From: Limisphaerales bacterium
GTDB taxonomy: Bacteria > Verrucomicrobiota > Verrucomicrobiia > Limisphaerales > AAA164-E04
Assembly (NCBI GenBank): GCA_965221075.1
Contig: OZ244865.1
Location: forward strand, 2,539,605 to 2,603,604
Length of the DNA stretch: 64,000 bases
Reading direction: 5' to 3'
Part shown: positions 1-64,000 of the stretch, one piece after another
Numbering within the stretch: the stretch's first letter is position 1
Layout of the letters: every line of letters begins with the position of its first letter
Position numbers and translations under genes: made by a program
The notes under the pieces: model-generated
The model's input: the letters and a program-made list of their open reading frames with translations, nothing else
Told to the model about the DNA's origin: nothing
Database searches by the model: none

Positions 1-366
1 CAGATTGGCGGTGCGGTACTGGGCAGGATGCACCGACACGCAGAAGTTTTCTCCTGGAGGCCAGTGCTGGAATCCCTTTCCGTCGATCAGGAACGCCTTG
101 GCCCAGTAGTGCCCGGTCTGGGCAAGCATCGTCCGGAGGCGGAACCGGCCCTGGACGTACGCCATCGGGAGGTCACGGCAGGCCTGCTGCGCGTAGGGCG
201 CGGAATGCTCGAAGGAGCGGACGATCTCGTCGTTCTGGATCTCTCCCGCCCCCAGGGTGGTCCGCAGGCAGGCCCGGCATCCGGAGAGATCCCCGCCGGC
301 ATCCAGCACGAATTCCAGGCAGTCTCCCACGAAGGCCACCAGCCTCTCCCCCGGAGAGGGAGTCAT
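1..366 (-). CDS. hypothetical protein, 5' part only (gene continues beyond window start); possibly alpha-glucan related
   Basis: Absent from the ORF track because it runs off the edge. ATG at 366-364 (minus), open frame to base 1, translation MTPSPGERLVAFVGDCLEFVLDAGG...GHYWAKAFLIDGKGFQHWPPGENFCVSVHPAQYRTANL. GC3-rich codons like neighbours; divergent from glgB. Only a weak resemblance to GlgE/DUF3416-type N-terminal domains. Confidence 0.4.
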   Translation of the reverse strand, partial: MTPSPGERLVAFVGDCLEFVLDAGGDLSGCRACLRTTLGAGEIQNDEIVRSFEHSAPYAQQACRDLPMAYVQGRFRLRTMLAQTGHYWAKAFLIDGKGFQHWPPGENFCVSVHPAQYRTANL

Positions 367-626
367 GGCCAGCCGCCGGCTCATGGGATGGAGGGAAAGG
401 CGGGATCGGCGCCCCGCCGGAACGCGCCGGAGCCCGATGGCGCCTGCTCGGTCGACTCGCTGCGCAGCACCACGGTGTGGCAGGCAGTCTAGGTTCCCCT
501 TCCCTCCCCCTTCAAGGCCATCCCGGAACCGTTGCGCCGCCGCCGGGATCCTGCCTGCCGGCGGCTTGACATTCGGGGGGACGCTGGGTTACTTGGCCGG
601 GTGCGCAGGGCTGCAACCGGCATCTG

Positions 627-2837
627 GTGAGCCGCCTTCCTGACCAGACGCTCTCGGTCCTGGAAGCCACCCACTCCCATCCCCACCAGTGGCTCGGCAT
701 GCACCACGGGGAGCGTTCGGGCGTCCAGGGCCTGCTGGTCCGCTGCTTCTTTCCCGGCGCCCTCTCCTGCACCGTCCTGGATCCCGGCTCGGAGAGCGGA
801 TGGAGCCTCCCCCTGGCGCAAGCCGATCCGGCCGGCTTCTTCGAGGGATTCGCCGCCGACCGCCAGACGGTGTTCCCCTACCGGCTGAAGGTCGGGTGGC
901 CGGGCGGCCGCAGCTGGGAGACCTGGGATCCCTACTCCTTCCTGCCCACGCTGGGCAACGACGACCTGTACCTCTTCAACGAAGGGACCGACCGCCAGGT
1001 CCACCGCAAGCTGGGGGCGAGGTGCCGGACCGTCAACGGCATCGGAGGCATCTCCTTCTCGGTCTGGGCCCCCAACGCCCGCCGGGTGTCGGTGATCGGC
1101 GACTTCAACCAGTGGGACGGCCGGAGGCACCCCATGCGGTCGATGGGATCCTCCGGGGTATGGGAGCTCTTCCTGCCCGATCTGCCCTCCGGCCTGCTTT
1201 ACAAGTTCGAGATCCTCGACTTCCACGGACGGATCCGGATCAAGACCGATCCCTACGGATCCTCCTTCGAGCACCCTCCCAACTGCGCGGCGCAGACCCC
1301 TTCCAGAAGCGCCCACGAGTGGGGGGACCAGGAGTGGATGGAGGAGCGCTCCCGGACCGACTGGCTCTCCCGCCCCCTATCCATCTACGAGGTCCACTTC
1401 GGTTCCTGGAGGCGCGTCCCCGAGGAGGGCGGCCGCCCCCTCACCTACCGGGAGGCCGCCATCCCCCTGGTCCGCTACCTGCGGGAGAACCACTACACCC
1501 ATGTCCAGTTCCTCCCCCTCTCCGAGCACCCCTTCGAGGGCTCCTGGGGATACCAGGTCACCGGCTTCTTCGCTCCCACCCACCGCTACGGGACTCCCGA
1601 CGACTTCCGCTACCTGGTCGACCAGCTCCACCAGCACGGCCTGGGCGTCATCCTGGACTGGGTGCCCGCCCACTTTCCCCGCGACGCCTTCGCGCTTTCC
1701 GAGTTCGACGGCACCCACCTGTACGAGCACGAGGATCCGCGCCAGGGGGAGCACCAGGACTGGGGCACGCTCATCTTCAACTACGGACGCCCCGAAGTGC
1801 GCTCCTTCCTGATCGGGAGCGCCCTCTCCTGGTGCGAGCAGTTCCACATCGACGGGCTCAGGGTGGACGCGGTGGCCTCGATGCTCTACCTGGACTACTC
1901 GAGGCGGGAGGGGGAGTGGGTGGCCAACTCCTTCGGAGGGCGGGAGAATCTCGAGGCCATCGAATTCCTGCGCGAGGCGAACGACATCATCCACGAGACC
2001 TGTCCGGGAGCGCTGATGATCGCCGAGGAGTCGACCGCCTGGGACGGCGTCACCCGCCCCACCAGCCAGAACGGGCTGGGCTTCGATCTCAAGTGGAACA
2101 TGGGGTGGATGCACGACCTCATCCAGTACTTCGGCAAGGATCCGCTCTACCGCAAGTGGCACCAGAACCAGCTGACCTTCGGAGCGATCTACCAGAATTC
2201 GGAGCGCTTCAGCCTGGTCTTCTCCCACGACGAGGTGGTCCACGGCAAGGGATCCATGCTGCAGAAGATGGGGGCCGGATCCATTTCGGAGAAGGCCAGG
2301 CACCTGCGCGCCCTCTACGGTTGGATGTGGGGCTGGCCCGGCAAGAAGACCCTGTTCATGGGAAGCGACTTCGGCCAGTCGGGCGAGTGGAGCCACGAGC
2401 GGAGCCTGGACTGGCACCTGCTCCAGTACCAGGATCACGAGGGCGTCCGGAAGCTGGTGGCGGACCTCAACGCCTTCTACCTCCAGCACCCCTCCCTCGG
2501 ACGCAACGACTACGATCCCGAGGCCTTCCGCTGGATCAGCCACCAGGACCACGACGCCTCGGTCCTCTCCTTCCTGCGGGGGACCGGCCAGGGAAAGGAT
2601 CTGGTGCTGGTGGTAGGCAACTTCACTCCCGTGCCCCGAAGCGGCTACCGCATCGGCGTGCCCCGCAGCGGGCCCTGGAGGCTGGCGCTGCACACCGATC
2701 AGCAGCGCTACGGCGGAAGCGCGGTCCCCTGCCCCGCCATCGTGGAATCGGAGCAGGTCCCCTGGGACTCGCAGCCGCACTCACTGCGGCTGGCCCTTCC
2801 GGGAATGGCCACTATGTTCCTCCAGCCAGGCGACTGA
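627..2837 (+). CDS. glgB: 1,4-alpha-glucan (glycogen) branching enzyme
   Basis: 736-aa ORF with GTG start. N-terminal VLEATHSHPHQWLGMH aligns to the GlgB N-terminus. GH13 core motifs present: GVILDWVPAHF, GLRVDAVASMLY, MIAEESTAW, FSHDEVVHGK. Confidence 0.95.
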   Translation: MSRLPDQTLSVLEATHSHPHQWLGMHHGERSGVQGLLVRCFFPGALSCTVLDPGSESGWSLPLAQADPAGFFEGFAADRQTVFPYRLKVGWPGGRSWETWDPYSFLPTLGNDDLYLFNEGTDRQVHRKLGARCRTVNGIGGISFSVWAPNARRVSVIGDFNQWDGRRHPMRSMGSSGVWELFLPDLPSGLLYKFEILDFHGRIRIKTDPYGSSFEHPPNCAAQTPSRSAHEWGDQEWMEERSRTDWLSRPLSIYEVHFGSWRRVPEEGGRPLTYREAAIPLVRYLRENHYTHVQFLPLSEHPFEGSWGYQVTGFFAPTHRYGTPDDFRYLVDQLHQHGLGVILDWVPAHFPRDAFALSEFDGTHLYEHEDPRQGEHQDWGTLIFNYGRPEVRSFLIGSALSWCEQFHIDGLRVDAVASMLYLDYSRREGEWVANSFGGRENLEAIEFLREANDIIHETCPGALMIAEESTAWDGVTRPTSQNGLGFDLKWNMGWMHDLIQYFGKDPLYRKWHQNQLTFGAIYQNSERFSLVFSHDEVVHGKGSMLQKMGAGSISEKARHLRALYGWMWGWPGKKTLFMGSDFGQSGEWSHERSLDWHLLQYQDHEGVRKLVADLNAFYLQHPSLGRNDYDPEAFRWISHQDHDASVLSFLRGTGQGKDLVLVVGNFTPVPRSGYRIGVPRSGPWRLALHTDQQRYGGSAVPCPAIVESEQVPWDSQPHSLRLALPGMATMFLQPGD

Positions 2838-3018
2838 CATTTAAGCCAGTTGGATGCGTCGCAGCGCATTCCACTGTGCAGCCAGCGAGCGCAACCTGGA
2901 GCATGGACGGATCCTGCGCCTTCGCTGCCCAGGCGTTCATTCCAAACATGCAATGCGGACATGCCTCTGGAAGCGCCATGTCCGTCAGGATCCCCGCATG
3001 CAACGGCCCGGGCATCGT

Positions 3019-3412
3019 TTAGAAGTACAATTCCGGAACATGCTCTACCGCCACTTCGGGTCTGCCCTTCGGAAGCTTGTCGAACAATCGATTGAACATG
3101 GAGTCCAACCTGTTCCGCTCCAGCGGATTTGCTCTCACGTCGCCGATTCCAATTACTGAAAAGAACATCTCCAGCCCAATATATCCATGTCTATGGTATC
3201 CCCCGGAGAATTCCAAAACAAGCGCTTCCCTCCCTTCGTGCAAACAACCACATCGCATGCATCGTAGCCATCCTTTTCACTTTGTTTATTTCGACATGCG
3301 CGCTTCCTTCAAGCGCCACAATCACGCCATCATGAGAATGAAGCTTGCCTGCCTTCTTGTAGTACACATCGAGTCCGTACAATATATAATAATCGGAACA
3401 AAGAACAAGCAC
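3019..3412 (-). pseudogene. frameshifted small ORF remnant of unknown function (possibly PD-(D/E)xK/DUF559-like fold)
   Basis: Track ORFs 3191..3412 and 3019..3258 (minus) overlap and read as one protein if a frameshift near 3235-3250 is repaired (...MHAMWLFA/HEGREALVLEFSGGYHRHG...). It sits at the start of the AT-rich islet. The fold guess is weak. Confidence 0.25.
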
Positions 3413-3648
3413 AGAAAGAAGTATATGCCGCTACGGCCGTAGCGGAGATACATATATTAATTCATCGTTAGCATATAAATTACATGCGTAACTTGAAATC
3501 GTCAGTTAACCTGACGCATTCTCAATATCATCGAAATGCATCATAACTGACACTATATCCAGTTAAGACAATATGCAAAGTACAATAAAACGAGCATTAA
3601 TCTTACAAATACATTTAATTATTTGAGCAGATACACCTGAACTTACAC

Positions 3649-5214
3649 TTACTTCACTGTCACCACCAAGCCCGGCCCGCCGCAGAATCCCTTGCCACCC
3701 GGCTGGTCGGGACCGCCCACATTGCCAACATTCCCTGCCATTCCTTGAAACGACACTTTTTGAGGTTCACCAGTGTAACACGGATGACTGAACATGACAC
3801 TTGTCACTGATTCCTGCGATGTAATTTTTTTCAATTCAGAATCTTCATAACCAGCAAGAATTGTCCGCAACTTGCGAAAAGCCATAGCATTCTGCTCCTG
3901 ATCCTGAGGCATTTGCATCTTCATATAGCAGTCTTCGGCAGATTTAAAGTTCCCCAATTGAATATAAGCGAGTGCCATATTATGTAATACACCAGCACAC
4001 TTAGATGACACTTTTTTATAGCAAGAAATCGCCATTTCAAAATTCATTTGGCAGTAGTACGAGTTTCCACAATTAAACATACATGTGGAAAAACTCGAAT
4101 CTAACTCCCACGCCTTTTCGTAATCCCTAATTGCCTTTTCATGTTCATTCAAAAGTGCGTAAATATTGCCACGATTATAAAGGACCGCATAATAGTACCA
4201 TGGATGTTTCTTACGAGGGCTGTTTTCGTTAATATAATTCAAATCATTTAACGCATTATCGTAGTCCGATAGCGCTTTAGGATAGAGCTTCGCTGCTGCG
4301 TAGGCATTACCACGATAAAAGTGAATTATTAATTGTTTGCCATCCAAATCCAAACACTTCCCATAAGCAACAATCGCTTTGCATAGATGTCCGTCGTTCA
4401 TCGCCTTGTTTCCTCTTCGTAGTTGCGACTGAAAAACCTGAGACTGAGAAACCTGAGACTGAGAAACGTACGGAGCTTCCGCACGTTCAATCTTGCAAAT
4501 ACCAAGCAAATCTGGGAAAATAGTGCGCTCCGAAATATCAATCTGTTCCAGTTCATCTCGCAAGCCTTTTTTGTCATCAGCGTCAATCTCAACCTTAGAA
4601 AATTGGGTCTTTTCGATTATTGGCCGTCCAATAACGAAAACACTACGTTGGCCAAGTATGCGAAATGCTTCGTCGCCTGTTAAATCAGGTTCCCAAATCA
4701 GATAGTTCGATCCTAACCAACGCTGATCTCGGGAAAGCTCTCGTGAAAAAAGTGAATCAATACTTTCAACTTCTAATTGTCGATTTGTAATCAAGGTGTT
4801 TGGTCTTTTTTTGTCCAGAATGAACACATTGCCATTGGAATCCATTTTTTTACCGTTGCAGCTTGGATCACCACAAGCAAACCACAGCGCAACAAGCGGA
4901 TTATATGTAAAGTCGAGTAAACCTGTTGCTGCTCCAAAGTGTTGTAGCTTCGCAAGGAGTTGCATATCATCGATCGATTGATTCGAATTATTGCAGGCAA
5001 TTACTTGACGAACTCGGTCAATTAATTCATTATGATACCTGATGTACTCTTCAATAAACTGAGGATGTTCGAGGGGGATTTCATTTGCCACAAGTCTTCG
5101 AACAGCTCCCGAACACAACTTCCATTCAGCATATTCCTGTCCTCGAAAGATTTTCATGTCCAAACCTTCTGTGGCATTCTGCATGCGCTCAATATATTTG
5201 GTAAGTAACTTCAT
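3649..5214 (-). CDS. FRG-domain protein fused to TPR repeats, glycine-rich C-terminal tail
   Basis: 521-aa ORF in low-GC DNA. N-terminal KIFRGQEYAEWKLCSGAVRR and LQHFGAATGLLDFTYNPLVALWFAC match the FRG-domain signature. Residues ~270-440 show repeated TPR-like A/Y/G patterns (YRGNAYAAAKLYPKALSDYDNAL, YNRGNIYALLNEHEKAIRDYEKA, FNCGNSYYCQMNFEMAISCY). Confidence 0.85.
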   Translation of the reverse strand: MKLLTKYIERMQNATEGLDMKIFRGQEYAEWKLCSGAVRRLVANEIPLEHPQFIEEYIRYHNELIDRVRQVIACNNSNQSIDDMQLLAKLQHFGAATGLLDFTYNPLVALWFACGDPSCNGKKMDSNGNVFILDKKRPNTLITNRQLEVESIDSLFSRELSRDQRWLGSNYLIWEPDLTGDEAFRILGQRSVFVIGRPIIEKTQFSKVEIDADDKKGLRDELEQIDISERTIFPDLLGICKIERAEAPYVSQSQVSQSQVFQSQLRRGNKAMNDGHLCKAIVAYGKCLDLDGKQLIIHFYRGNAYAAAKLYPKALSDYDNALNDLNYINENSPRKKHPWYYYAVLYNRGNIYALLNEHEKAIRDYEKAWELDSSFSTCMFNCGNSYYCQMNFEMAISCYKKVSSKCAGVLHNMALAYIQLGNFKSAEDCYMKMQMPQDQEQNAMAFRKLRTILAGYEDSELKKITSQESVTSVMFSHPCYTGEPQKVSFQGMAGNVGNVGGPDQPGGKGFCGGPGLVVTVK

Positions 5215-5238
5215 TTTTAAACCATAGGAGTCTTATGG

Positions 5239-5449
5239 CTCTACCGAAAAACGTGTGGGTTAAGCGACATGGGGGTTGAGCTTGGCGAAGTCGAGCTTCC
5301 CGGCGATGAGGAAGAAGACGGTGCGGATAGTCTTGAAGCAGCGGTAGCCTCTGGCGCGACGCTTGGCGGATTGGAACAGCCCGTTGAGGGTCTCGATGAA
5401 GCCGTTGGTGCGGCAGGTTCTGGCCCAGGCTGCAATCCCATGGCCGAGC
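5239..5449 (-). mobile_element. DDE transposase C-terminal remnant (ISL3-like) with element terminus
   Basis: The minus frame after a TAG reads LGHGIAAWARTCRTNGFIETLNGLFQSAKRRARGYRCFKTIRTVFFLIAGKLDFAKLNPHVA*. The NGFIExLN...KRRARGYR...GKLD pattern is typical of ISL3-type transposase C-termini. No upstream part of the gene remains. The 21 nt after the stop (5239-5259) would be the element end. Confidence 0.55.
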
Positions 5450-5527
5450 TATCCCATGAAAGGCACGGCATGTGAGGACTCCGGGCCGATCGTAGCCTCC
5501 AGGCCAGTCCGCTATCGCACCAGGACT

Positions 5528-6322
5528 TCATTCTCGGACTCCCAGCAGGCCGGAGATGGCCTCTGCTCCTCCCCGCATCAGCGATTCCCCCACCAGCAGG
5601 GCCTGCACGCCCGCATTCCGCATCCTCTCCACATCGCCTCTGGTCCGGATTCCGCTCTCCGCTACCAGCACGATCTCGTCGCGCCGCCGATGGCCGACCA
5701 GGCTCGCGGCCAGGCGCTCTGTGACGCCCAGGTCCACCTCGAAGCGGCGAAGATCCCGGTTGTTGATCCCGATCAGATCGGCGCCCACCGCCAGGGCCCT
5801 CTCTAGCTCCGGGTGATCGTGGACCTCCACCAGCACGTCCAGGGAGGCGGATCGGGCCAGGTGGTGGAGCTGCTCCAGGAGGGGCTCCTCGAGGATGGCG
5901 GCGATGAGCAGCACCGCGTCGGCTCCGTTCTCCACCGCCTCCAGGATCTGCAGGGGATGGAGGATGAAGTCCTTGCGCAGGATGGGCAGGCTGGAAGCCT
6001 CCCTGACCGCCCGGAGGTGGGAGAGGGAGCCCTGGAAGTATCCGGCATCGGTGAGGACCGAGAGGCAGTGGGCGCCCCCCTTCTGGTACTCCCGGGCGAT
6101 CCGGGGAGGATCGTAGTCGGAGCAGATGGTTCCCGCCGAAGGGGAGGCCTTCTTGATCTCGGCGACGAGTCCCAGCGAAGCGTCGCGAAGCGCCTGGCGG
6201 AACGGCCGCCGGCCGCCCCGCGTGGCTATGCCTTCGAGCAGCGTCCCGGGCGACACTTCCCGCTGGGGCAGGGCCCGGATCTCGCGCCGCTTGTCGGCCA
6301 CGATCCGGTCCAGGATGGTCAT
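5528..6322 (-). CDS. trpC: indole-3-glycerol phosphate synthase
   Basis: 264 aa from ATG 6322 ([15 protein letters not shown]). Motifs [46 protein letters not shown] overlap with the prfB stop. Confidence 0.93.
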
Positions 6323-7459
6323 CGGGACTCCGCCGCATCGGCCGCCACCCCGGTGGGGCAGCCGGCCTGCAGCCAGACGTTGACGAAGGGATCGAGATCG
6401 CCGTCCATCACTCCCTGCACGTTGCTGGTCTCCACGCCGGTGCGCAGATCCTTGACCATCTGGTAGGGCTGGAAGACGTAGTTGCGGATCTGGTTCCCCC
6501 AGGAGACGCTTCCCTTCTCCCCGTAGAAGCGATCCATCTCCCGCTTGGCCTCGTCCTCCCGCAGGGCGTAGAGCCTCGAGGTCAGCAGCGTCATGGCGGT
6601 GGCCCGGTTCTGGTGCTGAGAGCGCTGCGTCTGGCAGGCCACCGACAGCCCGGTGGGCAGGTGGGTGACGCGCACCGCGGTCTCCACCTTGTTCACGTTC
6701 TGCCCTCCCTTGCCTCCCGAGCGGAACGTGTCCACCCGGAGATCCGAGGAGGGGATCTCCAGGTCGATGTCCTCCTCGATCTCGGCGATGACGTCGACGC
6801 TGGCAAAGCTGGTGTGGCGGCGGCTGTTGGAGTCGAAGGGGGAGATGCGCACCAGGCGATGCACCCCCCGCTCGGCCTTGCAGTAGCCGTAGGCGTTCTC
6901 CCCGGAGATGAGCACGCTGGCCTTGGAGATCCCGGTGCTCTCGCCCGGAAGCGAATCGGTGATCTCGGCCTTCCATCCCCGCCGTTCGCACCAGCGCTGG
7001 TACATGCGGAGCAGCATCACCGCCCAGTCGCAGGCCTCGGTCCCGCCCGCGCCGGCGTTGATGCTCAGGATGCAGTTCTTGCCGTCGTGGGGGCCGTCGA
7101 GCAGCATCCGCAGCTCCAGCTCCTCCACCTCGCCCTCCAGCCGCCGAACATCCCTCTCCACTTCGGCGAGCACCCCGGGCTGGGCCTCCTCCGGCTCGGC
7201 CTCTCCCAGCTCCACCATCACCGAGACGTCGTCGATGGCGGACTGGACCTGGGTCAGGGGCCCGATCCTGCGCTTGAGCCGGGATGCCTCGTCGGTGACC
7301 TCCCGGGCCCGCTCGCGGTTGTTCCAGAAGCCCTCGCCCGACATCTCCGCCTCGAGCTCCGCCTGGCGGCTCCGGATGGCCTCCGCGTCAAAGATACCTC
7401 CAGAGCCGGGACAGCTTCCCGTTCACCTCCACCAGACGCTCCTTGACAGTCTCGAACAT
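6319..7459 (-). CDS. prfB: peptide chain release factor 2 (programmed +1 frameshift)
   Basis: Frame 0 reads [26 protein letters not shown] (7459..7388). The +1 frame continues [22 protein letters not shown]... to 6319. It contains the SPF tripeptide (RISPFDS) and GGQ motif ([12 protein letters not shown]). Confidence 0.95.
7385..7402 (-). promoter_or_regulatory. RF2 autoregulatory +1 frameshift site (SD-like GGAGG, CTT TGA C)
   Basis: The minus strand reads CTGGAGGTATCTTTGACGCG. This is the canonical CUU UGA C slippery/stop context, with an internal Shine-Dalgarno-like GGAGG 3 nt upstream. Confidence 0.9.
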
Positions 7460-7673
7460 GGCGCGCCCCATGGTAGGGATCCCGCCCCTGCCCCGGCAAC
7501 CGTATAGTGGGCTTCCATCGCCGGCAGCTCCGGCTCCGGTTCGCCCCGGGCCGGACCTCTTCGCATCGACCCACCGGAGAACCGCCCAGCGGACGCGGTC
7601 CGGCCGCCCCCGCAGAGCCCTTGCACCGCTTCTCCTTGAAGCGGGATCCCGAGGCTGGTAGGAAGGGAGCCAG

Positions 7674-8051
7674 ATGGATTCGCAGCTAGCCGAATACCTT
7701 CCGGTTCTGCTCCTTTTGTGCGTCTCGGCCCTGATTGCCGTTGGAGCCCTCGCCATATCCGTGGCCCTGGGCAGCCGCGGCGTCCGCAACCGCATCAAGG
7801 ACTCGGCCTACGAGTGCGGCATGCTTCCCCAGGGGGAGGGCACGGCCCGCTTCTCGGTCAAGTTCTACCGAGTGGCGATGCTCTTCATCCTGTTCGATGT
7901 CGAGGTGGTGTTCCTCTACCCCTGGGCCGTGGTCTACCGGGAGCAGCTGGCGGCCAACGCCAACTGGATCTTCGGCTCCATGATGGTCTTCCTGGCGCTT
8001 TTCGCCGCCGGAATGGTCTACGAGATCAAGAAGAAGGCCTTCCATTGGTAG
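7674..8051 (+). CDS. nuoA: NADH-quinone oxidoreductase subunit A
   Basis: 125 aa with three predicted TM segments. Conserved YECGM..G.ARF.VKFY..A.LF.LFDVEVVFLYPWA block. Confidence 0.9.
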   Translation: MDSQLAEYLPVLLLLCVSALIAVGALAISVALGSRGVRNRIKDSAYECGMLPQGEGTARFSVKFYRVAMLFILFDVEVVFLYPWAVVYREQLAANANWIFGSMMVFLALFAAGMVYEIKKKAFHW

Positions 8052-8083
8052 GCGGGCCGGGGAGCGCCGGAGACTCCCGGCCC

Positions 8084-9268
8084 ATGGCCTCCCTGCCCAC
8101 CGTCCACCTCAAGCGGAACGCCGCCGAGCGGATCCTGGCCGGCCACCCCTGGATCTTTCCGGCCAACATCGACCGGGTCACCCACGACCCCCAGGACGGC
8201 GGGGAAGTCCAGGTGAGGGACGCCCGCCGGCGCTTCCTCGGCACCGGGCTGTACAACTCCCGATCCCGCATCCGGGTGCGGCTGCTCTCGCGCCAGCGGG
8301 AGGCCATCGACACCGGCTTCTTCCTCCGCCGCCTGAAGCAGGCCCGGGCCCACCGGCAGAAGGTCGTTCCGGAAGCCCGTTGCCACCGCCTGGTCCATGC
8401 CGAGGGGGACCTCCTGAGCGGACTGGTCGTCGACCGCTACCACGACACCTTCTGCCTCCAGGTCTCCTCCCTGGGAATGGAGGCGCGCCTGCCCCAGATC
8501 CGGGAGGCCCTGCTCTCCCTGGCTCCCGGCGCCGAGTTCGTGGAGCGCCGCGATCTCCCCTCCCGCAGGACCGAGGGGCTCTCCACCGGGACGGCTGAAG
8601 GAGAGCCCCGCAGGCAGGTGGTCCAGGTCAACCAGCTGCGGCTGGAGGTGGATCCGGTCCGGGGGCACAAGACCGGCCTCTACCTGGACCAGCAGGCCAA
8701 CTACCAGGAAGCGGCCAGGCTGCTCCAGCGCTGGAAGGTGCGGAGCCTGCTGGACGCCTTCGCCTACCAGGGGGCCTTCGCCCTCCATGCCGCCAGCCTG
8801 GCCGGCTGCCGGGCGACCGGCATCGACCAGAGCCCGGAGGTCCTGGACCAGGCCCGGCGCAACGCCTCCCTCAACCAGCTCTCCTCCCAGTGCACCTTCG
8901 AGGCGGCCAACGTGTTCGACTGGCTCAAGGGGGCCCCCCGGGAAGCGGCCTTCGACGCCATCGTCCTGGATCCCCCCTCCTTCACCCGCTCCCGCTCCTC
9001 GGTGGAGGACGCGCTCAGGGGCTACAAGGAGATCCATCTGCGCGCCCTGCGGCTGCTGGCTCCCGGAGGGATCCTCCTGAGCTTCTGCTGCTCGCACCAC
9101 GTGGACGCCCCCACCTTCGAGGCGGCGATCCTCGGGGCCGCCTTCGACAACCGCCAGCATCTGCGCCGGGTGGCGCGCTTTGGGCAGTCTCCCGACCATC
9201 CGGTCCTGCCCGCGGTCCCCGAGACCGGCTATCTCAAGGGCTTCGCCTACCAGGTGCTGGAGCTCTGA
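8084..9268 (+). CDS. rlmI: class I SAM-dependent rRNA methyltransferase (RlmI/YccW-like)
   Basis: 394 aa from ATG 8084 (MASLPTVHLKRNAAERILAGHPWIF). PUA-like N-terminus, GHKTGLYLDQ, and an MTase core with VLDPPSF and KEIHLRALRLLAPGGIL. Confidence 0.8.
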   Translation: MASLPTVHLKRNAAERILAGHPWIFPANIDRVTHDPQDGGEVQVRDARRRFLGTGLYNSRSRIRVRLLSRQREAIDTGFFLRRLKQARAHRQKVVPEARCHRLVHAEGDLLSGLVVDRYHDTFCLQVSSLGMEARLPQIREALLSLAPGAEFVERRDLPSRRTEGLSTGTAEGEPRRQVVQVNQLRLEVDPVRGHKTGLYLDQQANYQEAARLLQRWKVRSLLDAFAYQGAFALHAASLAGCRATGIDQSPEVLDQARRNASLNQLSSQCTFEAANVFDWLKGAPREAAFDAIVLDPPSFTRSRSSVEDALRGYKEIHLRALRLLAPGGILLSFCCSHHVDAPTFEAAILGAAFDNRQHLRRVARFGQSPDHPVLPAVPETGYLKGFAYQVLEL

Positions 9269-9288
9269 AAGCCCCGGGACAATGGGGG

Positions 9289-10350
9289 CTACTCCAGCTC
9301 GAGCAGACGGCGCTGCCAGCGCATCAGCCGGGGGAGGCTTCCCTTCCTGTCCCGGGAGAGGGCCAGCAGGGTCGACTTGCTGGCAATGATGGTGGGGTCG
9401 ATGCCCAGCTCTCCGGCCCTTGCGTCCCGGATCTTCCTCATCGCCTCCATCGGGGGGCCATCGCCCCTGCCCTGGCGCCTGGGCGCCTTGGGAGGCGGCT
9501 TGGGCCAGTCCTCCGAAGGCATCGCCCCCGCCGCTTCTACGCACTTGGCGAGGCCGAGGATCCGTCGCCGGGAGAACCGGCGCGGGATGTGCTTCCTCCA
9601 GCCCTTCCCCTCCCCGCAGCAGATCGAGATCTGCAGCAGCCGGTCGTGGCTCAGGACGAAGAAGGGGGGACGGTTGCACCTGCAGGCCTCCTTCTCCCGC
9701 CACCCCCACAGCTCCCGCAGGAAGGCCTGAGCCCTGGGCGCCAGATCCTTGCTTCCCTTGATCCGCCAGGGATCCTCGACCTCCTGATCCATGCTGCGGA
9801 CCGCCTCCTCGCCCAGCGCTTCGCCGACCTCCTGGAGCCACTCAAGCCGTCCCTTCCGGGCCAGCTGCTCGGAGAGGATCCGGCGCAGGGAATGGAGGTA
9901 GCGGACATCGTTGAGCGCGTACTCCTCCATCTTGGGGCCCAGGGGGCGCTTCCCCCAGTCGGCCCTCTGGAGCTCCTTCTCCAGCTTCACCTGGTGGAAC
10001 CTCTGGACCAGATGGCTCAGGCCGAACTCCTTGAAGCCCAGCAGCCGGGCGGCCCACATGGTGTCGAACACCCTGGGCCTCAGGAAGCCGTGGTGCTTGG
10101 CCAGGAGCCGGAGGTCGTAGTCGGCCGCATGGATGATCAGCCCGGCCTTTCCCAGCCGATCCCACAGGGGGGAGAGATCCAGCGGCGCCAACGGGTCGAT
10201 CAGGACCCCCTCCCCCGGCAGGGACAGCTGCAGGAGGCACAGCTTGGAGGGATAGGAGTGGAAGCTGTCGGCCTCGGTGTCCAGACCGATCCAGGGAGCG
10301 CCCCGGGCCCGGTCGAGCCACCGGGCCAGTTCCTTGCCGGTCTCGATCAC
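9289..10350 (-). CDS. rnd: ribonuclease D (DEDD 3'-5' exonuclease with HRDC-like C-terminus)
   Basis: 353 aa. Contains WIGLDTEADSFHSYPSKLCLLQLS (ExoI), HAADYDLRLL, and ALNDVRYLHSLR (ExoIII Y-x3-D). Confidence 0.8.
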   Translation of the reverse strand: MIETGKELARWLDRARGAPWIGLDTEADSFHSYPSKLCLLQLSLPGEGVLIDPLAPLDLSPLWDRLGKAGLIIHAADYDLRLLAKHHGFLRPRVFDTMWAARLLGFKEFGLSHLVQRFHQVKLEKELQRADWGKRPLGPKMEEYALNDVRYLHSLRRILSEQLARKGRLEWLQEVGEALGEEAVRSMDQEVEDPWRIKGSKDLAPRAQAFLRELWGWREKEACRCNRPPFFVLSHDRLLQISICCGEGKGWRKHIPRRFSRRRILGLAKCVEAAGAMPSEDWPKPPPKAPRRQGRGDGPPMEAMRKIRDARAGELGIDPTIIASKSTLLALSRDRKGSLPRLMRWQRRLLELE

Positions 10351-10408
10351 GGCCTGGAACTGGAACTTCCAGGCAGTCGGCGAAGAGGAAGTCCAGGATG
10401 GGCCGATC

Positions 10409-11191
10409 TCATCTGCAGGGCGAACTCCGGCCTGAGGCGGCGAGATCGGGAGATCCCATGCAATCTCCCCGAGTCCGGTCCCGGGGCAGGGACGAGCATA
10501 CCCCCTTCCCCTCGCCTCCGGCCTGGTCCGGCGCCCGGCGCAGCGGCTTCTTGTCCCGAAGCCGCTTCATCGCTTCCTCGAAGCTTCCGAAGCGTCCCGT
10601 CCGCTGCTGCAAGCCTGGATCGGCGTCCAGTCCGCCGGGCTCTTCGATATCGGACTTGTCGGCCACCGCCACGAGTCTGGCGATCCCCTCCTGAAGCGCC
10701 TCTCCTGCCGCCCGGCGCCCTTCCAGCCAGGCTCCGTGGGCCTGACGGCGCAGGCCGGGATGCCGGGCCCGGCCAGCCGCAGATCCTCCAGGGCCCTGCA
10801 GCCCATCTCCCAGGCAAACGCCATGATCTCGAGGAGAAGGTCCTCCAGCTCCTTCGAGAACCGCCTGCGGAACGCTGCGATGGCGCCGTGGCCGGAATGC
10901 TGGTTTCCGGCGATGCAGAGGAAGGCGACCGATTCGCAGGTCGCCGCTTCCAGCTTCCGGCTCGAGAACACGCCTGCTGCGAAGCCGCAGAAGATCATCC
11001 CCACAAGAGCCTGCGGGTGGCAGGCCTGAATGCCGCGTGGAATGCATGACGAGGGGATCGGGGCCAGCTCCAGGCGCTCCACGATGCACTTGACCATGCG
11101 CGCTGTAGAACGCTTGAGGGGGCCAGTCCTCCATCGGGGCAGCCAGCAGAATCTGATAGACGTGAACGTTCGGACCGAAGTCGTATCCCAT
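10409..11191 (-). pseudogene. IS1182/IS5-like transposase, N-terminal part, frameshifted and 3'-truncated
   Basis: Minus frames read MGYDFGPNVHVYQILLAAPMEDW..., then after a shift ...CHPQALVGMIFCGFAAGVFSSRKLEAATCESVAFLCIAGNQHSGHGAIAAFRRRFSKELEDLL (the DUF772/InsH-N-type motif), then ...ADKSDIEEPGGLDADPGLQQRTGRFGSFEEAMKRLRDKK. The DDE catalytic part is missing. The remnant abuts rnd. Confidence 0.7.
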
Positions 11192-11291
11192 GTTTGCGAA
11201 CAGCCAGCCTCGTCGAGTCGGCCCGCCCCCTCGGAGAGTGCCTCGCCGTCCGCTGCCGGGACAGGACATTATTGTGCACCGCCAGAAAAAG

Positions 11292-11584
11292 CGGAACCTG
11301 TCAATGACATTGAAACGCTTTATCCATCAACTGGCTGAGCATTTCCACGCATCGGCAGGTTTGTCGCTGTGCTGGGTGCCGCCGCAGCTCACAGCGAGGA
11401 CCGGAGGCTCATGGCCCTCCACTGCAGGGGGCGCTGCCCCCTGCACCCCAGGACCACTTAGGGTAGGGAAATGGAACCGAACACATGGCGCAGCCTGTCT
11501 GTGACTATGGAGCCGAGTTGCCAGGCTAGTGCCAGCCACTGCTGTCCGGACAGCATCAACCCGAACGTTTACCAGCATAGGCCG
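11292..11584 (+). repeat. conserved non-coding element, copy 1 (full length, with 32-bp hairpin insertion)
   Basis: Aligns by eye to 53664-53919 and, over its first ~85 bp, to 60486-60570. All three copies start at the same base (cGGAACCTGTCAATGACATTGA). No conserved reading frame. Confidence 0.85.
11423..11445. repeat. palindromic hairpin TGCAGGGGGC-gct-GCCCCCTGCA (copy 1 of 2)
   Basis: Perfect 10-bp inverted repeat. It lies in a 32-bp segment present in element copy 1 but absent from copy 2. Confidence 0.9.
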
Positions 11585-11624
11585 AAGAAGCCGCACACCC
11601 TGACCGGGGCGGGGAGGGAGTCCA

Positions 11625-13013
11625 CTACCGCCCCATCCCCTGGTCGCCCTGGGAGCGGGAGGAATCCTTGGCTTGGCGGAGATCCTCGGCCGCCCTTTCC
11701 GCCGCCAGGGCCGCCTCCCATTGGACGAGGGCCTGGTCGAACTCGCCAGGGGGGGCGGGTTTCTCCGTCCCCGGACGGGTTCGTTCGATCAGCCACCTGC
11801 GCAGGCTGGGGATGGGACAGACCAGGGAGCCTGCGTCGTTGGACTGCAGGGCTCCCTTCTGGATCAGATGCCCAAGGAACTGGTCTGCGTCCATTCCTTT
11901 CGGAAGCTTCCAGCTCCTGCTATCCGGAGCGGCTTCAATCTTCTTGTCGATGAAGTCTAGCACCCTGCTGCGGCGCAGGCCTCCATCAGCAGGCAGCTCC
12001 TCCATGACCGCCGCCACCAGGTCCTCGGCGTTTTCCATTTCGGTGCTTTGGCGGGCTTGACAGCTCTTTTTCCGGTACTTGCGTGCGCGCTTCAGCATGG
12101 AGCGCAGATCGATGTTCTTGATTTCGCCTTCGGCTGGGCCGAGGGCCCAGAAGAGAGCGGCGGCCTCGGTCCGGACATGCTGGGGCCAGCCCTCGGAACG
12201 CTCCACGACGCCGTCGGACAGGCAGCGCAACGCGTAGCCGACGCCCAGGCCGATGCGGCAGTTGACCAGCATCCGCTTCACGCAGGAGCGCACCTCCTCG
12301 CCGGCAAGGGCTCCCAGGGTGCAAACGTTGCCTATTTGCAGGCGGCTGAGGCCGGCCTCGGCCAGGGCGGCGGTGGAATTGGCCAGGCCGGCGTAGATGG
12401 GGACGATGGGAAGGCGGTGCTCCCCGAGATGGAGGGCCGTTAGGACTTCCTCGTGGGATTTCCCGACGTTCTGAATCTCGTCCACCAGGATGCAGAGGGG
12501 CTGCTTCCAGTCCTGCGGAGGAAGGACTTCCTTCAGGATGGAGAAGGATGCGGCTTCCGGGTCGGTCGCACGGGTGGTCGACCCTTCCGCTCCGATGACT
12601 CCAAGGCCAATTCTGGCTCCAGTGTTCGTGACGACCTTCTGGCGATAGTCCTTCGCCTTGGAGGGATCGATCTTCCTGATGATCTCGAGCGCCGCCGACT
12701 CCGGATCCTTGAGGGAGATCTTGTCCATTGACAGGATATGCGGGCGGTCCTTCTTCCCGTCCCATTCCTCCTCCAGGTGCGAGAGGACAGCGGTCTTACC
12801 GGCCCCGGGGGCGCCCTGTAGGACGATGGTGTACCCAGCAGCTTTCTTCTGGTTCCTGGTGCGCTTGAGCGCTTCCTGGCAGTTGGCCTCGATCAGCTCG
12901 AGGATGTCCTGGCGGCCGACGAAGGCGGGAGCGGAATCCCTGTCGAAGGGGCGGCTGTAGCTCTCCAGCAGTTCCCGGTCGTACTGTTCGCGGCGCTTCA
13001 CGGCTGTAGGCAT
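11625..13013 (-). CDS. AAA+ P-loop ATPase (AAA_16/AAA_22, ORC/ExeA/TniB-like) with unrecognised C-terminal half, array copy A
   Basis: 462 aa from ATG 13013 (MPTAVKRREQYD; the track ORF starts 8 codons upstream). Walker A LQGAPGAGKTAV, Walker B LCILVDEIQN, then RLQIGNVCTLGALAGEEV. The C-terminal ~200 aa have no motif I recognise (possible winged-helix end, PIPSLRRWLIERT). Confidence 0.85.
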   Translation of the reverse strand: MPTAVKRREQYDRELLESYSRPFDRDSAPAFVGRQDILELIEANCQEALKRTRNQKKAAGYTIVLQGAPGAGKTAVLSHLEEEWDGKKDRPHILSMDKISLKDPESAALEIIRKIDPSKAKDYRQKVVTNTGARIGLGVIGAEGSTTRATDPEAASFSILKEVLPPQDWKQPLCILVDEIQNVGKSHEEVLTALHLGEHRLPIVPIYAGLANSTAALAEAGLSRLQIGNVCTLGALAGEEVRSCVKRMLVNCRIGLGVGYALRCLSDGVVERSEGWPQHVRTEAAALFWALGPAEGEIKNIDLRSMLKRARKYRKKSCQARQSTEMENAEDLVAAVMEELPADGGLRRSRVLDFIDKKIEAAPDSRSWKLPKGMDADQFLGHLIQKGALQSNDAGSLVCPIPSLRRWLIERTRPGTEKPAPPGEFDQALVQWEAALAAERAAEDLRQAKDSSRSQGDQGMGR

Positions 13014-13077
13014 CCTGCCACCGATAGCGTCTTCCACAAGAAGCCGTACATTCCGATTGGGGCGGGGAGGGGGGCCA

Positions 13078-14463
13078 CTACCGCTCCATCCCCTGGTCGC
13101 GCCGAGAGCGGGAGGAATCCTTGGCTTGGCGGAGCTTCCCGGCCGCCCTTTCCGCCGCCAGAGCAGCCTCCCACTGAGCGAGGGCCTGGTCGAACTCGCC
13201 CGGAGGATCGGGTTTCTCCGCCCCCGGACGGGTCCGGTCGATCAGCCACGAGCGCAGGCTGGGGATGGGGAAGGCCAGCGTGTCTGCGTTGATGGGCTGC
13301 AGGGCTCCCTTCTGGATCAGATGATCAAGGAACAGATCGGCGTCCATTCCCTTTGGAAGTTCCCATCCGGTGCCTTGGCCGACTTTGGCATTCCCTTTGA
13401 TGGCGTCCAGCACCCTGCTGCAGAGGAGGCCTCCGTCAGCAGGCAGTTCCTTCATGACTGCCGCCACCAGGTCCACGGCTTTCGCCATTTCGGTGCTTTG
13501 GCGGGCTTCATAGCTCTTTTCCCGGTACTTGCGTGCGCGCTTCAGCATGGAGCGGAGATCGATGTCCTTGATTTCGCCTTCGGCCGGGCCGAGGGCCCAG
13601 AAGAGAGCGGCGGCCTCGGTCCGGACATGCTGGGGCCAGCCCTCGGAGCGCTCCACGACGCCGTCGGACAGGCAGTCCAGCACGTAGCCGGCGCCCAGGT
13701 CGATGCGGCAGTTGACCAGCATCTGCTTCACGCAGGAGCGCACCTCCCCGTCGGCCAGGGGTCCCAGGGTGCAAACGTTGCCTATTTGCAGGCGGCTGAG
13801 GCCGGCCTCGGCCAGGGCGGCGGTGGAATTGGCCAGGCCGGCGTAGATGGGGACGATGGGAAGGCGGTGCTCCCCGAGATGGAGGGCCGTTAGGACTTCC
13901 TCGTGGGATTTCCCGACGTTCTGGATCTCGTCCACCAGGATGCAGAGGGGCTGCTTCCAGTCCTGCGGAGGAAGGACTTCCTTCAGGATGGAGAAGGATG
14001 CGGCTTCCGGGTCGGTCGCACGGGTGGTCGACCCTTCCGCTCCGACGACTCCAAGGCCAATTCTGGCTCCAGTGTTCGTGACGACCTTCTGGCGATAGTC
14101 CTTCGCCTTGGAGGGATCGATCTTCCTGATGATCTCGAGCGCCGCCGACTCCGGATCCTTGAGGGAGATCTTGTCCATTGACAGGATATGCGGGCGGTCC
14201 TTCTTCCCGTCCCATTCCTCCTCCAGGTGCGAGAGGACAGCGGTCTTACCGGCCCCGGGGGCGCCCTGTAGGACGATGGTGTACCCAGCAGCTTTCTTCT
14301 GGTTCCTGGTGCGCTTGAGCGCTTCCTGGCAGTTGGCCTCGATCAGCTCGAGGATGTCCTGGCGGCCGACGAAGGCGGGAGCGGAATCCCTGTCGAAGGG
14401 GCGGCTGTAGCTCTCCAGCAGTTCCCGATCGTACTGTTCGCGGCGCTTCACGGCTGTAGGCAT
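13078..14463 (-). CDS. AAA+ P-loop ATPase, array copy B (paralogue of copy A)
   Basis: 461 aa from ATG 14463. The first ~235 aa differ from copy A at one residue. The C-terminal half is clearly divergent (e.g. KGNAKVGQGTGWELP versus KKIEAAPDSRSWKLP). Confidence 0.85.
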   Translation of the reverse strand: MPTAVKRREQYDRELLESYSRPFDRDSAPAFVGRQDILELIEANCQEALKRTRNQKKAAGYTIVLQGAPGAGKTAVLSHLEEEWDGKKDRPHILSMDKISLKDPESAALEIIRKIDPSKAKDYRQKVVTNTGARIGLGVVGAEGSTTRATDPEAASFSILKEVLPPQDWKQPLCILVDEIQNVGKSHEEVLTALHLGEHRLPIVPIYAGLANSTAALAEAGLSRLQIGNVCTLGPLADGEVRSCVKQMLVNCRIDLGAGYVLDCLSDGVVERSEGWPQHVRTEAAALFWALGPAEGEIKDIDLRSMLKRARKYREKSYEARQSTEMAKAVDLVAAVMKELPADGGLLCSRVLDAIKGNAKVGQGTGWELPKGMDADLFLDHLIQKGALQPINADTLAFPIPSLRSWLIDRTRPGAEKPDPPGEFDQALAQWEAALAAERAAGKLRQAKDSSRSRRDQGMER

Positions 14464-14528
14464 CCTGCCACCGATGGCGTCATTCCGCAACAAGCCATTC
14501 GCCCTGACCGGGGCGGGGAGGAAGTCCA

Positions 14529-15160
14529 CTACCGCTCCATCCCCTGCTCGCCCTGGGAGAGAGAGGAATTCTTGGCCAGGAGGAGCTTCTCGGCCGCCCT
14601 TTCCGCCGCCAGGGCCGCCTCCCGCTGGACGAGGGCCTGGTCGAACTCGCCCGGTGGATCGGGTTTCTCCGCCTCAGGAAGAGTCCGGTTGATCAGCCAG
14701 GCGCGCAGGCTGGGGATGAGGAAGGCCAGCATGTCTGCTTTGATGGCTGCAGGGCGCCCTTCTGGATCAGATGATCAAGGAGCAGATCGGCGTCCAATCC
14801 TATTGGAAGCTTCCAGATCCTGTGATCCGGAGCGGCTTCAAACTTCATGTCGATGAAGTCCAGTACCATGCTGCGGAGCAAGCCTCCGTCAGCAGGCAGC
14901 TTCTTCATGATCGCCGCCACCAGGCCTTCGGCCTCCCGCATTTCGTCGCTCCGGCAGGCTTCATAGCTCTCTTTCCGGTTCTTGCGTACGCGCTTCTGAA
15001 TGGAGCGGAGATAGAACTCCTTGATCTCGCCTTCGGCCAGGCCGAGGGCCCAGAAGAGAGCGGCTACCTCGGTCCGGACATGCTGGGGCCAGCCCTCGGT
15101 ACGCTCCACGATGCCGTCGGACAGGCAGCGCAACTCGTAGCCGGCGCCCAAGCCGATGCC
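14529..15160 (-). pseudogene. array copy C': C-terminal-half-only cassette of the ATPase gene, frameshifted
   Basis: Homology to A/B begins abruptly at ...IGLGAGYELRCLSDGIVERTEGWPQHVRTE (about 15160). There is no Walker A/B region upstream. A 1-nt deletion near 14746 (gatgg-ctgcagg versus gatgggctgcagg) splits it into track ORFs 14693..15568 and 14529..14732. Confidence 0.8.
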
Positions 15161-15476
15161 GTCTCCGCCAATGATGGTGGAACACCTGCCCGCCCTCATT
15201 CCGTGTTCCACTGGCAAGTTCGAGGACATGAGCACGGGCAAGGATGCCATCACGCCCCTGGGGCGACAGTCGCGAAGCGCCCCGGAGCCGGGATAGGTGC
15301 TGGGATGCCGGTCCTTGATCCCGAGGGGGCAGCCATTCCTGTCCAAAGGCTGGCGCAGGCGTCCGTCCCTACTGGCATCCGGCTCCCGAGCCGAGTCTGG
15401 ACGGGCCCGGGCATGCCGTTTCGGCTCCCGAGCCGCAGGCTGGGCTCGCCGGTTGCCCGGAATCCTCCCCCATTCG

Positions 15477-15507
15477 TCCCTGCAGGGGGCTTTGCCCCCT
15501 GCAGGGA
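15477..15507. repeat. palindromic hairpin TCCCTGCAGGGGGC-ttt-GCCCCCTGCAGGGA (copy 2 of 2)
   Basis: Perfect 14-bp inverted repeat with the same core as 11423-11445. It lies on the other side of the ATPase array. Confidence 0.9.
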
Positions 15508-15751
15508 TGAGCCGGACTTCTCCAGCCAGAGCGCAGGGAAATGCCGAGCCATCCCGTTCCGGAACCATCGGATGGATGCCCGCAATCCAACGGAAGGGGA
15601 CGTTAGGAGCGCCACGGCCTCATTGAAGCATCACGCAGCCAGCAACGGAGAAGGGGCGGGAAGCGGGCGCCGTCCGGGCATCTGAGGTTGAATCCAGCGC
15701 TACCTGATCCCAGAATGGCTCCCCGGGCCCCTGCGGCGTTCCTTCGGTTGA

Positions 15752-16519
15752 ATGGGAGATTTCAAAGTCCAGTCCGACATATACGAAGGTCCCCTGGATC
15801 TCCTGCTTCACCTGGTGAAGAAGCAGGAAGTCGACATCTACCAGGTCGATCTGGCCCGGCTGGCTGCCGAGTTCATCGCCTACGTGGATCGCATGCGGGA
15901 GCTGGATCTCGACATAGCCGGGGAGTTCGTGGTGATGGCGGCCACCCTGATGCAGATCAAGAGCCGGGAGCTCATCCCCCGGGAGGATCGCGATCCCGAA
16001 CAGGAGGACGAGGATCCGGACGATCCCCGCTACGAGCTCATCCGGCAGCTGGTGGAGTACCGCAAGTTCAAGGACGCCGCCGCCGGTCTGGAAGGCATGG
16101 AGGGCGAGCAGGAGCAGGTGTACGGGCGCAGTCCCGCACGGCCGGATCTCCCTCCCGTCTCCCTGCCCCCGGACCTGGGAGGGACGACCGCTTTCGCCCT
16201 GCTTCAGGCGGTCAACTCCATCCTCTCCCGCGTCCGCAAGAGGGAGGAGGATGCCCGCCACATCCACGCCGACCCGTTCACCGTCAGCGAGAAGATCCAG
16301 CTCATCCGCGACACCCTGCTCCGGAGCAGCCGGGTGCGGTTCTCCCAGCTCTTCTCGCGGGTCCGCACCCGCCCCGAGGTGGTCTGCACCTTCCTGGCCA
16401 TACTGGAGCTCATCCGGCTCCACGTGATGAGAGTGGCGCAGGCCGAGCCCTTCGGGGAGATCGAGCTCGAAGCGAGGCCTCCCTCGGCTGAGGAACTCCA
16501 GAGCGTTCCGTCCGGCTGA
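15752..16519 (+). CDS. scpA: segregation and condensation protein A
   Basis: 255 aa. YEGPLDLLLHLVKKQEVDIYQVDLARLAAEFIAY is the ScpA N-terminal signature. Confidence 0.9.
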   Translation: MGDFKVQSDIYEGPLDLLLHLVKKQEVDIYQVDLARLAAEFIAYVDRMRELDLDIAGEFVVMAATLMQIKSRELIPREDRDPEQEDEDPDDPRYELIRQLVEYRKFKDAAAGLEGMEGEQEQVYGRSPARPDLPPVSLPPDLGGTTAFALLQAVNSILSRVRKREEDARHIHADPFTVSEKIQLIRDTLLRSSRVRFSQLFSRVRTRPEVVCTFLAILELIRLHVMRVAQAEPFGEIELEARPPSAEELQSVPSG

Positions 16520-16527
16520 TCCCCTCA

Positions 16528-17205
16528 ATGGATCTGGACCTGGTCATCGAATCCCTGCTCTTCGCCTCGCCCAAGCCCCTCTCGGCCCCCGAGCTGAAGG
16601 AACTGTGCCACCGGTCCGCCGAGCACGCCGGAGAGGAGGGGGCCTCCCTGCCGCGTCCCACCGCCCGCCAGATCGACAAGTCGCTCCAGTCCCTGGAGCA
16701 GCGCTACCAGGAAATGGGGCGAAGCTACCGGCTGCACTGCGTGGCCGGCGGCTGGCAGTTCGTCAACCGGACCGAGTTCGCTCCCTGGATCCGGGCCATG
16801 CTGGGGCGCAAGCCCCGGCCGCCCAGGCTCTCGCAGCCCGCTCTCGAGACGCTGGCCATCGTCGCCTACCGCCAGCCCCTGACCCGGGCCGAAGCGGAGC
16901 ACATCCGGGGCGTCTCGGTGGACGGGGTGGTGCAGACCTTGCTGGAGCGCAACCTGATCGAGCCCCTGGGCAGGGCCGAGGTGGCGGGTCGCCCCATGAC
17001 CTACGGGACCACCGGCCAGTTCCTGGAGTACTTCGGCCTCGCCTCGCTGGAAGACCTCCCCGACGCCCCGGAGCTCCAGCGGATCGAGGCGCCCTCCCCC
17101 GGACCTCCCCCTCGGGAGGAGGAAGCCGGGGACGCCCCGGAAGCAGCCCCGGAAAACCATGCCGAGGACAGCAGCGATGGCTCCCGAGAAGACCCCCCGG
17201 CTTGA
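16528..17205 (+). CDS. scpB: segregation and condensation protein B
   Basis: 225 aa. IESLLFASPKPLSAPEL, LETLAIVAYRQPLTRAEAEHIRGV, GRPMTYGTT. Confidence 0.9.
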   Translation: MDLDLVIESLLFASPKPLSAPELKELCHRSAEHAGEEGASLPRPTARQIDKSLQSLEQRYQEMGRSYRLHCVAGGWQFVNRTEFAPWIRAMLGRKPRPPRLSQPALETLAIVAYRQPLTRAEAEHIRGVSVDGVVQTLLERNLIEPLGRAEVAGRPMTYGTTGQFLEYFGLASLEDLPDAPELQRIEAPSPGPPPREEEAGDAPEAAPENHAEDSSDGSREDPPA

Positions 17206-18271
17206 GGAAAGCGAACTGGAGGAGCATCGCAAGGAGATCGATGCCCTCGATTCCCGGATCGTCGATCTGCTCAACCAGCGCACCCGCCACGTCCTGGAGA
17301 TAGGCCGCATCAAGCAGGATATCGGAGGCAGCATCTACGCCCCCCACCGCGAGCTCTCGGTCATGGAGAAGGTGGAGGGCATCAACCAGGGGCCGATCCC
17401 CAACCGCTGCCTGCGCGCCATCTACCGGGAGGTCATGTCCAGCGCCCTCTCCCTCGAGAAGCCGATGTCCATCGCCTTCCTGGGCCCGGTGGCCACCTTC
17501 ACCCACCAGGCCGCCATCAGCCGCTTCGGCCACAGCCTCGACTACCACCCCATGAAGACCATCGACTCGGTGTTCACCGAGGTGGCCAAGGGGCTGGCCG
17601 ACTACGGCGTGGTTCCGGTGGAGAACTCCACCGAGGGCGTGGTCTCCAACACCCTGGACATGTTCGTGGACAGCTCGATCCAGATCGTGGCCCAGATCAT
17701 CATGCCCATCCGCCACTGCCTGGTCTCCTCGGGCCGCATCGGAGGGATCGCCACCCTCTACTCGCACCCCCAGGCCCTGGGACAATGCCATACCTGGATC
17801 CAGGCGCACTTCTCCCGGGTGGAGATCATCGAGACCTCCTCCACCACCCGGGCCGCCGAGCTGGCCGCCGGCAACGCCGAGGCCGCCGCCATCTCCAGCG
17901 CTCTGGCCGCCGAGCAGTACGGGCTGGAGATTCTGGAGTCGGACATCCAGGACCACGAGGCCAACATCACCCGCTTCCTGGTGCTGGGCACCAGGTGCAG
18001 CCCCCCCACCGGCAAGGACCGCACCAGCCTGATGTGCCGGATCACCCACAAGGTAGGGGCCCTGCACCGCGCCCTGGCTCCCTTCCAGAGGCACCGGGTC
18101 AACCTGACCAAGATCGAGTCCCGCCCCAGCAAGCGCAAGGCCTGGGAGTACTTCTTCTTCATCGACATGGACGGGCACATCGAGGACGCCCCCCTGCAGC
18201 AGGCGGTCCGGGAGCTGGAGCAGGAATGCGGGGAGATCAAGTGCCTGGGATCCTATCCTGCCGCTACCTGA
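17159..18271 (+). CDS. pheA: bifunctional chorismate mutase / prephenate dehydratase
   Basis: 370 aa. CM_2 helix (EEHRKEIDALDSRIVDLLNQRTRHVLEIGRIK), PDT (IAFLGPVATFTHQAA, TRFLVLG) and ACT (TSLMCRITHKVGALHRALAPF, ESRPS). The start could be the internal ATG a few codons downstream. Confidence 0.9.
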   Translation: MPRTAAMAPEKTPRLEESELEEHRKEIDALDSRIVDLLNQRTRHVLEIGRIKQDIGGSIYAPHRELSVMEKVEGINQGPIPNRCLRAIYREVMSSALSLEKPMSIAFLGPVATFTHQAAISRFGHSLDYHPMKTIDSVFTEVAKGLADYGVVPVENSTEGVVSNTLDMFVDSSIQIVAQIIMPIRHCLVSSGRIGGIATLYSHPQALGQCHTWIQAHFSRVEIIETSSTTRAAELAAGNAEAAAISSALAAEQYGLEILESDIQDHEANITRFLVLGTRCSPPTGKDRTSLMCRITHKVGALHRALAPFQRHRVNLTKIESRPSKRKAWEYFFFIDMDGHIEDAPLQQAVRELEQECGEIKCLGSYPAAT

Positions 18272-18335
18272 GTGGTTGACTTCCCCCGCCGCGGGGATCC
18301 AGTCTTCCCCTCCCTGCCGGTAGGCAGCTGCCAAA

Positions 18336-19997
18336 ATGTTCGCACATATCCGCAAGCACCAGAAGTGGCTGATGGTGCTGATCATCGCCATCGTGGTGGT
18401 GTCCTTCGTGATCTTCTTCACGCCCAACATCGATCCCATGTCCCTGGCGCAGGGGGAGAGCCGCCAGATCGCCGCGTACATCGACGGCGAGCCGGTGCGG
18501 GTGAAGGAGTTCCAGCAGGCCTACCGCGAGACGGCGCTCAGCTTCTTCCTCCAGTCCGGACGCCTGTTCGATCAGGCCTACAGCGACTCCAGAATGGATC
18601 TTGCCGCCGAAAGGATTCTCCTGGTCGATAGGGCCGAGGAGTTCGGGATCCTCTCCTCCTCCGCAACAGTGGCCAAGTGGACGGTAGAGATGTTCAGCAT
18701 GCCCGGCACCAACCAGGTGATGAGCTTCCAGCGCGACAGGTACGACGGCTTCATGGAGAATGTCCTCCCCAGGCACGGCATGGGGGAGGACGACTGGGAT
18801 CCCTTCGTGCAGAACCAGATCGCCATCTCCCAGGTCTACGACATGGCGGCCCTGCCCGGCGAGCTGGTGGTTCCCCGGGAGGCCGAGCGCGAGTTCGTCC
18901 AGAACCACCGCAAGGCCGAGGTGGAGGCGGTGTTCTTCTCCAAGGACGACTTCACCAACTTCGCCCTGAGCATGGACGGCCTGGGCGCCTTCTACACCAA
19001 CCGGATGGCCATGTACCGCAAGCCGGACGAGCGCAGCCTCCACTACATCCGGCTAGCCTCCACCAACTACCTGGCCCAGGCCGAGAGCCGCCTCTCGGAA
19101 CGGACCAACCTGACCGAGATGATCGACGCCATCTGGAAGGAGAAGGGCACCAACTCGTTCACCGAGAACGGAATCGTGCTTTCCGAGGAGGATGCGAAGG
19201 AGAAGATCCGGGGCGAGGAGCTGGAGACCGAGGGCCAGCAGCTGGCCTGGGAGGCGGCCAACCAGTTCATCCGCAAGCTCTCGGAGATCGACGGACTCGA
19301 GGCGGAGCAGCTGCCGAAGCTGGCCGAGGAGGAAGGCTACGAGGCGAAGAAGACCCCGTTCTTCAACCGCCAGCAGCTGATCCCCGACATCGCCGGGGAC
19401 TACTCCTTCACCCAGGCCGCCTACGCCCTGACGCCCGAGGCGCCCTTCACCATGCCCATGCGGGGCAGGGACGGGGTGTACGTGGTGGCGCTCGACTCGA
19501 TCAAGGAGAGCGAGGTGCCGCCCCTGGAGGAGATCCGCGCCCAGGTGCAGCAGGACTACCTGGACGACAACGCCCTGACCTCCAGCCGGACCGCCGCCGA
19601 GGACTTCCTCCAGGAACTCGCCGCCCACATGGAGGAGGGGCTCTCCTTCGGGGAGGCAAGCGGGAAGATCGGCAGGGAGGTGGTGCCGCTGCCGCCCTTC
19701 TCCTCCCGAGACGCCCGGCTGCCCGACGGGGATCCCCGTGCCGACTTCCAGGCCCTGAAGCGCGAAGCCTTCGCCATGAGGGAGAACGAGCCCAGCGATG
19801 CGATACACACCCGGGACGGAGCCATGGTCCTCCAGGTCGTCCGCTTCACCGACCCCTCCCAGGAAGACATCGATTCCGGCCTACCCGACACCATGAAGAC
19901 CCTGCGGCAGTCCCGGCGCGCCACGGCGATCCGGGCCTGGATCCAGAAGGAGTCGGCCGCCATCCAGCTGTTCTCCTCGCAGGAGGAGGCCAACTAG
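18336..19997 (+). CDS. periplasmic chaperone, PpiD/SurA_N-like, membrane anchored
   Basis: 553 aa. MFAHIRKHQKWLMVLIIAIVVVSFVIFF is the typical PpiD N-terminal anchor. I see no clear parvulin catalytic motif. Confidence 0.7.
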   Translation: MFAHIRKHQKWLMVLIIAIVVVSFVIFFTPNIDPMSLAQGESRQIAAYIDGEPVRVKEFQQAYRETALSFFLQSGRLFDQAYSDSRMDLAAERILLVDRAEEFGILSSSATVAKWTVEMFSMPGTNQVMSFQRDRYDGFMENVLPRHGMGEDDWDPFVQNQIAISQVYDMAALPGELVVPREAEREFVQNHRKAEVEAVFFSKDDFTNFALSMDGLGAFYTNRMAMYRKPDERSLHYIRLASTNYLAQAESRLSERTNLTEMIDAIWKEKGTNSFTENGIVLSEEDAKEKIRGEELETEGQQLAWEAANQFIRKLSEIDGLEAEQLPKLAEEEGYEAKKTPFFNRQQLIPDIAGDYSFTQAAYALTPEAPFTMPMRGRDGVYVVALDSIKESEVPPLEEIRAQVQQDYLDDNALTSSRTAAEDFLQELAAHMEEGLSFGEASGKIGREVVPLPPFSSRDARLPDGDPRADFQALKREAFAMRENEPSDAIHTRDGAMVLQVVRFTDPSQEDIDSGLPDTMKTLRQSRRATAIRAWIQKESAAIQLFSSQEEAN

Positions 19998-20402
19998 GGC
20001 CCGCCGGACCCTACTCCATCCATCGGCTGCGCCGGGGGGCTCCAAGCCGGACGGAACGCCGCCACGAAGACCAGCAGGAGGCCCTGGGCCGCCGAATCCG
20101 CTGGAAGCTGGACATTCCGGGCCGCCCCCACGAAGCGGGCCGCGCTTGTTGGACTGGAGAGTCCCCCGCGGCTCCAGGCGAGCTCCGCCGCGACCCCCTA
20201 TCGCTGTGCGCACCGCAGGGAACGGCCCGGACGCCATCGCCTTTCAGGTCCCGCCGGCCGGAAGCCGTTCTATCCAGTCACGTCCATCCCGGCCCAGTAG
20301 CGGGCGATCCGATCGGCCGACGCTGCCGATTCCACAGGCGGCAGCTGCAGCCTGCGCCCGTCAAGCATGCGGGCGCAGGCTTCGCCGCAGCACGGGCCGG
20401 GC

Positions 20403-21377
20403 CTAGTAGTAGCGGATGAACCCCTTCTTTCTGAGGGTCGAGATCCACTGCTGCTGCAGCCTGTTCCTCTCCTCGGCCAGGAGAGCGATCTCGATGTCCT
20501 CACGAACCTCGGAGAGGGGCCGGGGCTCGGGCGGCTTCCGATCCTGCACATGCATCAGATAGCATCCTTCCTGCATGTTGATCACTTCGCTCATGCCGCC
20601 CTTTTCGATGGAGAAGGCCGCCTGGGCCAGATCCTCCCGGAGAACCGTCCTCTCCACCCAGCCCCAGTCGCCTCCTTCGGACCGGCGCACTCCGTCGTCG
20701 TAGACCGAGGCCATGTCGGAGAAGGAGCTTCCTTCCAGGATCTTCCTTCGGACCTCGCCGAGCAGCGAGGGGGCATGCCCTGCGTCGTTGGGGAGGTGGG
20801 CGATGAAGATCATCCACAGCCTCACCCTCTCGCCCAGCATGTACTTCTCCTGGTTCTCACGGTAGTAGCGCTCGATCTCGTTGGGCGAGATCAGGACCAC
20901 CGAGTTGACCTTGGAGGAGGTCAGGGCGTCGACGATGATCTGCTTGCGCAGCTCCCGCCTCCACGACTCGTAGGTGCTTCCCCGGGCGATGATCGTCTGG
21001 GTGAGGGTCCTCCGGTCCCCGTACTCCCTGCGGATCCGATCCTGCACCTGATCCTCGATCACGCTTTCGGGCAGCGTGTACCCCTTGGTCTCGAACTCGT
21101 CGTGGATCAGCTGGCGGTCGATCAGGATCTCCAGGTACTGCTGCCGCAGCTCGTTGACCTTCTGCCGGAACGTCGCCGGATCGCTGCGGTGCTGGCGGAA
21201 CAGCTGCTCCTCCAGCATGGCCGTCCTCTCCTTGATGTCGTCCACCGTGATGGGGGTGTCGTTGACCATCGCCACCAGCCCGTTGGCCCACTCGGGAGAA
21301 GCGCCGCGGACCGGGCAGGACGCCGCCAGGAGCAGGGCCAGGACGGATAGATGCTTGGCCGGCAGGAACGCCTTCAT
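20403..21377 (-). CDS. SurA-like peptidyl-prolyl isomerase (parvulin type), secreted
   Basis: 324 aa with a signal peptide (MKAFLPAKHLSVLALLLAASC). SurA_N-like region (VAMVNDTPITVDDIKERT) and a PpiC-type rotamase region (FSDMASVYDDG...GDWGWV). Confidence 0.75.
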   Translation of the reverse strand: MKAFLPAKHLSVLALLLAASCPVRGASPEWANGLVAMVNDTPITVDDIKERTAMLEEQLFRQHRSDPATFRQKVNELRQQYLEILIDRQLIHDEFETKGYTLPESVIEDQVQDRIRREYGDRRTLTQTIIARGSTYESWRRELRKQIIVDALTSSKVNSVVLISPNEIERYYRENQEKYMLGERVRLWMIFIAHLPNDAGHAPSLLGEVRRKILEGSSFSDMASVYDDGVRRSEGGDWGWVERTVLREDLAQAAFSIEKGGMSEVINMQEGCYLMHVQDRKPPEPRPLSEVREDIEIALLAEERNRLQQQWISTLRKKGFIRYY

Positions 21378-22365
21378 CGGCCCGCCATGCTAGCCGCTGC
21401 CGGTCCGTCCAGCGACTACAACTTTGCTGCCTCCAGCGGGCGGAGAATTGGCGGGGACCCGCTTCCTCGCAGCGCGATTCCGGAGCTTCGGCCGGCCAGG
21501 GCCCCGTTGGATACCGCCTCAAGGGCCCGCCAGGGGCGGCTCCCGCCCGTCTCCTCGCCCACGGACCGGCCGTCCAGACCGCCCGCCGTGCCTCGAAGCT
21601 GCTGCCTCGGGACAGCCATCCCGGCCCGGTAGCCGCCTGTCCGCCTGGGATGGCGGACAGCCTTCGGGGATCCGTGCGGGATGCCCTCCCCGCCCGTCCG
21701 TCGGAAAGTGCGATCCGGACCTGGCTGTCGGCGTGGCGAAACGAAGACGTGAACCAACGGGAAAGCGTTCCGGCAGCGCCCGATCCCTCCTGTCCCTCTC
21801 CATTCCAACGCCAGATCGGGCAGGAGCCTGCCGGAAACCGGGAAACCGTCGAGAGACAGATCCGGGACAGCCGCTCGACTCTCCGGAAGACGGAAAAAAC
21901 CTGGCGTGCCGGAGCGCTCTCTTCGCTACAGAGGACATAGGCAGATGCGCTTCTGCATTTTCCGGCAGGCCCCAGAGCACCACGGCCTGGCGAGGGAAGC
22001 GGGCCGCAGCCGAATGCGAACCGGATGCGGCCGCTTCATTCGCCGATAGCGGCCCGGCCCCACCGAAGAACGAAGACCGGCCCCCCGGCTTCCATGCGAG
22101 GGGAACTGCCGAATCGAGACAATATGCCACATATGACACATTGAGCATAAACGACACAATAAGCGAGTCGTTTTGGCTCGCTTCAGGCATTCGTGCGGGC
22201 GGAGACAGTTTTAAAGGACAAGGCTATCTTATTGATGGCCAGCATTTTGCATGACACCTGTTCCCATTGGCACGGTTCCTGATGGTATCAATGGCGACGG
22301 GGCCGCTCCGGAAGGCCGGGTGCGGCCGGCAGCTTGAACTGAAACCAGCAGCTAGGAGAACTGAC

Positions 22366-22821
22366 ATGAACACGCTAGTCCGATTCCGCCAGCCCGCCTG
22401 GAACCTGTTCCGGGAGATGGACAACCTGAGCTTCCCCCTGGGGCTCTTCCAGAAGATGAGGGAGGAGGCCGACGAGCGGAGCGCCCAGTCCGAGTGGACG
22501 CCCCTGGTCGACATCACCGAGAAGGAGGACGCCTTCCTGCTCAAGGCTGAGCTTCCCGCGATGAGCCGGGAGGACATCGCCCTGAAGGTCGACAACGGGG
22601 TGCTCACCCTCTCGGGAGAGCGCGGCTCCGAGGCCGAGAGCAAGGAGAGCAAGGTCCACCGGGTGGAGCGCTACCACGGGAGCTTCCTGCGCTCCTTCGT
22701 GATCCCCGAGAACGTGGATGCGTCCCGGGTCTCCGCCCGCTACAAGGACGGAGTCCTGGAGGTAACCCTGCCCAAGGTGCCCGAGGCCCAGCCCTCCACC
22801 GTCAAGATAGCGGTGGAGTAG
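22366..22821 (+). CDS. Hsp20/alpha-crystallin small heat-shock protein
   Basis: 151 aa from ATG 22366, with AGGAGA 7 nt upstream. WTPLVDITEKEDAFLLKAELPAMSREDIALKVDNGVLTLSGER...GSFLRSFVIPENVD...YKDGVLEVTLPK. Confidence 0.92.
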   Translation: MNTLVRFRQPAWNLFREMDNLSFPLGLFQKMREEADERSAQSEWTPLVDITEKEDAFLLKAELPAMSREDIALKVDNGVLTLSGERGSEAESKESKVHRVERYHGSFLRSFVIPENVDASRVSARYKDGVLEVTLPKVPEAQPSTVKIAVE

Positions 22822-22862
22822 GCCTCGTGAGCCTGGACTTCCCTCCGGGGGGAGAGAACTTC

Positions 22863-22897
22863 GGCGCCGTCCGGGAGACCGGGCGGCGCCTTTTTTT
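22863..22897 (+). terminator. Rho-independent terminator of hsp20
   Basis: GGCGCCGTCCGG-gaga-CCGGGCGGCGCC (12-bp stem with one G:T) followed by TTTTTTT. Confidence 0.8.
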
Positions 22898-23235
22898 CAG
22901 CCCGGGGGCCATTCCAGGGGCCTTCCCCCCAGGACGTGGCAGTGGAGGTGGGGAACGGACTCTCCCCCGTCGCGGCCGTTGTTGATCACCAGCCGGTAGC
23001 CGTTCTCCTCCAGGCCCAGCTGGCGGGCGGCCCGGGCCGCTCCCAGAAGGAGGTGGCCCAGCAGCTCCCGGTCTTCGGACCCGGCCTCGGCGATGCGGGC
23101 CACGGGCTTCCTGGGCACCACCAGGACATGGACCGGGGCCTGGGGATTGATGTCCCGGAAGGCCAGGATCCGGTCGTCCTCGAGCACTATCTCCGCCTCG
23201 ATCTCCCGGGCGGCTATCTTCTCGAACAGGGTCAT
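22897..23235 (-). CDS. HIT-family (histidine triad) nucleotide hydrolase
   Basis: 112 aa from ATG 23235 (MTLFEKIAAREI). HVLVVPRK and the histidine triad HLHCHVLGG. Confidence 0.9.
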   Translation of the reverse strand: MTLFEKIAAREIEAEIVLEDDRILAFRDINPQAPVHVLVVPRKPVARIAEAGSEDRELLGHLLLGAARAARQLGLEENGYRLVINNGRDGGESVPHLHCHVLGGRPLEWPPG

Positions 23236-23312
23236 CCTCGCTTTCTCCTTCGTGGCGCTCCTCCCCGGGGGGAAGGACGGACGCATATCGGGCGGACCGG
23301 CGGGCCGCTCCC

Positions 23313-23846
23313 CTAGCTCTTCACCAGGAGGACGCAGTCGGAGAGGGCGTGGGCCTGGAAGCAGTCCCGCAGGTAGTTGGCGATCTGATCGTGGAGCAGC
23401 TGGCACCTGCGGGTCCAGCGCCGGGCCCCCAGCACACGCTTGACGCACCCGCGGAGTCCCTGGAAGTGCACCTCGTCGGGCCGGCCCTCCAGGAGCCCCT
23501 CGATCTTCCGGCGGACCCGCAGGCAGAGATCCATCTCCAGGCTCTCCTCCGTTCCGGCGAGCAGGTCGTTGAGGTCGGAGCTGACGATCCGGCACTCCTT
23601 CGGGGAGGCCTGGACCACCGACTTGAGCCCCTTCTCCAGCGCCCGGGCGAACTCCTCCAGGGTGATGCACACCCTCTCCTCCTCCCGGAAGAAGTGGAGC
23701 ACCGCCTCGGAGACGCTGCGCAGCACATGATCGTCCGCCCAGTCGACCGCCGAGGAGAGCTCGGCGGCCATCTGCTGGGCCGAGCACATCACCACGCTCC
23801 CGTCATCCGCCTTGATGACGAGGCAATCGGGCCGGGGGGAGTTCAT
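23313..23846 (-). CDS. hypothetical protein
   Basis: 177-aa ORF with backbone-like codon usage and no motif recognised. Confidence 0.5.
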   Translation of the reverse strand: MNSPRPDCLVIKADDGSVVMCSAQQMAAELSSAVDWADDHVLRSVSEAVLHFFREEERVCITLEEFARALEKGLKSVVQASPKECRIVSSDLNDLLAGTEESLEMDLCLRVRRKIEGLLEGRPDEVHFQGLRGCVKRVLGARRWTRRCQLLHDQIANYLRDCFQAHALSDCVLLVKS

Positions 23847-23908
23847 GGGAGGTTCCGGAATCTCGGAGGGATTGTCCGGGCCCGGTGCGCCTCCGTCAAG
23901 GTATCAAG

Positions 23909-25000
23909 TCATCCGAAGCGGCGATCCAGCCTTCCCTGGTGGTAGCGGCCGCGCTGCTCGGAGGTCATGGAGGGGAAGTCGGGGCTCCGGGATCCCCGGT
24001 CGGCCCTGAGCCAGGGATCGGTGATCTGCGCGTCCTCCTGCAGAGAGCGCCAGGGCCGGATCCCGAGCCCCTGGAGGATGCCGTGGTAGGCGTGGACCGC
24101 CTCCAGAGGGCCGACCCGCTGATCCGCCACCTGGCGCAGCATCTCGATGAAGCCCGGCTGGTGCTCGGCATGGTTGATCTTCCGGCCGAACAGGGCCACC
24201 CGGGCCCCGTGCCTCTGCGCCTCCCGGATCAGCAGGAAGGCGTCGTGGGAGGTGCCTGCGCCGCCTCCCAGGATCCCGACCACCAGCTGCGGATCGTATC
24301 CCGCCAGCTCCTCCATGGCCCGGGGGCCGTTCCAGGCGATCTTCAGGAACAGCGGGCGGGCCCGGGAGGTGACTCCCGCCAGGCTGCGGACGATGTGGTC
24401 GTTGACGAACTCTCCCAGGCTCCCGTCCGGAACCCCCGAGGGGACGTTGGGATTGAACACCTCCAGAAAGTAGCGGAAGCCGAGCGACTCGGCCTCCTGG
24501 CGGAAGCTGCGGAAGGCCTCCAGGCTCTCCCGGTCGCGCTCCAGGTCGTTGACGAAGGTGATGGAGTAGAGCCCCAGGCCGGCGCCCGGCACGGGGCCCT
24601 CGCCGCACCGGTCCCGCCCGCAGCGGATGCCTTCCAGGGTGGCCGAGCGGAAGGGGCGCGAGGCCTGCTGCAGGTAGCGCCCGTGGCGGACGGCCCAGAT
24701 ATCGGTGGCGTCGTTGACCCGTGCGGCGGGCGTCACCGGGGAGCCTTCGAATATCCCCTCCTCGATCGCCAGCCGCTCGTTGACCGAGGCCGACATCAGC
24801 ATGATATCCACCAGGGACCGGCCGACGATCTCCCGGATCTGGTCGAGGAACTGGGGCAGGTCGCGCCAGCCGCCCTCACGGCGGGGGCCCGTGGCCCGGA
24901 TGCCGAAGGCCATGTCGGGATCCTTGGCGTCGGCGATCACGAACTCCCGCTGCCCCCTCCCCGACAGGATCGCCGCCAGCCTTCTGTCGAGGGACTTCAC
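23909..25000 (-). CDS. aldolase-like TIM-barrel protein (class I aldolase / Cgl0159-like), function uncertain
   Basis: 363 aa. FVIADAKDPDM, DIMLMSAS, FLEVFNPN, LFLKIAWNG, VVGILGGGAGTSHDAFLLI resemble DhnA/LacD-type aldolase strands. It lies immediately downstream of the BMC operon. Confidence 0.45.
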   Translation of the reverse strand: MKSLDRRLAAILSGRGQREFVIADAKDPDMAFGIRATGPRREGGWRDLPQFLDQIREIVGRSLVDIMLMSASVNERLAIEEGIFEGSPVTPAARVNDATDIWAVRHGRYLQQASRPFRSATLEGIRCGRDRCGEGPVPGAGLGLYSITFVNDLERDRESLEAFRSFRQEAESLGFRYFLEVFNPNVPSGVPDGSLGEFVNDHIVRSLAGVTSRARPLFLKIAWNGPRAMEELAGYDPQLVVGILGGGAGTSHDAFLLIREAQRHGARVALFGRKINHAEHQPGFIEMLRQVADQRVGPLEAVHAYHGILQGLGIRPWRSLQEDAQITDPWLRADRGSRSPDFPSMTSEQRGRYHQGRLDRRFG

Positions 25001-25018
25001 CGGAGCCGGTTGGGGAGA

Positions 25019-25963
25019 TCAACGGCCGGTTCCGGCCTGCCGGCGGGCCGCCTCCAGGTTCTCCTTGAGGGCGGCGGCCGACTTCTGCAGGCCGGTGGCC
25101 TCCCGGGGCCAGAGCTTGAGCTCGAGGTGGTCCCGGATCCCCTTCCTGCCCACCACCGCGGGGACGCTCAGGCTGATGTCCCGGATGCCGTAGGCCCCCT
25201 CCAGCCGGGAGGAGACCGGGAGCACCCGCATGCTGTCCAGGGCGACGGCGTGGATCACCTCGGCGATGGACAGGGCCACCGCCCATCCGGCCCCTCCCTT
25301 CCTGCCGATCACCTCCGCCCCGCTCTTGCGGGTGCGCTCGAAGATCCGGCTCTGGAAGGCGGGGGTGCAGCCCCGGACCTCGGCCAGCGGCAGCCCCTGC
25401 AGGGTGGCGCTCGACCACACCGGCAGCATGGTGTCCCCGTGCTCCCCGAGGATCCAGGCCCGCACCTGGGAGGGGGGCAGATCCAGCTCCTGGGCGATCA
25501 GCGAGGAGAACCGGGCGGTGTCGAGCATGGTGCCCAGCCCCAGCACCTGCGGGCGGGGCAGGTCCAGCGTTTCGCCGGCCAGATGGGTGAGGATGTCCAC
25601 GGGGTTGGAGACCACCAGGACCACCGCCTGGCGGGAGTATCCCGCGCCCGAGATCCCGCCGAGGATGTCCATGAAGAGGGACACGTTGCGGGCGATCAGA
25701 TCCATCCGGCTCTCGTCGGGCTTGCGCCGCAGCCCGGCGGTGATCAGGAAGAGGTCCGAGTCCGAGGCCTCCTCGTAGCCGCCGGCATGGATCCTCTGGT
25801 CGGCGCACAGGGCGCTTCCGTGGAGCAGATCGAGCGCCTCCCCCTCGGCCATGTCGCGGTTGACGTCGACCAGCTGTATCTCCCTGACGATCCCCCCGGT
25901 CTGCAGGGCGAAGGCGGCGCAGGCCCCCACCCTTCCCCCTCCGCCGATGATGGCGACCTTCAT
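25019..25963 (-). CDS. lactate/malate dehydrogenase family oxidoreductase
   Basis: 314 aa from ATG 25963. MKVAIIGGGGRVGACAAFAL Rossmann motif, VVSNPVD, GEHGDT. ATGA overlap with the upstream aldolase. Confidence 0.88.
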   Translation of the reverse strand: MKVAIIGGGGRVGACAAFALQTGGIVREIQLVDVNRDMAEGEALDLLHGSALCADQRIHAGGYEEASDSDLFLITAGLRRKPDESRMDLIARNVSLFMDILGGISGAGYSRQAVVLVVSNPVDILTHLAGETLDLPRPQVLGLGTMLDTARFSSLIAQELDLPPSQVRAWILGEHGDTMLPVWSSATLQGLPLAEVRGCTPAFQSRIFERTRKSGAEVIGRKGGAGWAVALSIAEVIHAVALDSMRVLPVSSRLEGAYGIRDISLSVPAVVGRKGIRDHLELKLWPREATGLQKSAAALKENLEAARRQAGTGR

Positions 25964-26994
25964 GCCCTGGTCTCCTTCCGCTCCGCGCCCGCCTCCATGC
26001 GCTCCATGATCTCGTCGGTCAGCTTCTGGACCAGATCCTCCAGGCCGCCGGGGCCCGGATCCGGGGCGTCCTTCTCCGGGGGGGGAGGCGCCTGGCATCC
26101 CGCTCCGGGATTCCACTGGTCGTTGTCGCACAGCTCGCACTCCTTGAGGCCGAAGCGGGGGTCGGGGATCCCCATGCCCTCCTTGATCTTCAGTAGATCC
26201 CCGAGCTGGCCGGCGCTCATGGTCTTTAGGGGCGCACCCAGCTGCGAGGCCACCCACACGGTGCGGCAGTAGGCCTCCAGGATCTCCATCTTGAAGTAGG
26301 CGTCCTCGATGCCGAGGTGGCTCCAGGAGACCGCGCCGTGGTTGCCCATCAGGATGGTGTTGTGCTTGTCGGAGAGATCCGCCACCAGCCGTCCCATCTC
26401 GGGCGTCCCCGGAGTCCGGTAGGGGGCGATGGGCACCTTGCCAACGAACACCTCGATCTCGGGGATCATGCAGGTGGGGGGCTCCACCCCGGCCACCGCG
26501 TAGGCGGTGGCGTGCGGCGGATGGCAGTGGACCGTGGCCTTGGCCCGGGGCTGGGCCTTCATGATCTGGAGGTGCATCAGTATCTCGCTGGTGCGCTTCC
26601 TGGTCCCGGCCAGCTGGTTGCCCTCCAGGTCCACCAGGCAGAGGTCCCCGGGCTCCATGAAGCCCTTGGAGACCAGCGTCGGGGTGCAGAGGGCGCGATC
26701 CTCGCCGACCCGGACGGCCATGTTGCCCCCGTTGCCGTCCACATAGGCGCGCTGCCACAGGCGCCGCCCCATCTCGCAGATCCGCTCCTTGGCCTCCTCC
26801 ATCTCACGGGAGTGGAAGAAGCCGCCGTCCCCAGCGGGGGCCGGCGACGGGCTCCCCCCCCTGGGGGCGGCCTCCTTCTGGCGGATCAGATCGCGGGCCA
26901 GGGGGGTCAGGAGGGCGCCCTCGGGAAGCGAGGCGAGCGGCTTGCCCTCCTTGAGCCACGACTCCACGTCCTTGGCGCTCAGGACCGTCTTCAT
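25960..26994 (-). CDS. class II aldolase (fuculose/rhamnulose-phosphate aldolase-like) with N- and C-terminal extensions
   Basis: 344 aa from ATG 26994. Core GNGGNMAVR..., TSEILMHLQI, HCHPPHATAYA. C-terminal Pro/Gly linker followed by an amphipathic helix, LEDLVQKLTDEIMERMEAG. Confidence 0.88.
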   Translation of the reverse strand: MKTVLSAKDVESWLKEGKPLASLPEGALLTPLARDLIRQKEAAPRGGSPSPAPAGDGGFFHSREMEEAKERICEMGRRLWQRAYVDGNGGNMAVRVGEDRALCTPTLVSKGFMEPGDLCLVDLEGNQLAGTRKRTSEILMHLQIMKAQPRAKATVHCHPPHATAYAVAGVEPPTCMIPEIEVFVGKVPIAPYRTPGTPEMGRLVADLSDKHNTILMGNHGAVSWSHLGIEDAYFKMEILEAYCRTVWVASQLGAPLKTMSAGQLGDLLKIKEGMGIPDPRFGLKECELCDNDQWNPGAGCQAPPPPEKDAPDPGPGGLEDLVQKLTDEIMERMEAGAERKETRA

Positions 26995-27287
26995 CGGGCG
27001 GGCTGGTGGAAGACGCGGTCGATGATCGCCGCGTTGATGGCGTCCACCGGAACCGGGTTCTCGAAGGGGGCCGACGCCTCCCGGCCCTCCACGTACCCGA
27101 TGCGGGAGCCGAGGTGCGCCCCCAGGCTGTCGTAGACCACCAGGGAGGGCTCCGCTCCCATCGCCCCCTCCCCGGGGCCGCTCCACTGGTCCGGCCCCTC
27201 GGGACTCACCACCAGCCAGCGGGCTCCCTGCAGGCCCGCGGCCACCGACGAGAGGGTGACCCGGCCGACCACCTTTCCGATCCTCAC
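26991..27287 (-). CDS. BMC vertex protein (EutN/CcmL, BMC-P)
   Basis: 98 aa, MRIGKVVGRVTLS..., EutN-like beta-barrel pattern. The most divergent of the three paralogues. Confidence 0.75.
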   Translation of the reverse strand: MRIGKVVGRVTLSSVAAGLQGARWLVVSPEGPDQWSGPGEGAMGAEPSLVVYDSLGAHLGSRIGYVEGREASAPFENPVPVDAINAAIIDRVFHQPAR

Positions 27288-27556
27288 GCCCGACGCTCCT
27301 CCTGGTCCACGATCGCGCTGATCATCATCCGCACCGGGCTCCTGGAGTCCCCCACCGCCTTGCGGGCCGCCAGCCCGTCGGAGGTCACCACCACCCTCTG
27401 GTGCATGCCGGCTCCCCAGGGATCGATGGCCACCACCGGGACCCCCTCAGGCTCCCCCTCCGCCCCCAGGGGCTGGCAGAGGACCATGCGCCAGCCCTGG
27501 AGGCTGGGATGCTTGCGGGTGGAGGTCACGCTCCCTTCGACGCGGGCCAGCAGCAT
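27284..27556 (-). CDS. BMC vertex protein (EutN/CcmL, BMC-P)
   Basis: 90 aa, MLLARVEGSVTSTRKHPSLQG...VVAIDPWGAG...VVVTSDG. Confidence 0.88.
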   Translation of the reverse strand: MLLARVEGSVTSTRKHPSLQGWRMVLCQPLGAEGEPEGVPVVAIDPWGAGMHQRVVVTSDGLAARKAVGDSRSPVRMMISAIVDQEERRA

Positions 27557-28998
27557 CAGTGGATCCTCAGGTTGTCCACCATCACGCAGCGCCTCACCCG
27601 GGTGAAGGTCCGGGGATTGGTGACCCCCTCGCCGGTCGGGGTGGCGATCGAGTAGCTCAGGTAGCCCTCCCCCCCCAGCCCCAGGCCCGACATGCAGGGG
27701 CCGTTCTTGACGAAGAGGGTGGTGTCGAGGGCCCGGGCCATGGCGGTCATGTGGTCCACGTTCCGGGAATGGATGATCGAGGTGTGCCGGTACTGGCGCT
27801 CGGCCACGCGGGAGGCCTCGATCCCCTCCTCCACTCCCGGCACCCGGACCACGGGAAGGAAGGGCATCATCTGCTCCTCACTGACGAAGGGGTGGTCGGC
27901 GGAGGTCTCGGCGAAGAGCAGCTTCCTCCCCTCGGGCAGGGAGACGCCGGCCGCCTGGGCCAGGCGGCCGGCGTCCTTCCCGATCAGCTCCCGGGAGACC
28001 ACCGGCCCGGGGCAGCCGGCCCCCTCTCCCTGGGGGAAGCTGAAGGCCGCCCGGGTGAGGGCCTCCAGCTGGGAGGCGTTGAGGCGGAAGGCTCCGGCCC
28101 GCTCCATGGCGGACATGAATTCCTCCGCCGCCGGATCCTCCACGAAGACCTCCTTCTCCCCGATGCACAGCAGGTTGTTGTCGTAGGCGGCTCCGGCGAC
28201 CGTGGCCTCGGCCGCGCGCCGCATGCAGGCGGTGCGGTCCACCAGCACCGGCGGGTTTCCCGGTCCGGCGCAGATGGCCCGCTTTCCGGTCTTCATCGCG
28301 GCCCGGACCACTCCGGGGCCTCCGGTAACGCACAGCAGGCGGACGCCGGGGTGGAGGCACATCTCCCGGAAGGAGTCCAGGGTGGGCTCCTCGACCATGC
28401 AGATCAGGCTGCGGATGCCGGTCTCGCGCTCGATGGCACGGTTGAACTCCCTGACCGCCACGGCCGCGCAGCGGGCCGCCGACGGGTGGGCGTTGAAGAC
28501 CGCGGCGTTGCCCGCTCCCACCATGTTGACCACGTTTCCCGCCAGGGTGGGGATGGAATGGGTGGAGGGGGTCACCGAGCCGACCACCCCGAAGGGGGTG
28601 TACTCCTCCAGGGTGATTCCGTGGTCGCCGCTCAGGCCCAGGGGGCGGATCCACTCCACCCCGGGCACCAGGCGGATGATCCGCAGCTTCTCGATCTTGT
28701 GGTCCAGCCGCCCGATCCCGGTCTCCTCCAGCTCCAGCCGGCCCCAGGCCTCGGCGTTCTCCTCGCAGAGGGCCTTGACGATCTCCTCGACCTTGCGGCG
28801 CGCCTCCATCCCCTTGCGGCGCAGATCCTCGAAGGCGTCCTGGGCCGCGTCGCAGGCCTCCTGGGCGGTGGCGAAGACTCCATGGGAGGCGGAGTCGGAG
28901 CGCCGCGCGGGGGCCTTCCTCTCCGGCTCCTGCCGAAGGCGCTCCAGCACCTCGGAGACCACCTCCCGGACGACCGACTCGTCGATTCCCGCGCTCAT
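27556..28998 (-). CDS. CoA-acylating aldehyde dehydrogenase (EutE/PduP-like)
   Basis: 480 aa. ALDH fold with catalytic Cys context NNLLCIGEKEVFV. N-terminal amphipathic helix SVVREVVSEVLERLRQ followed by a linker (candidate encapsulation peptide). Confidence 0.9.
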   Translation of the reverse strand: MSAGIDESVVREVVSEVLERLRQEPERKAPARRSDSASHGVFATAQEACDAAQDAFEDLRRKGMEARRKVEEIVKALCEENAEAWGRLELEETGIGRLDHKIEKLRIIRLVPGVEWIRPLGLSGDHGITLEEYTPFGVVGSVTPSTHSIPTLAGNVVNMVGAGNAAVFNAHPSAARCAAVAVREFNRAIERETGIRSLICMVEEPTLDSFREMCLHPGVRLLCVTGGPGVVRAAMKTGKRAICAGPGNPPVLVDRTACMRRAAEATVAGAAYDNNLLCIGEKEVFVEDPAAEEFMSAMERAGAFRLNASQLEALTRAAFSFPQGEGAGCPGPVVSRELIGKDAGRLAQAAGVSLPEGRKLLFAETSADHPFVSEEQMMPFLPVVRVPGVEEGIEASRVAERQYRHTSIIHSRNVDHMTAMARALDTTLFVKNGPCMSGLGLGGEGYLSYSIATPTGEGVTNPRTFTRVRRCVMVDNLRIH

Positions 28999-29321
28999 TC
29001 GGGGACGTCCTCCCCGGCGGCATGGAAGATCCGGCGTCCGAGCACCTCGACCGAATCCACGATCCCGATGATCACCGAATCGACCGGAAGGGACTTCATG
29101 CCGGCCGAGAGGCGGGCGCTGCTTCCCTGGCAGAAGAGGACCATCTCCCCCTCGCCCGCACCCACCGTGTCGACCGCCACCACCGTGTTCCTGCCCGGGA
29201 GGAACCGGGAGGCGTCCTCTCCATCGACCAGCATGGGGCGCAGCAGCATCAGCTTGCGCCCCTCGATGGACGGATCCTTCTTGGTGGCGACCACCGAACC
29301 TTCGACCCGGGCCAGGAACAT
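28995..29321 (-). CDS. BMC vertex protein (EutN/CcmL, BMC-P)
   Basis: 108 aa, MFLARVEGSVVATKKDPSIEGRKLMLLRPM...VAVDTVGAGEGEMVLFCQGSSAR. Confidence 0.88.
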   Translation of the reverse strand: MFLARVEGSVVATKKDPSIEGRKLMLLRPMLVDGEDASRFLPGRNTVVAVDTVGAGEGEMVLFCQGSSARLSAGMKSLPVDSVIIGIVDSVEVLGRRIFHAAGEDVPE

Positions 29322-29328
29322 CGGATCC

Positions 29329-29607
29329 CTAGCTGCGTCCCGGAAGGACCGTGTCGTGGTGGGGGCGGGCGATCACGTGGACGCTCACCAGATCCCCCCC
29401 GATGGCCTTGATCGCCTCGGCCCCGGCGTCGGTGGCCGCCTTGACCGCGGCCACATCCCCGGTCACCACCGAGGTGACCAGGGCGCTGCCCACCTTCTCC
29501 ATGGGGCCCGCCAGGGACACGTTGGCGGCCTTGAGCATCGCGTCGGTCCCCTCCACCAGGGCCACCAGGCCCCGCGTCTCGATCATTCCAATCGCCTGAT
29601 TCGCCAT
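29329..29607 (-). CDS. BMC shell protein, hexamer type (BMC-H, PduA/CcmK-like)
   Basis: 92 aa, AIGMIETRGLVALVEGTDAMLKAANV...GDVAAVKAATDAG. Confidence 0.93.
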   Translation of the reverse strand: MANQAIGMIETRGLVALVEGTDAMLKAANVSLAGPMEKVGSALVTSVVTGDVAAVKAATDAGAEAIKAIGGDLVSVHVIARPHHDTVLPGRS

Positions 29608-29611
29608 GTGT

Positions 29612-30799
29612 TCAGTTCCTTTCCAGATACCGCCGGACCTCCCCGGCCACCACTTCCTCCTCGTTGGCCGGGATCACCAGGATCCTCACCCGGCCCTCCC
29701 CGGCACCGATCTCCCCCTCGCGGCCCAGGACCTCCTCGTTCCTCTGCTCGTCGAGGACGATCCCCAGCTCCTGGAGCCCCTCGCAGATCCGGGAACGGAT
29801 CCGGGCCCGGTTCTCCCCGATGCCCGCGGTGAAAACCAGGGCGTCCATCCCTCCCAGGAGGAGGTGCCAGCTGCCCATCCAGCGGCGCGTCTCGTGGACC
29901 AGGAAGTCGAGCGCTTCCCGGGCCGACCGATCGCCCGCCTCCGCCTCGCGCTCCAGGTCCCGGGCGTCGTTGAATCCCCCCGAGATGCCCTTGAGCCCCG
30001 ACTGGCGGCAGAGCCGCCGGGAAGCCTCCTCCCCGCTCCATCCCTCCTCGCGCATCATGTGCAGCAGCGCGAAGGGGTCGAGATCCCCGCAGCGATCGTT
30101 CTGGGGCAGTCCCGACTGGGGGCTGAAGCCCATGCTGGTGCCGATGGCCACTCCGTCGCGGATCCCGGTCACCGAGGAGCTGCCTCCCAGGTGGCAGGAG
30201 ACCACCCGCAGGGCGGGGGGCTCCACCGGGGCCCCGGGGCCGTCGAGGTAGAGCCTGTCGGCCCGCCGCGACACGTCCTCCCGCCCCAGGAGCTGGGCAG
30301 ACCTCCGGGCGACGTGCTTGTGGCTGGCCCCGTGGAAGCCGTGGCGGCGGACTCCCCGGAGGCGCCATTCCTCCGGCACCCCGTAGCGGGTGGCCGCCTC
30401 GGGCATCCACTGGTAGAAGGCCGTCTCGAAGAGGGCCACCAGGGGAACGCCGGGAAGGCGCTCCCGGAAGATCCGGATCCCCTCGAGGTAGGGGGGGTTG
30501 TGGGCCGGAGCGGCGGGAACGGCCCGCTCGATGGCCTCGATCACCGGAGGATCCAGCCGGACGCAGCCGGTCGCCCCGTGGGCCAGCACGGTCTTGAAGC
30601 CCACCGCCGCCAGTCCGCCGTCCCCCTCCAGATGGCCTGCCTGCCGGAGCTCCTCCAGGCAGCGGTCCACCGCCTGGCGGTGATCCTCCACCCGCTCCAG
30701 CGAGCCCCGGGCCAGGCACCGGGGCCGCTCCTCCGGGCCGAACTGGAAGAGCCGGTACTTGAGGGAGGTCGATCCTATGTTGGGGATCAGGATCCTCAC
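29612..30799 (-). CDS. ackA: acetate/propionate kinase
   Basis: 395 aa. MRILIPNIGSTSLKYRLF, RRHGFHGASHK, SCHLGGSSSVT, FTAGIGEN. Confidence 0.92.
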   Translation of the reverse strand: MRILIPNIGSTSLKYRLFQFGPEERPRCLARGSLERVEDHRQAVDRCLEELRQAGHLEGDGGLAAVGFKTVLAHGATGCVRLDPPVIEAIERAVPAAPAHNPPYLEGIRIFRERLPGVPLVALFETAFYQWMPEAATRYGVPEEWRLRGVRRHGFHGASHKHVARRSAQLLGREDVSRRADRLYLDGPGAPVEPPALRVVSCHLGGSSSVTGIRDGVAIGTSMGFSPQSGLPQNDRCGDLDPFALLHMMREEGWSGEEASRRLCRQSGLKGISGGFNDARDLEREAEAGDRSAREALDFLVHETRRWMGSWHLLLGGMDALVFTAGIGENRARIRSRICEGLQELGIVLDEQRNEEVLGREGEIGAGEGRVRILVIPANEEEVVAGEVRRYLERN

Positions 30800-30808
30800 G
30801 CCTCTAGT

Positions 30809-31087
30809 CTAGGCCAGCCAGGGGCCCAGGGTGCCCAGCTCCTCGTGAGGGCGGGGGATCACCTGGACGCCGACCACCTCGCCCACCTGGGCGGCGGCGG
30901 CCGCTCCGGCGTCCACCGCGGCCTTGACCGCCGCTACGTCCCCCCGGAAGAAGGCGGTCACGTAGCCGCTGCCTACCGGCTCCCAGCCGTTCATCCGGAT
31001 GTCGGCCGCCTTCAGGGCGGCGTCCCCGGCCTCCATCAGGGCGCAGAGGCCCCGCGTCTCGATCATCCCCAGTGCCTGTTGCTTCAT
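30809..31087 (-). CDS. BMC shell protein, hexamer type (BMC-H)
   Basis: 92 aa, ALGMIETRGLCALMEAGDAALKAADI...[13 protein letters not shown]. Confidence 0.93.
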   Translation of the reverse strand: MKQQALGMIETRGLCALMEAGDAALKAADIRMNGWEPVGSGYVTAFFRGDVAAVKAAVDAGAAAAAQVGEVVGVQVIPRPHEELGTLGPWLA

Positions 31088-31121
31088 GGATTGAGTCGTT
31101 CTCGTTTGCCGGATCGCCCTC

Positions 31122-31418
31122 CTACGCCTTCCTCGCCGGGGGCTTCTTCGCCTCCACGAACTGCGCCACCAGATCCGGGTGGGGCCGGGCCAGGATATGG
31201 GAGGAGACCAGCTCCCCCACCCGTCCGGCCGCGGCGGAGCCGGCGTCCACCGCCGCCTTGACGCTGCCCACGTCCCCCTGGGCCAGCACGGTGATGAAGC
31301 CGCCCCCGATGGCGACCGACTTCACCAGGCGCACGCTGGCCGCCTTGACCATGGCGTCGCTGGCCTCCACGGCCCCGGTGTAGCCCTTGGTCTCGATCAT
31401 TCCCAGTGCCTCGCTCAT
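31122..31418 (-). CDS. BMC shell protein, hexamer type (BMC-H)
   Basis: 98 aa, [26 protein letters not shown]...[13 protein letters not shown]. Confidence 0.93.
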
Positions 31419-31438
31419 CGTCTATTTCCTCTCTTCGT

Positions 31439-32137
31439 TCAGGCGAGCAGCTCGCAAACGCTGGACTCCTCCAGGCGGCAGGCGTTGCCCTCGTCGGTGT
31501 CTATGTGTACCTCCAGCTTCGAGGCCGGATCCACCCTGACCAGCATCCTCTCCAGGACCAGCCCGCAGTCGCCTCCCACCCTCAGGCGCATGTCCTGGCG
31601 GTCCTCGACCCCGTAGCGGGCCGCCTCCTCCGGGTTCATGTGGACGTGCCGCAGCGCCCGGATCACGCCCTGCTCCAGCTTGAAGAAGCCTGCCGGGCCC
31701 ATCAGCATGCATCCGGGGGTCCCCTCGATGTCGCCCGAGCACCGCAGAGGAATGTCGAATCCCAGGGCGATGGCGTCGGTGTAGGAGAGCTCCACCTGGT
31801 TGATCGAGCGGCAGGGGCCCAGCACCCGCAGGTTGGAGATCACCCGGCTGCGGGGGCCGATCAGGGTCAGCGTCTCCCTGGCCGCGTACTGCCCCTCCTG
31901 GTAGAGCCACTTGAAGGGCTCCAGCCGGTGGCCCTTGCCGAACAGGATCTCCACCGTCTCCTCGGTCAGATGGCAGTGGCGGGCGCTGACGTTGACCACC
32001 AGCGGGCTGGCCGCCGGGCCGGGACCCGCCGCCGCAGGGGGCGCGGCCAGCCGGGCCCGGAGCGCCTGCCGCACCATGTCCTCCACCAGCGAACGTTGTA
32101 GCGCCATCGCCATCGGATTGCCTCGTACGGCCTCCAT
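31439..32137 (-). CDS. pduL: phosphate acyltransferase PduL (PTAC)
   Basis: Two PduL repeats, VNVSARHCHLTEETVEILFG and ALRHVHMNPEEAARYGV. Start ambiguous (ATG at 32137, 32113 or 32107). The track ORF 5' extension to 32389 is not credible. Confidence 0.88.
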   Translation of the reverse strand: MEAVRGNPMAMALQRSLVEDMVRQALRARLAAPPAAAGPGPAASPLVVNVSARHCHLTEETVEILFGKGHRLEPFKWLYQEGQYAARETLTLIGPRSRVISNLRVLGPCRSINQVELSYTDAIALGFDIPLRCSGDIEGTPGCMLMGPAGFFKLEQGVIRALRHVHMNPEEAARYGVEDRQDMRLRVGGDCGLVLERMLVRVDPASKLEVHIDTDEGNACRLEESSVCELLA

Positions 32138-32208
32138 CCTGGCCCGCCCTGGCAGATTGTCAACAAAAACTTCCAAAATCTTCCAGAAACTCCCAGAATG
32201 CCCCCTGC

Positions 32209-32967
32209 ATGCAGGCAGAGGAACGACAGAGCCACATCGAGTCCCATCTCCAGAGGGTGGAGTTCGCCTCCCTGGACGAGCTATCGGAGAAGGTGGACGC
32301 CTCGGTCTCCACGGTGCGCCGGGATCTGGCTGCGCTGGAGTCGAAGGGGACGGTGCGGCGCACCCACGGGGGGGCCCGCCTGGCCACACCCCGCAGCGAC
32401 GAGTTCGCCTTCGCTGCCCGAGACACCCGCCAGTCGGAGGAGAAGGAGGCGATCGGACTTGCTTGCGCCGGCCTGATCCGGCCGGGAGAGAGCGTGATCA
32501 TGGACGCGGGGACCACGGTCTACCATGCGGCACGCCACCTGGAGGCCAAGGAGCCCCAGATCCTCACCAACTCGCTGCCCGTGGCCCAGCTCTACGGGGC
32601 CTCCCCCAAGGTGGAGGTGCTGGTTTCGGGAGGGGTGCTCTATCCCCGCCTGGGAGTGCTGGTGGGGCCGCTGGCGGTGGAGGCCTTCTCCCGGCTCCAC
32701 GCCGACGTGGCGGTGATGGGCGCAGGCGGAATCACCGACAAGGGAGTCAGCAACTCGCACGCCCTGCTCATCGACATCCAGCGGACCATGATCCGGGCAG
32801 CGCACCGGGTGATCCTGTGCCTGGACCACACCAAGTTCGGACGGCAGAGCATCTCGTCCCTGTGCCCGCTCTCGGACATCGACATCCTGATCACCGACGC
32901 CAAGGCCCCCCAGAAGCTGCGGGAGGAGATCTCGAAGGCCGGAGTCCAGGTGCTCACCGCCTCCTGA
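32209..32967 (+). CDS. DeoR/GlpR-family transcriptional regulator
   Basis: 252 aa. HTH LDELSEKVDASVSTVRRDLAALESKGTVRRTHGGA plus a DeoR C-terminal sugar-binding domain. Divergent from the BMC operon. Confidence 0.9.
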   Translation: MQAEERQSHIESHLQRVEFASLDELSEKVDASVSTVRRDLAALESKGTVRRTHGGARLATPRSDEFAFAARDTRQSEEKEAIGLACAGLIRPGESVIMDAGTTVYHAARHLEAKEPQILTNSLPVAQLYGASPKVEVLVSGGVLYPRLGVLVGPLAVEAFSRLHADVAVMGAGGITDKGVSNSHALLIDIQRTMIRAAHRVILCLDHTKFGRQSISSLCPLSDIDILITDAKAPQKLREEISKAGVQVLTAS

Positions 32968-33008
32968 AGGCGTTGCGGGAGGCCGCCCTCTCCTGCTTGA
33001 ATCCCGGC

Positions 33009-33677
33009 ATGGAAGCGCGCGACCGACTCTCGGACAGCCTGGTCCGGGCCGGGCTCGTCGCCGTGGTGCGGGCCCATGGCCGCAGCCAGGCGCTCCCGGT
33101 GGCGCGGGCCCTGCTCGGGGGAGGAATCCGCGCGGTGGAGATCACCCTCACCACCCCCGGAGCCATCGAAGCCATCGGCGACATCTCCAGGGAACTGGGA
33201 GAGGAGCTGCTTCCAGGAGCGGGAACCGTGCTGGACGCCGACTCGGCCCGCCGGTCCATCGACGCCGGAGCGCGCTACGTGGTCTCGCCCGACTTCCGGC
33301 CCGAGGTGCTGGAGGCGTCGCACCAGGCAGGCGTTCCGGTCCTGATGGGGGCCTACACCCCGTCGGAGATGCAGCGGGTCCACGAGGCCGGAAGCGACTT
33401 CGTGAAGTTCTTTCCCGCCGGCTTCGGGGGAGCCGCCTACGTCAAGGCGGTCCGGGGCCCCCTTCCCCACCTGCGGATCGTCCCCACCGGAGGGGTGGGC
33501 CTGGAGAACATGGAGTCCTTCCTGGCCGCCGGGTGCCCCGCCCTAGGGATGGGATCCTCCCTGGTCTCCTCCCGGATCCTCCAGCAGGAGGCCTGGAAGG
33601 AGCTGGAGGATAGCGCCCGCGCCCACTGGAAGCGCTTCGAGGAAGCCCGCCTACGAACTCAGTCCCGGACAGGATAG
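33009..33677 (+). CDS. eda: KDPG / 4-hydroxy-2-oxoglutarate aldolase
   Basis: 222 aa from ATG 33009. GLVAVVRA, GIRAVEITLTTPGA, GAGTVLD, VKFFPA, PTGGV. Confidence 0.88.
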   Translation: MEARDRLSDSLVRAGLVAVVRAHGRSQALPVARALLGGGIRAVEITLTTPGAIEAIGDISRELGEELLPGAGTVLDADSARRSIDAGARYVVSPDFRPEVLEASHQAGVPVLMGAYTPSEMQRVHEAGSDFVKFFPAGFGGAAYVKAVRGPLPHLRIVPTGGVGLENMESFLAAGCPALGMGSSLVSSRILQQEAWKELEDSARAHWKRFEEARLRTQSRTG

Positions 33678-35032
33678 AACCTGTCCCGGTGGCTCTCGGC
33701 CAGGGAACGGAGCCTGCTCAGAACATCGGGATGCTCCTCCTTCACATCCCTGCTCTCGAGGGGATCGCGGTCCAGCCGGAAGAGTGACAGTCCGATCCGT
33801 GCGGTCCGGTACCTTCCCGGCTGGCCATCGGCTCCGGCGCTCTCCAGGGTCCGGTAGCTGTGGGACAGGTGAAGCTTCCACCGGCCGTCCCCGGCTATCA
33901 GTCCCTGGAAGCTGCTCCCGTTCGAGATGGGATAGTAGGCGCTGGGGTTGACGGCCCCATCCCTTCCGGAGATCCAGTCCCACACGTCGCGTCCGTCCAC
34001 CGGGTTCTCCGGCAGCTGGGCTCCCGCCAGGGCCGCGAAGGTCGGCAGGATGTCGAGCGAGGAGAAGAGCCGCTGCGACACCTTCCCTCCCTCGAGGGCG
34101 CGGGGATACTTCAGGATGCAGGCGTTGCGCAGGCCCCCGTCGAAGCTGGTCCCCTTGGCCTCCCTCCAGGGAGTGGTCCCCGCCCGGTTGCCGTAGGATA
34201 TCCAGGGGCCGTTGTCCGAAGTCCACAGCACCACCGTGTCCCTGGCCACCCCCGTCTCCTCGAGCGCCCTGGCTATCTCCCCCACCGACCAGTCCAGCTC
34301 CATCATCACATCGCCGTACAGGCCCTTCCCCGACCTGCCCAGGAACTTGTCGCTGCAGAAGAGCGGAACGTGCGGCATGGAATGGGGAAGGTAGAGGAAG
34401 AAGGGATCGGAGCCGCTGCGTCGGATGAAGTCGACCGCCTTCTCGGTGTACCAGGTGGTCAGCTGGGCCTGATCGGCCTTGGTCACCCGATCGATGGTCA
34501 CCCTCCCGTCCTCCCAGTACTGGAGCGGATGCTTCCCCCAGTGCTCGGGATTGCCAGGGTGGAACTCCCACATGTCGTTGGAGTACATCAGCCCGGCCGT
34601 CTCGTCGAAGCCCCGGACATGGGGACGGGTGGCGGGCTGGTCGCCAATGTGCCACTTTCCGAAGAAGGCGGTCCGGTACCCGGCCGGCTTGAGCACCTCG
34701 GCCAGGGTGGCGAACCGGGGAGACAGTCCCCTGGCCTTTGGACCGTGGGCTCCGAAGACCTGGGTCCGCCCCGGATAGCACCCGGTGAGCAGCGCGGCCC
34801 GGGAAGCCGAGCAGACAGCCTGGGGGACGTAGAAGCGGTCGTAGCGGACGCCGGTGCGGGCCAGCTCCTCGACATGAGGCGTGGGCCAGGCAGGCTCCCC
34901 GAAGGGGTGGAAGTCGCTCCATCCGGAATCGTCGAGAAAGACGATGACAAAGTTGGGAGGCCGCTCCTCGCCCCAGGAAGGCAAGGACGGCAAGAAGCAC
35001 AGCAAGCAGACGACGAGCTTCCAGCGTGGCAT
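33659..35032 (-). CDS. sulfatase (formylglycine-dependent), secreted
   Basis: 457 aa from ATG 35032 with a signal peptide MPRWKLVVCLLCFLPSLPSWG. PNFVIVFLDDSGWSD and the FGly motif CSASRAALLTG. Confidence 0.9.
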   Translation of the reverse strand: MPRWKLVVCLLCFLPSLPSWGEERPPNFVIVFLDDSGWSDFHPFGEPAWPTPHVEELARTGVRYDRFYVPQAVCSASRAALLTGCYPGRTQVFGAHGPKARGLSPRFATLAEVLKPAGYRTAFFGKWHIGDQPATRPHVRGFDETAGLMYSNDMWEFHPGNPEHWGKHPLQYWEDGRVTIDRVTKADQAQLTTWYTEKAVDFIRRSGSDPFFLYLPHSMPHVPLFCSDKFLGRSGKGLYGDVMMELDWSVGEIARALEETGVARDTVVLWTSDNGPWISYGNRAGTTPWREAKGTSFDGGLRNACILKYPRALEGGKVSQRLFSSLDILPTFAALAGAQLPENPVDGRDVWDWISGRDGAVNPSAYYPISNGSSFQGLIAGDGRWKLHLSHSYRTLESAGADGQPGRYRTARIGLSLFRLDRDPLESRDVKEEHPDVLSRLRSLAESHRDRFYPVRD

Positions 35033-35331
35033 GGGCTCGAAATTAGGGATAGGAGCCGGCAATGCAACGGAACACGGCCGGGGCTCGCCGATCAGATCCA
35101 GGAACATGCTTCCGGGCCATGAAACGCTTCAGGGAAATCAGAGCCGGTTCGTCCAGTCACTTCTCGCTGGCTCACGGGTAGTCCCTTCCTCGAGAGCAAC
35201 CAGTGCCGAGGGCGAGAACATGCCAGGGGCCATGCCGTACAGAATATCCGCAGACGCTCGGCCGTCATTCTCCATACCCGCCCTGGGCCGGGGAATCGGG
35301 ACAGGGATCAATCCCGCCGCGTGGGCCGTCC

Positions 35332-35913
35332 TCAGACTGCGGCCGGTTTCGACTTGACCACCATGGTGCGGGCTAACAGGTCGTGGACTCCCTGCTTGCG
35401 GGGATGGAAAGCGACGACCAGAAAATGCAGTGGGAGGAGCGGGACGGGAAGGTACCCCAAGTAGCGCACAAGGCACTGTCTCGGGCTGGGCTTGCCTCCC
35501 GTATCGGAATCTATCAGGCGGAGCCCGGTTATCCACTTGCCCGGGGTGGTCTGCGTCGAGCGCCAGCAGGCGATGATCAGGAAGGGGTAGAAGCACCAGT
35601 TGACAATCAGTTCGGCCACTATATGGACGGTGGGCACGATATGCTGCCAGACGATATTGAATGGAGGACCTCGGTGAATTGTCTCCTTCCGGATGACACG
35701 GAATGTGAAGTGGGCCGGTGGACTGAATCCCAATTTAAAAGTCGATGTTCCAGCCTGATGGACCGGACGGGAGCTTCCAGTGAGGTGGTCGGGGCCTGGA
35801 TTTAAGGGAAGGGTAAGGATGAAACCTAGCGCAAAGAGCAGGACGGCATCGATGAGAGTGGCAAGGAACCTGTGCCAGAAAACCGCGTACGCGACGTTAT
35901 CCATCTCGTTCAT
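35332..35913 (-). CDS. RDD-family membrane protein
   Basis: 193 aa. WHRFLATLIDAVLL..., TTPGKWITGLRLID..., GVHDLLARTMVV. An insertion sits between the TM segments. Confidence 0.7.
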   Translation of the reverse strand: MNEMDNVAYAVFWHRFLATLIDAVLLFALGFILTLPLNPGPDHLTGSSRPVHQAGTSTFKLGFSPPAHFTFRVIRKETIHRGPPFNIVWQHIVPTVHIVAELIVNWCFYPFLIIACWRSTQTTPGKWITGLRLIDSDTGGKPSPRQCLVRYLGYLPVPLLPLHFLVVAFHPRKQGVHDLLARTMVVKSKPAAV

Positions 35914-36362
35914 GGCTGTGGTAAACGAAATCGTTCGGACGGAGCGAGAGCAAGCCTAGGATTTATCCTCGTGCTGGTCAACTGCCCTTGAATCTTCGCT
36001 CGTTTCGACTGCCGTTGTCCAGCGAATTGCTGCTTCTACTCAGACAGCCGGGGATAGACCCAGCAATGGCAGCTCGGAATCCGAGACGCAGACAGACAAC
36101 ACCGTGTCGCCGTATGATCGTTGGCCATATTCCCTCCAGAGCAGTCCGGGAGCGCAGGAGGCAGCGCCCTCTGCAGAAAAGAGCTGGAAGCCTCCGGCTT
36201 CAGCAGGGGCAGCAGCGTCGCGCCCAGAATAGAAACCGTCATGCGTAGGATTGTTCCAACAATCGACGGAACCAGTGCTCGATGTCATCGACAGGGTCCA
36301 GGGCCCGGAGCTTTGGTACGCATCCAGTCAAAGCCGTAGCCCGCTTCCGGCCAAAACACGCC

Positions 36363-37532
36363 TTACAGCCAGTCGAGCAGACCTCGATCGGGCAGCACAT
36401 GGCGCAGGAATTCGTCCGCTGGCAGGCACCACACACCGTCGATCCGTGTGCGCTTCGAACCCCGATGCAGCAGGACAGCGTCCGCTTCCGGGTACTCCTC
36501 GCGAAATGTCCTCAGTGACCGGAGATCTGCGGTGTGCACTGCTCGGGAGTTCTTAACTTCGATGGCCTGCAGGCCATAGTCGCCGTACACTATGAAGTCG
36601 ACCTCGGCACCGGTCCGCGTGCGCCAGTAATACAGTACTGACCGGCGGCTCGAATAGGCCCCCCATGCACGGAGGTGCTGGGCGACCAGACCCTCCAATG
36701 CCTGCCCGTCCATCTCGTGAAGTCTGTCGAGCGGGCCCCTCGGGCGCAGGGAACGGAACACTCCCGCGTCGAACAGGTAGAACTTCTCCCGGCGTACCGT
36801 GCTGCGTTTCGCACGCTTGCGGAACACGGGCAGGCGAAAGGCGAGCAAGAGGTCTTCCAGAATGTCCAGGTAGCTTGACACGACCTTGCGCGTCACCTCG
36901 CACTCCCGCGCCACCGCAGAGACATCGAGTCGCCCTCCGTGAGAGAAGGCGATGATCTCGAGAAAGCGGGCAAAGTTCCCGACGTTGCGGGTGAGTCCTT
37001 CAGCGCGCACCTCCTGATCCAGGTAAAGGCTGGCATAGCCATCCAGGACGCCCACCGGGTCGGCCGCTCCGGTCACCAGAGGCAACAGTCCGTTTGCAAG
37101 AGCTCTAGGGAGATCGAAGCCGGGCAGTTCTGCCGCCATGAAAGGGTGCAGGGTCCGCTGGAGTGCTCTGCCGCCCAGCAGGTCCACGCCGCCCTGTCGC
37201 AGCTCTCGCGCACTGGATCCCACCAGAACGAACCGTGGCGGACTCGGCTCCTCGAGAACTGCATGGACGACGGTGAGAAGTTCCGGGACTCTCTGAATCT
37301 CGTCGATAACCACGGTAGCCGCTCTCGACGACCCTGCTAGTAGCTTGCGAAGCCGTTCGGGCCTCGCTTGCAAACTGCGATGCAGCTGAGGCTCAAGCAG
37401 GTCCAGGAACAAGGCATTGGGAAGCTGGTGCCGCGTCCAGATGGTTTTTCCAGTACCACGCGGACCGAACAGAAAGCAGCTCTGTGCCGGTATGGAGAAA
37501 AACCTCCTTACTACTTCCATTTTGCGCCCCAA
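36363..37532 (-). CDS. AAA_14-type ATPase with C-terminal DUF4143 (PD-(D/E)xK-like) domain
   Basis: 389 aa. Walker A LFGPRGTGKT, Walker B VVIDEIQRVPEL. C-terminal GAEVDFIVYGDYGLQAIEVKNS is a D...E-x-K nuclease-like motif. Confidence 0.88.
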   Translation of the reverse strand: MGRKMEVVRRFFSIPAQSCFLFGPRGTGKTIWTRHQLPNALFLDLLEPQLHRSLQARPERLRKLLAGSSRAATVVIDEIQRVPELLTVVHAVLEEPSPPRFVLVGSSARELRQGGVDLLGGRALQRTLHPFMAAELPGFDLPRALANGLLPLVTGAADPVGVLDGYASLYLDQEVRAEGLTRNVGNFARFLEIIAFSHGGRLDVSAVARECEVTRKVVSSYLDILEDLLLAFRLPVFRKRAKRSTVRREKFYLFDAGVFRSLRPRGPLDRLHEMDGQALEGLVAQHLRAWGAYSSRRSVLYYWRTRTGAEVDFIVYGDYGLQAIEVKNSRAVHTADLRSLRTFREEYPEADAVLLHRGSKRTRIDGVWCLPADEFLRHVLPDRGLLDWL

Positions 37533-37758
37533 ATCGGTCCTTCCAGGGAAGATTTGGCAGCTGCCCTATGACTTGTCAATGATCGACAGAATCTCAATAC
37601 CCATCGCCCGACACGTGGATCAATCCGACACGGATGGAGCCGTCCCAGCCAACCAGAGATCTGGCGATGCTCTACCTGGGGTGCATTAGCCAGCGCTTCT
37701 CGGCCTCGATGCATCAAGCAGGACACACCATTGGTGCCAAATAGAAGACAATCTATTT

Positions 37759-38799
37759 TCATGAGCGGATGTCAGATACAGTACGAGCTTGCCGCAGCTC
37801 GACAATCGCCGATTCAAACCCGTCATTCTCGTCACCAGGCCATGTTCCGAACAGATCTTGGGCCGACTTAAGCGGCTTCACATTTTGAACATCGGCCAGA
37901 TCTTCCAAGGCATGTGCCCCCCAAAACGACGTGCGGAATGCGATCCCCTTGGGCAAGAGTCCGGTGGTTGCTCCTGCCTTGTCGTACAGCGGCTCAATAT
38001 CATGAATTCTGATGCTGGTTGTCCTGCCAGCGGATGGATCCTCGATTGGCTCGCCGACCACACGAACATATCCAAGAATATTCTCAAGGACCTCGTCCAT
38101 ATGGGAATCGTCAAAATAGCAGTGGACTGGTTCTCCAAGGGAAGGGTGAACACGGCAGCGGGCGCCTTGTTCGTTGAAGTCGGCCATGAGCAATCTACCT
38201 TCGATCTTTCGTACGTTTGTTTCCGGATCCTGGATGCGCTCGCAAATCCGAACAAGCCCGCTCGGTGTCAAGGATGCTTCAATGGGATTGTGCCGGTTTC
38301 TCAGACGGAACGACACCCTGGTGATACCATGCCCAAGAACCATTCCGGCATCTCGCCATGCCATGAGAACTCCGATGTCGTAGCCAATCGGCAGAGTGCC
38401 GGTGTTGCCATCAGTTTGAACCGTCGCCAAACCGTCAATCGCCATTTGCAGGATTTCCCTCCCTGCATCCATGCAGGGAAACTGCTGATCCGGCCTGCTA
38501 CGCTCAAAGCCAAGAACCGCCGCTGCGATTCCAGAGTTCAGGGACACGAGCTGAAGGTTCACATCGCCCTCGACGCTTCCCCGAATCTTGCCCCTGCGCC
38601 GACTCTCAGCTTTGCCGCGAAGCACACGACCGACGCGCTGCAATACCTTGTTCATGCTAGACAGAAAGCGCACCAGCTGGGGCACGGGGAACGTCCCCTG
38701 TCCAACAACGCTACCATGAAAGCGCATTAACAACATAGGGACTTTCTGATTCATGGTCCGGCCATCTTGGTAGGCTCTATTGAATTTCGTGTAGATCAT
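37759..38799 (-). CDS. hypothetical protein, no recognisable domain
   Basis: 346-aa ORF (possible start at Met16). Its composition is more protein-like than the antisense 313-aa ORF. C-terminal ...LEDLADVQNVKPLKSAQDLFGTWPGDENDGFESAIVELRQ resembles tails seen on small antitoxin-like proteins (weak). Confidence 0.6.
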   Translation of the reverse strand: MIYTKFNRAYQDGRTMNQKVPMLLMRFHGSVVGQGTFPVPQLVRFLSSMNKVLQRVGRVLRGKAESRRRGKIRGSVEGDVNLQLVSLNSGIAAAVLGFERSRPDQQFPCMDAGREILQMAIDGLATVQTDGNTGTLPIGYDIGVLMAWRDAGMVLGHGITRVSFRLRNRHNPIEASLTPSGLVRICERIQDPETNVRKIEGRLLMADFNEQGARCRVHPSLGEPVHCYFDDSHMDEVLENILGYVRVVGEPIEDPSAGRTTSIRIHDIEPLYDKAGATTGLLPKGIAFRTSFWGAHALEDLADVQNVKPLKSAQDLFGTWPGDENDGFESAIVELRQARTVSDIRS

Positions 38800-39418
38800 G
38801 CGATATCAGGTGTTTCCGCTAGACCTTTATTATTCCCATCGGGCTATGTCTCCAAAACCTGAAACTCTCCTATTACTTTCTACCTGTGACCGTGTCAACC
38901 TTTCGAAGGATGATCCATCGTACAGCACCGGAATCGGCCGCGAACGGCCAAGCCGTTCGCGGCCGAGATCCTGCCAGATCTTGGACGATCTCGAGCAGTA
39001 GTACAGCAGGAATAATGGATGGACGGCGATCCGTTGTGTGGGAATAGCTGCCATCGTGATCTTCATTCGAACGCTTTTGTTGGTTGCTCAACTCGATATC
39101 CGAGGCATCCCTGTCTTGACAAATGTCAGCCACCTTCCGCCAGGGACCAGACAGCGTATCAGGATCGTGCGCTTGATTATCTGTCGTATCAAGCAGAAGA
39201 ACGACGTGATGATGTTTCGGACCTATGAGACTGTCGTGGATTCGTATTACCAGCACAGAAACGGAATCCTTGCTTCATGTGAACTCCGATCCGGACTCGG
39301 GCAGACATCCGATTGGAGTTGTAACTGACTGGCTCTGAAAGGTGAATCTTGTCATTGGATCAAGACGGATTTCGTCGCTCTCGGCACTACGGGATCCACT
39401 CAAGATCGCGTTGGCAAT

Positions 39419-40999
39419 TTGAATGAATGCCTCTTGGGGGCTTGGAACACGATGTTCCTGCAAGGGGGACCCAGGATCGGGTTTGCTCCCACAGCTCCCG
39501 GCCCGTATGGTCGCCCGCCAGTGATTCGCAACATCATCTTCGACTGGTGCGGCACCCTGATGGACGACATGGAGGCCGTCTGGCTGGCCACCAACCACAC
39601 CCTGGCCCGGGCGGGGGTCCCGGCCCTCAGCCTGGAGGCGTTCCGGCGAGAATTCGAGCTTCCCTTCCGCCACTTCTACGAGCGGCTCACCCCCCACGTG
39701 ACCCTCACCCAGCTGGACATCTGGTACAAGCGGGACTTCAGGAGCGAGATGCACCGGGTGCGCCCCCTGCCCCACTCCCTCGGCTTCCTCCGCTTCTGCC
39801 GGGAGAGAGGCATCCGCATGTTCGTGCTCAGCTCCATCCACCCCAGCCATTTCCAGCTCCACATGGAGATCACCCGATTCGCCCCCTTCTTCACCGAGAC
39901 CTTCGTGGGGATCGAGGACAAGCGCAAGGCCATCGCGGGGATCGTGGAACGCTACGGGATGAAGTGGGAGGACACCCTGTTCGTGGGCGACATGCGCCAC
40001 GATATCGAGTCGGCCCGGGCCGGCAACATCGTCTCCTGCGCGGTGCTCACCGGCTTCGACTCCGCCGACGAGCTGCGGGACTCCGCCCCCGACCTGACGG
40101 TGGATAACCTCGATCAGCTGCGCGAGATCCTGGAGGAGAACCAGGGCTCCCTCCCCCTGCCCCAGCCCCCGAGGGCCGCCCGCCATCCCCTGGCCACGGT
40201 CGGCGCCCTGGTCTTCGACTCCCAGGGGCGGGCGCTGATGACCCGGTCCCGGAAGTGGTCTCACCGGTGGGGAATACCCGGGGGGAAGATCCGCCGGGGG
40301 GAGACCGCCGAGGAGGGCCTGCGCCGCGAGATCCTCGAGGAGACCGGACTGGAGATCGAGAACATCCGCATGGCGATGGTCCAGGACGCCATCGATCCTG
40401 ATGAATTTCACGAACCGGCCCACTTCCTCCTGCTCAACTACACCGCCACCGCTGCCTCCTCCGGCCCGGTGCGGCTCAACCAGGAGGCCCACGACTACCG
40501 GTGGGCGCAGCTGGACGAGGCGCTCGGCATGGATCTCAACGCGCCCACCAGGAACCTGATCGAAAGAGTGCGGAGCGAAGGTCCCCGATCCGGGCAGGAT
40601 CCGCAGAGTCCCGACCTGATCCACCTGGAGGACATAGAGGTCCACTGCCGCATCGGGGCCGAGGACGCCGAGCGGGCGCACCCTCAGAGGCTTCTGGTCC
40701 GTGTGATCCTGGAGGCTTCGCTGGACAGGGCGGCGGCGAGCGACCGCCTGTCGGACACCATCGACTACGCCCGCCTGGTGGAGGACCTCCGCTCCTTCGT
40801 GCAGGGAAGGACCTGGATCCTGCTGGAGCGGCTCGTCCACGAGCTCTGCCAGCGGATCCTGCTCGGATTCGGAGGCCGGAAGGTCACGGTGGAGGCCAGG
40901 AAGCAGGTCCTCCACGCTACCCGCTACGTGTCGGTCAGGCGCACCCTCGCCTCAGGGCTGGGGGAGGCTCCTGCGCAGCTGCGACTCGACCTGCCGTAG
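39419..40999 (+). CDS. tri-domain fusion: HAD-like phosphatase / NUDIX hydrolase / dihydroneopterin aldolase (FolB)
   Basis: HAD motif I IIFDWCGTL, motif III/IV ...KRKAI...FVGDMRHDI. NUDIX box GGKIRRGETAEEGLRREILEETGL. FolB region IHLEDIEVHCRIGAEDAERAHPQRLLV...SDTIDYARL. The start may be Met12 (39452). Confidence 0.85.
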   Translation: MNECLLGAWNTMFLQGGPRIGFAPTAPGPYGRPPVIRNIIFDWCGTLMDDMEAVWLATNHTLARAGVPALSLEAFRREFELPFRHFYERLTPHVTLTQLDIWYKRDFRSEMHRVRPLPHSLGFLRFCRERGIRMFVLSSIHPSHFQLHMEITRFAPFFTETFVGIEDKRKAIAGIVERYGMKWEDTLFVGDMRHDIESARAGNIVSCAVLTGFDSADELRDSAPDLTVDNLDQLREILEENQGSLPLPQPPRAARHPLATVGALVFDSQGRALMTRSRKWSHRWGIPGGKIRRGETAEEGLRREILEETGLEIENIRMAMVQDAIDPDEFHEPAHFLLLNYTATAASSGPVRLNQEAHDYRWAQLDEALGMDLNAPTRNLIERVRSEGPRSGQDPQSPDLIHLEDIEVHCRIGAEDAERAHPQRLLVRVILEASLDRAAASDRLSDTIDYARLVEDLRSFVQGRTWILLERLVHELCQRILLGFGGRKVTVEARKQVLHATRYVSVRRTLASGLGEAPAQLRLDLP

Positions 41000-42313
41000 C
41001 GACAGGTCGGTCTGGGACGCCAGGCCAGCGGTCACTCCCGCCACCGAGGCAGCCGACACCGAGGTGCCCTGGATCAGGTAGGTGGAGCCGTCGTAGGCTA
41101 TGTGGGAGTGCCCCGGAGCCACCACGTCGACGAAGGTCCCGTTGTTGGCGTAGGGGGCCAGGGAGCCGTCGGGAAGCGAGGAGGTGACCGCCAGGAATTC
41201 GGGATAGGCAGCAGGAAAGATCTCCCTGGTGCCGCCCTCGTTGCCCGCCGCCCCTATGAACACCACCCCCTGGCTGTGGGCTTCGGCGACGATATCGCGC
41301 AGGAAGGGAGCCGACTCCTCGCCTCCCAGGCTCAGGCTGAAGACGCCGGCCCCCATCTTCAGGCCGGCGACGATGCCGGCGGCCACCTGGAAGGTGGAGG
41401 TCTCCTCGGCGCTGCCGTAGATGTCCACTGGCAGGATGCGCACATCGGCAGGCTCGTTGGCGACCACTTGCCCAATCCCTTCCAGCAGGGTGAGGGCCAT
41501 GGTGGTTCCATGGGTCGGCTCTCCACCGAGGGGAGCCTCCTGCCCCTCGCCCAGGACCACCGGATCCAGGAGGAAATCGGAGAGCCCCGGGGCATCCTGC
41601 TGCACCTGGGTGTCCAGCAAGGCCACCACCAGGGTGTCCTCGCCCACCTCGGGATTGGCCCGCACCTGGAACGGATCGAGGATCGGAGGCCCTGCCCCCA
41701 GATCGGGGGACAAGCCCGGCAGGCGGTAGTTGTCGGCCACATCGATGCCATCCTCATGGGCCAGCAGCTCCCTGGCCCGATCGGCGCTCTCGGCGTCCTT
41801 GAAGCGGAAAAGCCAGGCATCGTGGCCCTCGATGCTGCCGACGATCTGGGCCCTGAGGCTCCGGGCCATATCCCGGACTTCGGCCTCGCTCCCCGATCCG
41901 AACGTGAGGATCAGCTCGTTGTCGATGCGGGCGTCCGGCTCGGGCGCCTCCAGGCGCTTGATCGCAGCTGCGGCGGAGTTGCGGTAGACGCACAGCTTCG
42001 GCCTGCCCTCGCGGTCCTGCATCAGGGCGAAGTTCCACACCCCCAGAATGCGCCGCAGGGCTCGGTGAGCCGGAAGGGGGCCGAAGCGCATGGTCAGTTC
42101 AGCCTCCAGCTCGGGCTCGATCCACACCTGCCAACCGGTCTGGCTGGAGAGGGAGATCAGGACATCCACCAGGGAATCCTTCTCCAGGGAGGCCTCCACT
42201 GTCCGGGTGGCGGGATCCCACCGGATCCCTGGATCGGCGCGGATCCACGCCGCCATGGCCCCCAGGATCCCCAATGCCAGCAGTCCCCTCATTGCTCCAT
42301 TCGGGTTCAACAC
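40952..42313 (-). CDS. subtilisin-like serine protease (S8) with N-terminal uncharacterised domain, secreted
   Basis: 453 aa. Triad contexts VVALLDTQV (Asp), THGTTMALTL (His), GTSVSAASVAG (Ser). Confidence 0.85.
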   Translation of the reverse strand: MLNPNGAMRGLLALGILGAMAAWIRADPGIRWDPATRTVEASLEKDSLVDVLISLSSQTGWQVWIEPELEAELTMRFGPLPAHRALRRILGVWNFALMQDREGRPKLCVYRNSAAAAIKRLEAPEPDARIDNELILTFGSGSEAEVRDMARSLRAQIVGSIEGHDAWLFRFKDAESADRARELLAHEDGIDVADNYRLPGLSPDLGAGPPILDPFQVRANPEVGEDTLVVALLDTQVQQDAPGLSDFLLDPVVLGEGQEAPLGGEPTHGTTMALTLLEGIGQVVANEPADVRILPVDIYGSAEETSTFQVAAGIVAGLKMGAGVFSLSLGGEESAPFLRDIVAEAHSQGVVFIGAAGNEGGTREIFPAAYPEFLAVTSSLPDGSLAPYANNGTFVDVVAPGHSHIAYDGSTYLIQGTSVSAASVAGVTAGLASQTDLSLRQVESQLRRSLPQP

Positions 42314-42338
42314 CCGCAGCGACTCAAGGTTGCGCTCC

Positions 42339-44984
42339 TCAGCCGCTCCCGATGCGCGCCCTGACGAAGAACGGGCCGTCGCTCTCCCTGGGAAGGGGCA
42401 GGGACTTGAGCGTCCCCCTCTCCCCCCGGAAGGGATCCTCCACTCCCGGATCGAGGGTCCGCCAGGGCGAATCGAGACTGCTGGTGGCCTCCAGCTCCAG
42501 GACCAGCCCCGGATCGGAGACCGCAGGGAACCGCAGCTGGAGCGAGTCGCCCTGCCTCAGGATCTGCAGCCGCCAGTAGTCCCCGGAATCGGCCGGATCG
42601 GTGACGAGACGGTACTCCAGCATGTTGGACATTCCGTCCCCGTCGGCGTCTCCCCCCTCATCGGCCACCTCTCCCAGGTGCCTCAGGGACCACTCCTGGT
42701 AGGCCTCCCTCGGCAGCGACTGGGAGATCCACCGCGAGATCGCCTCGATGGCCCGGTGGTCGGGGACGCGGGTGGCCACCGGAGGCATGCGATCGCTTCC
42801 GGTGGAGATCATCCGCTGCAGCAGCTCCGAGGCGGAAGGCTCCCCCGGAACCACCACCCGGCGGGCTGGACTCAGCGAAGAATTGGCCAGGGCTCCCCCG
42901 ACGATCCCGGCCTCGGCCAGGGGAGCCTCCATCCGGGCGTCCCAAAGTCCGATGGCCTCTCCTCCCGGCCGGTGGCACTGGCCGCAGTTGACATGCAGGT
43001 AGGAGCGAACCCGCTCCTCCAGATCGGCCTCCTGATCGTCGAGAGGCGACAGAAGCCGAGACGGAACAGGCTCCCGTTCCAGGTACCCTGCCTGGTGGAG
43101 GGCCTGGAGCTGGGGCCCATGGAAGCCCTCCCGGTCCAGCTGCTCGGCGGAGAAACCCAGAGCCCCGCCCGCCTGGCGGGTGTGGCAGGCCAGGCACTCG
43201 CTGCGTCCTGGATAGCGCCAGAGCACGCTTCTGAGCCCGTCCTCCGCCTCGATCTCCAGCAGCTCGTCCCGGCCCTCGGCCTCCACCAGCCGGGCCTCCC
43301 TGCCGTCCTCGTCCCACCGGTAGGTGATCCCGTAGACCCCGCTTCCGGCCTCTCCGGCAGGCTCCCTGACCAGAAACCTGGTCTCGAGGCGGCGGCGGGA
43401 TCCGGGATCCCCCTCAGCCATCTCCATCTCGAAGTGCTTGATCCAGACCATCCCCTCGGGGAAGGACCAGGGGCCCGAGGGGGAGTTGCCGATGAGGAGG
43501 TCGGTATCAGGCAGGGCGAACCAGCGCCGCTTGTCGGCCCCGTCCGACCAGAAAGGGGCGCGGATCCGGTAGGGAACGATCCCCGGCTGCGGCTCCAGGG
43601 TGGAGAGATCCCGGAAGGCTCCGGTCTCCGAGAGGGTGGCGGGGAAGCCGGGCCCGCCCCCGGAGGACCGGGGCTCCAGGCGCAGAAGGCGGTTGGAGTT
43701 GAGATCGGCCACCAGGACGTCGCCGTTGCGGGGATCGGTGCCGAAAGCGGAGATCCCCACTTCCCGGGCCAGCCGCTCCCACTGCGGCGGCCGATCCTCG
43801 CGGAGGCGCAGCGACCAGATGTTGCCGCTGACGTAGTCGCCGAACACGTAGGCCCCGTAGAGGTCCGGAATGCGGCCTCCCCGGTAGAACACTCCTCCGG
43901 TCACCGACTTGCCCTGGAAGGTCCCGGTCCCGTGGGGGTACTCCAGGATCGGCTCCTGGAAGCTCGCTCCGGAGGGAGCCGGGCGCCACGGCCCGTCCAG
44001 GCTTCCCTCCCGGTAGTTCCATCCGTAGTTGCCTCCCCTCTCGACAAGGTTGATCTCCTCGCGCCGCCCCTGCCCCACATCCCCGGTGTACAGCGCGCCG
44101 GTGGCCGGGTCGAAGGCCATGCGCCAGGGATTGCGCAGGCCCACCGCCCAGAACTCGGTGCGCACCCGGTCCGTAGCAAGCCGGCGCCCCAGGAACTCCG
44201 TGGCTCCCACCCAGGGGTTGTCGGGAGGCACCCGGAACCGGGCGCCGCCGACAGGATCCACGGGGATGGCGGCATGGGGATTGGGGGGCAGGCTGCCCTC
44301 GCGCCGGTCCACGTCAAGGCGCAGGATCCCGGCGAAGAAGTCTCGGTCCAGCCGCTGGCTGTTGCCCAGGCTGTCGTTGGCGGCCCCCTCGTCCCCCAGG
44401 GCCAAGTAGAGGTAGCCGTCGGGCCCGAAGTGGAGATCCCCTCCGTTGTGGTTGCCGGCGTCGTCGGCCTGGCTGATCAGCACCAGCTCCGAATCGATCA
44501 GGCCCCGGTCCGGATCGAGGGGGTCGACCTGGAAGCGGGAGAGGCGGTTGGGGGAGCGCGCCCCCCTGGCGGTGTAGAACACGTAGAAGTAGCCGTTGTC
44601 CCGGTAGCGGGGATGAAAGGCCAGTCCCAGGACTCCCTGCTCGCCCGCGCCAGACTCGGCGATGCGGCTGAGGGAGAGGAACAGGGAGCGCCCCGGATCC
44701 TCCCCGCCGTCCACCACCCAGATCCTACCCCGGCGCTCCACCACGAAGAGGCGCTGGTCGTCTCCGGGGGGGCTCGTCAGGGCCACAGGATGGCTGAAGC
44801 TGGGCAGCCGGGAGAATGCCTGCTCCAGTCCGTAGCCTGACTGCGGGGGAAGGGATGGAAGCGCCAGGGCGAGGGCGGGCTCCCGCTGCAGGGGCTGGCC
44901 CACGGAGGCCAGCGCCGCGCCCCAGAGCAGGACCCCCGCCATCGAGCCTCGCCAGCAAAGCCCTGCATCTCTCCTGCGAGCCAT
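42339..44984 (-). CDS. PQQ-dependent sugar dehydrogenase (SGDH beta-propeller) fused to di-heme cytochrome c region
   Basis: GVLGLAFHPRYRDNGYFYVFYT, HNGGDLHFGPDGYLYLALGDEG, and two CxxCH motifs (CLACH, CGQCH). Start uncertain (ATG 44984, 44942 or 45023). The track start at 45161 is unlikely. Confidence 0.8.
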   Translation of the reverse strand: MARRRDAGLCWRGSMAGVLLWGAALASVGQPLQREPALALALPSLPPQSGYGLEQAFSRLPSFSHPVALTSPPGDDQRLFVVERRGRIWVVDGGEDPGRSLFLSLSRIAESGAGEQGVLGLAFHPRYRDNGYFYVFYTARGARSPNRLSRFQVDPLDPDRGLIDSELVLISQADDAGNHNGGDLHFGPDGYLYLALGDEGAANDSLGNSQRLDRDFFAGILRLDVDRREGSLPPNPHAAIPVDPVGGARFRVPPDNPWVGATEFLGRRLATDRVRTEFWAVGLRNPWRMAFDPATGALYTGDVGQGRREEINLVERGGNYGWNYREGSLDGPWRPAPSGASFQEPILEYPHGTGTFQGKSVTGGVFYRGGRIPDLYGAYVFGDYVSGNIWSLRLREDRPPQWERLAREVGISAFGTDPRNGDVLVADLNSNRLLRLEPRSSGGGPGFPATLSETGAFRDLSTLEPQPGIVPYRIRAPFWSDGADKRRWFALPDTDLLIGNSPSGPWSFPEGMVWIKHFEMEMAEGDPGSRRRLETRFLVREPAGEAGSGVYGITYRWDEDGREARLVEAEGRDELLEIEAEDGLRSVLWRYPGRSECLACHTRQAGGALGFSAEQLDREGFHGPQLQALHQAGYLEREPVPSRLLSPLDDQEADLEERVRSYLHVNCGQCHRPGGEAIGLWDARMEAPLAEAGIVGGALANSSLSPARRVVVPGEPSASELLQRMISTGSDRMPPVATRVPDHRAIEAISRWISQSLPREAYQEWSLRHLGEVADEGGDADGDGMSNMLEYRLVTDPADSGDYWRLQILRQGDSLQLRFPAVSDPGLVLELEATSSLDSPWRTLDPGVEDPFRGERGTLKSLPLPRESDGPFFVRARIGSG

Positions 44985-45186
44985 CTGGTACCTACACTGC
45001 CGCAGTTCCGCCCGGCTGGCCATGGCAAAATAGCGTCGCCAACCGGCCCCGGCTTCGCGCTTGCCAGGTGGAAGGGGCGACGCACAATGCCCCCGGCACG
45101 ACCCGAGAGCGGACGGTTCCGGGATTCCCGTCCAGGTGAGCACAGGAGCAGCCCACGCCATATCTTCCCGCTAGGGGGGAATCCCC

Positions 45187-46644
45187 ATGACCAGCGCCCC
45201 CGTATGGATCAGCCTGGCCGGGGCCCTGGCCTGCTTCCTCCTGCCCGGCCTTGCCGACAAGGCGGCCAGGCGCGTCTCCCTCGCCACCGCCCTCCTGGGC
45301 CTGGCAGCCTCGCTGTGGCTGTTCCTGAGGTACCCTTCCCTGGCCGGCGAACCGGTGCAGTGGGAGCATTCGCTTCCACTGCTGCCCGCCCTGGGCCTCC
45401 ACTGGCGCACCGGGGCGGACGGCATCAGCCTGTCGATGATGGTGCTCACCGGGCTGTCGGCCACCACCGCCGTTCTCTTCTCCTGGAACATCGCCAGAAG
45501 GGTCCGGGAGTACCACGCCCTGGCGCTGCTCCTGGTGGCGGCCGTTTACGGGGTGTTCGTCAGCCAGGACCTGCTCCTGCTGTTCCTCTTCTACGAGCTG
45601 GCGGTGATCCCCAAGTACTTCCTCATCGTCATCTGGGGATCGACCCGCAAGGACTACGCCGCCATGAAGCTGGCGCTCTACTCCTTCGCCGGAGGCACCC
45701 TGGTGCTGATCGGCCTGTTGTGCGCCTGGGCCGAGGCCGGAGGGGAGGCCTTCGGTTTGCGGGAGCTCCAGGAGCACTCCTTCCCCATAGCGTTCCAGAA
45801 ATGGGCCTTTCCGGTGGCCTTCCTTGGATTCGCGGTCCTGGCCGGCATCTGGCCCCTGCACACCTGGGCCCCGGTCGGCCATGTGGCCGCCCCCACCGGC
45901 GCCTCCATGCTATTGGCCGGGGTGGTAATGAAGCTGGGGGCCTACGGGGCGCTGCGCTTCCCCATGGCCCTGTTCCCCGACGGCTGGGAGGCGTGGCGGA
46001 TCTGGGTGGCCCTGCTGGGGGCCATCGGCATCCTCTACGGCGCTCTCGCCGCCCTGGCCCAGAGGGACTTCAAGTTCGTGATCGGCTATTCCAGCATCAG
46101 CCACATGGGCTTCGTGCTGCTGGGATTCGCCACCCGGGAGGAATGGGGCCTCTCGGGAGCGGTCCTGCAAATGTTCTCCCACGGCCTCCTCGCCTGCCTG
46201 CTCTTCGCGGTGGTGGGGCGGATGATCCACGCCAGGACCGGCACTCGCGACCTCTCGGAGCTGGGCGCTTGGAGGCTCTCCCGCCAGCTGCCCCTGGCCA
46301 TGGCGGCCTTCGTGGTGGGGGGCCTGGGAGCCATCGGAATGCCCGGCCTGAGCGGCTTCGTCGCCGAGCTGCACGTCCTGGTGGGGACCTGGAAGGCCTT
46401 CCCCCTCCTGCTGATCCCCGCGGTCCTGGGGATCCTGGTGGGGGCCGGCTACACCCTCTCCGCCTACCAGAGCGCCTTCGCTGCCCGACAGGGGCCGCCC
46501 CGGGACGGTCTGCCCCCCCTCACCCTTCCCGAGAAGGCTGGGGCCCTGGCCCTGATGGCGGCCACCCTGCTGGCCGGCCTGTTCCCGGGCCTGCTCCTGG
46601 ACCGGATCCTCCCGGCGATGGATCTCTGGATCCCGGGTAGATGA
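45187..46644 (+). CDS. nuoM: NADH-quinone oxidoreductase subunit M (complex I antiporter-like subunit)
   Basis: 485 aa, polytopic. YELAVIPKYFLIVIWG, HTWAPVGHVAAPTGASMLLAG, SSISHMGFVLLG. Confidence 0.85.
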   Translation: MTSAPVWISLAGALACFLLPGLADKAARRVSLATALLGLAASLWLFLRYPSLAGEPVQWEHSLPLLPALGLHWRTGADGISLSMMVLTGLSATTAVLFSWNIARRVREYHALALLLVAAVYGVFVSQDLLLLFLFYELAVIPKYFLIVIWGSTRKDYAAMKLALYSFAGGTLVLIGLLCAWAEAGGEAFGLRELQEHSFPIAFQKWAFPVAFLGFAVLAGIWPLHTWAPVGHVAAPTGASMLLAGVVMKLGAYGALRFPMALFPDGWEAWRIWVALLGAIGILYGALAALAQRDFKFVIGYSSISHMGFVLLGFATREEWGLSGAVLQMFSHGLLACLLFAVVGRMIHARTGTRDLSELGAWRLSRQLPLAMAAFVVGGLGAIGMPGLSGFVAELHVLVGTWKAFPLLLIPAVLGILVGAGYTLSAYQSAFAARQGPPRDGLPPLTLPEKAGALALMAATLLAGLFPGLLLDRILPAMDLWIPGR

Positions 46645-48077
46645 TGGAGGTCCCCTACGCCGACATCCTCCGCCTGCTGCTGCCCGAGACGATCCTGGTG
46701 GCGGCGGGGCTGGTGGCGCTGGGGCTGGATCTGTCCCTTCCCGCACGGATATCCCCCGGGCTTCGTCGGGGATGCCTTCCGGCCATGGCCCTGCTGGGAT
46801 GCGCCGTGGCGGCCCTCCTGGTCCCGGGAACGCCGGACGCTCCCCAGGAGGCGGCCCGTTGGATCAACCCCGTAGGCGCGTCCGTCTGGGTGCGCCTGGG
46901 CCTCCTCGTTCTGGGAATGGCCGCCCTGGCCCTGTTCTGGCAGGCGGGCCTCCCCCGCCACGCCGGGGAGGCCTGCTTCCTGCTGCTGGCGGCTCTGGCG
47001 GGCCTGCTGCTGATGGCCTCCGCGCAGAACCTGCTCCTGGCCTTCCTGGCCCTGGAGCTCTCCGCCCTCTGCCTCTACGCCCTGGTCGCCCTGGACCGCA
47101 GGGCCGCATGGTCGGCCGAGGGGGCCCTGAAGTACTTCCTGCCCGGAGGGGTGGCCGCCGCCTTCACCCTGTTCGGCCTGAGCCTCCTCTACGGATCGGG
47201 AGGAAGCCTGGCCATCAGCGATCTCTCCTCCCTCGACGGCTCCCCCCTGGTCCTGGCCGGTGCGGTCTTCCTGGCGGTGGGATTCGGCTTCAAGGCGGCG
47301 CTGGTCCCGATGCACTCCTGGGCGCCCGACGTCTACCAGTCGGCCTTCGCCCCGGTGGCGGGCTTCGTCGCCTCGGCCTCCAAGCTGGCCGGCTTCCACC
47401 TGTTCGCCCGGATCTGGCTCGAGGGGCTCGATTCCCCGGGCGGGGGGACGGGCTGGAACGAGATCCTGGTCCTGCTCTCGGCGCTCTCGCTGCTGGCGGG
47501 CAACCTGGCGGCCCTGGCGCAGGCACGCCTGCGCCCCCTGCTGGCCTGGTCGGCCATCGCCCACTCCGGCTACATCGCCTTCGGCGTGCTGGCCGCCGAT
47601 CCGCTGGGCCAAGCGGCCATGCTCTACCACCTCCTGACCTACGGCCCGGCCGTCCTGGGTCTCTTCGCCCTGGTCCACCTGGTGGAGACGGAGAGAGGCT
47701 CCGACCACTTCAGCAGCCTGCACCGCCTCCACCGGCGCCACCCGCTGGAGGCCCTCTGCCTGGCGATCTTCCTGCTCTCGCTGGCGGGCATACCCCCCAT
47801 GGCCGGCTTCCTGGGGAAGGTGGGCCTGTTCGCGTCCCTGCTCCGCTCCCCCCAGGCGGTGCACACGGCTCTGGCGGTAGGCGGCATCCTCCTTTCGACC
47901 CTCTCGCTCTACTACTACCTGCGGGTCCTCGGGCACGCCTACGCGGAGGAAGGCGGGGAGGAGCCGTCCTCCCCCGCCCCTCTCCCGCTGCGCATCCTGA
48001 TCCGCTCTCTGGCCGCCACGGTCCTGCTCTTCGGCTGCTTCCCCCAGATCCTATGGTACCGGCTCCATGCCGGGTGA
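46641..48077 (+). CDS. nuoN: NADH-quinone oxidoreductase subunit N
   Basis: 478 aa. LLPETILVAAGLVALGLDL, ALKYFLPGGVAAAFTLFG, HSWAPDVYQSAFAPVAGF, WSAIAHSGYIAFG. ATGA overlap with nuoM. Confidence 0.85.
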   Translation: MMEVPYADILRLLLPETILVAAGLVALGLDLSLPARISPGLRRGCLPAMALLGCAVAALLVPGTPDAPQEAARWINPVGASVWVRLGLLVLGMAALALFWQAGLPRHAGEACFLLLAALAGLLLMASAQNLLLAFLALELSALCLYALVALDRRAAWSAEGALKYFLPGGVAAAFTLFGLSLLYGSGGSLAISDLSSLDGSPLVLAGAVFLAVGFGFKAALVPMHSWAPDVYQSAFAPVAGFVASASKLAGFHLFARIWLEGLDSPGGGTGWNEILVLLSALSLLAGNLAALAQARLRPLLAWSAIAHSGYIAFGVLAADPLGQAAMLYHLLTYGPAVLGLFALVHLVETERGSDHFSSLHRLHRRHPLEALCLAIFLLSLAGIPPMAGFLGKVGLFASLLRSPQAVHTALAVGGILLSTLSLYYYLRVLGHAYAEEGGEEPSSPAPLPLRILIRSLAATVLLFGCFPQILWYRLHAG

Positions 48078-48284
48078 TCCGCACCGCACAAGCCCATGCA
48101 TCCCATCCTGGCCCATCACTCAGGCCCGCACATCGCCGAGGCCCTTCTGATCCTCCTCTTCTGCGTCCTGCTCGCCCTCGGGATCCGGGGGCGCAGACGC
48201 CGGCCGGGCCCGCGCTGACACCCTGCCCGCCACCGGTCCCCGTCCCTCCGGACCATGCCATCGGAGCGGACTGGATCGCCTCCT

Positions 48285-48321
48285 CCCATCGGACCGGGCA
48301 GGCGCTGCCCGGTCCGATGGG
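48285..48321. repeat. perfect 17-bp-stem hairpin in a GC-rich non-coding gap
   Basis: CCCATCGGACCGGGCAG-gcg-CTGCCCGGTCCGATGGG. No T-run on either side. Confidence 0.9.
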
Positions 48322-48905
48322 AGAGCCTGCCGCCAGACTCCAGAAGGCCTGGGCCCGCCCTCCTGCGCTCTGCCCTGTCGCGCTTCGAGATCCGTCGGCA
48401 ATCGGGGAGCACGGCGCCGCAACCGAAGAATGCGGCTGCGGCGTTCGCAGTCCGGAACCGTGCCGGCAACGGACGTGAATCTGCCATGCCTCGAATCCCG
48501 GCACGCAACCCGCAGGCTCCCGGCTTCGCCTGCAGGCGTTTCTCCGCTTCGCCGGACTGGACCGGGGTCCGGCGCATCCAATCGCGTCGGCTGATCCGCC
48601 CTCCGCCTTCTTCCCGCTTGCAGAGAGCCGCCGGTTCTCCGGGCCCGGACTCGGGAATCGAGGATTCCCCTGCCCGGCGACGGACCGCCCGTGCAGGCGA
48701 TCCGCCGGAGACAGCCGGGCATGGCTCGCGCCGCAGGCTGCGGAGACGGGCGGTTCCGTCCCCGCCCGTAACGATCCGGGAAGGCAGTCCGAAACGGCGA
48801 TGAAGCCGGGCAGCCGCCCTCCCGCCGGCATGCCCGGCATCCGGACCGCCCTGGAATGGCCTTGCCGCCGGCGGCGCCTCGCCGGTAGCTTGGTGCAGCT
48901 GCGCG

Positions 48906-49661
48906 ATGGCTGCGATCGGACGCTTCCAGAAGGGGGACAAGACCTTCTACGCCAAGGTGGTCGAAGGCGGGATCTACCCGCTCAAGGGGGACGTCTTCGG
49001 CTCCCCCTCCTACCAGAGGGAGCCCCTGGCGCCCAGGGGGATACGCACCCTGGTGCCCTTCGTCCCCTCCAAGCTGATCGCGGTGGGGCTCAACTACGAG
49101 GACCACGCCCTGGAGTCGGGCGCCGCCCTCCCCCGGGAGCCGCTCTTCTGGCTGAAGGCCCCCACCTCGCTGCTCAGCGACGGAGGCCGCATCGAGGTGC
49201 CCTACCCCGGCCACCGGACCGACTACGAGGCCGAGCTGGCCGTGATCATCGGGCGCAAGTGCCGCAACGTGGCCCGGGAGGCCGCCTCGCGCTACATTCT
49301 GGGCTACACCGCCGCCCAGGACATCAGCGACCGGACGATCCAGAAGTCCGAGAGCCAGTGGGCCCGGGCCAAGTCCTTCGACACCTTCACCCCGCTGGGG
49401 CCCCATGTGGAGACCAAGATCGATCCCCGGGAGCTGACCATCCAGCTCTTCCAGAACGGCCAGCTGCGCCAGAACTCCCAGACCGGCCGCATGATCTTCG
49501 ACTGCTTCGAGCTGGTCAGCTTCATCTCCACCCACCTCACCCTCCTGCCCGGCGACGTGATCCTCACCGGAACCCCCAGCGGGGTGGGCCCCATCTCCTC
49601 CGGCGACCAGCTCGAGGTCCGCATCCAGGGGATGGCCCCGCTGCGCAACACGGTCAAGTAG
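48906..49661 (+). CDS. fumarylacetoacetate hydrolase (FAH) family protein
   Basis: 251 aa. KLIAVGLNYEDHA, DYEAELAVIIG, AKSFDTFTPLGP, PGDVILTGTPSGVG. Confidence 0.88.
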   Translation: MAAIGRFQKGDKTFYAKVVEGGIYPLKGDVFGSPSYQREPLAPRGIRTLVPFVPSKLIAVGLNYEDHALESGAALPREPLFWLKAPTSLLSDGGRIEVPYPGHRTDYEAELAVIIGRKCRNVAREAASRYILGYTAAQDISDRTIQKSESQWARAKSFDTFTPLGPHVETKIDPRELTIQLFQNGQLRQNSQTGRMIFDCFELVSFISTHLTLLPGDVILTGTPSGVGPISSGDQLEVRIQGMAPLRNTVK

Positions 49662-49675
49662 CCCACCCTCCGGCG

Positions 49676-51400
49676 ATGCGCTGGACCCGGACCCTCATCC
49701 CCACCCTCAAGGAGACCCCCGCCGAGGCCGAGATCCTCTCCCACCGCCTGCTGCTGCGGGCGGGACTGGTCCGCAGGCTGGCCGGAGGGCTCTACACCTT
49801 CCTTCCCCTGGGGATGCGGATCCTGCGCCGGATCGAGGACATCGTGCGCCAGGAAATGGACCGGGCCGGGGCCCAGGAGGTGCTCATGCCGGCCTTGCAG
49901 CCGCCCGAGATCTGGAAGCGCAGCGGCCGCTACGAGAGCGCCGCCCATGTGCTCTTCAAGGCCAGCGACCACCAGAAGCGGGAGTGGATCCTGGGCCCCA
50001 CGCACGAGGAGGTGGTCACCACCCTGGCGGCCTCGGAGATCCATTCCTGGCGCAGCCTTCCCCTCAACCTCTACCAGATCCAGACCAAGTTCCGCGACGA
50101 GATCCGGCCCCGCTTCGGCCTGATGCGGGCCCGGGAGTTCGTCATGAAGGACGCCTACAGCTTCGACGTTTCGGCCGAGGCCGCCCGGGCCAGCTACCAG
50201 GCCATGTACCAGGCCTACGCCCGCATCTTCCGGCGAGTCGGCCTCGACGCGGTGGCGGTCCAGGCCGACTCGGGGGTGATGGGCGGCCAGGAGTCCCACG
50301 AGTACATGGCCCCCTCGGAGACCGGGGAGAACGTGATTCTCTACTCCAGCGGCTACGCCGCCAACCGGGACAAGGCCGTCAGCGCCCTGCCCTCCCGGTT
50401 CGAGGGCGGCAGCCCCGGCTCCCCTCCCCCCGCCGAGCCCTTCGAGACCCCCGGCTGCCGCACCATCGAGGACCTGTCCTCGCCTCCCTGGAACGTCCCC
50501 GCCACCGGCCAGATCAAGACCCTGGTCTACATGGCGGACGGGAAGCCCCGCCTGATCCTGCTCAGCGGAGCCGACTCCCTCAACGAGGCCAAGCTGGCCC
50601 GCCAGCTTGGCAGCGCCGACTTCGCCCCCGCGAAGCCGGAGCAGATCCAAAGCCTGCTGGGGGCCTCGCCCGGCAGCCTGGGAGCGGTGGGGGTCGAGGG
50701 GACGGAGATCCTGGCAGACCGCATGCTCAAGGGGGGCTTCGGCCTGGTCACCGGGGCCAACCGCGACGGCTACCACCTGCGCTCGGTGTGGATCGAGCGC
50801 GACATCGAGGTAAACCAGTGGGCCGACCTGCGCGAGGTGCGCGCCGGGGAGCCCTGCCCCGAGACCGGGGAGCCGCTAAAGCAGCGCAACGCGGTCGAGC
50901 TGGGCCACGTCTTCCTCCTGGGGACCAAGTACAGCGAGAGCCTTGGCGCCCACTTCCTCGATCCGCAGGGAAAGCGCAAGCCGATGGTGATGGGCTGCTA
51001 CGGAATCGGCATCACCCGCACCCTCCAGGCCGTGATCGAGCAGAACCACGACGAACAGGGCATCCTGTGGCCGGTCCCGGTGGCCCCCTACATCGTCTGC
51101 CTTACGGTGCTGGACCCCGATCCCGGCTCTGCGGCCATGCGCCAGGCCCTCTCTCTGCACGACGCCCTCCTGGAGGACGGGATCGAGGCGATCCTGGACG
51201 ACCGGGACGAGAGCCCCGGAGTCAAGTTCAAGGACTCGGAGCTGGTGGGCTTCCCCCTGCGCATCACCTTCGGGCCCCGATCCCTGGCCCGCCAGGCTGC
51301 GGAATGGAAGCCCCGCGGGGGCGCCATGGAGGAAGTCCCGCTGGCCCATGTCCGGGAGAGGATCGTCGAATGGGCCGGCTCCCGGAGACGGGGCGGCTAG
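49676..51400 (+). CDS. proS: prolyl-tRNA synthetase (bacterial type with INS editing domain)
   Basis: 574 aa from ATG 49676. SHRLLLRAGLVRRLAGGLYTFLPLG, FRDEIRPRFGLMRAREFVMKDAYSF, GCYGIGITR. Confidence 0.95.
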   Translation: MRWTRTLIPTLKETPAEAEILSHRLLLRAGLVRRLAGGLYTFLPLGMRILRRIEDIVRQEMDRAGAQEVLMPALQPPEIWKRSGRYESAAHVLFKASDHQKREWILGPTHEEVVTTLAASEIHSWRSLPLNLYQIQTKFRDEIRPRFGLMRAREFVMKDAYSFDVSAEAARASYQAMYQAYARIFRRVGLDAVAVQADSGVMGGQESHEYMAPSETGENVILYSSGYAANRDKAVSALPSRFEGGSPGSPPPAEPFETPGCRTIEDLSSPPWNVPATGQIKTLVYMADGKPRLILLSGADSLNEAKLARQLGSADFAPAKPEQIQSLLGASPGSLGAVGVEGTEILADRMLKGGFGLVTGANRDGYHLRSVWIERDIEVNQWADLREVRAGEPCPETGEPLKQRNAVELGHVFLLGTKYSESLGAHFLDPQGKRKPMVMGCYGIGITRTLQAVIEQNHDEQGILWPVPVAPYIVCLTVLDPDPGSAAMRQALSLHDALLEDGIEAILDDRDESPGVKFKDSELVGFPLRITFGPRSLARQAAEWKPRGGAMEEVPLAHVRERIVEWAGSRRRGG

Positions 51401-51774
51401 GCCGCCCTCTCCGTCCGTTGCCCGGATCGGCTCCGGTGCGGGAAGCCGCCGCAGCGCGCCACGAAGACAGGAGTCCTACCCCTGGCGGGAGACGCCCCGA
51501 CCGCTAGCGGCTTCTTCCCGCCGCCAGAGCAGCTCTCTCGACGCGGCACGCCTGAAGCCCTGACGGCAGGAAGCAGGCCATGCCAGTCCATCCTGCCCGG
51601 CAGGTTCAGCTCTGCCGCCGTCCTTCTCAGTCCATGTCGAAGGACCATTCCTGGATTCGAATGGAAGAAGCCAGCCTGGGCTGGTTTGCCAGCAGTTATG
51701 GCAAACCATATTTCTGATCAGCTGCCAACATCTCTAACAACTCGGACTTTTGTCACAGGCACTAAATATAGATT

Positions 51775-52824
51775 CTACCTGTATATTAATGGATCTCCAT
51801 CCTTTAATTGGGATCTATGTTCGGCAATCACAGGAAAACCACGTCCCATGTTGGCGAAATTATCAATCGGTATCTCATTAAATATCCGGAAACTCATCTC
51901 CTCCGCCTCCTCCCTGCTAGGCCTCTGTTCTCCGTGCAAAAACGAGTATTTGGAACCATAGAGAGCAGCCATCATGTATTGCTTTGTCGATTCAGCTCTT
52001 TCTCCCCATGTAACACCTTCGTTGTTCCATATTTCATTTGGATCGCGTAATAAGGCTTGGCTATGCACCAGCAAATCGTCAAACGCCTCTATCACCAGAA
52101 TAGTGTTGTCAGCGTATCCATACTCGTTGATTATGTCATATACCATTTCAAACTCCTCTGTAAATCTTAGCTTGCCGTCGTAGAAAGTCTTTAATTTGGA
52201 ATGATTGGCAACCATGCCCCTTGCCTTCACAGCCGGAAACATTGCGGCCTCGTATTCCGATCTATACTGCTGCATTGCTTCATTGTATGCATCGGCCATA
52301 TCCCCAAATTCAAACAACGTCTTGACTCCGTCGTTTCTAGCGGCATCCATATAATCCACAAAATTTGGCTGCTGTAGCTGTATATCTGGCAGTTCAAACG
52401 CTTCTAGAGAAAAGAAAATTGTCGGATGGTGCTTCTTCTCGTACGGGAAATTCTCGATCCATTCCTTTCTACTTTCCAACCATTGCTCTTTTTCGATCTT
52501 CTCATTTCGAATTTCATCAACATATTCTTTGTTATCGCGCAGCCATTTTTCATCGTCTTCAATTCTTCTTTGGGCCTCTTTATTTTTATCTGCAATGGTT
52601 TTTTTGCGAGACTCTTGCATTGCTTTTAATGCTGCACCTAAAGGATTGGCTGCGCTGTCGGATTCGTCCCTGTTAGTATTTATAGAAATTGCGCCAGAAA
52701 TAATTTTTTTGTCGCTCGATTCCCGTATGCCGTCCGATGCGCTATCATCGTTAACTGGTCTGAAAAAAATAAGAGCAATCCAGATCAAGGCTCCCCCAAA
52801 ACATGCCAGCACTATATACTTCAT
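51775..52824 (-). CDS. hypothetical membrane-anchored protein with charged coiled-coil segment
   Basis: 349-aa ORF in low-GC DNA. N-terminal TM segment MKYIVLACFGGALIWIALIFF and a K/E-rich helix (KNKEAQRRIEDDEKWLRDNKEYVDEIRNEKIEKEQWLESRKEW). No known motif. Confidence 0.7.
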   Translation of the reverse strand: MKYIVLACFGGALIWIALIFFRPVNDDSASDGIRESSDKKIISGAISINTNRDESDSAANPLGAALKAMQESRKKTIADKNKEAQRRIEDDEKWLRDNKEYVDEIRNEKIEKEQWLESRKEWIENFPYEKKHHPTIFFSLEAFELPDIQLQQPNFVDYMDAARNDGVKTLFEFGDMADAYNEAMQQYRSEYEAAMFPAVKARGMVANHSKLKTFYDGKLRFTEEFEMVYDIINEYGYADNTILVIEAFDDLLVHSQALLRDPNEIWNNEGVTWGERAESTKQYMMAALYGSKYSFLHGEQRPSREEAEEMSFRIFNEIPIDNFANMGRGFPVIAEHRSQLKDGDPLIYR

Positions 52825-52863
52825 AACAAAAAAACTTTGAGCATCCTGTCATATTAAACGAAC

Positions 52864-52887
52864 AACATTATGCCTCTACTGAAAAAA
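52864..52887. repeat. solo copy of the 24-nt transposase-remnant terminus seen at 5239-5262
   Basis: ctctactgaaaaaagcgtgggtta versus ctctaccgaaaaacgtgtgggtta: 21 of 24 identical, ungapped, same orientation. Confidence 0.7.
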
Positions 52888-52917
52888 GCGTGGGTTACCG
52901 TCTCTTCCAAGAAACTC

Positions 52918-52931
52918 GGGGGGGGGGGGGG
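52918..52931. repeat. G14 homopolymer tract
   Basis: 14 consecutive G in an otherwise AT-rich intergenic stretch. Confidence 0.95.
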
Positions 52932-53014
52932 ATATGCTCGAAACATTGAGTTCAAGCAACAATGTCTTAATAACCAAACTGAAAACTGCTTGATTACTAC
53001 CTGAGTAGCTACCT

Positions 53015-53358
53015 CTAGTCACGGTTCCTGCTCATGTTTCTTGCAGACCGTATCCGCACGCGCCTTCCAGTGACTACGATGACTGCGACTTCGTCCATGG
53101 CTTGTTCATGGAGCTCGATCAGTGTCTGGATGGCCTCCGCTCTCTCTTCAGGTGTCATACCGACGAGACGCACGATTCAGGGATGCGGAAGTCCCCGTAG
53201 GAAGACGAGTTCCCCAAATCCTTGCCCTCTGTGACGAGCAGCGAATCGTCGATGGCTTGCGGACACTGATCACGCACGGAGAGCACATCGTGCCCGAGCT
53301 CCAGAAGAGCTCTGCGTAACGGCACAGACTCGGCGCATTCGTCGATCAGAAACTTCAC
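53015..53358 (-). pseudogene. DUF5615 (PIN-like toxin partner of DUF433), inactivated
   Basis: MKFLIDECAESVPLRRALLELGHDVLSVRD... is a typical DUF5615 N-terminus. The frame is lost at GATTTGGGG (about 53212-53221) and there is an in-frame TGA at 53177-53179. The conserved C-terminus MTPEERAEAIQTLIELHEQAMDEVAVIVVTGRRVRIRS is readable in a third frame. Confidence 0.7.
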
Positions 53359-53612
53359 GAAGTCTCTCGAACGTCGATGCGGTCATGGACTTGCTCGCCG
53401 ACCAACAGGCGATGGGCGAAGAGCAGGCATGCCTGGACATCCCCCGGTTCGAGGAACGGGTAGTGCTCAAGCAGGTCCTCGACTGTCTCTCCAGCCGCGA
53501 GATTGCCCAAAACATGCTCCACGGCTATCCGCATGCCTCGGATGATCGGCTTTCCGCCGAAGATGTCGGCTCGGAACGTGATGCGGTCGAGCAGCTCATC
53601 CTCTTGAGTCAT
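53355..53612 (-). CDS. DUF433 antitoxin-like protein
   Basis: 85 aa from ATG 53612 (GGAGGAG 6 nt upstream; the track start GTG 53663 is less likely). FGGKPIIRGMRIAVEHVLGNLAAGETVEDLLEHYPFLEPGDVQACLLFA is the DUF433 signature. Confidence 0.8.
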   Translation of the reverse strand: MTQEDELLDRITFRADIFGGKPIIRGMRIAVEHVLGNLAAGETVEDLLEHYPFLEPGDVQACLLFAHRLLVGEQVHDRIDVRETS

Positions 53613-53663
53613 GGGATTCTCCTCCGCTTTCTCCGTCGTCAGTTCGAGTTTCCGTGAGGTCAC

Positions 53664-53919
53664 CGGAACCTGTCAATGACATTGAGACACTTGATCCGTC
53701 AATCGATTGAGCATTTCTACGCATCGACAGGGTTGTCACAGTGCTGGCTGACGACGCAGCTCCTAGCCAGGTGCGGAGGGCCGGGACAACTTAGGGAAGG
53801 GAAATAGGAATTGAACACATGGCGCAGGCTGTCTGTGGCTATGGAGCCGAGTTGCCATGGCTAGTGCCAGCCACGGCTGTCTGGACAGCACAAACCCACA
53901 AGTTATTCAGTAGAGGCTG
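53664..53919 (+). repeat. conserved non-coding element, copy 2
   Basis: Aligns to 11292-11584 throughout, minus the 32-bp hairpin segment and plus 1 nt at ccatgg. Twin palindromes at 53673-53685 and 53699-53710. Confidence 0.85.
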
Positions 53920-54000
53920 CCAAATCTGCCTCGCTCATCGCTCGCAGAATACAGGGTGGGCAGGTGTCTCGCCATCATTGGCCGAGACGGTTCCGGCATT

Positions 54001-55215
54001 CTATTCGAGGAGGTGGCAGAACATCCCGTCGCGCAGCTTGGGCTCGAACCAGGTGCTCTTGGGGGGCATCATCTGGCCTTCGTCGGCGACCTCCATGAAG
54101 CTCTCCATGGGTGTGGGGTGGAGCGAGAAGGCGACGCCGCCCCCGCCGCCATCGACCCGCTCCTCCAGCTCCTCGGTGCCTCGGCTCCCTCCCACGAACG
54201 AGATGCGCGAGCTGGTGCGGGGATCGTCGATGCCCAGCAGCGGCCCCAGGATCCGGTCCTGAAGCCAGGCCACATCCAGCCGCTCCCGGGCCGGGGCCTT
54301 CTCGTCCACCTCGAAGGCGAGATGGTGCCAGCGTCCCTCCAGGTACATGCCCATCCGGCGCTCCGCTCCGGGAACCACCGGACCGGCAGCCTCGGAAACC
54401 TCGGCCACCTCCCCTATCCGCTCCAGCAGGACCGCAGCGCCCATGCCCGCCAGGTCGTGCACATGGCGGTTGTAGGGTAGGATCCGCAGATGATGGTCGG
54501 GATAGAGAGCGGCCACGAAGCCGCCGCTGCCTCCCGCACCCCCGCGATCGCGGGCCACCCGGGCGGCAGCGGCAATGCGGTGGTGGCCATCGGCGATGTA
54601 GAGGCGGGGGATGGCCCGGAACTGCGCGGCGATCCATTCCTGGTCCTCGGCCGAGCCGATCACCCAGGCGCTGTGGCGGACCGAATCCCCGTCGTGGAAG
54701 TCCACGCACGGGGGGCCCGAGGCGAAAGCCTCCAGCCGCCTCTGGAGGGCTGGCACCGCGCGGTAGGCCAGGAACACCAGTCCGGTCTGGGCCCCCAGCG
54801 CCTCCATGTGGGCAACCCGGTCCTGCTCCTTGTCGGGACGTGTCGACTCGTGCTTGCGGATCAGGCCCGACTGGTACTCCTCGCAGCTGGCCAGCGCCAC
54901 CAGGCCCAGCTGGCAATGCCTTCCTGCGACCTGCCGGTAGAGATGGAAGGCGGGCTCGGAATCCCGCCTCAGCCACCCCTCCGAGAGGAACCTCTCCAGG
55001 CGCTCCCGCCCCAGGGCATGCGCCTGACGGGCTCCGGACGGGGCCTGCCCCTGGATCCCGATCTCGGGCTTGCTGATCTGGAAGAAGCTGTGGGGGCGAT
55101 CCGCAGCCGCCTGCTGCGCCTCCTGGGTGGAAAGCACGTCGTAGGGAAGCTCGCAAAGAGCTTCCTCAAGTCCGGGCCGGGGGCGCACCGCCCGGAATGT
55201 CGCGACCGTAGCCAT
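54001..55215 (-). CDS. DUF1015 family protein
   Basis: 404 aa from ATG 55215. FRAVRP, LIRKHESTRPDKEQDR, YIADGHHR, MPPKSTWFEPKL are the DUF1015 hallmarks. Confidence 0.85.
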   Translation of the reverse strand: MATVATFRAVRPRPGLEEALCELPYDVLSTQEAQQAAADRPHSFFQISKPEIGIQGQAPSGARQAHALGRERLERFLSEGWLRRDSEPAFHLYRQVAGRHCQLGLVALASCEEYQSGLIRKHESTRPDKEQDRVAHMEALGAQTGLVFLAYRAVPALQRRLEAFASGPPCVDFHDGDSVRHSAWVIGSAEDQEWIAAQFRAIPRLYIADGHHRIAAAARVARDRGGAGGSGGFVAALYPDHHLRILPYNRHVHDLAGMGAAVLLERIGEVAEVSEAAGPVVPGAERRMGMYLEGRWHHLAFEVDEKAPARERLDVAWLQDRILGPLLGIDDPRTSSRISFVGGSRGTEELEERVDGGGGGVAFSLHPTPMESFMEVADEGQMMPPKSTWFEPKLRDGMFCHLLE

Positions 55216-55439
55216 GGTGGCTCCCGCTCGGGGAGGCAAGGGGAACAAACAGGCGGTCCGGCGGCTTGTCAACCGTGGATCGGATTGAAGGTCAGTCGGA
55301 TGAAATTGCTTGAAACGGAAGTGGATCCGGGGGACATTCACGGGACGGACGGCATGCGCTCCCGATAGATGGAACATCTCTGCTCCTGCGCAGCGGAACT
55401 CTTCCGCCCCTGCGCACCAACGTCGTACCCGGGGGTTTC

Positions 55440-56114
55440 TTGAGTCGGCCCGGATTCTCCCGCAACCGCCGCTTCCGCGCTCCTCGCATCCGGATCAACG
55501 AGAGGATCCGGGCCAGGGAGATCCGTGTGGTGGACTCCTCGGGAAAGCAGATGGGGGTCTTCAGCCGCCACGAGGCCCTCAAGCTGGCCAAGGAGAAGCA
55601 GGTGGATCTGGTGGAGGTCGCCGAGAACGCCACACCCCCCGTCTGCCGCCTGGTCAACTTCGGCAAGTACCAGTACGAGCAGTCCAAGAAGAAGAAGGAG
55701 AACAAGAAGAACCAGCACTCCAACCGCACCAAGGAGGTGCAGCTGAGCGTCAAGATCGATCCCCACGACCTAAAGACCAAGCAGAACCACGCCATCGACT
55801 TCCTCTGCGAGGACATGAAGGTCAAGGTGACCCTGCGCTTCCGGGGCCGGGAGAACGCCCACAAGGAGGTGGGCGTCGAGGTGGTGGACCAGTTCGTCGA
55901 AGTGCTCTCCCCCTGGGGCCACCCCGACGCCCCGACCCGTAAGATCGGCCGGGGCCTGATCGTGATGATCAACCCCCTGCCCCGGGTGCAGCGTGCCCCC
56001 CATCCAGGCCACATCTCCCCTCCCCCTCCCGACGAGACCTCGCCCGAGGACTCTCCCGAGGAAGAGGAGGAGGAGCTGCCCGCCGCCGCCCAGGTGCCCG
56101 GCCAGGAGGGCTAG
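55440..56114 (+). CDS. infC: translation initiation factor IF-3 with acidic/proline-rich C-terminal tail
   Basis: RINERIRAREIRVVDSSGKQMGV, DLVEVAENATPPVCRLVNFGKYQYE, KEVQLSVKIDPHDLKTK. Only a non-ATG start (TTG 55440) is available, as is usual for infC. Confidence 0.9.
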   Translation: MSRPGFSRNRRFRAPRIRINERIRAREIRVVDSSGKQMGVFSRHEALKLAKEKQVDLVEVAENATPPVCRLVNFGKYQYEQSKKKKENKKNQHSNRTKEVQLSVKIDPHDLKTKQNHAIDFLCEDMKVKVTLRFRGRENAHKEVGVEVVDQFVEVLSPWGHPDAPTRKIGRGLIVMINPLPRVQRAPHPGHISPPPPDETSPEDSPEEEEEELPAAAQVPGQEG

Positions 56115-56115
56115 G

Positions 56116-58131
56116 CTAGCCCCCGCGGCGGACCATCTCCTCGAGCACCCGCTGCATCTGGAGCTCGGCCAGCTCCCCGGTGGCCTCGTCCAGCTCTCGG
56201 GTGCGGCGCTCCAGCTCCTTCCAGTCCCCTTCGCCGCCCAGCAGCTTCTCCACCCCGGCCAGCGCCCGGTCGATCCGGCACCGGGCCCCCTCCTGCAGCT
56301 CGGGGCCGCATTCCTCCAGGGCCTGGCGGGTCGCCTCGAGGGTTTCCTTGGCCCGGAGCGTACCTTCGATCCACCGGCGCGAGGCCAGGTCGTCGAGGGC
56401 GTGCTCCACCGATTCCTCCACCATCCGCTCGACCTCCTCGTCGGCGACGTCGACCGCCGCCTCCAGGGTCACCGTCCGCTCCCGCCCCGAGCCGAGATCC
56501 CTGGCCAGAACATGGAGCACCCCGTCGGCGTCGATCTCGAACTGTACCCCCACCCTGGGAACCCCGCTGGGCTCGGACTCGGCCTCCAGGGTGAAGCGGC
56601 CCAGGCTCCAGTTGTCCCGCGCCCTCTCCCTCTCCCCCTGCAGGAGGTGGACCAGGATCTCGCGCTGGCCGTGGACCGCGGTGGTGAACACCTCTCCGGC
56701 CTTGGCCGGGATGGTGGTGTTGCGGGGGATGATCACGTTCATCAGGCCCCCGAAGGTCTCGATGCCCAGGGAGAGGGGAGTCACGTCCAGCAGCACCATG
56801 TCCCGGCGCCTACCCTCCAGCATCGCTCCCTGGATCGCGGCCCCCCGGGCGACGGCCTCCTCGGGATGCTGGGACAGATCCAGGACCGGGCCCCTGCCCC
56901 GCTCCCCCCGCCCCATCCTCAGGTCCCCCTCCAGGGCCTCGAAGTCGGAGCAGCCGAACCAGCTTCCCACCTTCTCCCGCACCAGGGGCATCCTCGTCTG
57001 GCCTCCCACCATCACCACCCGGTCCAGATCCCGGGCCTCCAGGCCGGCGTCGGCCAGGGCCTGCTGGCAGTGGCGCAGGGTGCGCTCGATCACCGGCGAG
57101 GCGATCGATTCCAGATCCCGCCGGGTGATCTCGGTCCTCAGCCCGAAGGCCCCGGCCAGGCCCGGCAGCTCTACTGTTCCGGCCTCGTTCGCCGAGAGCG
57201 ACTCCTTGGCCCTTCGGGCCGCCTCCCTCAGCCGGGCTGCGCCCGCAGGATCCAGGCTCGGAGGCCCTCCCTGCTCCGCCACCCTCTCCAGCAGCAGGCT
57301 AGCCAGCCGCTCGTCGATGTCGTCGCCCCCCAGCCGGGTGTTCCCGTGGGTGGAGAGCACCCGGAAGACGCCCTGGTTCAGCTCCAGGACGGTCAGGTCG
57401 AAGGTGCCTCCTCCCAGATCGTAGACCGCCACCCGGGACTTCTCCCCCAGCCGGTCCAGTCCGTAGGCCAGGGCCGCGGCGGTCGGCTCGTTGACAATGC
57501 GCTCCACCACGAGCCCCGCCAGGCGTCCCGCCTCCAGGGTGGCGCTGCGCTGCGCGTCGTTGAAGTAGGCAGGAACGGTGATCACCGCCCGCTCGACCCT
57601 CTCACCCAGGGCCTGCCGGGCCACCTCCATCAGGTGCCTGAGGATCTGGGCCGAGACCTCCTGGGGCGAAAGGAGGCACTCCCCCGCCCTGACCCATAGC
57701 GCGTCCTTCTCGCCCCGAGCCAGATCCCCGCTTCCGCCGTCGCTTCCCCGGTCCCCCCAGCGAAGCCCCATGGAGCGCTTGACGGAGCGGACCACGGCCC
57801 CGCAGGGCGCGCTCTCCGGCTCCCCCACCCGGATCCCGTCCTCCCCGTAGCTGACCACCGAGGGCACGATCCGCCTTCCCTGCGGATCGGCCAGCACGAT
57901 CGGGAAGCCGGAGTCCACCACTGCGATGGCCGAATGGGTGGTGCCCAGGTCGATGCCGAAGATCCGGCCAGCCGGAGCGGCAGAGCCCTCCCCGGGCCGG
58001 GAGGCTGGAGGGCCGGGCGGGGAGGGAGGAATCGCTTGACCGGTCCTGCCCCCCGGGAGAACCTTCGGGCCATGCGTCCCCTCCTCGGCAGGCTTCTCCT
58101 CCTGCTCCCCTTCTGCTCCTTGCTGCTTCAC
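56116..58131 (-). CDS. Hsp70-family chaperone (DnaK/HscA-like)
   Basis: [16 protein letters not shown] (phosphate-1), [33 protein letters not shown]. The 5' end is uncertain. There is no ATG/GTG/TTG in frame between 57964 and 58130; GTG 58131 is the first candidate and overlaps the divergent sulfatase start. The rest of track ORF 56116..59142 is an antisense artefact. Confidence 0.8.
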
Positions 58132-60255
58132 GCGTCGCAGCGGCCCAACATCGTCTTCATCTTCTCGGACGACCATGCCGTGGGGGCGATCAGCGCCTAC
58201 GGATCGGAGATCCTGCAGACCCCCCAGATCGACCGCCTGGCCAACGAAGGCAGCGTCTTCCTCAACTCCTTCTGCGCCAACTCCATCTGCGGCCCGTCCC
58301 GCGCCTGCATCCTCACCGGAAAGCACAGCCACATCAACGGATTTCGCCGCAACGGGGAGCGCTTCGACGGCTCCCAGACCACCTTCCCCAAGCTGCTTCA
58401 GGCGAGCGGCTACCAGACCGCCCTGGTGGGCAAGTGGCACCTGTCCAGCGACCCCACCGGCTTCCACCACTGGGAGATCCTCCCCGGCCAGGGCAGCTAC
58501 TACAACCCGGTGTTCCTCCAGATGGACGGCACCCGCAAGGAGTACACCGGATACTGCACCGACATCGTGACCGACCAGGCCATCGAGTGGCTGGAGGAGC
58601 AGCGGGATCCCGGCCGCCCCTTCATGCTGATGTGCCAGCACAAGGCCCCCCACCGCAACTGGTCCCCGGCCCTGCGCCACCTCTCGTACTTCGACGGCAG
58701 GGACGTGCCCGAGCCCCCCACCCTGTTCGACGACTATCAGGGGCGCACGGCGCTGCTCCAGGAGAACGAGATGACCATCGACCGCCATTTCCACTGGGGT
58801 CACGACGCCAAGTTCACCGGGGAGAACCAGGCTCCCGAGCACTTCGCCGGCAGGCACAGCAACGGGGAGTACCGGCGCATGAACGACGAGCAGCGCACCG
58901 CATGGGACGCCCAGTACGAGCCGGAAAACCAGGCCTTCCTGGCTGATCTGAAGGCCGGGAAGCTCTCCGATGCCGACGTGCTGCGCTGGAAGTACCAGCG
59001 CTACGTCAAGGACTACCTGCGCACCGTGGTGGCCGTCGACGAGAGCGTGGGCCGCATCCTCGACTACCTGGACGCCAACGGGCTCCGGGAGAACACCATG
59101 GTGATCTACTCCTCCGACCAGGGCTTCTACCTGGGGGAGCACGGATGGTACGACAAGCGCTGGATGTTCGAGGAGTCCCTCAAGATGCCCTTCCTGATCC
59201 GCTGGCCCGGGGTGGTCGAGGCGGGAACCCGCTCAACCGCCCTGATCCAGAACATCGACTACGCCCCCACCTTCCTGGAGGCGGCCGGAGCGCCCGTTCC
59301 CGAGGAGATGCAGGGCCGCAGCCTGCTGCCCCTGCTGGCCAACCGGTCCGAGGCGCCCTCCGACTGGCGGGACGCCGTCTACTACGCCTACTACGAGAAC
59401 GCCTCGGCCCACGCGGTGCCAATCCACGACGGGGTCCGCACCCAGGACCACAAGCTGATGTACTTCCCCCGGGGCAACCAGTGGCAGCTGTTCGATCTGG
59501 CGGCCGATCCCCTCGAGATGCGCAGCGTCCACGACCAGCCCGACTACCAGGACGTGCTGGCGGGGCTCAGGAAGCGCTACCGCGACCTCAGGTCCTTCTA
59601 CCGGGTGAACAACGCCACCATCCCCATGACCCGGGCCGACGAGGACTGGTGGCGCCAGCGGGAGCGGGACATCCAGCAGCGGCTGCGCGAGGAGGGCCCC
59701 CACGATCTGGCCTTCATCGGCGACAGCATCACCCAGGGCTGGGAGGGCCGTGGACGCGACGTCTGGCACAAGCGCTACCAGGGGATGAAGGCCGTCAACC
59801 TGGGCTTCAGCGGCGATCGCACCGAACATGTCCTGTGGCGCCTCTCCCGGGGCCCCGCGGCCGCCTTCAGGCCCAAGGTGGCTGTGGTGATGATCGGCAC
59901 CAACAACACCGGACACCTGATGCAGGAGCCAGGCCAGGTGGCCGAAGGCGTCGAGGCCATCGTCCAGCTGATCCGCCAGCGATCCCCCTCCACCCGTATC
60001 CTCCTTCACGGGGTCTTTCCCCGCGGCCGGAACCCCATGGACGAAGGGCGGCTCAACAACGTGGCCATCAACCAGCACCTCAGGCGCCTCCACGACGGGG
60101 AGCACGTCCACTACATGGACATCGGCCCGGCCTTCCTTGAGCCGGACGGCACCATCTCGGCCTCGGTCATGCCCGACTACCTGCACCTGAGCCAGGCAGG
60201 CTACCGCCGATGGGCAGACGCCATCGAAGGCAAGCTCGTCGAGCTCGGGCTGTAG
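58072..60255 (+). CDS. secreted sulfatase fused to a C-terminal SGNH/GDSL hydrolase domain
   Basis: 727 aa from ATG 58072 with a signal peptide [32 protein letters not shown] and the FGly motif [12 protein letters not shown]-terminal [13 protein letters not shown] ... VVMIGTNN ... PDYLHLS (SGNH blocks I, III, V). Confidence 0.88.
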
Positions 60256-60485
60256 AGCCCCACCAGGATCCTGCTTCTAGAGCAGCCGAGATCAGCAGCA
60301 AGCGAGACCTGAATGTCTCTCTATAGCTTGTAGATCTCCTTGTCGTACTTCTAGGGAGCTTTCCGTGTGCTCTTGGGAGGAACTACGGGTTCGAGTCCCT
60401 GCTCCCTGACCGCCTGACATGCCCCGTCGTCTTCGTATGCCCTGTCCATGACCTGGAATCTGGAAGGTTTCCGGGAATCGAGCTG

Positions 60486-60570
60486 CGGAACCTGTCAATG
60501 ACATTGAAAAACATGATCCTTCAATTGATTGAGCATTAACACGCATCGACAGGTCTGTCACTGGCCAGAC
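60486..60570 (+). repeat. conserved non-coding element, copy 3 (5' ~85 bp only)
   Basis: cGGAACCTGTCAATGACATTGAAAAACATGATCCTTCAATTGATTGAGCATTAACACGCATCGACAGGTCTGTCAC aligns to the first part of copies 1 and 2. Confidence 0.8.
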
Positions 60571-60810
60571 CTAAGGCCACCGCGCCACTCCTTGACTCTA
60601 CTACTTGAATCATTCACACCTCTTTATACATCAACCGAGGGCGTGGACTCACAGATTCTCAACTGCCACAATCCGTCACGGTAAAGAAACGTTCAAATGA
60701 TCACCAACAACATAACAGTCCTCCATGACTCATAGAGCTCTTGGGTATCTGACACCGATCTGTTTGACCGAATTAACAATCGACCGGGCGATTCCCATAT
60801 TTGACGTGCA

Positions 60811-62850
60811 TCAAATATCAGTTCTGTTCATAGATGCCGAGTTTGTGTCAGGTGGCTTAACGCCCCAAGCATTTGTAACTTCAAGCAATGGAAACGGGTC
60901 CGTTTCATTGCTCCATTCGAGGAATGGGGCAGCTGTCTGGCTATATGGACCAGGTTCAGGACAGTCAAATTGCACGCGAGACGGTACGTTAAAGGTGCTA
61001 CCGAAAACGATTGCTTCTCCAGATTCAAGAATGGCCACCTGATCTAAAAGGCGTCGAGCTTGAACAGGGATTATGCGACGTAAGAAATCAATGTCTTCTG
61101 GGTTTTGTAATCTATGGCTAATAAAGTTTGCGCATTGACTAATAATTGTTGGGCTGATTTCACTCGGTCGTTGACTTGCAATTATCAAAGAAATACCAAA
61201 CTTTCTGCCCTCCTTAACGATTCGCTCATAAGAAAGACGAGCTAACTTATGACCACGATCTTCGTCGGGGCTCGCTGGACAGACATAATTATGCGCTTCT
61301 TCAAGAACCAAAACCCAAGGATGCTTGAATCGGCGATCCGCAGGAAGCATTTCGCGAACTTCAAGCAATATGCGACCCACTACCGAACAAGCATAAGGCA
61401 ATGCTTCATTGCTTAACATCGAAAGGTCTAGGATCGACACCTTCGGGCCAGTCTTGCCACCAAAACCAAAGCGAGTAAGCCAACAAGCAAAGTCTTTGAT
61501 ATTAATATTATCGTCTTCATAATTCAAAAAAGCTTTCCACCGTCGATCATCTATTCGAGCTTTTAGTCGTAGTTTTAAAGTAGTCAGATGCCCTTCAATT
61601 CGGAATTTGTCTTCCATCGAACCCGCACTGTTGAGAAATGAGGGATTGGTCAACGTTTGACGAGAAATAAACAGCGGAGAATCTGCTGTTCTTATACCCT
61701 GATCAGTTGTCACACCTTTAGCTGCAATTCTCGACTTAATCCTTGATTTAAGATTAGTGGTAGCATCCAAAATTAACGCCTGGTTATCTAATACTTCATT
61801 GCTATATGGACTTATATTTCTATGTTTTTCAAACAGAGACTTAAATTCCACAACGTCAACACCATAATTCAACAAACAGTTACAAACCGCATCGCAATAT
61901 GATCCTGAGTCCTTTCGCTTTAGATTGGGCAATTTGTTAAATAGTTGATCAATGCACCTCAAAGAATGGTGCAGGAGATTGGTGTCCATTTCTTGTATAT
62001 CAAAGTTTCCCTTAGCAATTGCCCACCAGTCTTTAAGTACTGGTTCCTGAGTCTGTTCAGCTGTGCTCAACCAAGAGCATATTTCCTCAGCGTTAAAGAA
62101 CCATATCGGGATGCTGAACTCTTCGCCGTTAAGATAAACACGGTTTGGATGTCGCCTAGCGACATCGGCCATAACAGAAAATGCCTTGGAATACTCACCG
62201 TTGATGTCGAGCACAAAGACATGGGGTTCATTTCTGCTATTCTTAATTGCACTCATTGCCTTCTGAATCAAGTTCGATACTGTAAAGGACTTGCCTGAAC
62301 CTGTGTTGCCAACGATGGCTAGCGGGCGTGAAAAGAGATCATTATATGACGCCTTAACTACAACAGATGACTGGTCTATTTGCGAACCTATCCGTAAATC
62401 TAAATCGAAGTCATTATCAATATAGTTTTCTGGCTTGTTCCTCCTAGGAGCCGATTCGAAAATTGATTTAAGGGCACTGGGGGAGCCGATCTCCGCCGGT
62501 GTATCAAGTGTCGGCAGAATAGTGATAGCAGGGTTGAAAATACTCCCTTGAATTGTGCCAAGTAGCTGAACATTTGCGACACGACGCGGCTTCATCAGCT
62601 CTAAGGGCAACTTATCGTCAGCAGCAGTTTCGCTGCATTCCCGAGCTTCAAGATTCGTAATGATTCCGATTACATCCTTTCCTGCGCCAATTGAAAAGGT
62701 AAGATATGAATTGATGGCGACTGCCACCTGAACTCCTTCCGACGATGCCCGGAGCGAGGATCTGGTTTCGGAAAGCAATTCAACCTTAACCCATATACCA
62801 TTGACGGCAACGATATGTCCAATAACGCGCTGATTATCAAATGCTATCAT
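60811..62850 (-). CDS. herA: HerA-like (DUF87/FtsK-type) ATPase of a SIR2-HerA defence pair
   Basis: 679 aa. N-terminal HAS-barrel-like VIGHIVAVNGIWVKVEL, Walker A VGNTGSGKSFTV, Walker B WVLVLEEAHNY. ATGA overlap with the upstream SIR2 gene. Confidence 0.88.
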   Translation of the reverse strand: MIAFDNQRVIGHIVAVNGIWVKVELLSETRSSLRASSEGVQVAVAINSYLTFSIGAGKDVIGIITNLEARECSETAADDKLPLELMKPRRVANVQLLGTIQGSIFNPAITILPTLDTPAEIGSPSALKSIFESAPRRNKPENYIDNDFDLDLRIGSQIDQSSVVVKASYNDLFSRPLAIVGNTGSGKSFTVSNLIQKAMSAIKNSRNEPHVFVLDINGEYSKAFSVMADVARRHPNRVYLNGEEFSIPIWFFNAEEICSWLSTAEQTQEPVLKDWWAIAKGNFDIQEMDTNLLHHSLRCIDQLFNKLPNLKRKDSGSYCDAVCNCLLNYGVDVVEFKSLFEKHRNISPYSNEVLDNQALILDATTNLKSRIKSRIAAKGVTTDQGIRTADSPLFISRQTLTNPSFLNSAGSMEDKFRIEGHLTTLKLRLKARIDDRRWKAFLNYEDDNINIKDFACWLTRFGFGGKTGPKVSILDLSMLSNEALPYACSVVGRILLEVREMLPADRRFKHPWVLVLEEAHNYVCPASPDEDRGHKLARLSYERIVKEGRKFGISLIIASQRPSEISPTIISQCANFISHRLQNPEDIDFLRRIIPVQARRLLDQVAILESGEAIVFGSTFNVPSRVQFDCPEPGPYSQTAAPFLEWSNETDPFPLLEVTNAWGVKPPDTNSASMNRTDI

Positions 62851-64000
62851 TTCGAATAGATCGAGCCAGCGTTGGCTGACAACAGGCTACCGGATGACTC
62901 AATTTGCTTTTCGAAGCGGCGCATGCGTAAAAAATCGTTTAGCCATTGGACATCGGGCATGATGCAGTGCGAGAAATCATCAAAAGTGGCAAAACCGTTA
63001 TTTGCATTTTTACGGGCATCATTTGTTGTACTCAACACAAAGGCACGCTTGCCTAGATCCTTGTATTTTCGTACTCGGTCAATTGTTGCACTATTCGGAT
63101 TGGGCTCGACAACCAGCATGACTAATGATGGATTCACCAGTGAGTCTTCAAGAATTCTTGTTAAATGGTCATCACCGAACCCGTACCCCAAAACTAGAAA
63201 AAATGTTTGAGGGGCACTCAGTTGAATTTGTAGAGCACGATAAAGATGTGCAAAAGGCATTGTCAACGTCTGCACGAATTTGTTAGCTGTTGGAAGAATT
63301 CCGATAGCAGGCAACTGGTCTGCCTTCTGTAAGAGTTTCTTGGCTTTTTCCTTCGGATCATCAAGGATGCAATAGTCACTAAACGCGTTTAGGTCAGGAT
63401 GTCGTGAGAATATTTTATTGTTACGTAGATACCAGTGAATGGAGCCATGCAGTTTATAGAAGCGTAGAAACTTATCGAAACGCCGCACACGACCTTCGGA
63501 CACATTTCCTGGATAGTAGATATCTAGACCATAAACTGAGGGATCAAAGCGAGCGTTTGCGTGACCGGTAAATCCGTCAAAATAATGGATTCCGATTTGG
63601 TCGCATGCTTGTTCGAAGAGTGTGTCATAATTGAGCGTAAAGAGATTAACCCGACCAAGATTGTTATCACGAGCAACCAGCTTTGCTAGAAACGTTAAGT
63701 GCGAAGCAACGCCATTGGAAGTGTCTGTTGCAATATTTACATCGGGTAGCTTCAGTGCACATTCCAAGAAGATAGCGGATTGAATCCATTTGACAAACCA
63801 TGACAGGTCTTTTTGGGTCGGAGCGTTGGTTTCCTTCCATTGAACACCGTTGAAGGGTGAGTTTGGTACTGATCCAATGAAATGGCAGTTCACTATGTAC
63901 GAAAGCCAGTCTTCGAATTTCAGTTTTGAAGGCTGGGGTATTTGTGCGAGCCGCTTGTCAATAATCGCTTTTATACCTGATGGCGCATCGGGTAACAACC
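62847..64000 (-). CDS. SIR2-like (SIR2_2) NADase-type protein, 5' end at or just beyond the window edge
   Basis: FTLNYDTLFEQA, YKLHGSIHWY, LVLGYGFGDDH are SIR2_2 hallmarks. The track start at 63998 is a TTG at the window boundary, so the true start is unknown. Confidence 0.85.
   Translation of the reverse strand, partial: LLPDAPSGIKAIIDKRLAQIPQPSKLKFEDWLSYIVNCHFIGSVPNSPFNGVQWKETNAPTQKDLSWFVKWIQSAIFLECALKLPDVNIATDTSNGVASHLTFLAKLVARDNNLGRVNLFTLNYDTLFEQACDQIGIHYFDGFTGHANARFDPSVYGLDIYYPGNVSEGRVRRFDKFLRFYKLHGSIHWYLRNNKIFSRHPDLNAFSDYCILDDPKEKAKKLLQKADQLPAIGILPTANKFVQTLTMPFAHLYRALQIQLSAPQTFFLVLGYGFGDDHLTRILEDSLVNPSLVMLVVEPNPNSATIDRVRKYKDLGKRAFVLSTTNDARKNANNGFATFDDFSHCIMPDVQWLNDFLRMRRFEKQIESSGSLLSANAGSIYSK

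Follow-up and report, generated by a model that had tools for sequence, protein, structure and literature searches.

Location and copies of the repeat

The window analyzed in the present study, a stretch of 64,000 nucleotides, carries a non-coding element at positions 11292 to 11584 (copy 1, plus strand, 293 nt), with a three-copy ATPase array to its right, the ATPases of which match KAP/AAA models only weakly. Further copies are also accompanied by accessory genes, with SIR2-HerA located to the right of copy 3 and YgjP and a type I restriction-modification (R-M) system to the right of copy 5, and the accessory genes to the right of copies 1, 3, and 5 are all transcribed towards the element. 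Four of the five copies lie at borders of GC content and of islets. In copies 2 and 4, the tip of the element points to the islet, whereas in copy 3 it points to core genes, and the segment between copies 2 and 3 contains core genes, such as IF3. A TnsB/TniA/integrase-type gene, the presence of which beyond the window end had been considered in the original prediction, was not found within ~10 kb on either side or in the gene tables covering 9 kb to the left and 18 kb to the right of the window.

The original prediction described three copies with one orientation and one start base, and this was confirmed by the identical 22-mer cGGAACCTGTCAATGACATTGA with which copies 1, 2, and 3 open at 11292, 53664, and 60486; shuffled sequences are expected to yield none. 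The left flanks had been described as unrelated, and the upstream flanks of copies 1 to 3 are indeed unrelated. Copy 2 is a conserved unit at 53664 to 53919 (plus strand, 256 nt) that shows ~82% identity to copy 1 across 256-293 nt, in accordance with the extents predicted for both copies, whereas copy 3 (60486 to 60564, plus strand) comprises only the first ~75-79 nt of the element instead of ~85, with the same tip sequence as copies 1 and 2.

The three copies named previously are real, but the family is larger. A mismatch-tolerant search of the window identified a diverged copy 4 (36029 to 36300, minus strand, ~55-75% identity), the tip of which reads TGGACCCTGTCGATGACATCGAG and retains palindrome 1 (described below) as TCGAT-gac-ATCGA; its neighbors are a DUF4143 ATPase gene (PDC-S01) on one side and an RDD-family gene on the other. 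Copy 5 was read on contigs of the same organism that run past the window end (99.9-100% identical assemblies), at 18306-18597 of contig L014, ~2.2 kb downstream of the last base of the window (~66.2 kb in window coordinates). The contig extension, including 9.4 kb beyond the R-M system, contained no additional copy. In addition, a profile constructed from copies 1, 2, 4, and 5 picked up a degenerate fragment resembling the middle of the element at 15410 to 15566, which is centered on a GC palindrome (15480-15504) and is ambiguous in strand, with a profile score of 19.2 bits on the minus strand versus 11.3 bits on the plus strand. The repeat is thus present in at least five copies and one fragment in ~70 kb.

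Internal organization

The palindromes TCAAT-gac-ATTGA (palindrome 1) and TCAAT-cg-ATTGA (palindrome 2) and the surrounding bracket CCTGTC...GRCAGG are present as originally described. The change in palindrome 2 of copy 1 that had been reported to preserve pairing is a two-sided change at one position, and a similar two-sided change, from A-T to G-C at one position, was found in palindrome 1 of copies 4 and 5. In the bracket helix, double changes are absent, and pairing is broken in two of the five copies (copies 4 and 5). The indel between copies 1 and 2 is ~39 nt in length, not 32 nt as previously stated, and its core is a 25-nt GC palindrome (11422 to 11446 in copy 1, CTGCAGGGGGCGCTGCCCCCTGCAC) with the arrangement CTGCAGGGGGC-NNN-GCCCCCTGCAG, which stands alone at 15480-15504.

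Conservation is unevenly distributed along the unit. The tip of copy 1 is 93% identical to that of copy 2, but identity is only 62% in the middle of the unit. The 3' block of ~80 nt (~11476-11556 in copy 1, plus strand), the strong conservation of which had been noted previously, is 89-91% identical among copies 1, 2, and 5, whereas identity in the 5' half of copy 5 decreases to 22-67%. The pattern is a mosaic in which copies 1 and 2 are the closest pair in the 5' half and copies 2 and 5 in the 3' block and tail. This is not predicted by the simple neutral decay of a MITE and suggests that the copies have undergone gene conversion or that the block is under a constraint of its own, either of which would explain it; a protein-binding site, a recombination site, or a small RNA would each be a candidate for such a constraint. 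A scan of metagenomes with the 3' block returned two chance matches only.

Coding, RNA, and promoter tests

No reading frame is conserved, as originally stated, since 1-nt indels shift the small ORFs between copies, and most of the substitutions between copies in these ORFs would change amino acids. A small protein was therefore rejected because ORF frames differ among the copies. A tblastn search detected no traces of OrfA or OrfB in or beside any copy.

Regarding the possibility of a structured RNA or leader, which was one of the options originally put forward, several G-T juxtapositions in the predicted helices pair only in a plus-strand RNA, and the double change in palindrome 1 of copies 4 and 5, together with the strongly conserved 3' block and its three hairpin-forming palindromes, is compatible with a transcript. 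On the other hand, Rfam 15 gave zero matches at the gathering threshold and only noise at E<=10, and omega-RNA/HEARO-type families were rejected on this basis. The RNAalifold covariation term was +0.62 and -0.62 kcal/mol on the two strands, which is effectively zero, and a helix count on the five copies gave one double-change pair in each palindrome, with covariation being counted on four to five sequences and having low statistical power. Fold stability did not exceed that of shuffled sequences to an unusual degree, with z-scores of -1.5 and +0.15 for whole units and between -2.6 and +0.8 for the 3' block, and the minimum-energy folds differed from copy to copy.

No consensus match to a sigma-70 promoter or an intrinsic terminator was found in or around the units, and a shared promoter located outside the unit is not available because the upstream flanks are unrelated. 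The sigma-54-like GG-N10-GC signal, which had been pointed out on the minus strand, has the correct spacing in copy 1, but one extra base is present in copies 2 and 5, and in the TGGCAC-N5-TTGC pattern copy 5 has TGGTAC. A sigma-54 promoter was rejected because the spacing holds in copy 1 only. The RNA or leader option was accordingly not supported by Rfam, covariation, folding, or promoter and terminator searches.

The sharp left edge and IS3-family terminal repeats

One genome each from 185,579 species, a collection that does not include the source genome, was scanned with the 21-mer GGAMCCTGTCRATGACATYGA, and 12 loci were obtained versus ~2 expected by chance according to our own estimate. 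Nine of these loci, which belong to Acidobacteriota, Chloroflexota, and Proteobacteria MAGs, have the 26-27-nt tip in common, and the sequence after it encodes the C-terminus of a transposase on the reverse strand. The repeat begins with 27 nt, CGGAACCTGTCAATGACATTGAGACAC, that are identical to one terminal inverted repeat of an IS3-family IS of ~1.7 kb; in copy 1, this IS3-type tip occupies 11292-11318, and copy 2 is identical to the IS tip at 27 of 27 positions, with the same tip base. One IS end is thus common, base for base, to very distant phyla. In the unit at locus L010, OrfA with an HTH is accompanied by OrfB with rve/rve_3 domains, the latter of which scored 175.7 bits against the NCBIfam model NF033516 'IS3 family transposase' (cut-off 160), and related plasmid sequences carry the annotation IS3 family transposase.

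The extent of the IS, from CGGAACC... to ...GGCAGG(G/A)AGGG, ~1.7 kb, was obtained from independent insertions, and its other end is GTGTCTCAGCTATCTTGGCAGG(G/A)AGGG in three independent copies. Target duplications of 3 bp, TTG at L004 and CAT at L010, flank the element, which accordingly runs from the C of CGGAACC to the last G; when the IS and one copy of CAT are removed from L010, a continuous kinase reading frame is obtained (the frame was read by eye). Five further insertions represent a variant of this IS (L020-L024; 1707 bp, tip CGGAAGCTGTCAAGGACATTGAGACAC), which has the same left boundary and is flanked by 2-3-bp duplications (CA, CA, GC, and GGG). The variant tip is TCAAGGACATTGA, and the palindrome is broken there (TCAAG-gac-ATTGA), which indicates that an intact palindrome is not needed for an IS end. 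Since these independent insertions with duplications fix the boundary of the IS, the edge base of the window element corresponds to the IS tip, and the sharp edge coincides, at single-base precision, with the outer end of an IS3-family terminal inverted repeat.

The terminus of a mobile element, one of three options between which the original prediction did not choose, was, therefore, right in kind, but the terminus is a classical IS end and not that of an uncharacterized class. It had also been considered that the copies may be internal parts of a known IS, such as the 5' UTR of the IS1182-like element; the first 27 nt are indeed a known IS end, but one of the IS3 family and not of IS1182. 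An origin from the 5' UTR of the adjacent IS1182 fragment was rejected because the other copies are without IS1182 and the tip is of the IS3 family.

Homologues of OrfB number more than 8000 in metagenomes, the best 120 of which are all at least 79% identical, and the parent-type IS is abundant and horizontally spread. The ~20 nt that follow the 27-mer show a loose likeness to the subterminal sequence of the other IS end (GAGACACTT...AATT.G), and beyond these the interior of the window copies (~230-260 nt) is unrelated to the IS. In complete ISs, the transposase frame extends to ~10-130 nt from this tip, and L006 and L012 are examples of other genomes with solo or truncated ends of the same IS. 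In the ~83 kb read of the 3.3-Mb source genome, tblastn searches using OrfA and OrfB found no IS3 transposase matching the tip, and, in an OrfB-homologue search for the parent IS of the source genome, thousands of closer metagenomic relatives rank ahead. Scans of plasmids and of viral contigs for the element gave no match.

Second ends and the right boundary

The likeness among copies 1, 2, and 5 ceases at one common position. At this boundary, copy 1 abuts the first 1450-bp unit of the ATPase tandem array, which starts at 11585, and copy 5 ends 35 nt from the stop codon of the YgjP/SprT gene. The shared right boundary was rejected as a second inverted repeat because no likeness above that of shuffled controls was found there in copies 1, 4, and 5. 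A weak 'GGGGCGGGGAGGG' end to the right of copy 1 was also discarded because it belongs to the ATPase tandem unit.

A second end was recognized for copy 2. Within the window, the non-self sequence that best matches both IS ends is located at 53964 to 53995 (minus strand, on which it reads CGGAACCGTCTCGGCCAATGATGGCGAGACAC), and its combined score of 51, versus a background of 22.2 +/- 3.8, equals that of the copy 4 tip. The tip of this partner repeat is similar to the IS end carrying CGGAACC, and its inner part is similar to the other IS end. The full unit of copy 2 then extends from 53664 to 53995 (332 bp, no ORF) with inverted repeats on both sides (53664-53690 and 53964-53995); on the left it matches one terminus of the IS and on the right, in degenerate form, the opposite one. 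Being bounded by one end of each IS type, free of ORFs, and 332 bp in length, copy 2 has the anatomy of a MITE. The partner repeat lies 44 nt past the point at which copies 1, 2, and 5 diverge, and only copy 2 shows both ends, copies 1, 4, and 5 being one-ended. No target duplication was found at the window copies; the flanks of copy 2 are CAC versus GCA.

Copy 3 is cut at ~position 75 by a different IS3-family element, IS-N, of which 43 terminal nt (60560 to 60602, plus strand) are present and show 95% identity to positions 5412-5454 of contig L026. Past this 43-nt stretch, L026 continues into IS3 OrfB and OrfA fragments; IS-N has its own TGG...TAAGG ends, and its OrfB is only 26% identical to that of the L010 element. 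The interpretation of copy 3 and the 43-nt block as one contiguous IS-N end was rejected because of these TGG...TAAGG ends, and the likeness to IS-N upstream of the block is not above chance. A candidate island-end sequence common to 60.6 kb of the window and 6.8 kb of L026 was not significant.

Probable origin of the repeat family

The repeat is probably a lineage-specific family of non-autonomous, MITE-like derivatives of an IS3-family IS, which are ~260-330 bp in size, non-coding, and multi-copy. The identity of the tip with an IS3-family inverted repeat, the absence of coding potential, the number of copies, and the partner inverted repeat of copy 2 are the observations that carry this interpretation. 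The terminal repeat of IS3-family elements is the site of binding and cleavage by the OrfAB (DDE/rve) transposase. Since the tip is the sequence bound by OrfAB, a related transposase could have moved such units in trans when they possessed two ends, as in copy 2, and we infer that the family was mobilized in this manner in the past and then decayed. The conservation of a perfect 22-nt tip in three copies with an interior divergence of 18-38% fits selection for mobility, which may have kept the tip in the generating lineage. Most copies are now probably immobile relics because they are one-ended, diverged, or truncated (copy 3 by another IS), and their placement at islet borders probably reflects a permissive, recombination-prone region in which mobile DNA accumulates and becomes nested.

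Some observations argue against a MITE origin. Copy 2 alone has a recognizable second inverted repeat, and this lies past the end of the shared likeness; the shared right boundary is without IR-like sequence, and target duplications are absent at the window copies. Moreover, no matching IS3 transposase was found in the ~83 kb read of the source genome, in which the IS-N ends differ, and the conserved 3' block stands beside the drifted 5' half of copy 5.

In terms of annotation, a conserved non-coding element beside defense genes carries an ordinary IS3-family terminal repeat and, thus, is not to be reported as a new defense-island vehicle or RNA. The unusual conservation of the 3' block, at the end of which a breakpoint recurs, could mean that the repeats participate in islet turnover. 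It is quite improbable that the repeat is an IS3-tipped, trans-mobilizable module in which the 3' block has a function of its own, either as a platform for the capture and exchange of accessory or defense segments (through protein binding or recombination) or as a small RNA; if this is true, the module would represent a novel type of one-ended anchor or carrier of defense islets in this lineage.

Alternative explanations

We regard it as unlikely that the unit represents the extended end of a transposon of the mobile insertion cassette or transporter-IS type that carries cargo but no transposase, in which the IS3-type tip would point outward and the conserved module inward, with the defense or ATPase genes located between two ends. 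This geometry is consistent with the accessory genes to the right of copies 1, 3, and 5 being transcribed towards the element, with the copy 1 and copy 5 units ending at the same position, the stop codon of their convergent genes being ~35-41 nt away, and with the element-like fragment on the far side of the ATPase array. However, this fragment (15410-15566) was rejected as an inverted partner because it consists mostly of the GC palindrome, is ambiguous in orientation, and has no recognizable tip, and no inverted partner of copies 3, 4, and 5 was found in the sequence read, including 9.4 kb beyond the R-M system. The polarity is also inconsistent, copies 2 and 4 having the islet on the outer side of their tip. 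In addition, IF3 and other core genes occupy the stretch between copies 2 and 3, and target duplications are lacking. The delivery of defense-type cargo, which was suggested in the original prediction, was not supported because the polarity is inconsistent and neither a recombinase nor a convincing cargo-enclosing partner end was found within ~10 kb.

It is also quite unlikely that the copies are dispersed sites of homology or recombination, i.e., hotspot markers at which accessory segments are gained, lost, or exchanged through homologous or site-specific recombination and in which the IS tip is of historical significance only. The mosaic identity pattern indicates exchange between copies, four of the five copies coincide with borders of islets and of GC content, and the break in copy 1 falls at the same internal position as that in copy 5; nevertheless, no recombinase gene is adjacent, the shared breakpoint has no conserved crossover-type core, and the comparison covers a single genome, which cannot demonstrate a recombination event.

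The copies may also be solo ends of a full-length native IS3-family element with a non-coding end of ~260 nt, which were left by deletions and were never mobile as short units. We consider this to be very unlikely. The region is full of truncated ISs (IS1182, ISL3, and IS-N), and solo or truncated ends of the same IS are known from L006 and L012, but independent deletions would not have given copies 1, 2, and 5 a common end point, no OrfA/OrfB coding trace was detected beside any copy, the transposase frame of complete ISs comes within ~10-130 nt of the tip, and the ends of copy 2 are only 332 bp apart. A plus-strand structured non-coding RNA or cis-regulatory leader is extremely unlikely in view of the RNA and promoter results described above, the sequence of palindrome 1 also being accounted for by the transposase-binding end of the IS.

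Comparison with known mobile elements

The repeat resembles the IS3-family ISs identified here (L004, L010, L011, and L020-L024; NF033516) in its 27-nt terminal repeat, including the tip base, and in the partner repeat of copy 2, which is similar to the other end of the IS. It differs from them in that it has no transposase, an unrelated interior, and no target duplications, and it fails as an autonomous IS because of the missing transposase.

It is standard practice to link a MITE to its parent IS through near-identical terminal repeats, and MITEPsy1/ISPsy2 and MITEPsy2/ISPsy30 are bacterial examples of such pairs (PMC3189936). Similar to MITEPsy-type MITEs, the present repeat is short, non-coding, and multi-copy, has a terminal repeat that is near-identical to that of an autonomous IS, and occurs in intergenic copies as well as in copies inside other mobile elements. 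Unlike bacterial MITEs, both terminal repeats are present in one copy only, no target duplication was observed, and the inner block is conserved beyond the expectation for filler DNA. The agreement with MITEs is thus partial and concerns size, non-coding nature, copy number, and the inverted-repeat match to an IS of other phyla.

In mobile insertion cassettes and transporter ISs, IS ends flank passenger genes with or without a transposase, as in MIC231 of the IS231 group. The present repeat is similar to them in that an IS-type end is located beside an ATPase array, SIR2-HerA, and a type I R-M system, but differs in that no convincing second inverted end was found around these gene sets and the polarity is inconsistent. 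Ends of Tn7-like and Tn5053-like elements differ from the repeat because the latter has no adjacent TnsB/TniA-type transposase and no cargo-enclosing inverted partner. The omega RNA of IscB/TnpB (Rfam HEARO) and the bridge RNA of IS110 are comparable as non-coding modules of 200-300 nt that start at a transposon boundary; in contrast to these, the repeat has no Rfam match, no covariation, and no IscB, TnpB, or IS110 gene nearby. The boundary here is that of a DDE-type IS3 element, a type that is not known to have an RNA component.

The surrounding region

The ~90-kb region around the repeats is a nest of mobile DNA. It contains IS1182, ISL3, two IS3 types, a group II intron, SIR2-HerA, and a type I R-M system. 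Truncated ISs in this region comprise an IS1182 fragment at 10567-11097, an ISL3 remnant at 5233-5443, and the IS-N remnant at 60560-60602. The PDC-S01 and PDC-S15 candidates are also located in the same region.

Candidate Defense Genes and Low-GC Islets

Immediately to the right of copy 1 of the repeat, the non-coding element with an IS3-family tip, three P-loop ATPase genes of 470-483 aa each are arranged in tandem on the minus strand (11585-~15400), with a unit of approximately 1450 bp, the copies of which are 74-91% identical, and the third copy appears to be 5'-truncated. In searches against Pfam, these ATPases showed weak matches to KAP_NTPase, AAA_22, and AAA_16, and they were without a match in PADLOC and NCBIfam. 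Copy 4 of the repeat is directly adjoined by a gene for a DUF4143/AAA_14 ATPase (36363-37532), which matched the PADLOC candidate PDC-S01 (E 4e-51) and is located at the margin of a lower-GC stretch (36.3-39.3 kb) that holds two ORFs of unknown function.

The FRG-TPR protein of a low-GC islet (40-44%, 3000-5200) matched the PADLOC candidate system PDC-S15; this islet adjoins 211 bp left over from the 3' end of an ISL3 element (5233-5443), a stretch 91% identical to L014 16910-17120, on a contig of the same organism that reaches beyond the window end. A DUF433 gene followed by short and apparently broken PIN/DUF5615-like ORFs (53015-53612) is probably a decayed toxin-antitoxin pair, and is adjoined by an orphan gene (51775-52824; 349 aa, 42% GC) without a family match.

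The Island to the Right of Copy 3

The island beyond the window end was read from L026 1-19432 (reverse orientation), a second such contig, and L014 12878-20496. Starting from copy 3, its order is SIR2-HerA, an ISL3 transposase, copy 5 of the repeat, YgjP/SprT, and a type I R-M system comprising HsdR, HsdS (638 aa), and HsdM (922 aa), followed by an excisionase/MAD1-like HTH protein, IS-N, a group II intron RT (TIGR04416, 319.8 bits), an IS1182 fragment, a second DUF4143 ATPase, and a T2SSE-type ATPase.

IS-N is an IS3-family element unrelated to the IS of the repeat tip; its ends are distinct (TGGCCAGACC..TAAGG and TGGACAGTTTGCTAAGG), and NF033516 matched its OrfB fragment with 129.8 bits. 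Copy 3 is cut by the terminal 43 nt of IS-N (60560-60602), a fuller remnant of which (L026 5412-6790) adjoins the 3' end of the group II intron. Fragments of IS1182-family transposases (DUF772; 10567-11097 and L026 2875-3435), which share 68% DNA identity, are both placed near repeat copies or IS3 ends.

Other Features

A 25-nt GC-rich palindrome, CTGCAGGGGGC-NNN-GCCCCCTGCAG, was found within the repeat and also standing alone (11422-11446, 15480-15504, and L014 18435-18459), and may represent an independent REP-like element. One acidobacterial copy of the IS of the repeat tip (L009 ~335-365) carries, just ahead of its tip, a near-duplicate of the tip's first 9-10 nt (GAGAACCTGTC|GGAACCTGTC). 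A planctomycete-like host is suggested by several sulfatases encoded in the window and by a bacterial microcompartment cluster (~29-33 kb; 12237-16755 of the overlapping contig L017) with BMC shell proteins, PTAC, acetate kinase, an aldolase, and a DeoR regulator.

Follow-up and report, generated by a model that had tools for sequence, protein, structure and literature searches.

A tandem array in a multi-copy ATPase family of a Limisphaerales bacterium, probably shaped by ordinary homologous recombination

In a 64,000-nt stretch of a Limisphaerales genome (hereafter the window), two adjacent genes, A and B, code for ATPases that are nearly identical in their first halves and differ in their second halves, and a third unit, C', retains only the second half. 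Does such an arrangement point to programmed variation? The initial annotation had seen in it the logic of pilE/pilS or vlsE, with donor cassettes. We conclude that it is probably a tandem array of a multi-copy, stand-alone ATPase family whose copies would exchange DNA by ordinary homologous recombination, with no programmed switching.

The coordinates first given for A and B hold, as does their offset of about 1450 bp (measured at 1450-1453 nt, all on the minus strand), and the two proteins are 88.7% identical in amino acids over their full length (Table 1). The spacer belongs to the repeat unit according to the unit alignment; a consensus scan, uninformative at this G+C content, gave neither a sigma-70-like promoter nor a terminator within it. 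The array had been described as bordered by IS debris, which is true of the side carrying an IS5-type fragment but not of the other flank (15160-15750), where no IS is recognisable. The non-coding element next to gene A has further copies, by blastn, at 53664-53897 (73%), 60486-60561 (87%) and 36241-36299 of the window, and at 11513-11614 and 13248-13320 of locus L005. A distance of 55 nt separates this element's 53.7-kb copy and the second copy of the 38-nt repeat that abuts the end of C' homology; the repeat at this end suggests that the truncation of C' may coincide with a repeat-associated rearrangement.

Table 1. Features of the array and its flanks (window positions)
Feature	Position	Strand	Remarks
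IS5-type transposase N-terminal fragment (DUF772) flanking the array	10567-11097	minus	Pfam PF05598, E=1.3e-6
Repeated non-coding element directly downstream of gene A	11292-11562	plus	blastn copies in the window and downstream of array 2 paralogues
Gene A (P0001)	11625-13013	minus	462 aa; ORF and translation; exact protein present in public collection
Gene A, C-terminal helix/tail	11628-11768	minus	
Gene A, winged helix	11769-12053	minus	codons ~321-415
Variable winged-helix patch, A	11898-11966	minus	codons 350-372, type 1: DFIDKKIEAAPDSRSWKLP
Gene A, helical lid	12054-12308	minus	codons 236-320
Gene A, NBD	12309-13013	minus	codons 1-235
Intermediate zone	12042-12311	minus	~94% identical to B 13492-13761; 50-nt identity profile
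Recent conversion tract, A copy	12312-13025	minus	714 nt, 3 substitutions vs B
Spacer B/A	13014-13077	minus	64 nt; C'/B equivalent 14464-14528; unit alignment
Gene B (P0002)	13078-14463	minus	461 aa from the ATG homologous to A's start
Gene B, alternative call in public collection	upstream GTG at 14529		483 aa
Variable winged-helix patch, B	~13351-13416	minus	type 2: DAIKGNAKVGQGTGWELP
Recent conversion tract, B copy	13762-14475	minus	714 nt
C', 5'-truncated copy	14529-~15150	minus	A codons ~255-462: part of lid, winged helix, tail; 1-nt deletion ~14746
38-nt repeat abutting the end of C' homology	15159-15196	minus	second copy 53953-53990, 33/38 identical, blastn

Could the array be a product of assembly or polishing, with reads from paralogues mis-assigned so as to give a homogenised consensus or chimeric units? 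Indel errors do occur in sister assemblies of this organism (L003 and L004 differ by 2 indels in 15 kb; dnaJ is interrupted in L088 and not in L087; P0033 with 262 aa versus P0121 with 429 aa). The 1-nt deletion reported in C' is seen here too, tblastn placing the unit in two frames (15139-14741 and 14738-14532), and falls in a short C-run; since it amounts to CCC becoming CC and sister assemblies show indel noise, the frameshift alone is weak evidence of decay, while the 5' truncation of C' is structural. Against an artefact, the array is reproduced base for base by a separately assembled ENA contig of 5765 bp (L001, 100% identical to window 10411-16175) and is identical in the 3/3 assemblies at hand, which may however not be independent. 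Moreover, its units measure just 1.45 kb, well below long-read length, numerous MAGs of other phyla and other projects show the same type of mosaic, and mis-assigned reads would leave the sharp boundaries at conserved motif blocks unexplained. We consider an artefact extremely unlikely.

Concerning the protein, the AF2 model of the gene A product (pLDDT 89.6, pTM 0.85) and Foldseek agree with the early description of an ORC-like AAA+ protein with a winged helix in its C-terminal half. The top matches are Cdc6/ORC structures (7tjh_I, 1w5t_A, 2qby_A, 1fnn_A; E ~4e-8 to 1e-6 for Cdc6/Orc1), plant NLR NB-ARC domains and archaeal sso1545. By this predicted fold, we class the protein as a cytoplasmic P-loop ATPase, STAND/ORC-Cdc6-like, in which a nucleotide-binding domain (NBD) is followed by a helical lid, a winged helix and a C-terminal helix. 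Like ORC/Cdc6 and the archaeal/bacterial AAA_16-type ATPases, it combines an AAA+-type NBD and a lid with a winged helix at the C-terminal end, and it carries FVGR in its N-terminal part as well as a GWP motif that resembles GxP, but sequence similarity to them is marginal: the best PDB profile match has E=2e-4 over 56 residues, and among weak Pfam matches to KAP_NTPase, AAA_22 and AAA_16 only the first reaches its gathering score. The conserved motifs are FVGR, GAPGAGKT, VDEIQ, SEGWPQH and CPIPSLRxWL. PADLOC returned no significant match (best E=0.004), no effector domain or repeat-type sensor domain was found in the protein, and no partner gene or operon is conserved across the family loci, where the neighbours are housekeeping genes. 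Unlike ORC/Cdc6, the family has no link to replication genes except at one locus, which adjoins dnaN-recF-gyrB.

The count of only three substitutions over some 710 bp was confirmed as 3/714 nt; they lie at A positions 12978, 12596 and 12474, two being synonymous and one I139V, and the stretch contains Walker A (GAPGAGKT) and Walker B (LCILVDEIQ), as first described. At the overall rate of difference between A and B, three or fewer differences in 714 nt have a binomial probability of 4e-20, and a max-chi2 permutation gives p<=0.001. Beyond this tract identity falls in steps, to ~94% over ~270 nt (up to ~codon 325) and then to ~82%. The max-chi2 optimum lies at about alignment column 1009, and C' is the outlier in the intermediate zone, which is probably an older, longer conversion tract.

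The 5' halves of A and B are separated by a dS of 0.012 and their 3' halves by one of 0.227, while NBD dS between arrays is 0.26-0.39. A and B are old paralogues whose 3' halves (dS ~0.23) are as diverged as copies at different loci, and the first 714 nt have been made near-identical very recently. The initial annotation kept as its null hypothesis a plain decaying duplication without recombination, in which the 5' half would be conserved through stronger purifying selection on the ATPase. The two halves do differ in the expected direction, the C-terminal half evolving faster in all paralogue comparisons (omega 0.5-0.9 versus 0.33-0.49 in the NBD). However, purifying selection on the protein spares synonymous differences, so the dS contrast, set against the inter-array NBD values, refutes such decay; those inter-array values also argue against a strong constraint on the 5' half at the codon or RNA level. 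Phylogenetic discordance within the 3' halves, which is significant, speaks against plain decay too, and we give it practically no credence. The same dS contrast and the mosaic bear out segmental gene conversion, which had been proposed in place of uniform decay.

That mosaic involves all three units. C' is indeed a 3' half only, its homology beginning at ~15150 and ending at the stop at 14529, and informative sites in the A/B/C' triplet cluster: the outlier is C' at columns 845-1040, B at 1060-1140 and A at 1145-1290. The clustering is significant in a runs test (68 runs observed versus 91.9+/-5.4 expected, p=2e-4), and permutation tests for breakpoints, max-chi2 and GENECONV-like, reach p<=0.001 in A-B as well as in the further pairs D-E and F-G. 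Constraint on C' is relaxed, as indicated by its omega relative to A and B (0.88-0.91 over the whole unit, 1.3-1.65 for the lid), and the near-invariant P400 is L in C'.

A single unequal crossover could account for part of this without any gene conversion, B being a hybrid of a 5' half from A and a 3' half from an ancestral full-length C. Crossing over between tandem repeats gives exactly such a topology with a hybrid middle copy, over columns 1145-1290 C' resembles B more than it resembles A, and in gene coordinates C' starts close to the A/B breakpoint; this closeness had been noticed at about 50 bp, and the measured distance is 64 nt, C' starting 3' of the breakpoint. Yet B should then match C' in its 3' half as it matches A in its 5' half (99.6%), and we found ~85% overall and no more than 94% in any 50-nt window. 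Furthermore, B groups with A, not with C', over columns 845-1040, and its winged-helix patch groups with F and G of another locus. From these three observations, several events are needed in any case, and a single crossover is unlikely.

The patch described as replaced between A and B is confirmed, reading KKIEAAPDSRSWKLP in A and KGNAKVGQGTG-WELP in B. When the translations of this genome's 8 paralogous units are aligned, A, C', D and E carry type 1, and B, F and G carry type 2; B's patch is an existing allele type that it shares with paralogues F and G at another locus. Patch types are common to different arrays of this genome, which holds at least 10 copies of the family and at least 3 tandem arrays of it; the family as a whole numbers 844 clusters (50% identity) at E<=1e-30. 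Near-identity in the other arrays is likewise local: it covers the first ~250 nt in D-E (96-100%), the first 300 nt in G-H (96-100%) and columns 1100-1350 in F-G (98-100%), the 5' half of F-G being at 89.5%.

The patch falls in a family-wide divergence hotspot (codons 341-380). Among 27 within-genome paralogue pairs, drawn from this genome and 7 other MAGs, mean identity is 93-96% over codons 61-320 but only 82% at codons 41-60 and 69% at codons 341-360; clear dips in these regions are seen in this genome and in at least 6 of the 7 other MAGs. Of the latter, some are demonstrably sponge-associated and most are probably so. The 11 between-genome pairs of similar overall identity give a flat profile at 84-93%. 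Within-genome paralogues combine a near-identical core (codons ~61-320) with two recurrent variable modules (codons 1-60 and ~321-400) that are reassorted among copies; in OY729512, five copies share one core and carry N-terminal types a/b and winged-helix types a/b/c, with all a/b combinations seen. Pairwise averages of omega remain below 1 (0.5-0.9), and values nominally above 1 occur only in small windows (codons 301-320, 381-400 and 441-460). The proposed pairing of a homogenised ATPase module with a diversifying C-terminal module stands in so far as the winged-helix patch stays divergent and the ATPase core is homogenised family-wide. Conversion tracts fall in either half of the gene, and codons 1-60 are variable too.

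Do these modules reflect programmed cassette variation, with C' as a silent, promoterless donor that diversifies the C-terminal sensor of expressed A and B while the ATPase stays constant? Neither the ATPase half nor an obvious start is present in C', which has mosaic segments in common with both A and B; the winged-helix patch is the family's divergence hotspot; and in one other relative, a Verrucomicrobiae MAG (L007), a 3'-only fragment likewise sits just upstream of a full copy. The array does resemble Neisseria pilE/pilS and Borrelia vlsE in that segments pass non-reciprocally from one homologous copy to another, and in having one partial copy. However, the array has just one fragment beside two intact genes, without a dedicated cis element or the layout of one expression site and many silent cassettes; no G4 motif was found in or beside it, and no DGR-type adenine bias. 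Related loci largely show no preferential retention of 3' ends: 5' fragments beside full copies are at least as common (L003, L014, L051, L064, L075, L077, L082), array 3 of this genome itself ends in a 5'-only fragment with its near-identical tract in the 3' half, and either half of tandem pairs may be homogenised, 3'-identical/5'-divergent pairs being found in L014a and L059b. C' evolves like a pseudogene, the predicted fold is that of a soluble ATPase and not of a surface antigen, no variability is seen among the three identical assemblies, and orthologous copies elsewhere are near-identical between samples, variable patch included. B's patch, moreover, is an allele shared with another locus. 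The pilE/pilS or vlsE comparison is not supported, and we judge a programmed system very unlikely.

Ordinary recombination has known counterparts. In prokaryotes, gene conversion is an established means of homogenising multigene families and also of diversifying genes (PMC8223754; PMC12046097). The near-identity tracts, sharp edges and mosaic genes that non-reciprocal homologous recombination between paralogues leaves in bacterial families, as described also by long reads in M. tuberculosis (PMC12046097), are the same in kind as those found here; what is particular here is that the unconverted modules recur in the same places in many genomes. We liken the family to the NLR/STAND clusters that evolve by birth-and-death and gene conversion (plant R-gene clusters; fungal NWD/HNWD het-d/het-e, PMC1805685, PMC2873952). 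These too consist of multi-copy STAND-type NTPase paralogues, some in tandem, which exchange sequence within and between loci, keep the NTPase part conserved or homogenised and the recognition part variable, and include truncated pseudogene copies. Unlike in those clusters, the variable parts here are a short N-terminal segment and a winged-helix patch, not LRR, WD or TPR repeats, and the family is bacterial and without an effector domain.

The exchanges would be RecA-type gene conversion, together with unequal exchange by which arrays may be created and trimmed. They would start and resolve in highly conserved stretches on either side of the variable modules (FVGR/GAPGAGKT, R314-R321 and LPxGM), and the modules may persist by being too diverged for conversion, through selection for different specificities, or both. 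C' would be a copy whose 5' half was lost in a rearrangement, decaying and still able to exchange sequence passively. Our guess is that the protein most likely acts as an NTP-driven switch or sensor, with its specificity in the winged-helix patch and the N-terminal segment. The family as a whole appears to follow, in sponge-associated bacteria, a concerted, birth-and-death mode of evolution like that of NLR clusters.

On the minus strand, the copies A, B and C' follow one another head to tail, flanked by the RNase D gene and scpA/scpB, at a spacing of 1450-1453 nt in a repeat search (see table). In a MAFFT alignment of the units, positions 13025-12312 of A and 14475-13762 of B differ by three substitutions over 714 nt, two of them synonymous and the third leading to I139V. 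This, together with a separately assembled ENA contig of 5.8 kb (L001) that is identical to positions 10411-16175, confirms the tandem array with near-identical 5' halves described in the initial annotation. The tract is bounded on both sides: the units diverge again just upstream of the ATG, and identity on the 3' side falls to ~94% over ~270 nt and then to ~82%. At the mean A/B rate, three or fewer differences in 714 nt would have a probability of 4e-20, and the tract boundary is significant by max-chi2 permutation (p ≤ 0.001). The breakpoint, at codon ~235, coincides with the predicted end of the nucleotide-binding domain (NBD).

Features of the array, its surroundings and related copies (window positions, unless a locus is named)
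Feature	Position or locus	Strand	Description
RNase D gene	9289-10350		Flanks the array
IS5-type DUF772 fragment	10567-11097
Non-coding element	11292-11562		~270 nt, directly downstream of A
Element, other window copies	53664-53897; 60486-60561; 36241-36299 (reverse)		At or near edges of low-G+C stretches
Element, copies elsewhere	L005 11513-11614 and 13248-13320; L003 699-740		L005 copies downstream of array-2 genes
Gene A (P0001)	11625-13013	-	462 aa
Gene B (P0002)	13078-14463	-	461 aa counted from the homologous ATG
C'	14529 to ~15150	-	5'-truncated copy
38-nt repeat	15159-15196		At the end of C' homology
38-nt repeat, inverted copy	53953-53990		33/38 identical; 55 nt from the 53.7-kb copy of the ~270-nt element
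scpA/scpB	15752-17205		Flank the array
Low-G+C stretches	~2000-6000; 36000-40000; 51700-53700; 60500-64000		G+C 0.45-0.60, against ~0.68-0.70 elsewhere in the window
Long ORFs in these stretches	3649-5214; 37759-38799; 51775-52824; 60811-62850		G+C 0.42-0.57
Array 2			D (P0005) and E (P0003), tandem
Array 3			F (P0006, frameshifted), G (P0004) and H
3' fragment	L007
5' fragments	L003, L014, L051, L064, L075, L077, L082
Tandem pair	L020		NBD dS 0.005, C-terminal dS 0.22
Tandem pair	L014a		NBD dS 0.15, C-terminal dS 0.00
Tandem pair	L059b		NBD dS 0.81, C-terminal dS 0.08

C' can be aligned solely from the equivalent of codon ~255 of A to the stop, and the sequence upstream of 15150 has no match to anything in the ATPase family. 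It also carries a 1-nt deletion near 14746, a change of CCC to CC. Single-base indels between sister ENA assemblies of the source organism split genes such as dnaJ and a family paralogue, and sister assemblies differ at L003 versus L004, L087 versus L088, and P0033 versus P0121. Frameshifts in these assemblies, those of C' and of paralogue F included, may be sequencing errors. Because of this indel noise, the defect of C' is securely shown by its 5' truncation rather than by the frameshift. The presence of a 38-nt repeat at the truncation point suggests that the 5' half was lost in a repeat-associated rearrangement.

The ~270-nt element next to A has a core of ~76 nt (CGGAACCTGTCAATGACATTGA...GAGCATTT..ACGCATCGACAGG) and matches no Rfam family; it may represent a MITE, the end of an IS, a site of recombination or a regulatory sequence. 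At the gathering threshold, Rfam identified no RNA family in the window, and a tRNA scan found one tRNA-Arg (40543), which has no connection with the array. The low-G+C stretches are probably horizontally acquired islands. One of them encodes another P-loop ATPase (36363-37520, GPRGTGKT), and a small minus-strand ORF at an island margin (53355-53663), by eye a DUF433-type antitoxin, adjoins a copy of the repeated element.

Synonymous divergence (Nei-Gojobori) between A and B is 0.012 over codons 1-235 versus 0.227 over codons 236-462, the latter equal to the dS between copies at different loci (0.19-0.28). Slow synonymous change is not a general property of the NBD, since its dS between loci is 0.26-0.39 by the same method. 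This makes A and B old paralogues with a recently homogenised 5' stretch of 714 nt, and the adjoining 94% zone suggests an earlier, longer conversion tract. As in concerted evolution, the synonymous similarity of the tract is far above that of the rest of the gene, with significant breakpoints. An origin of B as an A/C hybrid through a single unequal crossover does not fit, its 3' half being only ~85% identical to C'.

Informative sites are strongly clustered in the alignment of the three copies: columns 845-1040 set C' apart, columns 1060-1140 B, and columns 1145-1290 A. A triplet runs test gave 68 runs versus 91.9 ± 5.4 expected (p = 2e-4). As GENECONV-like pairwise tests on the 3' halves only were marginal for A-C' and B-C' (p = 0.03-0.06, uncorrected), it is the runs test that demonstrates the mosaic. 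Relationships that are discordant along the alignment among at least three copies also appear in reassorted modules of the MAG OY729512 and in patch types across arrays, both described below. The segmental gene conversion proposed in the initial annotation is thus supported by the dS contrast, the permutation test and the runs test. From these alignments, the array appears to have been shaped by ordinary gene conversion, together with unequal exchange, within a multigene family of the birth-and-death type. C', a truncated relic, can still exchange sequence and is no dedicated donor.

At least ten family members are encoded in the same 3.3-Mb genome, including two further arrays and singletons such as P0025, between priA and pdxJ. 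The PSCyt, PSD and DUF1501 genes of this genome, and its nearest homologues, suggest a verrucomicrobial or planctomycete affiliation. In array 3, H keeps the 5' ~160-200 codons and nothing else. Identity reaches 96-100% between D and E over the first ~250 nt and between G and H over the first 300 nt; F and G reach 98-100% towards the 3' end (columns 1100-1350) and only 89.5% in the 5' half. The GENECONV-like permutation test gave p = 0.0005 for each of A-B, D-E and F-G. Conversion tracts thus sit at differing positions and are not bound to the ATPase half. The variable winged-helix patch (~codons 350-372 of A) follows the pattern DFI(D/E)KKI..APD.RSWKLP in A, C', D and E, and the type present in B (DAIKGNAKVGQGTGWELP) is that of F and G. 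The replacement of this patch between A and B is real as a difference, and thus represents an exchange among existing alleles rather than new diversification.

Concerning programmed variation, the pilE/pilS and vlsE systems consist of one expressed locus and several silent, promoterless partial cassettes, and the same logic had been suggested for this array, with C' in the role of the cassette. However, the array holds two intact genes and one fragment, its sister arrays carry 5' fragments or none, and fragments across the family keep either gene end. Its sequence is identical in the source genome and two ENA assemblies, although these are consensus assemblies that would hide rare variants, and orthologous copies from different samples, grouped in one 90% cluster of a relative, differ at 1-3 positions, none of which lies in the patch. 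Whereas pilE has a dedicated upstream G4, no G4 motif occurs at 10400-16100, and the sole nearby one lies inside scpA at 16150. The AlphaFold2 fold is that of a soluble AAA+/winged-helix ATPase rather than a surface-exposed protein, and no hydrophobic leader was found at the N-terminus. Given these differences in layout, population heterogeneity, cis element and exposure, we consider programmed cassette-type variation highly improbable here.

Two other possibilities were considered and found no support. DGR-type mutagenesis is at odds with the substitution spectrum, in which transitions from all four bases predominate and no adenine bias is seen; no reverse transcriptase is encoded at 9-18 kb, where Pfam-checked genes are those of RNase D, the IS5-type fragment, the array and scpA/scpB, and where a further ORF is presumably a prephenate dehydratase by its appearance. 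A place among TniB/IstB/ExeA-type transposition ATPases, of which TniB and ExeA were named initially, is not borne out: the flanks are housekeeping genes, there is no conserved adjacent transposase across 79 family loci, and TnsC is just a lower-ranked Foldseek match. A promoter and terminator scan of 11200-15800 gave nothing usable, such a scan being uninformative at 65% G+C. The array is a further instance of the gene conversion known from multigene families, a clean and statistically solid case between tandem bacterial paralogues, and does not constitute a new variation system.

At the protein level, Pfam gives weak matches to KAP_NTPase, AAA_22 and AAA_16, confined to the first ~195 residues, and none for the C-terminal half. 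Conservation nevertheless runs full length in a 44-sequence alignment, with the motifs FVGR, GAPGAGKT, VDEIQ, LPIVP, SEGWPQH, LPxGM and CPIPSLRxWL, and with invariant G33 and R34 (FVGR) and W276 and P277 (GWP). The AlphaFold2 model built from this alignment (pLDDT 89.6, pTM 0.85) is confident and predicts an alpha/beta NBD ending at ~235, a lid of helices at ~236-320, a winged helix at ~325-412 and, C-terminally, a long helix, so that the 3' half, initially seen as a separate module, would be lid plus winged helix and no independent module. Foldseek against the PDB ranked Cdc6/Orc1 structures first (7tjh_I, 1w5t_A, 2qby_A, 1fnn_A), with NB-ARC modules of plant NLRs and the archaeal protein sso1545 close behind. 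Model and matches together therefore indicate an ORC/Cdc6-STAND-type ATPase fold without effector or repeat sensor domains.

STAND proteins have an NBD with Walker A and B motifs; an hhGRExE-like motif lies ahead of it, and a helical domain carrying a GxP motif and a winged helix come after it. The family shares such a STAND/AAA_16-like core in its motifs, AlphaFold2 domain order and NB-ARC/ORC structural matches; AAA_16 was matched in 41 of the 44 members and NACHT in 13, mostly below gathering scores. Most members have 410-470 aa and no additional Pfam domain that could be an effector or repeat sensor, and a minority carry ankyrin repeats or extensions. Membership of the ORC/Cdc6 replication initiators is not supported (TIGR02928, E = 0.045, 12.6 bits versus a cut-off of 181), and the resemblance is confined to the fold. 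No significant defence-system match was found with PADLOC 2.0 and NCBIfam, where the best hits, LeoBC (E = 0.004, 14 bits) and RdrA (E = 0.008, NCBIfam), cover the P-loop region only; a sequence-profile search of the PDB likewise gave P-loop-level matches only.

Intact pairs have an omega of 0.33-0.49 for the NBD, against 0.6-1.1 for the lid and 0.55-0.9 for the winged helix. When C' is compared with A or B, omega is 0.88-0.91 overall and 1.3-1.65 for the lid, in line with what a pseudogene would show. In pooled 20-codon windows of the six intact paralogues, omega reaches 1.95 (codons 301-320), 1.18 (381-400) and 2.39 (441-460), values that are no more than suggestive, the pairs being non-independent. 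The variable modules may persist through diversifying selection or through a divergence too great for conversion.

With E ≤ 1e-30 as threshold, a profile search retrieved at least 844 clusters at 50% identity. Among species-representative genomes, members were seen in MAGs labelled as Verrucomicrobiae, Alphaproteobacteria (Paracoccaceae, Thalassobaculaceae), Arenicellales, other Gammaproteobacteria and Ca. Poriferihabitaceae, often with 4-7 copies per genome (loci L006-L084; proteins P0084, P0100, P0103, P0116, P0118). Poriferihabitaceae are named in a sponge-metagenome report (PMC12859430), and a sponge origin of the remaining MAGs is likely from their naming. The spread over several phyla suggests habitat-linked horizontal transfer. 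Neither this family in sponge symbionts nor an AAA_16 expansion in them was specifically described in the literature searched.

No conserved partner gene or operon emerged when ORFs within ±4.5 kb of the 79 loci were clustered: neighbours are housekeeping genes, and recurrent ones are limited to a syntenic CoA-transferase, SDR and MaoC in related MAGs plus, in a single alphaproteobacterial sub-lineage, a DNA methylase. At one checked locus only, in an alphaproteobacterial MAG (L018 4848-7220), a family gene lies beside dnaN-recF-gyrB, the usual origin-proximal cluster, a curious neighbourhood given the ORC/Cdc6-like fold.

Many loci carry tandem or inverted pairs, along with fragments of either gene end, and either half may be the homogenised one in tandem pairs. 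We profiled identity in 20-codon windows for 27 within-genome pairs of at least 85% overall identity from eight genomes (the source and seven MAGs). Codons 61-320 average 93-96% and are often 100% identical, codons 321-400 form a deep dip (mean 69% at 341-360, minimum 39%), and a second dip covers codons 1-60 (mean 82% at 41-60). Both dips are clear in the source genome and at least six of the seven other MAGs, whereas the profiles of 11 between-genome pairs with comparable overall identity stay flat at 84-93%. Paralogues within four MAGs have cores that are 100% identical over ~780 nt (L013/L014 in OY729512, L050/L083 in OZ220493, L047/L081 in OZ241878, and L020 in OY729418), with modules (codons 1-60 and 321-400) only 40-65% identical. 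In the Thalassobaculaceae MAG OY729512, five copies share one core type and combine N-terminal types a/b and winged-helix types a/b/c in reassorted fashion, every pairing of a and b being present. The pairing of a homogenised ATPase with a variable C-terminus, first noted in the array, is thus a real tendency of the family, generated by bidirectional homologous exchange among full-length paralogues.

A near-identical NTPase core with reassorted variable modules is a signature of recognition and immune receptors in plants and fungi. The closest analogues include the NLR/STAND gene clusters of these organisms (PMC1805685) and cases of bacterial concerted evolution (PMC8223754, PMC12046097). A speculative reading, which we hold as rather unlikely, is that the family forms a bacterial NLR-like recognition repertoire typical of sponge-associated bacteria from several phyla. 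Gene conversion acting on both dispersed and tandem paralogues would keep a minimal STAND/ORC-like core uniform, while the N-terminal ~60 residues and the winged-helix patch would persist as separate alleles that are shuffled into different combinations. Partial copies like C' would be passive stores of module variants, and each genome would hold a small combinatorial sensor set against phage, mobile-element or host-derived targets.

The part worth pursuing is the family itself, an uncharacterised, modular, stand-alone ORC/NLR-like ATPase that is multi-copy in several phyla, some members of which are demonstrably sponge-associated. If the winged-helix patch sets target specificity, the family would offer a compact bacterial model of NLR-type repertoire diversification by recombination, and would be a candidate for a role in the interactions of symbionts with phage or with their host.
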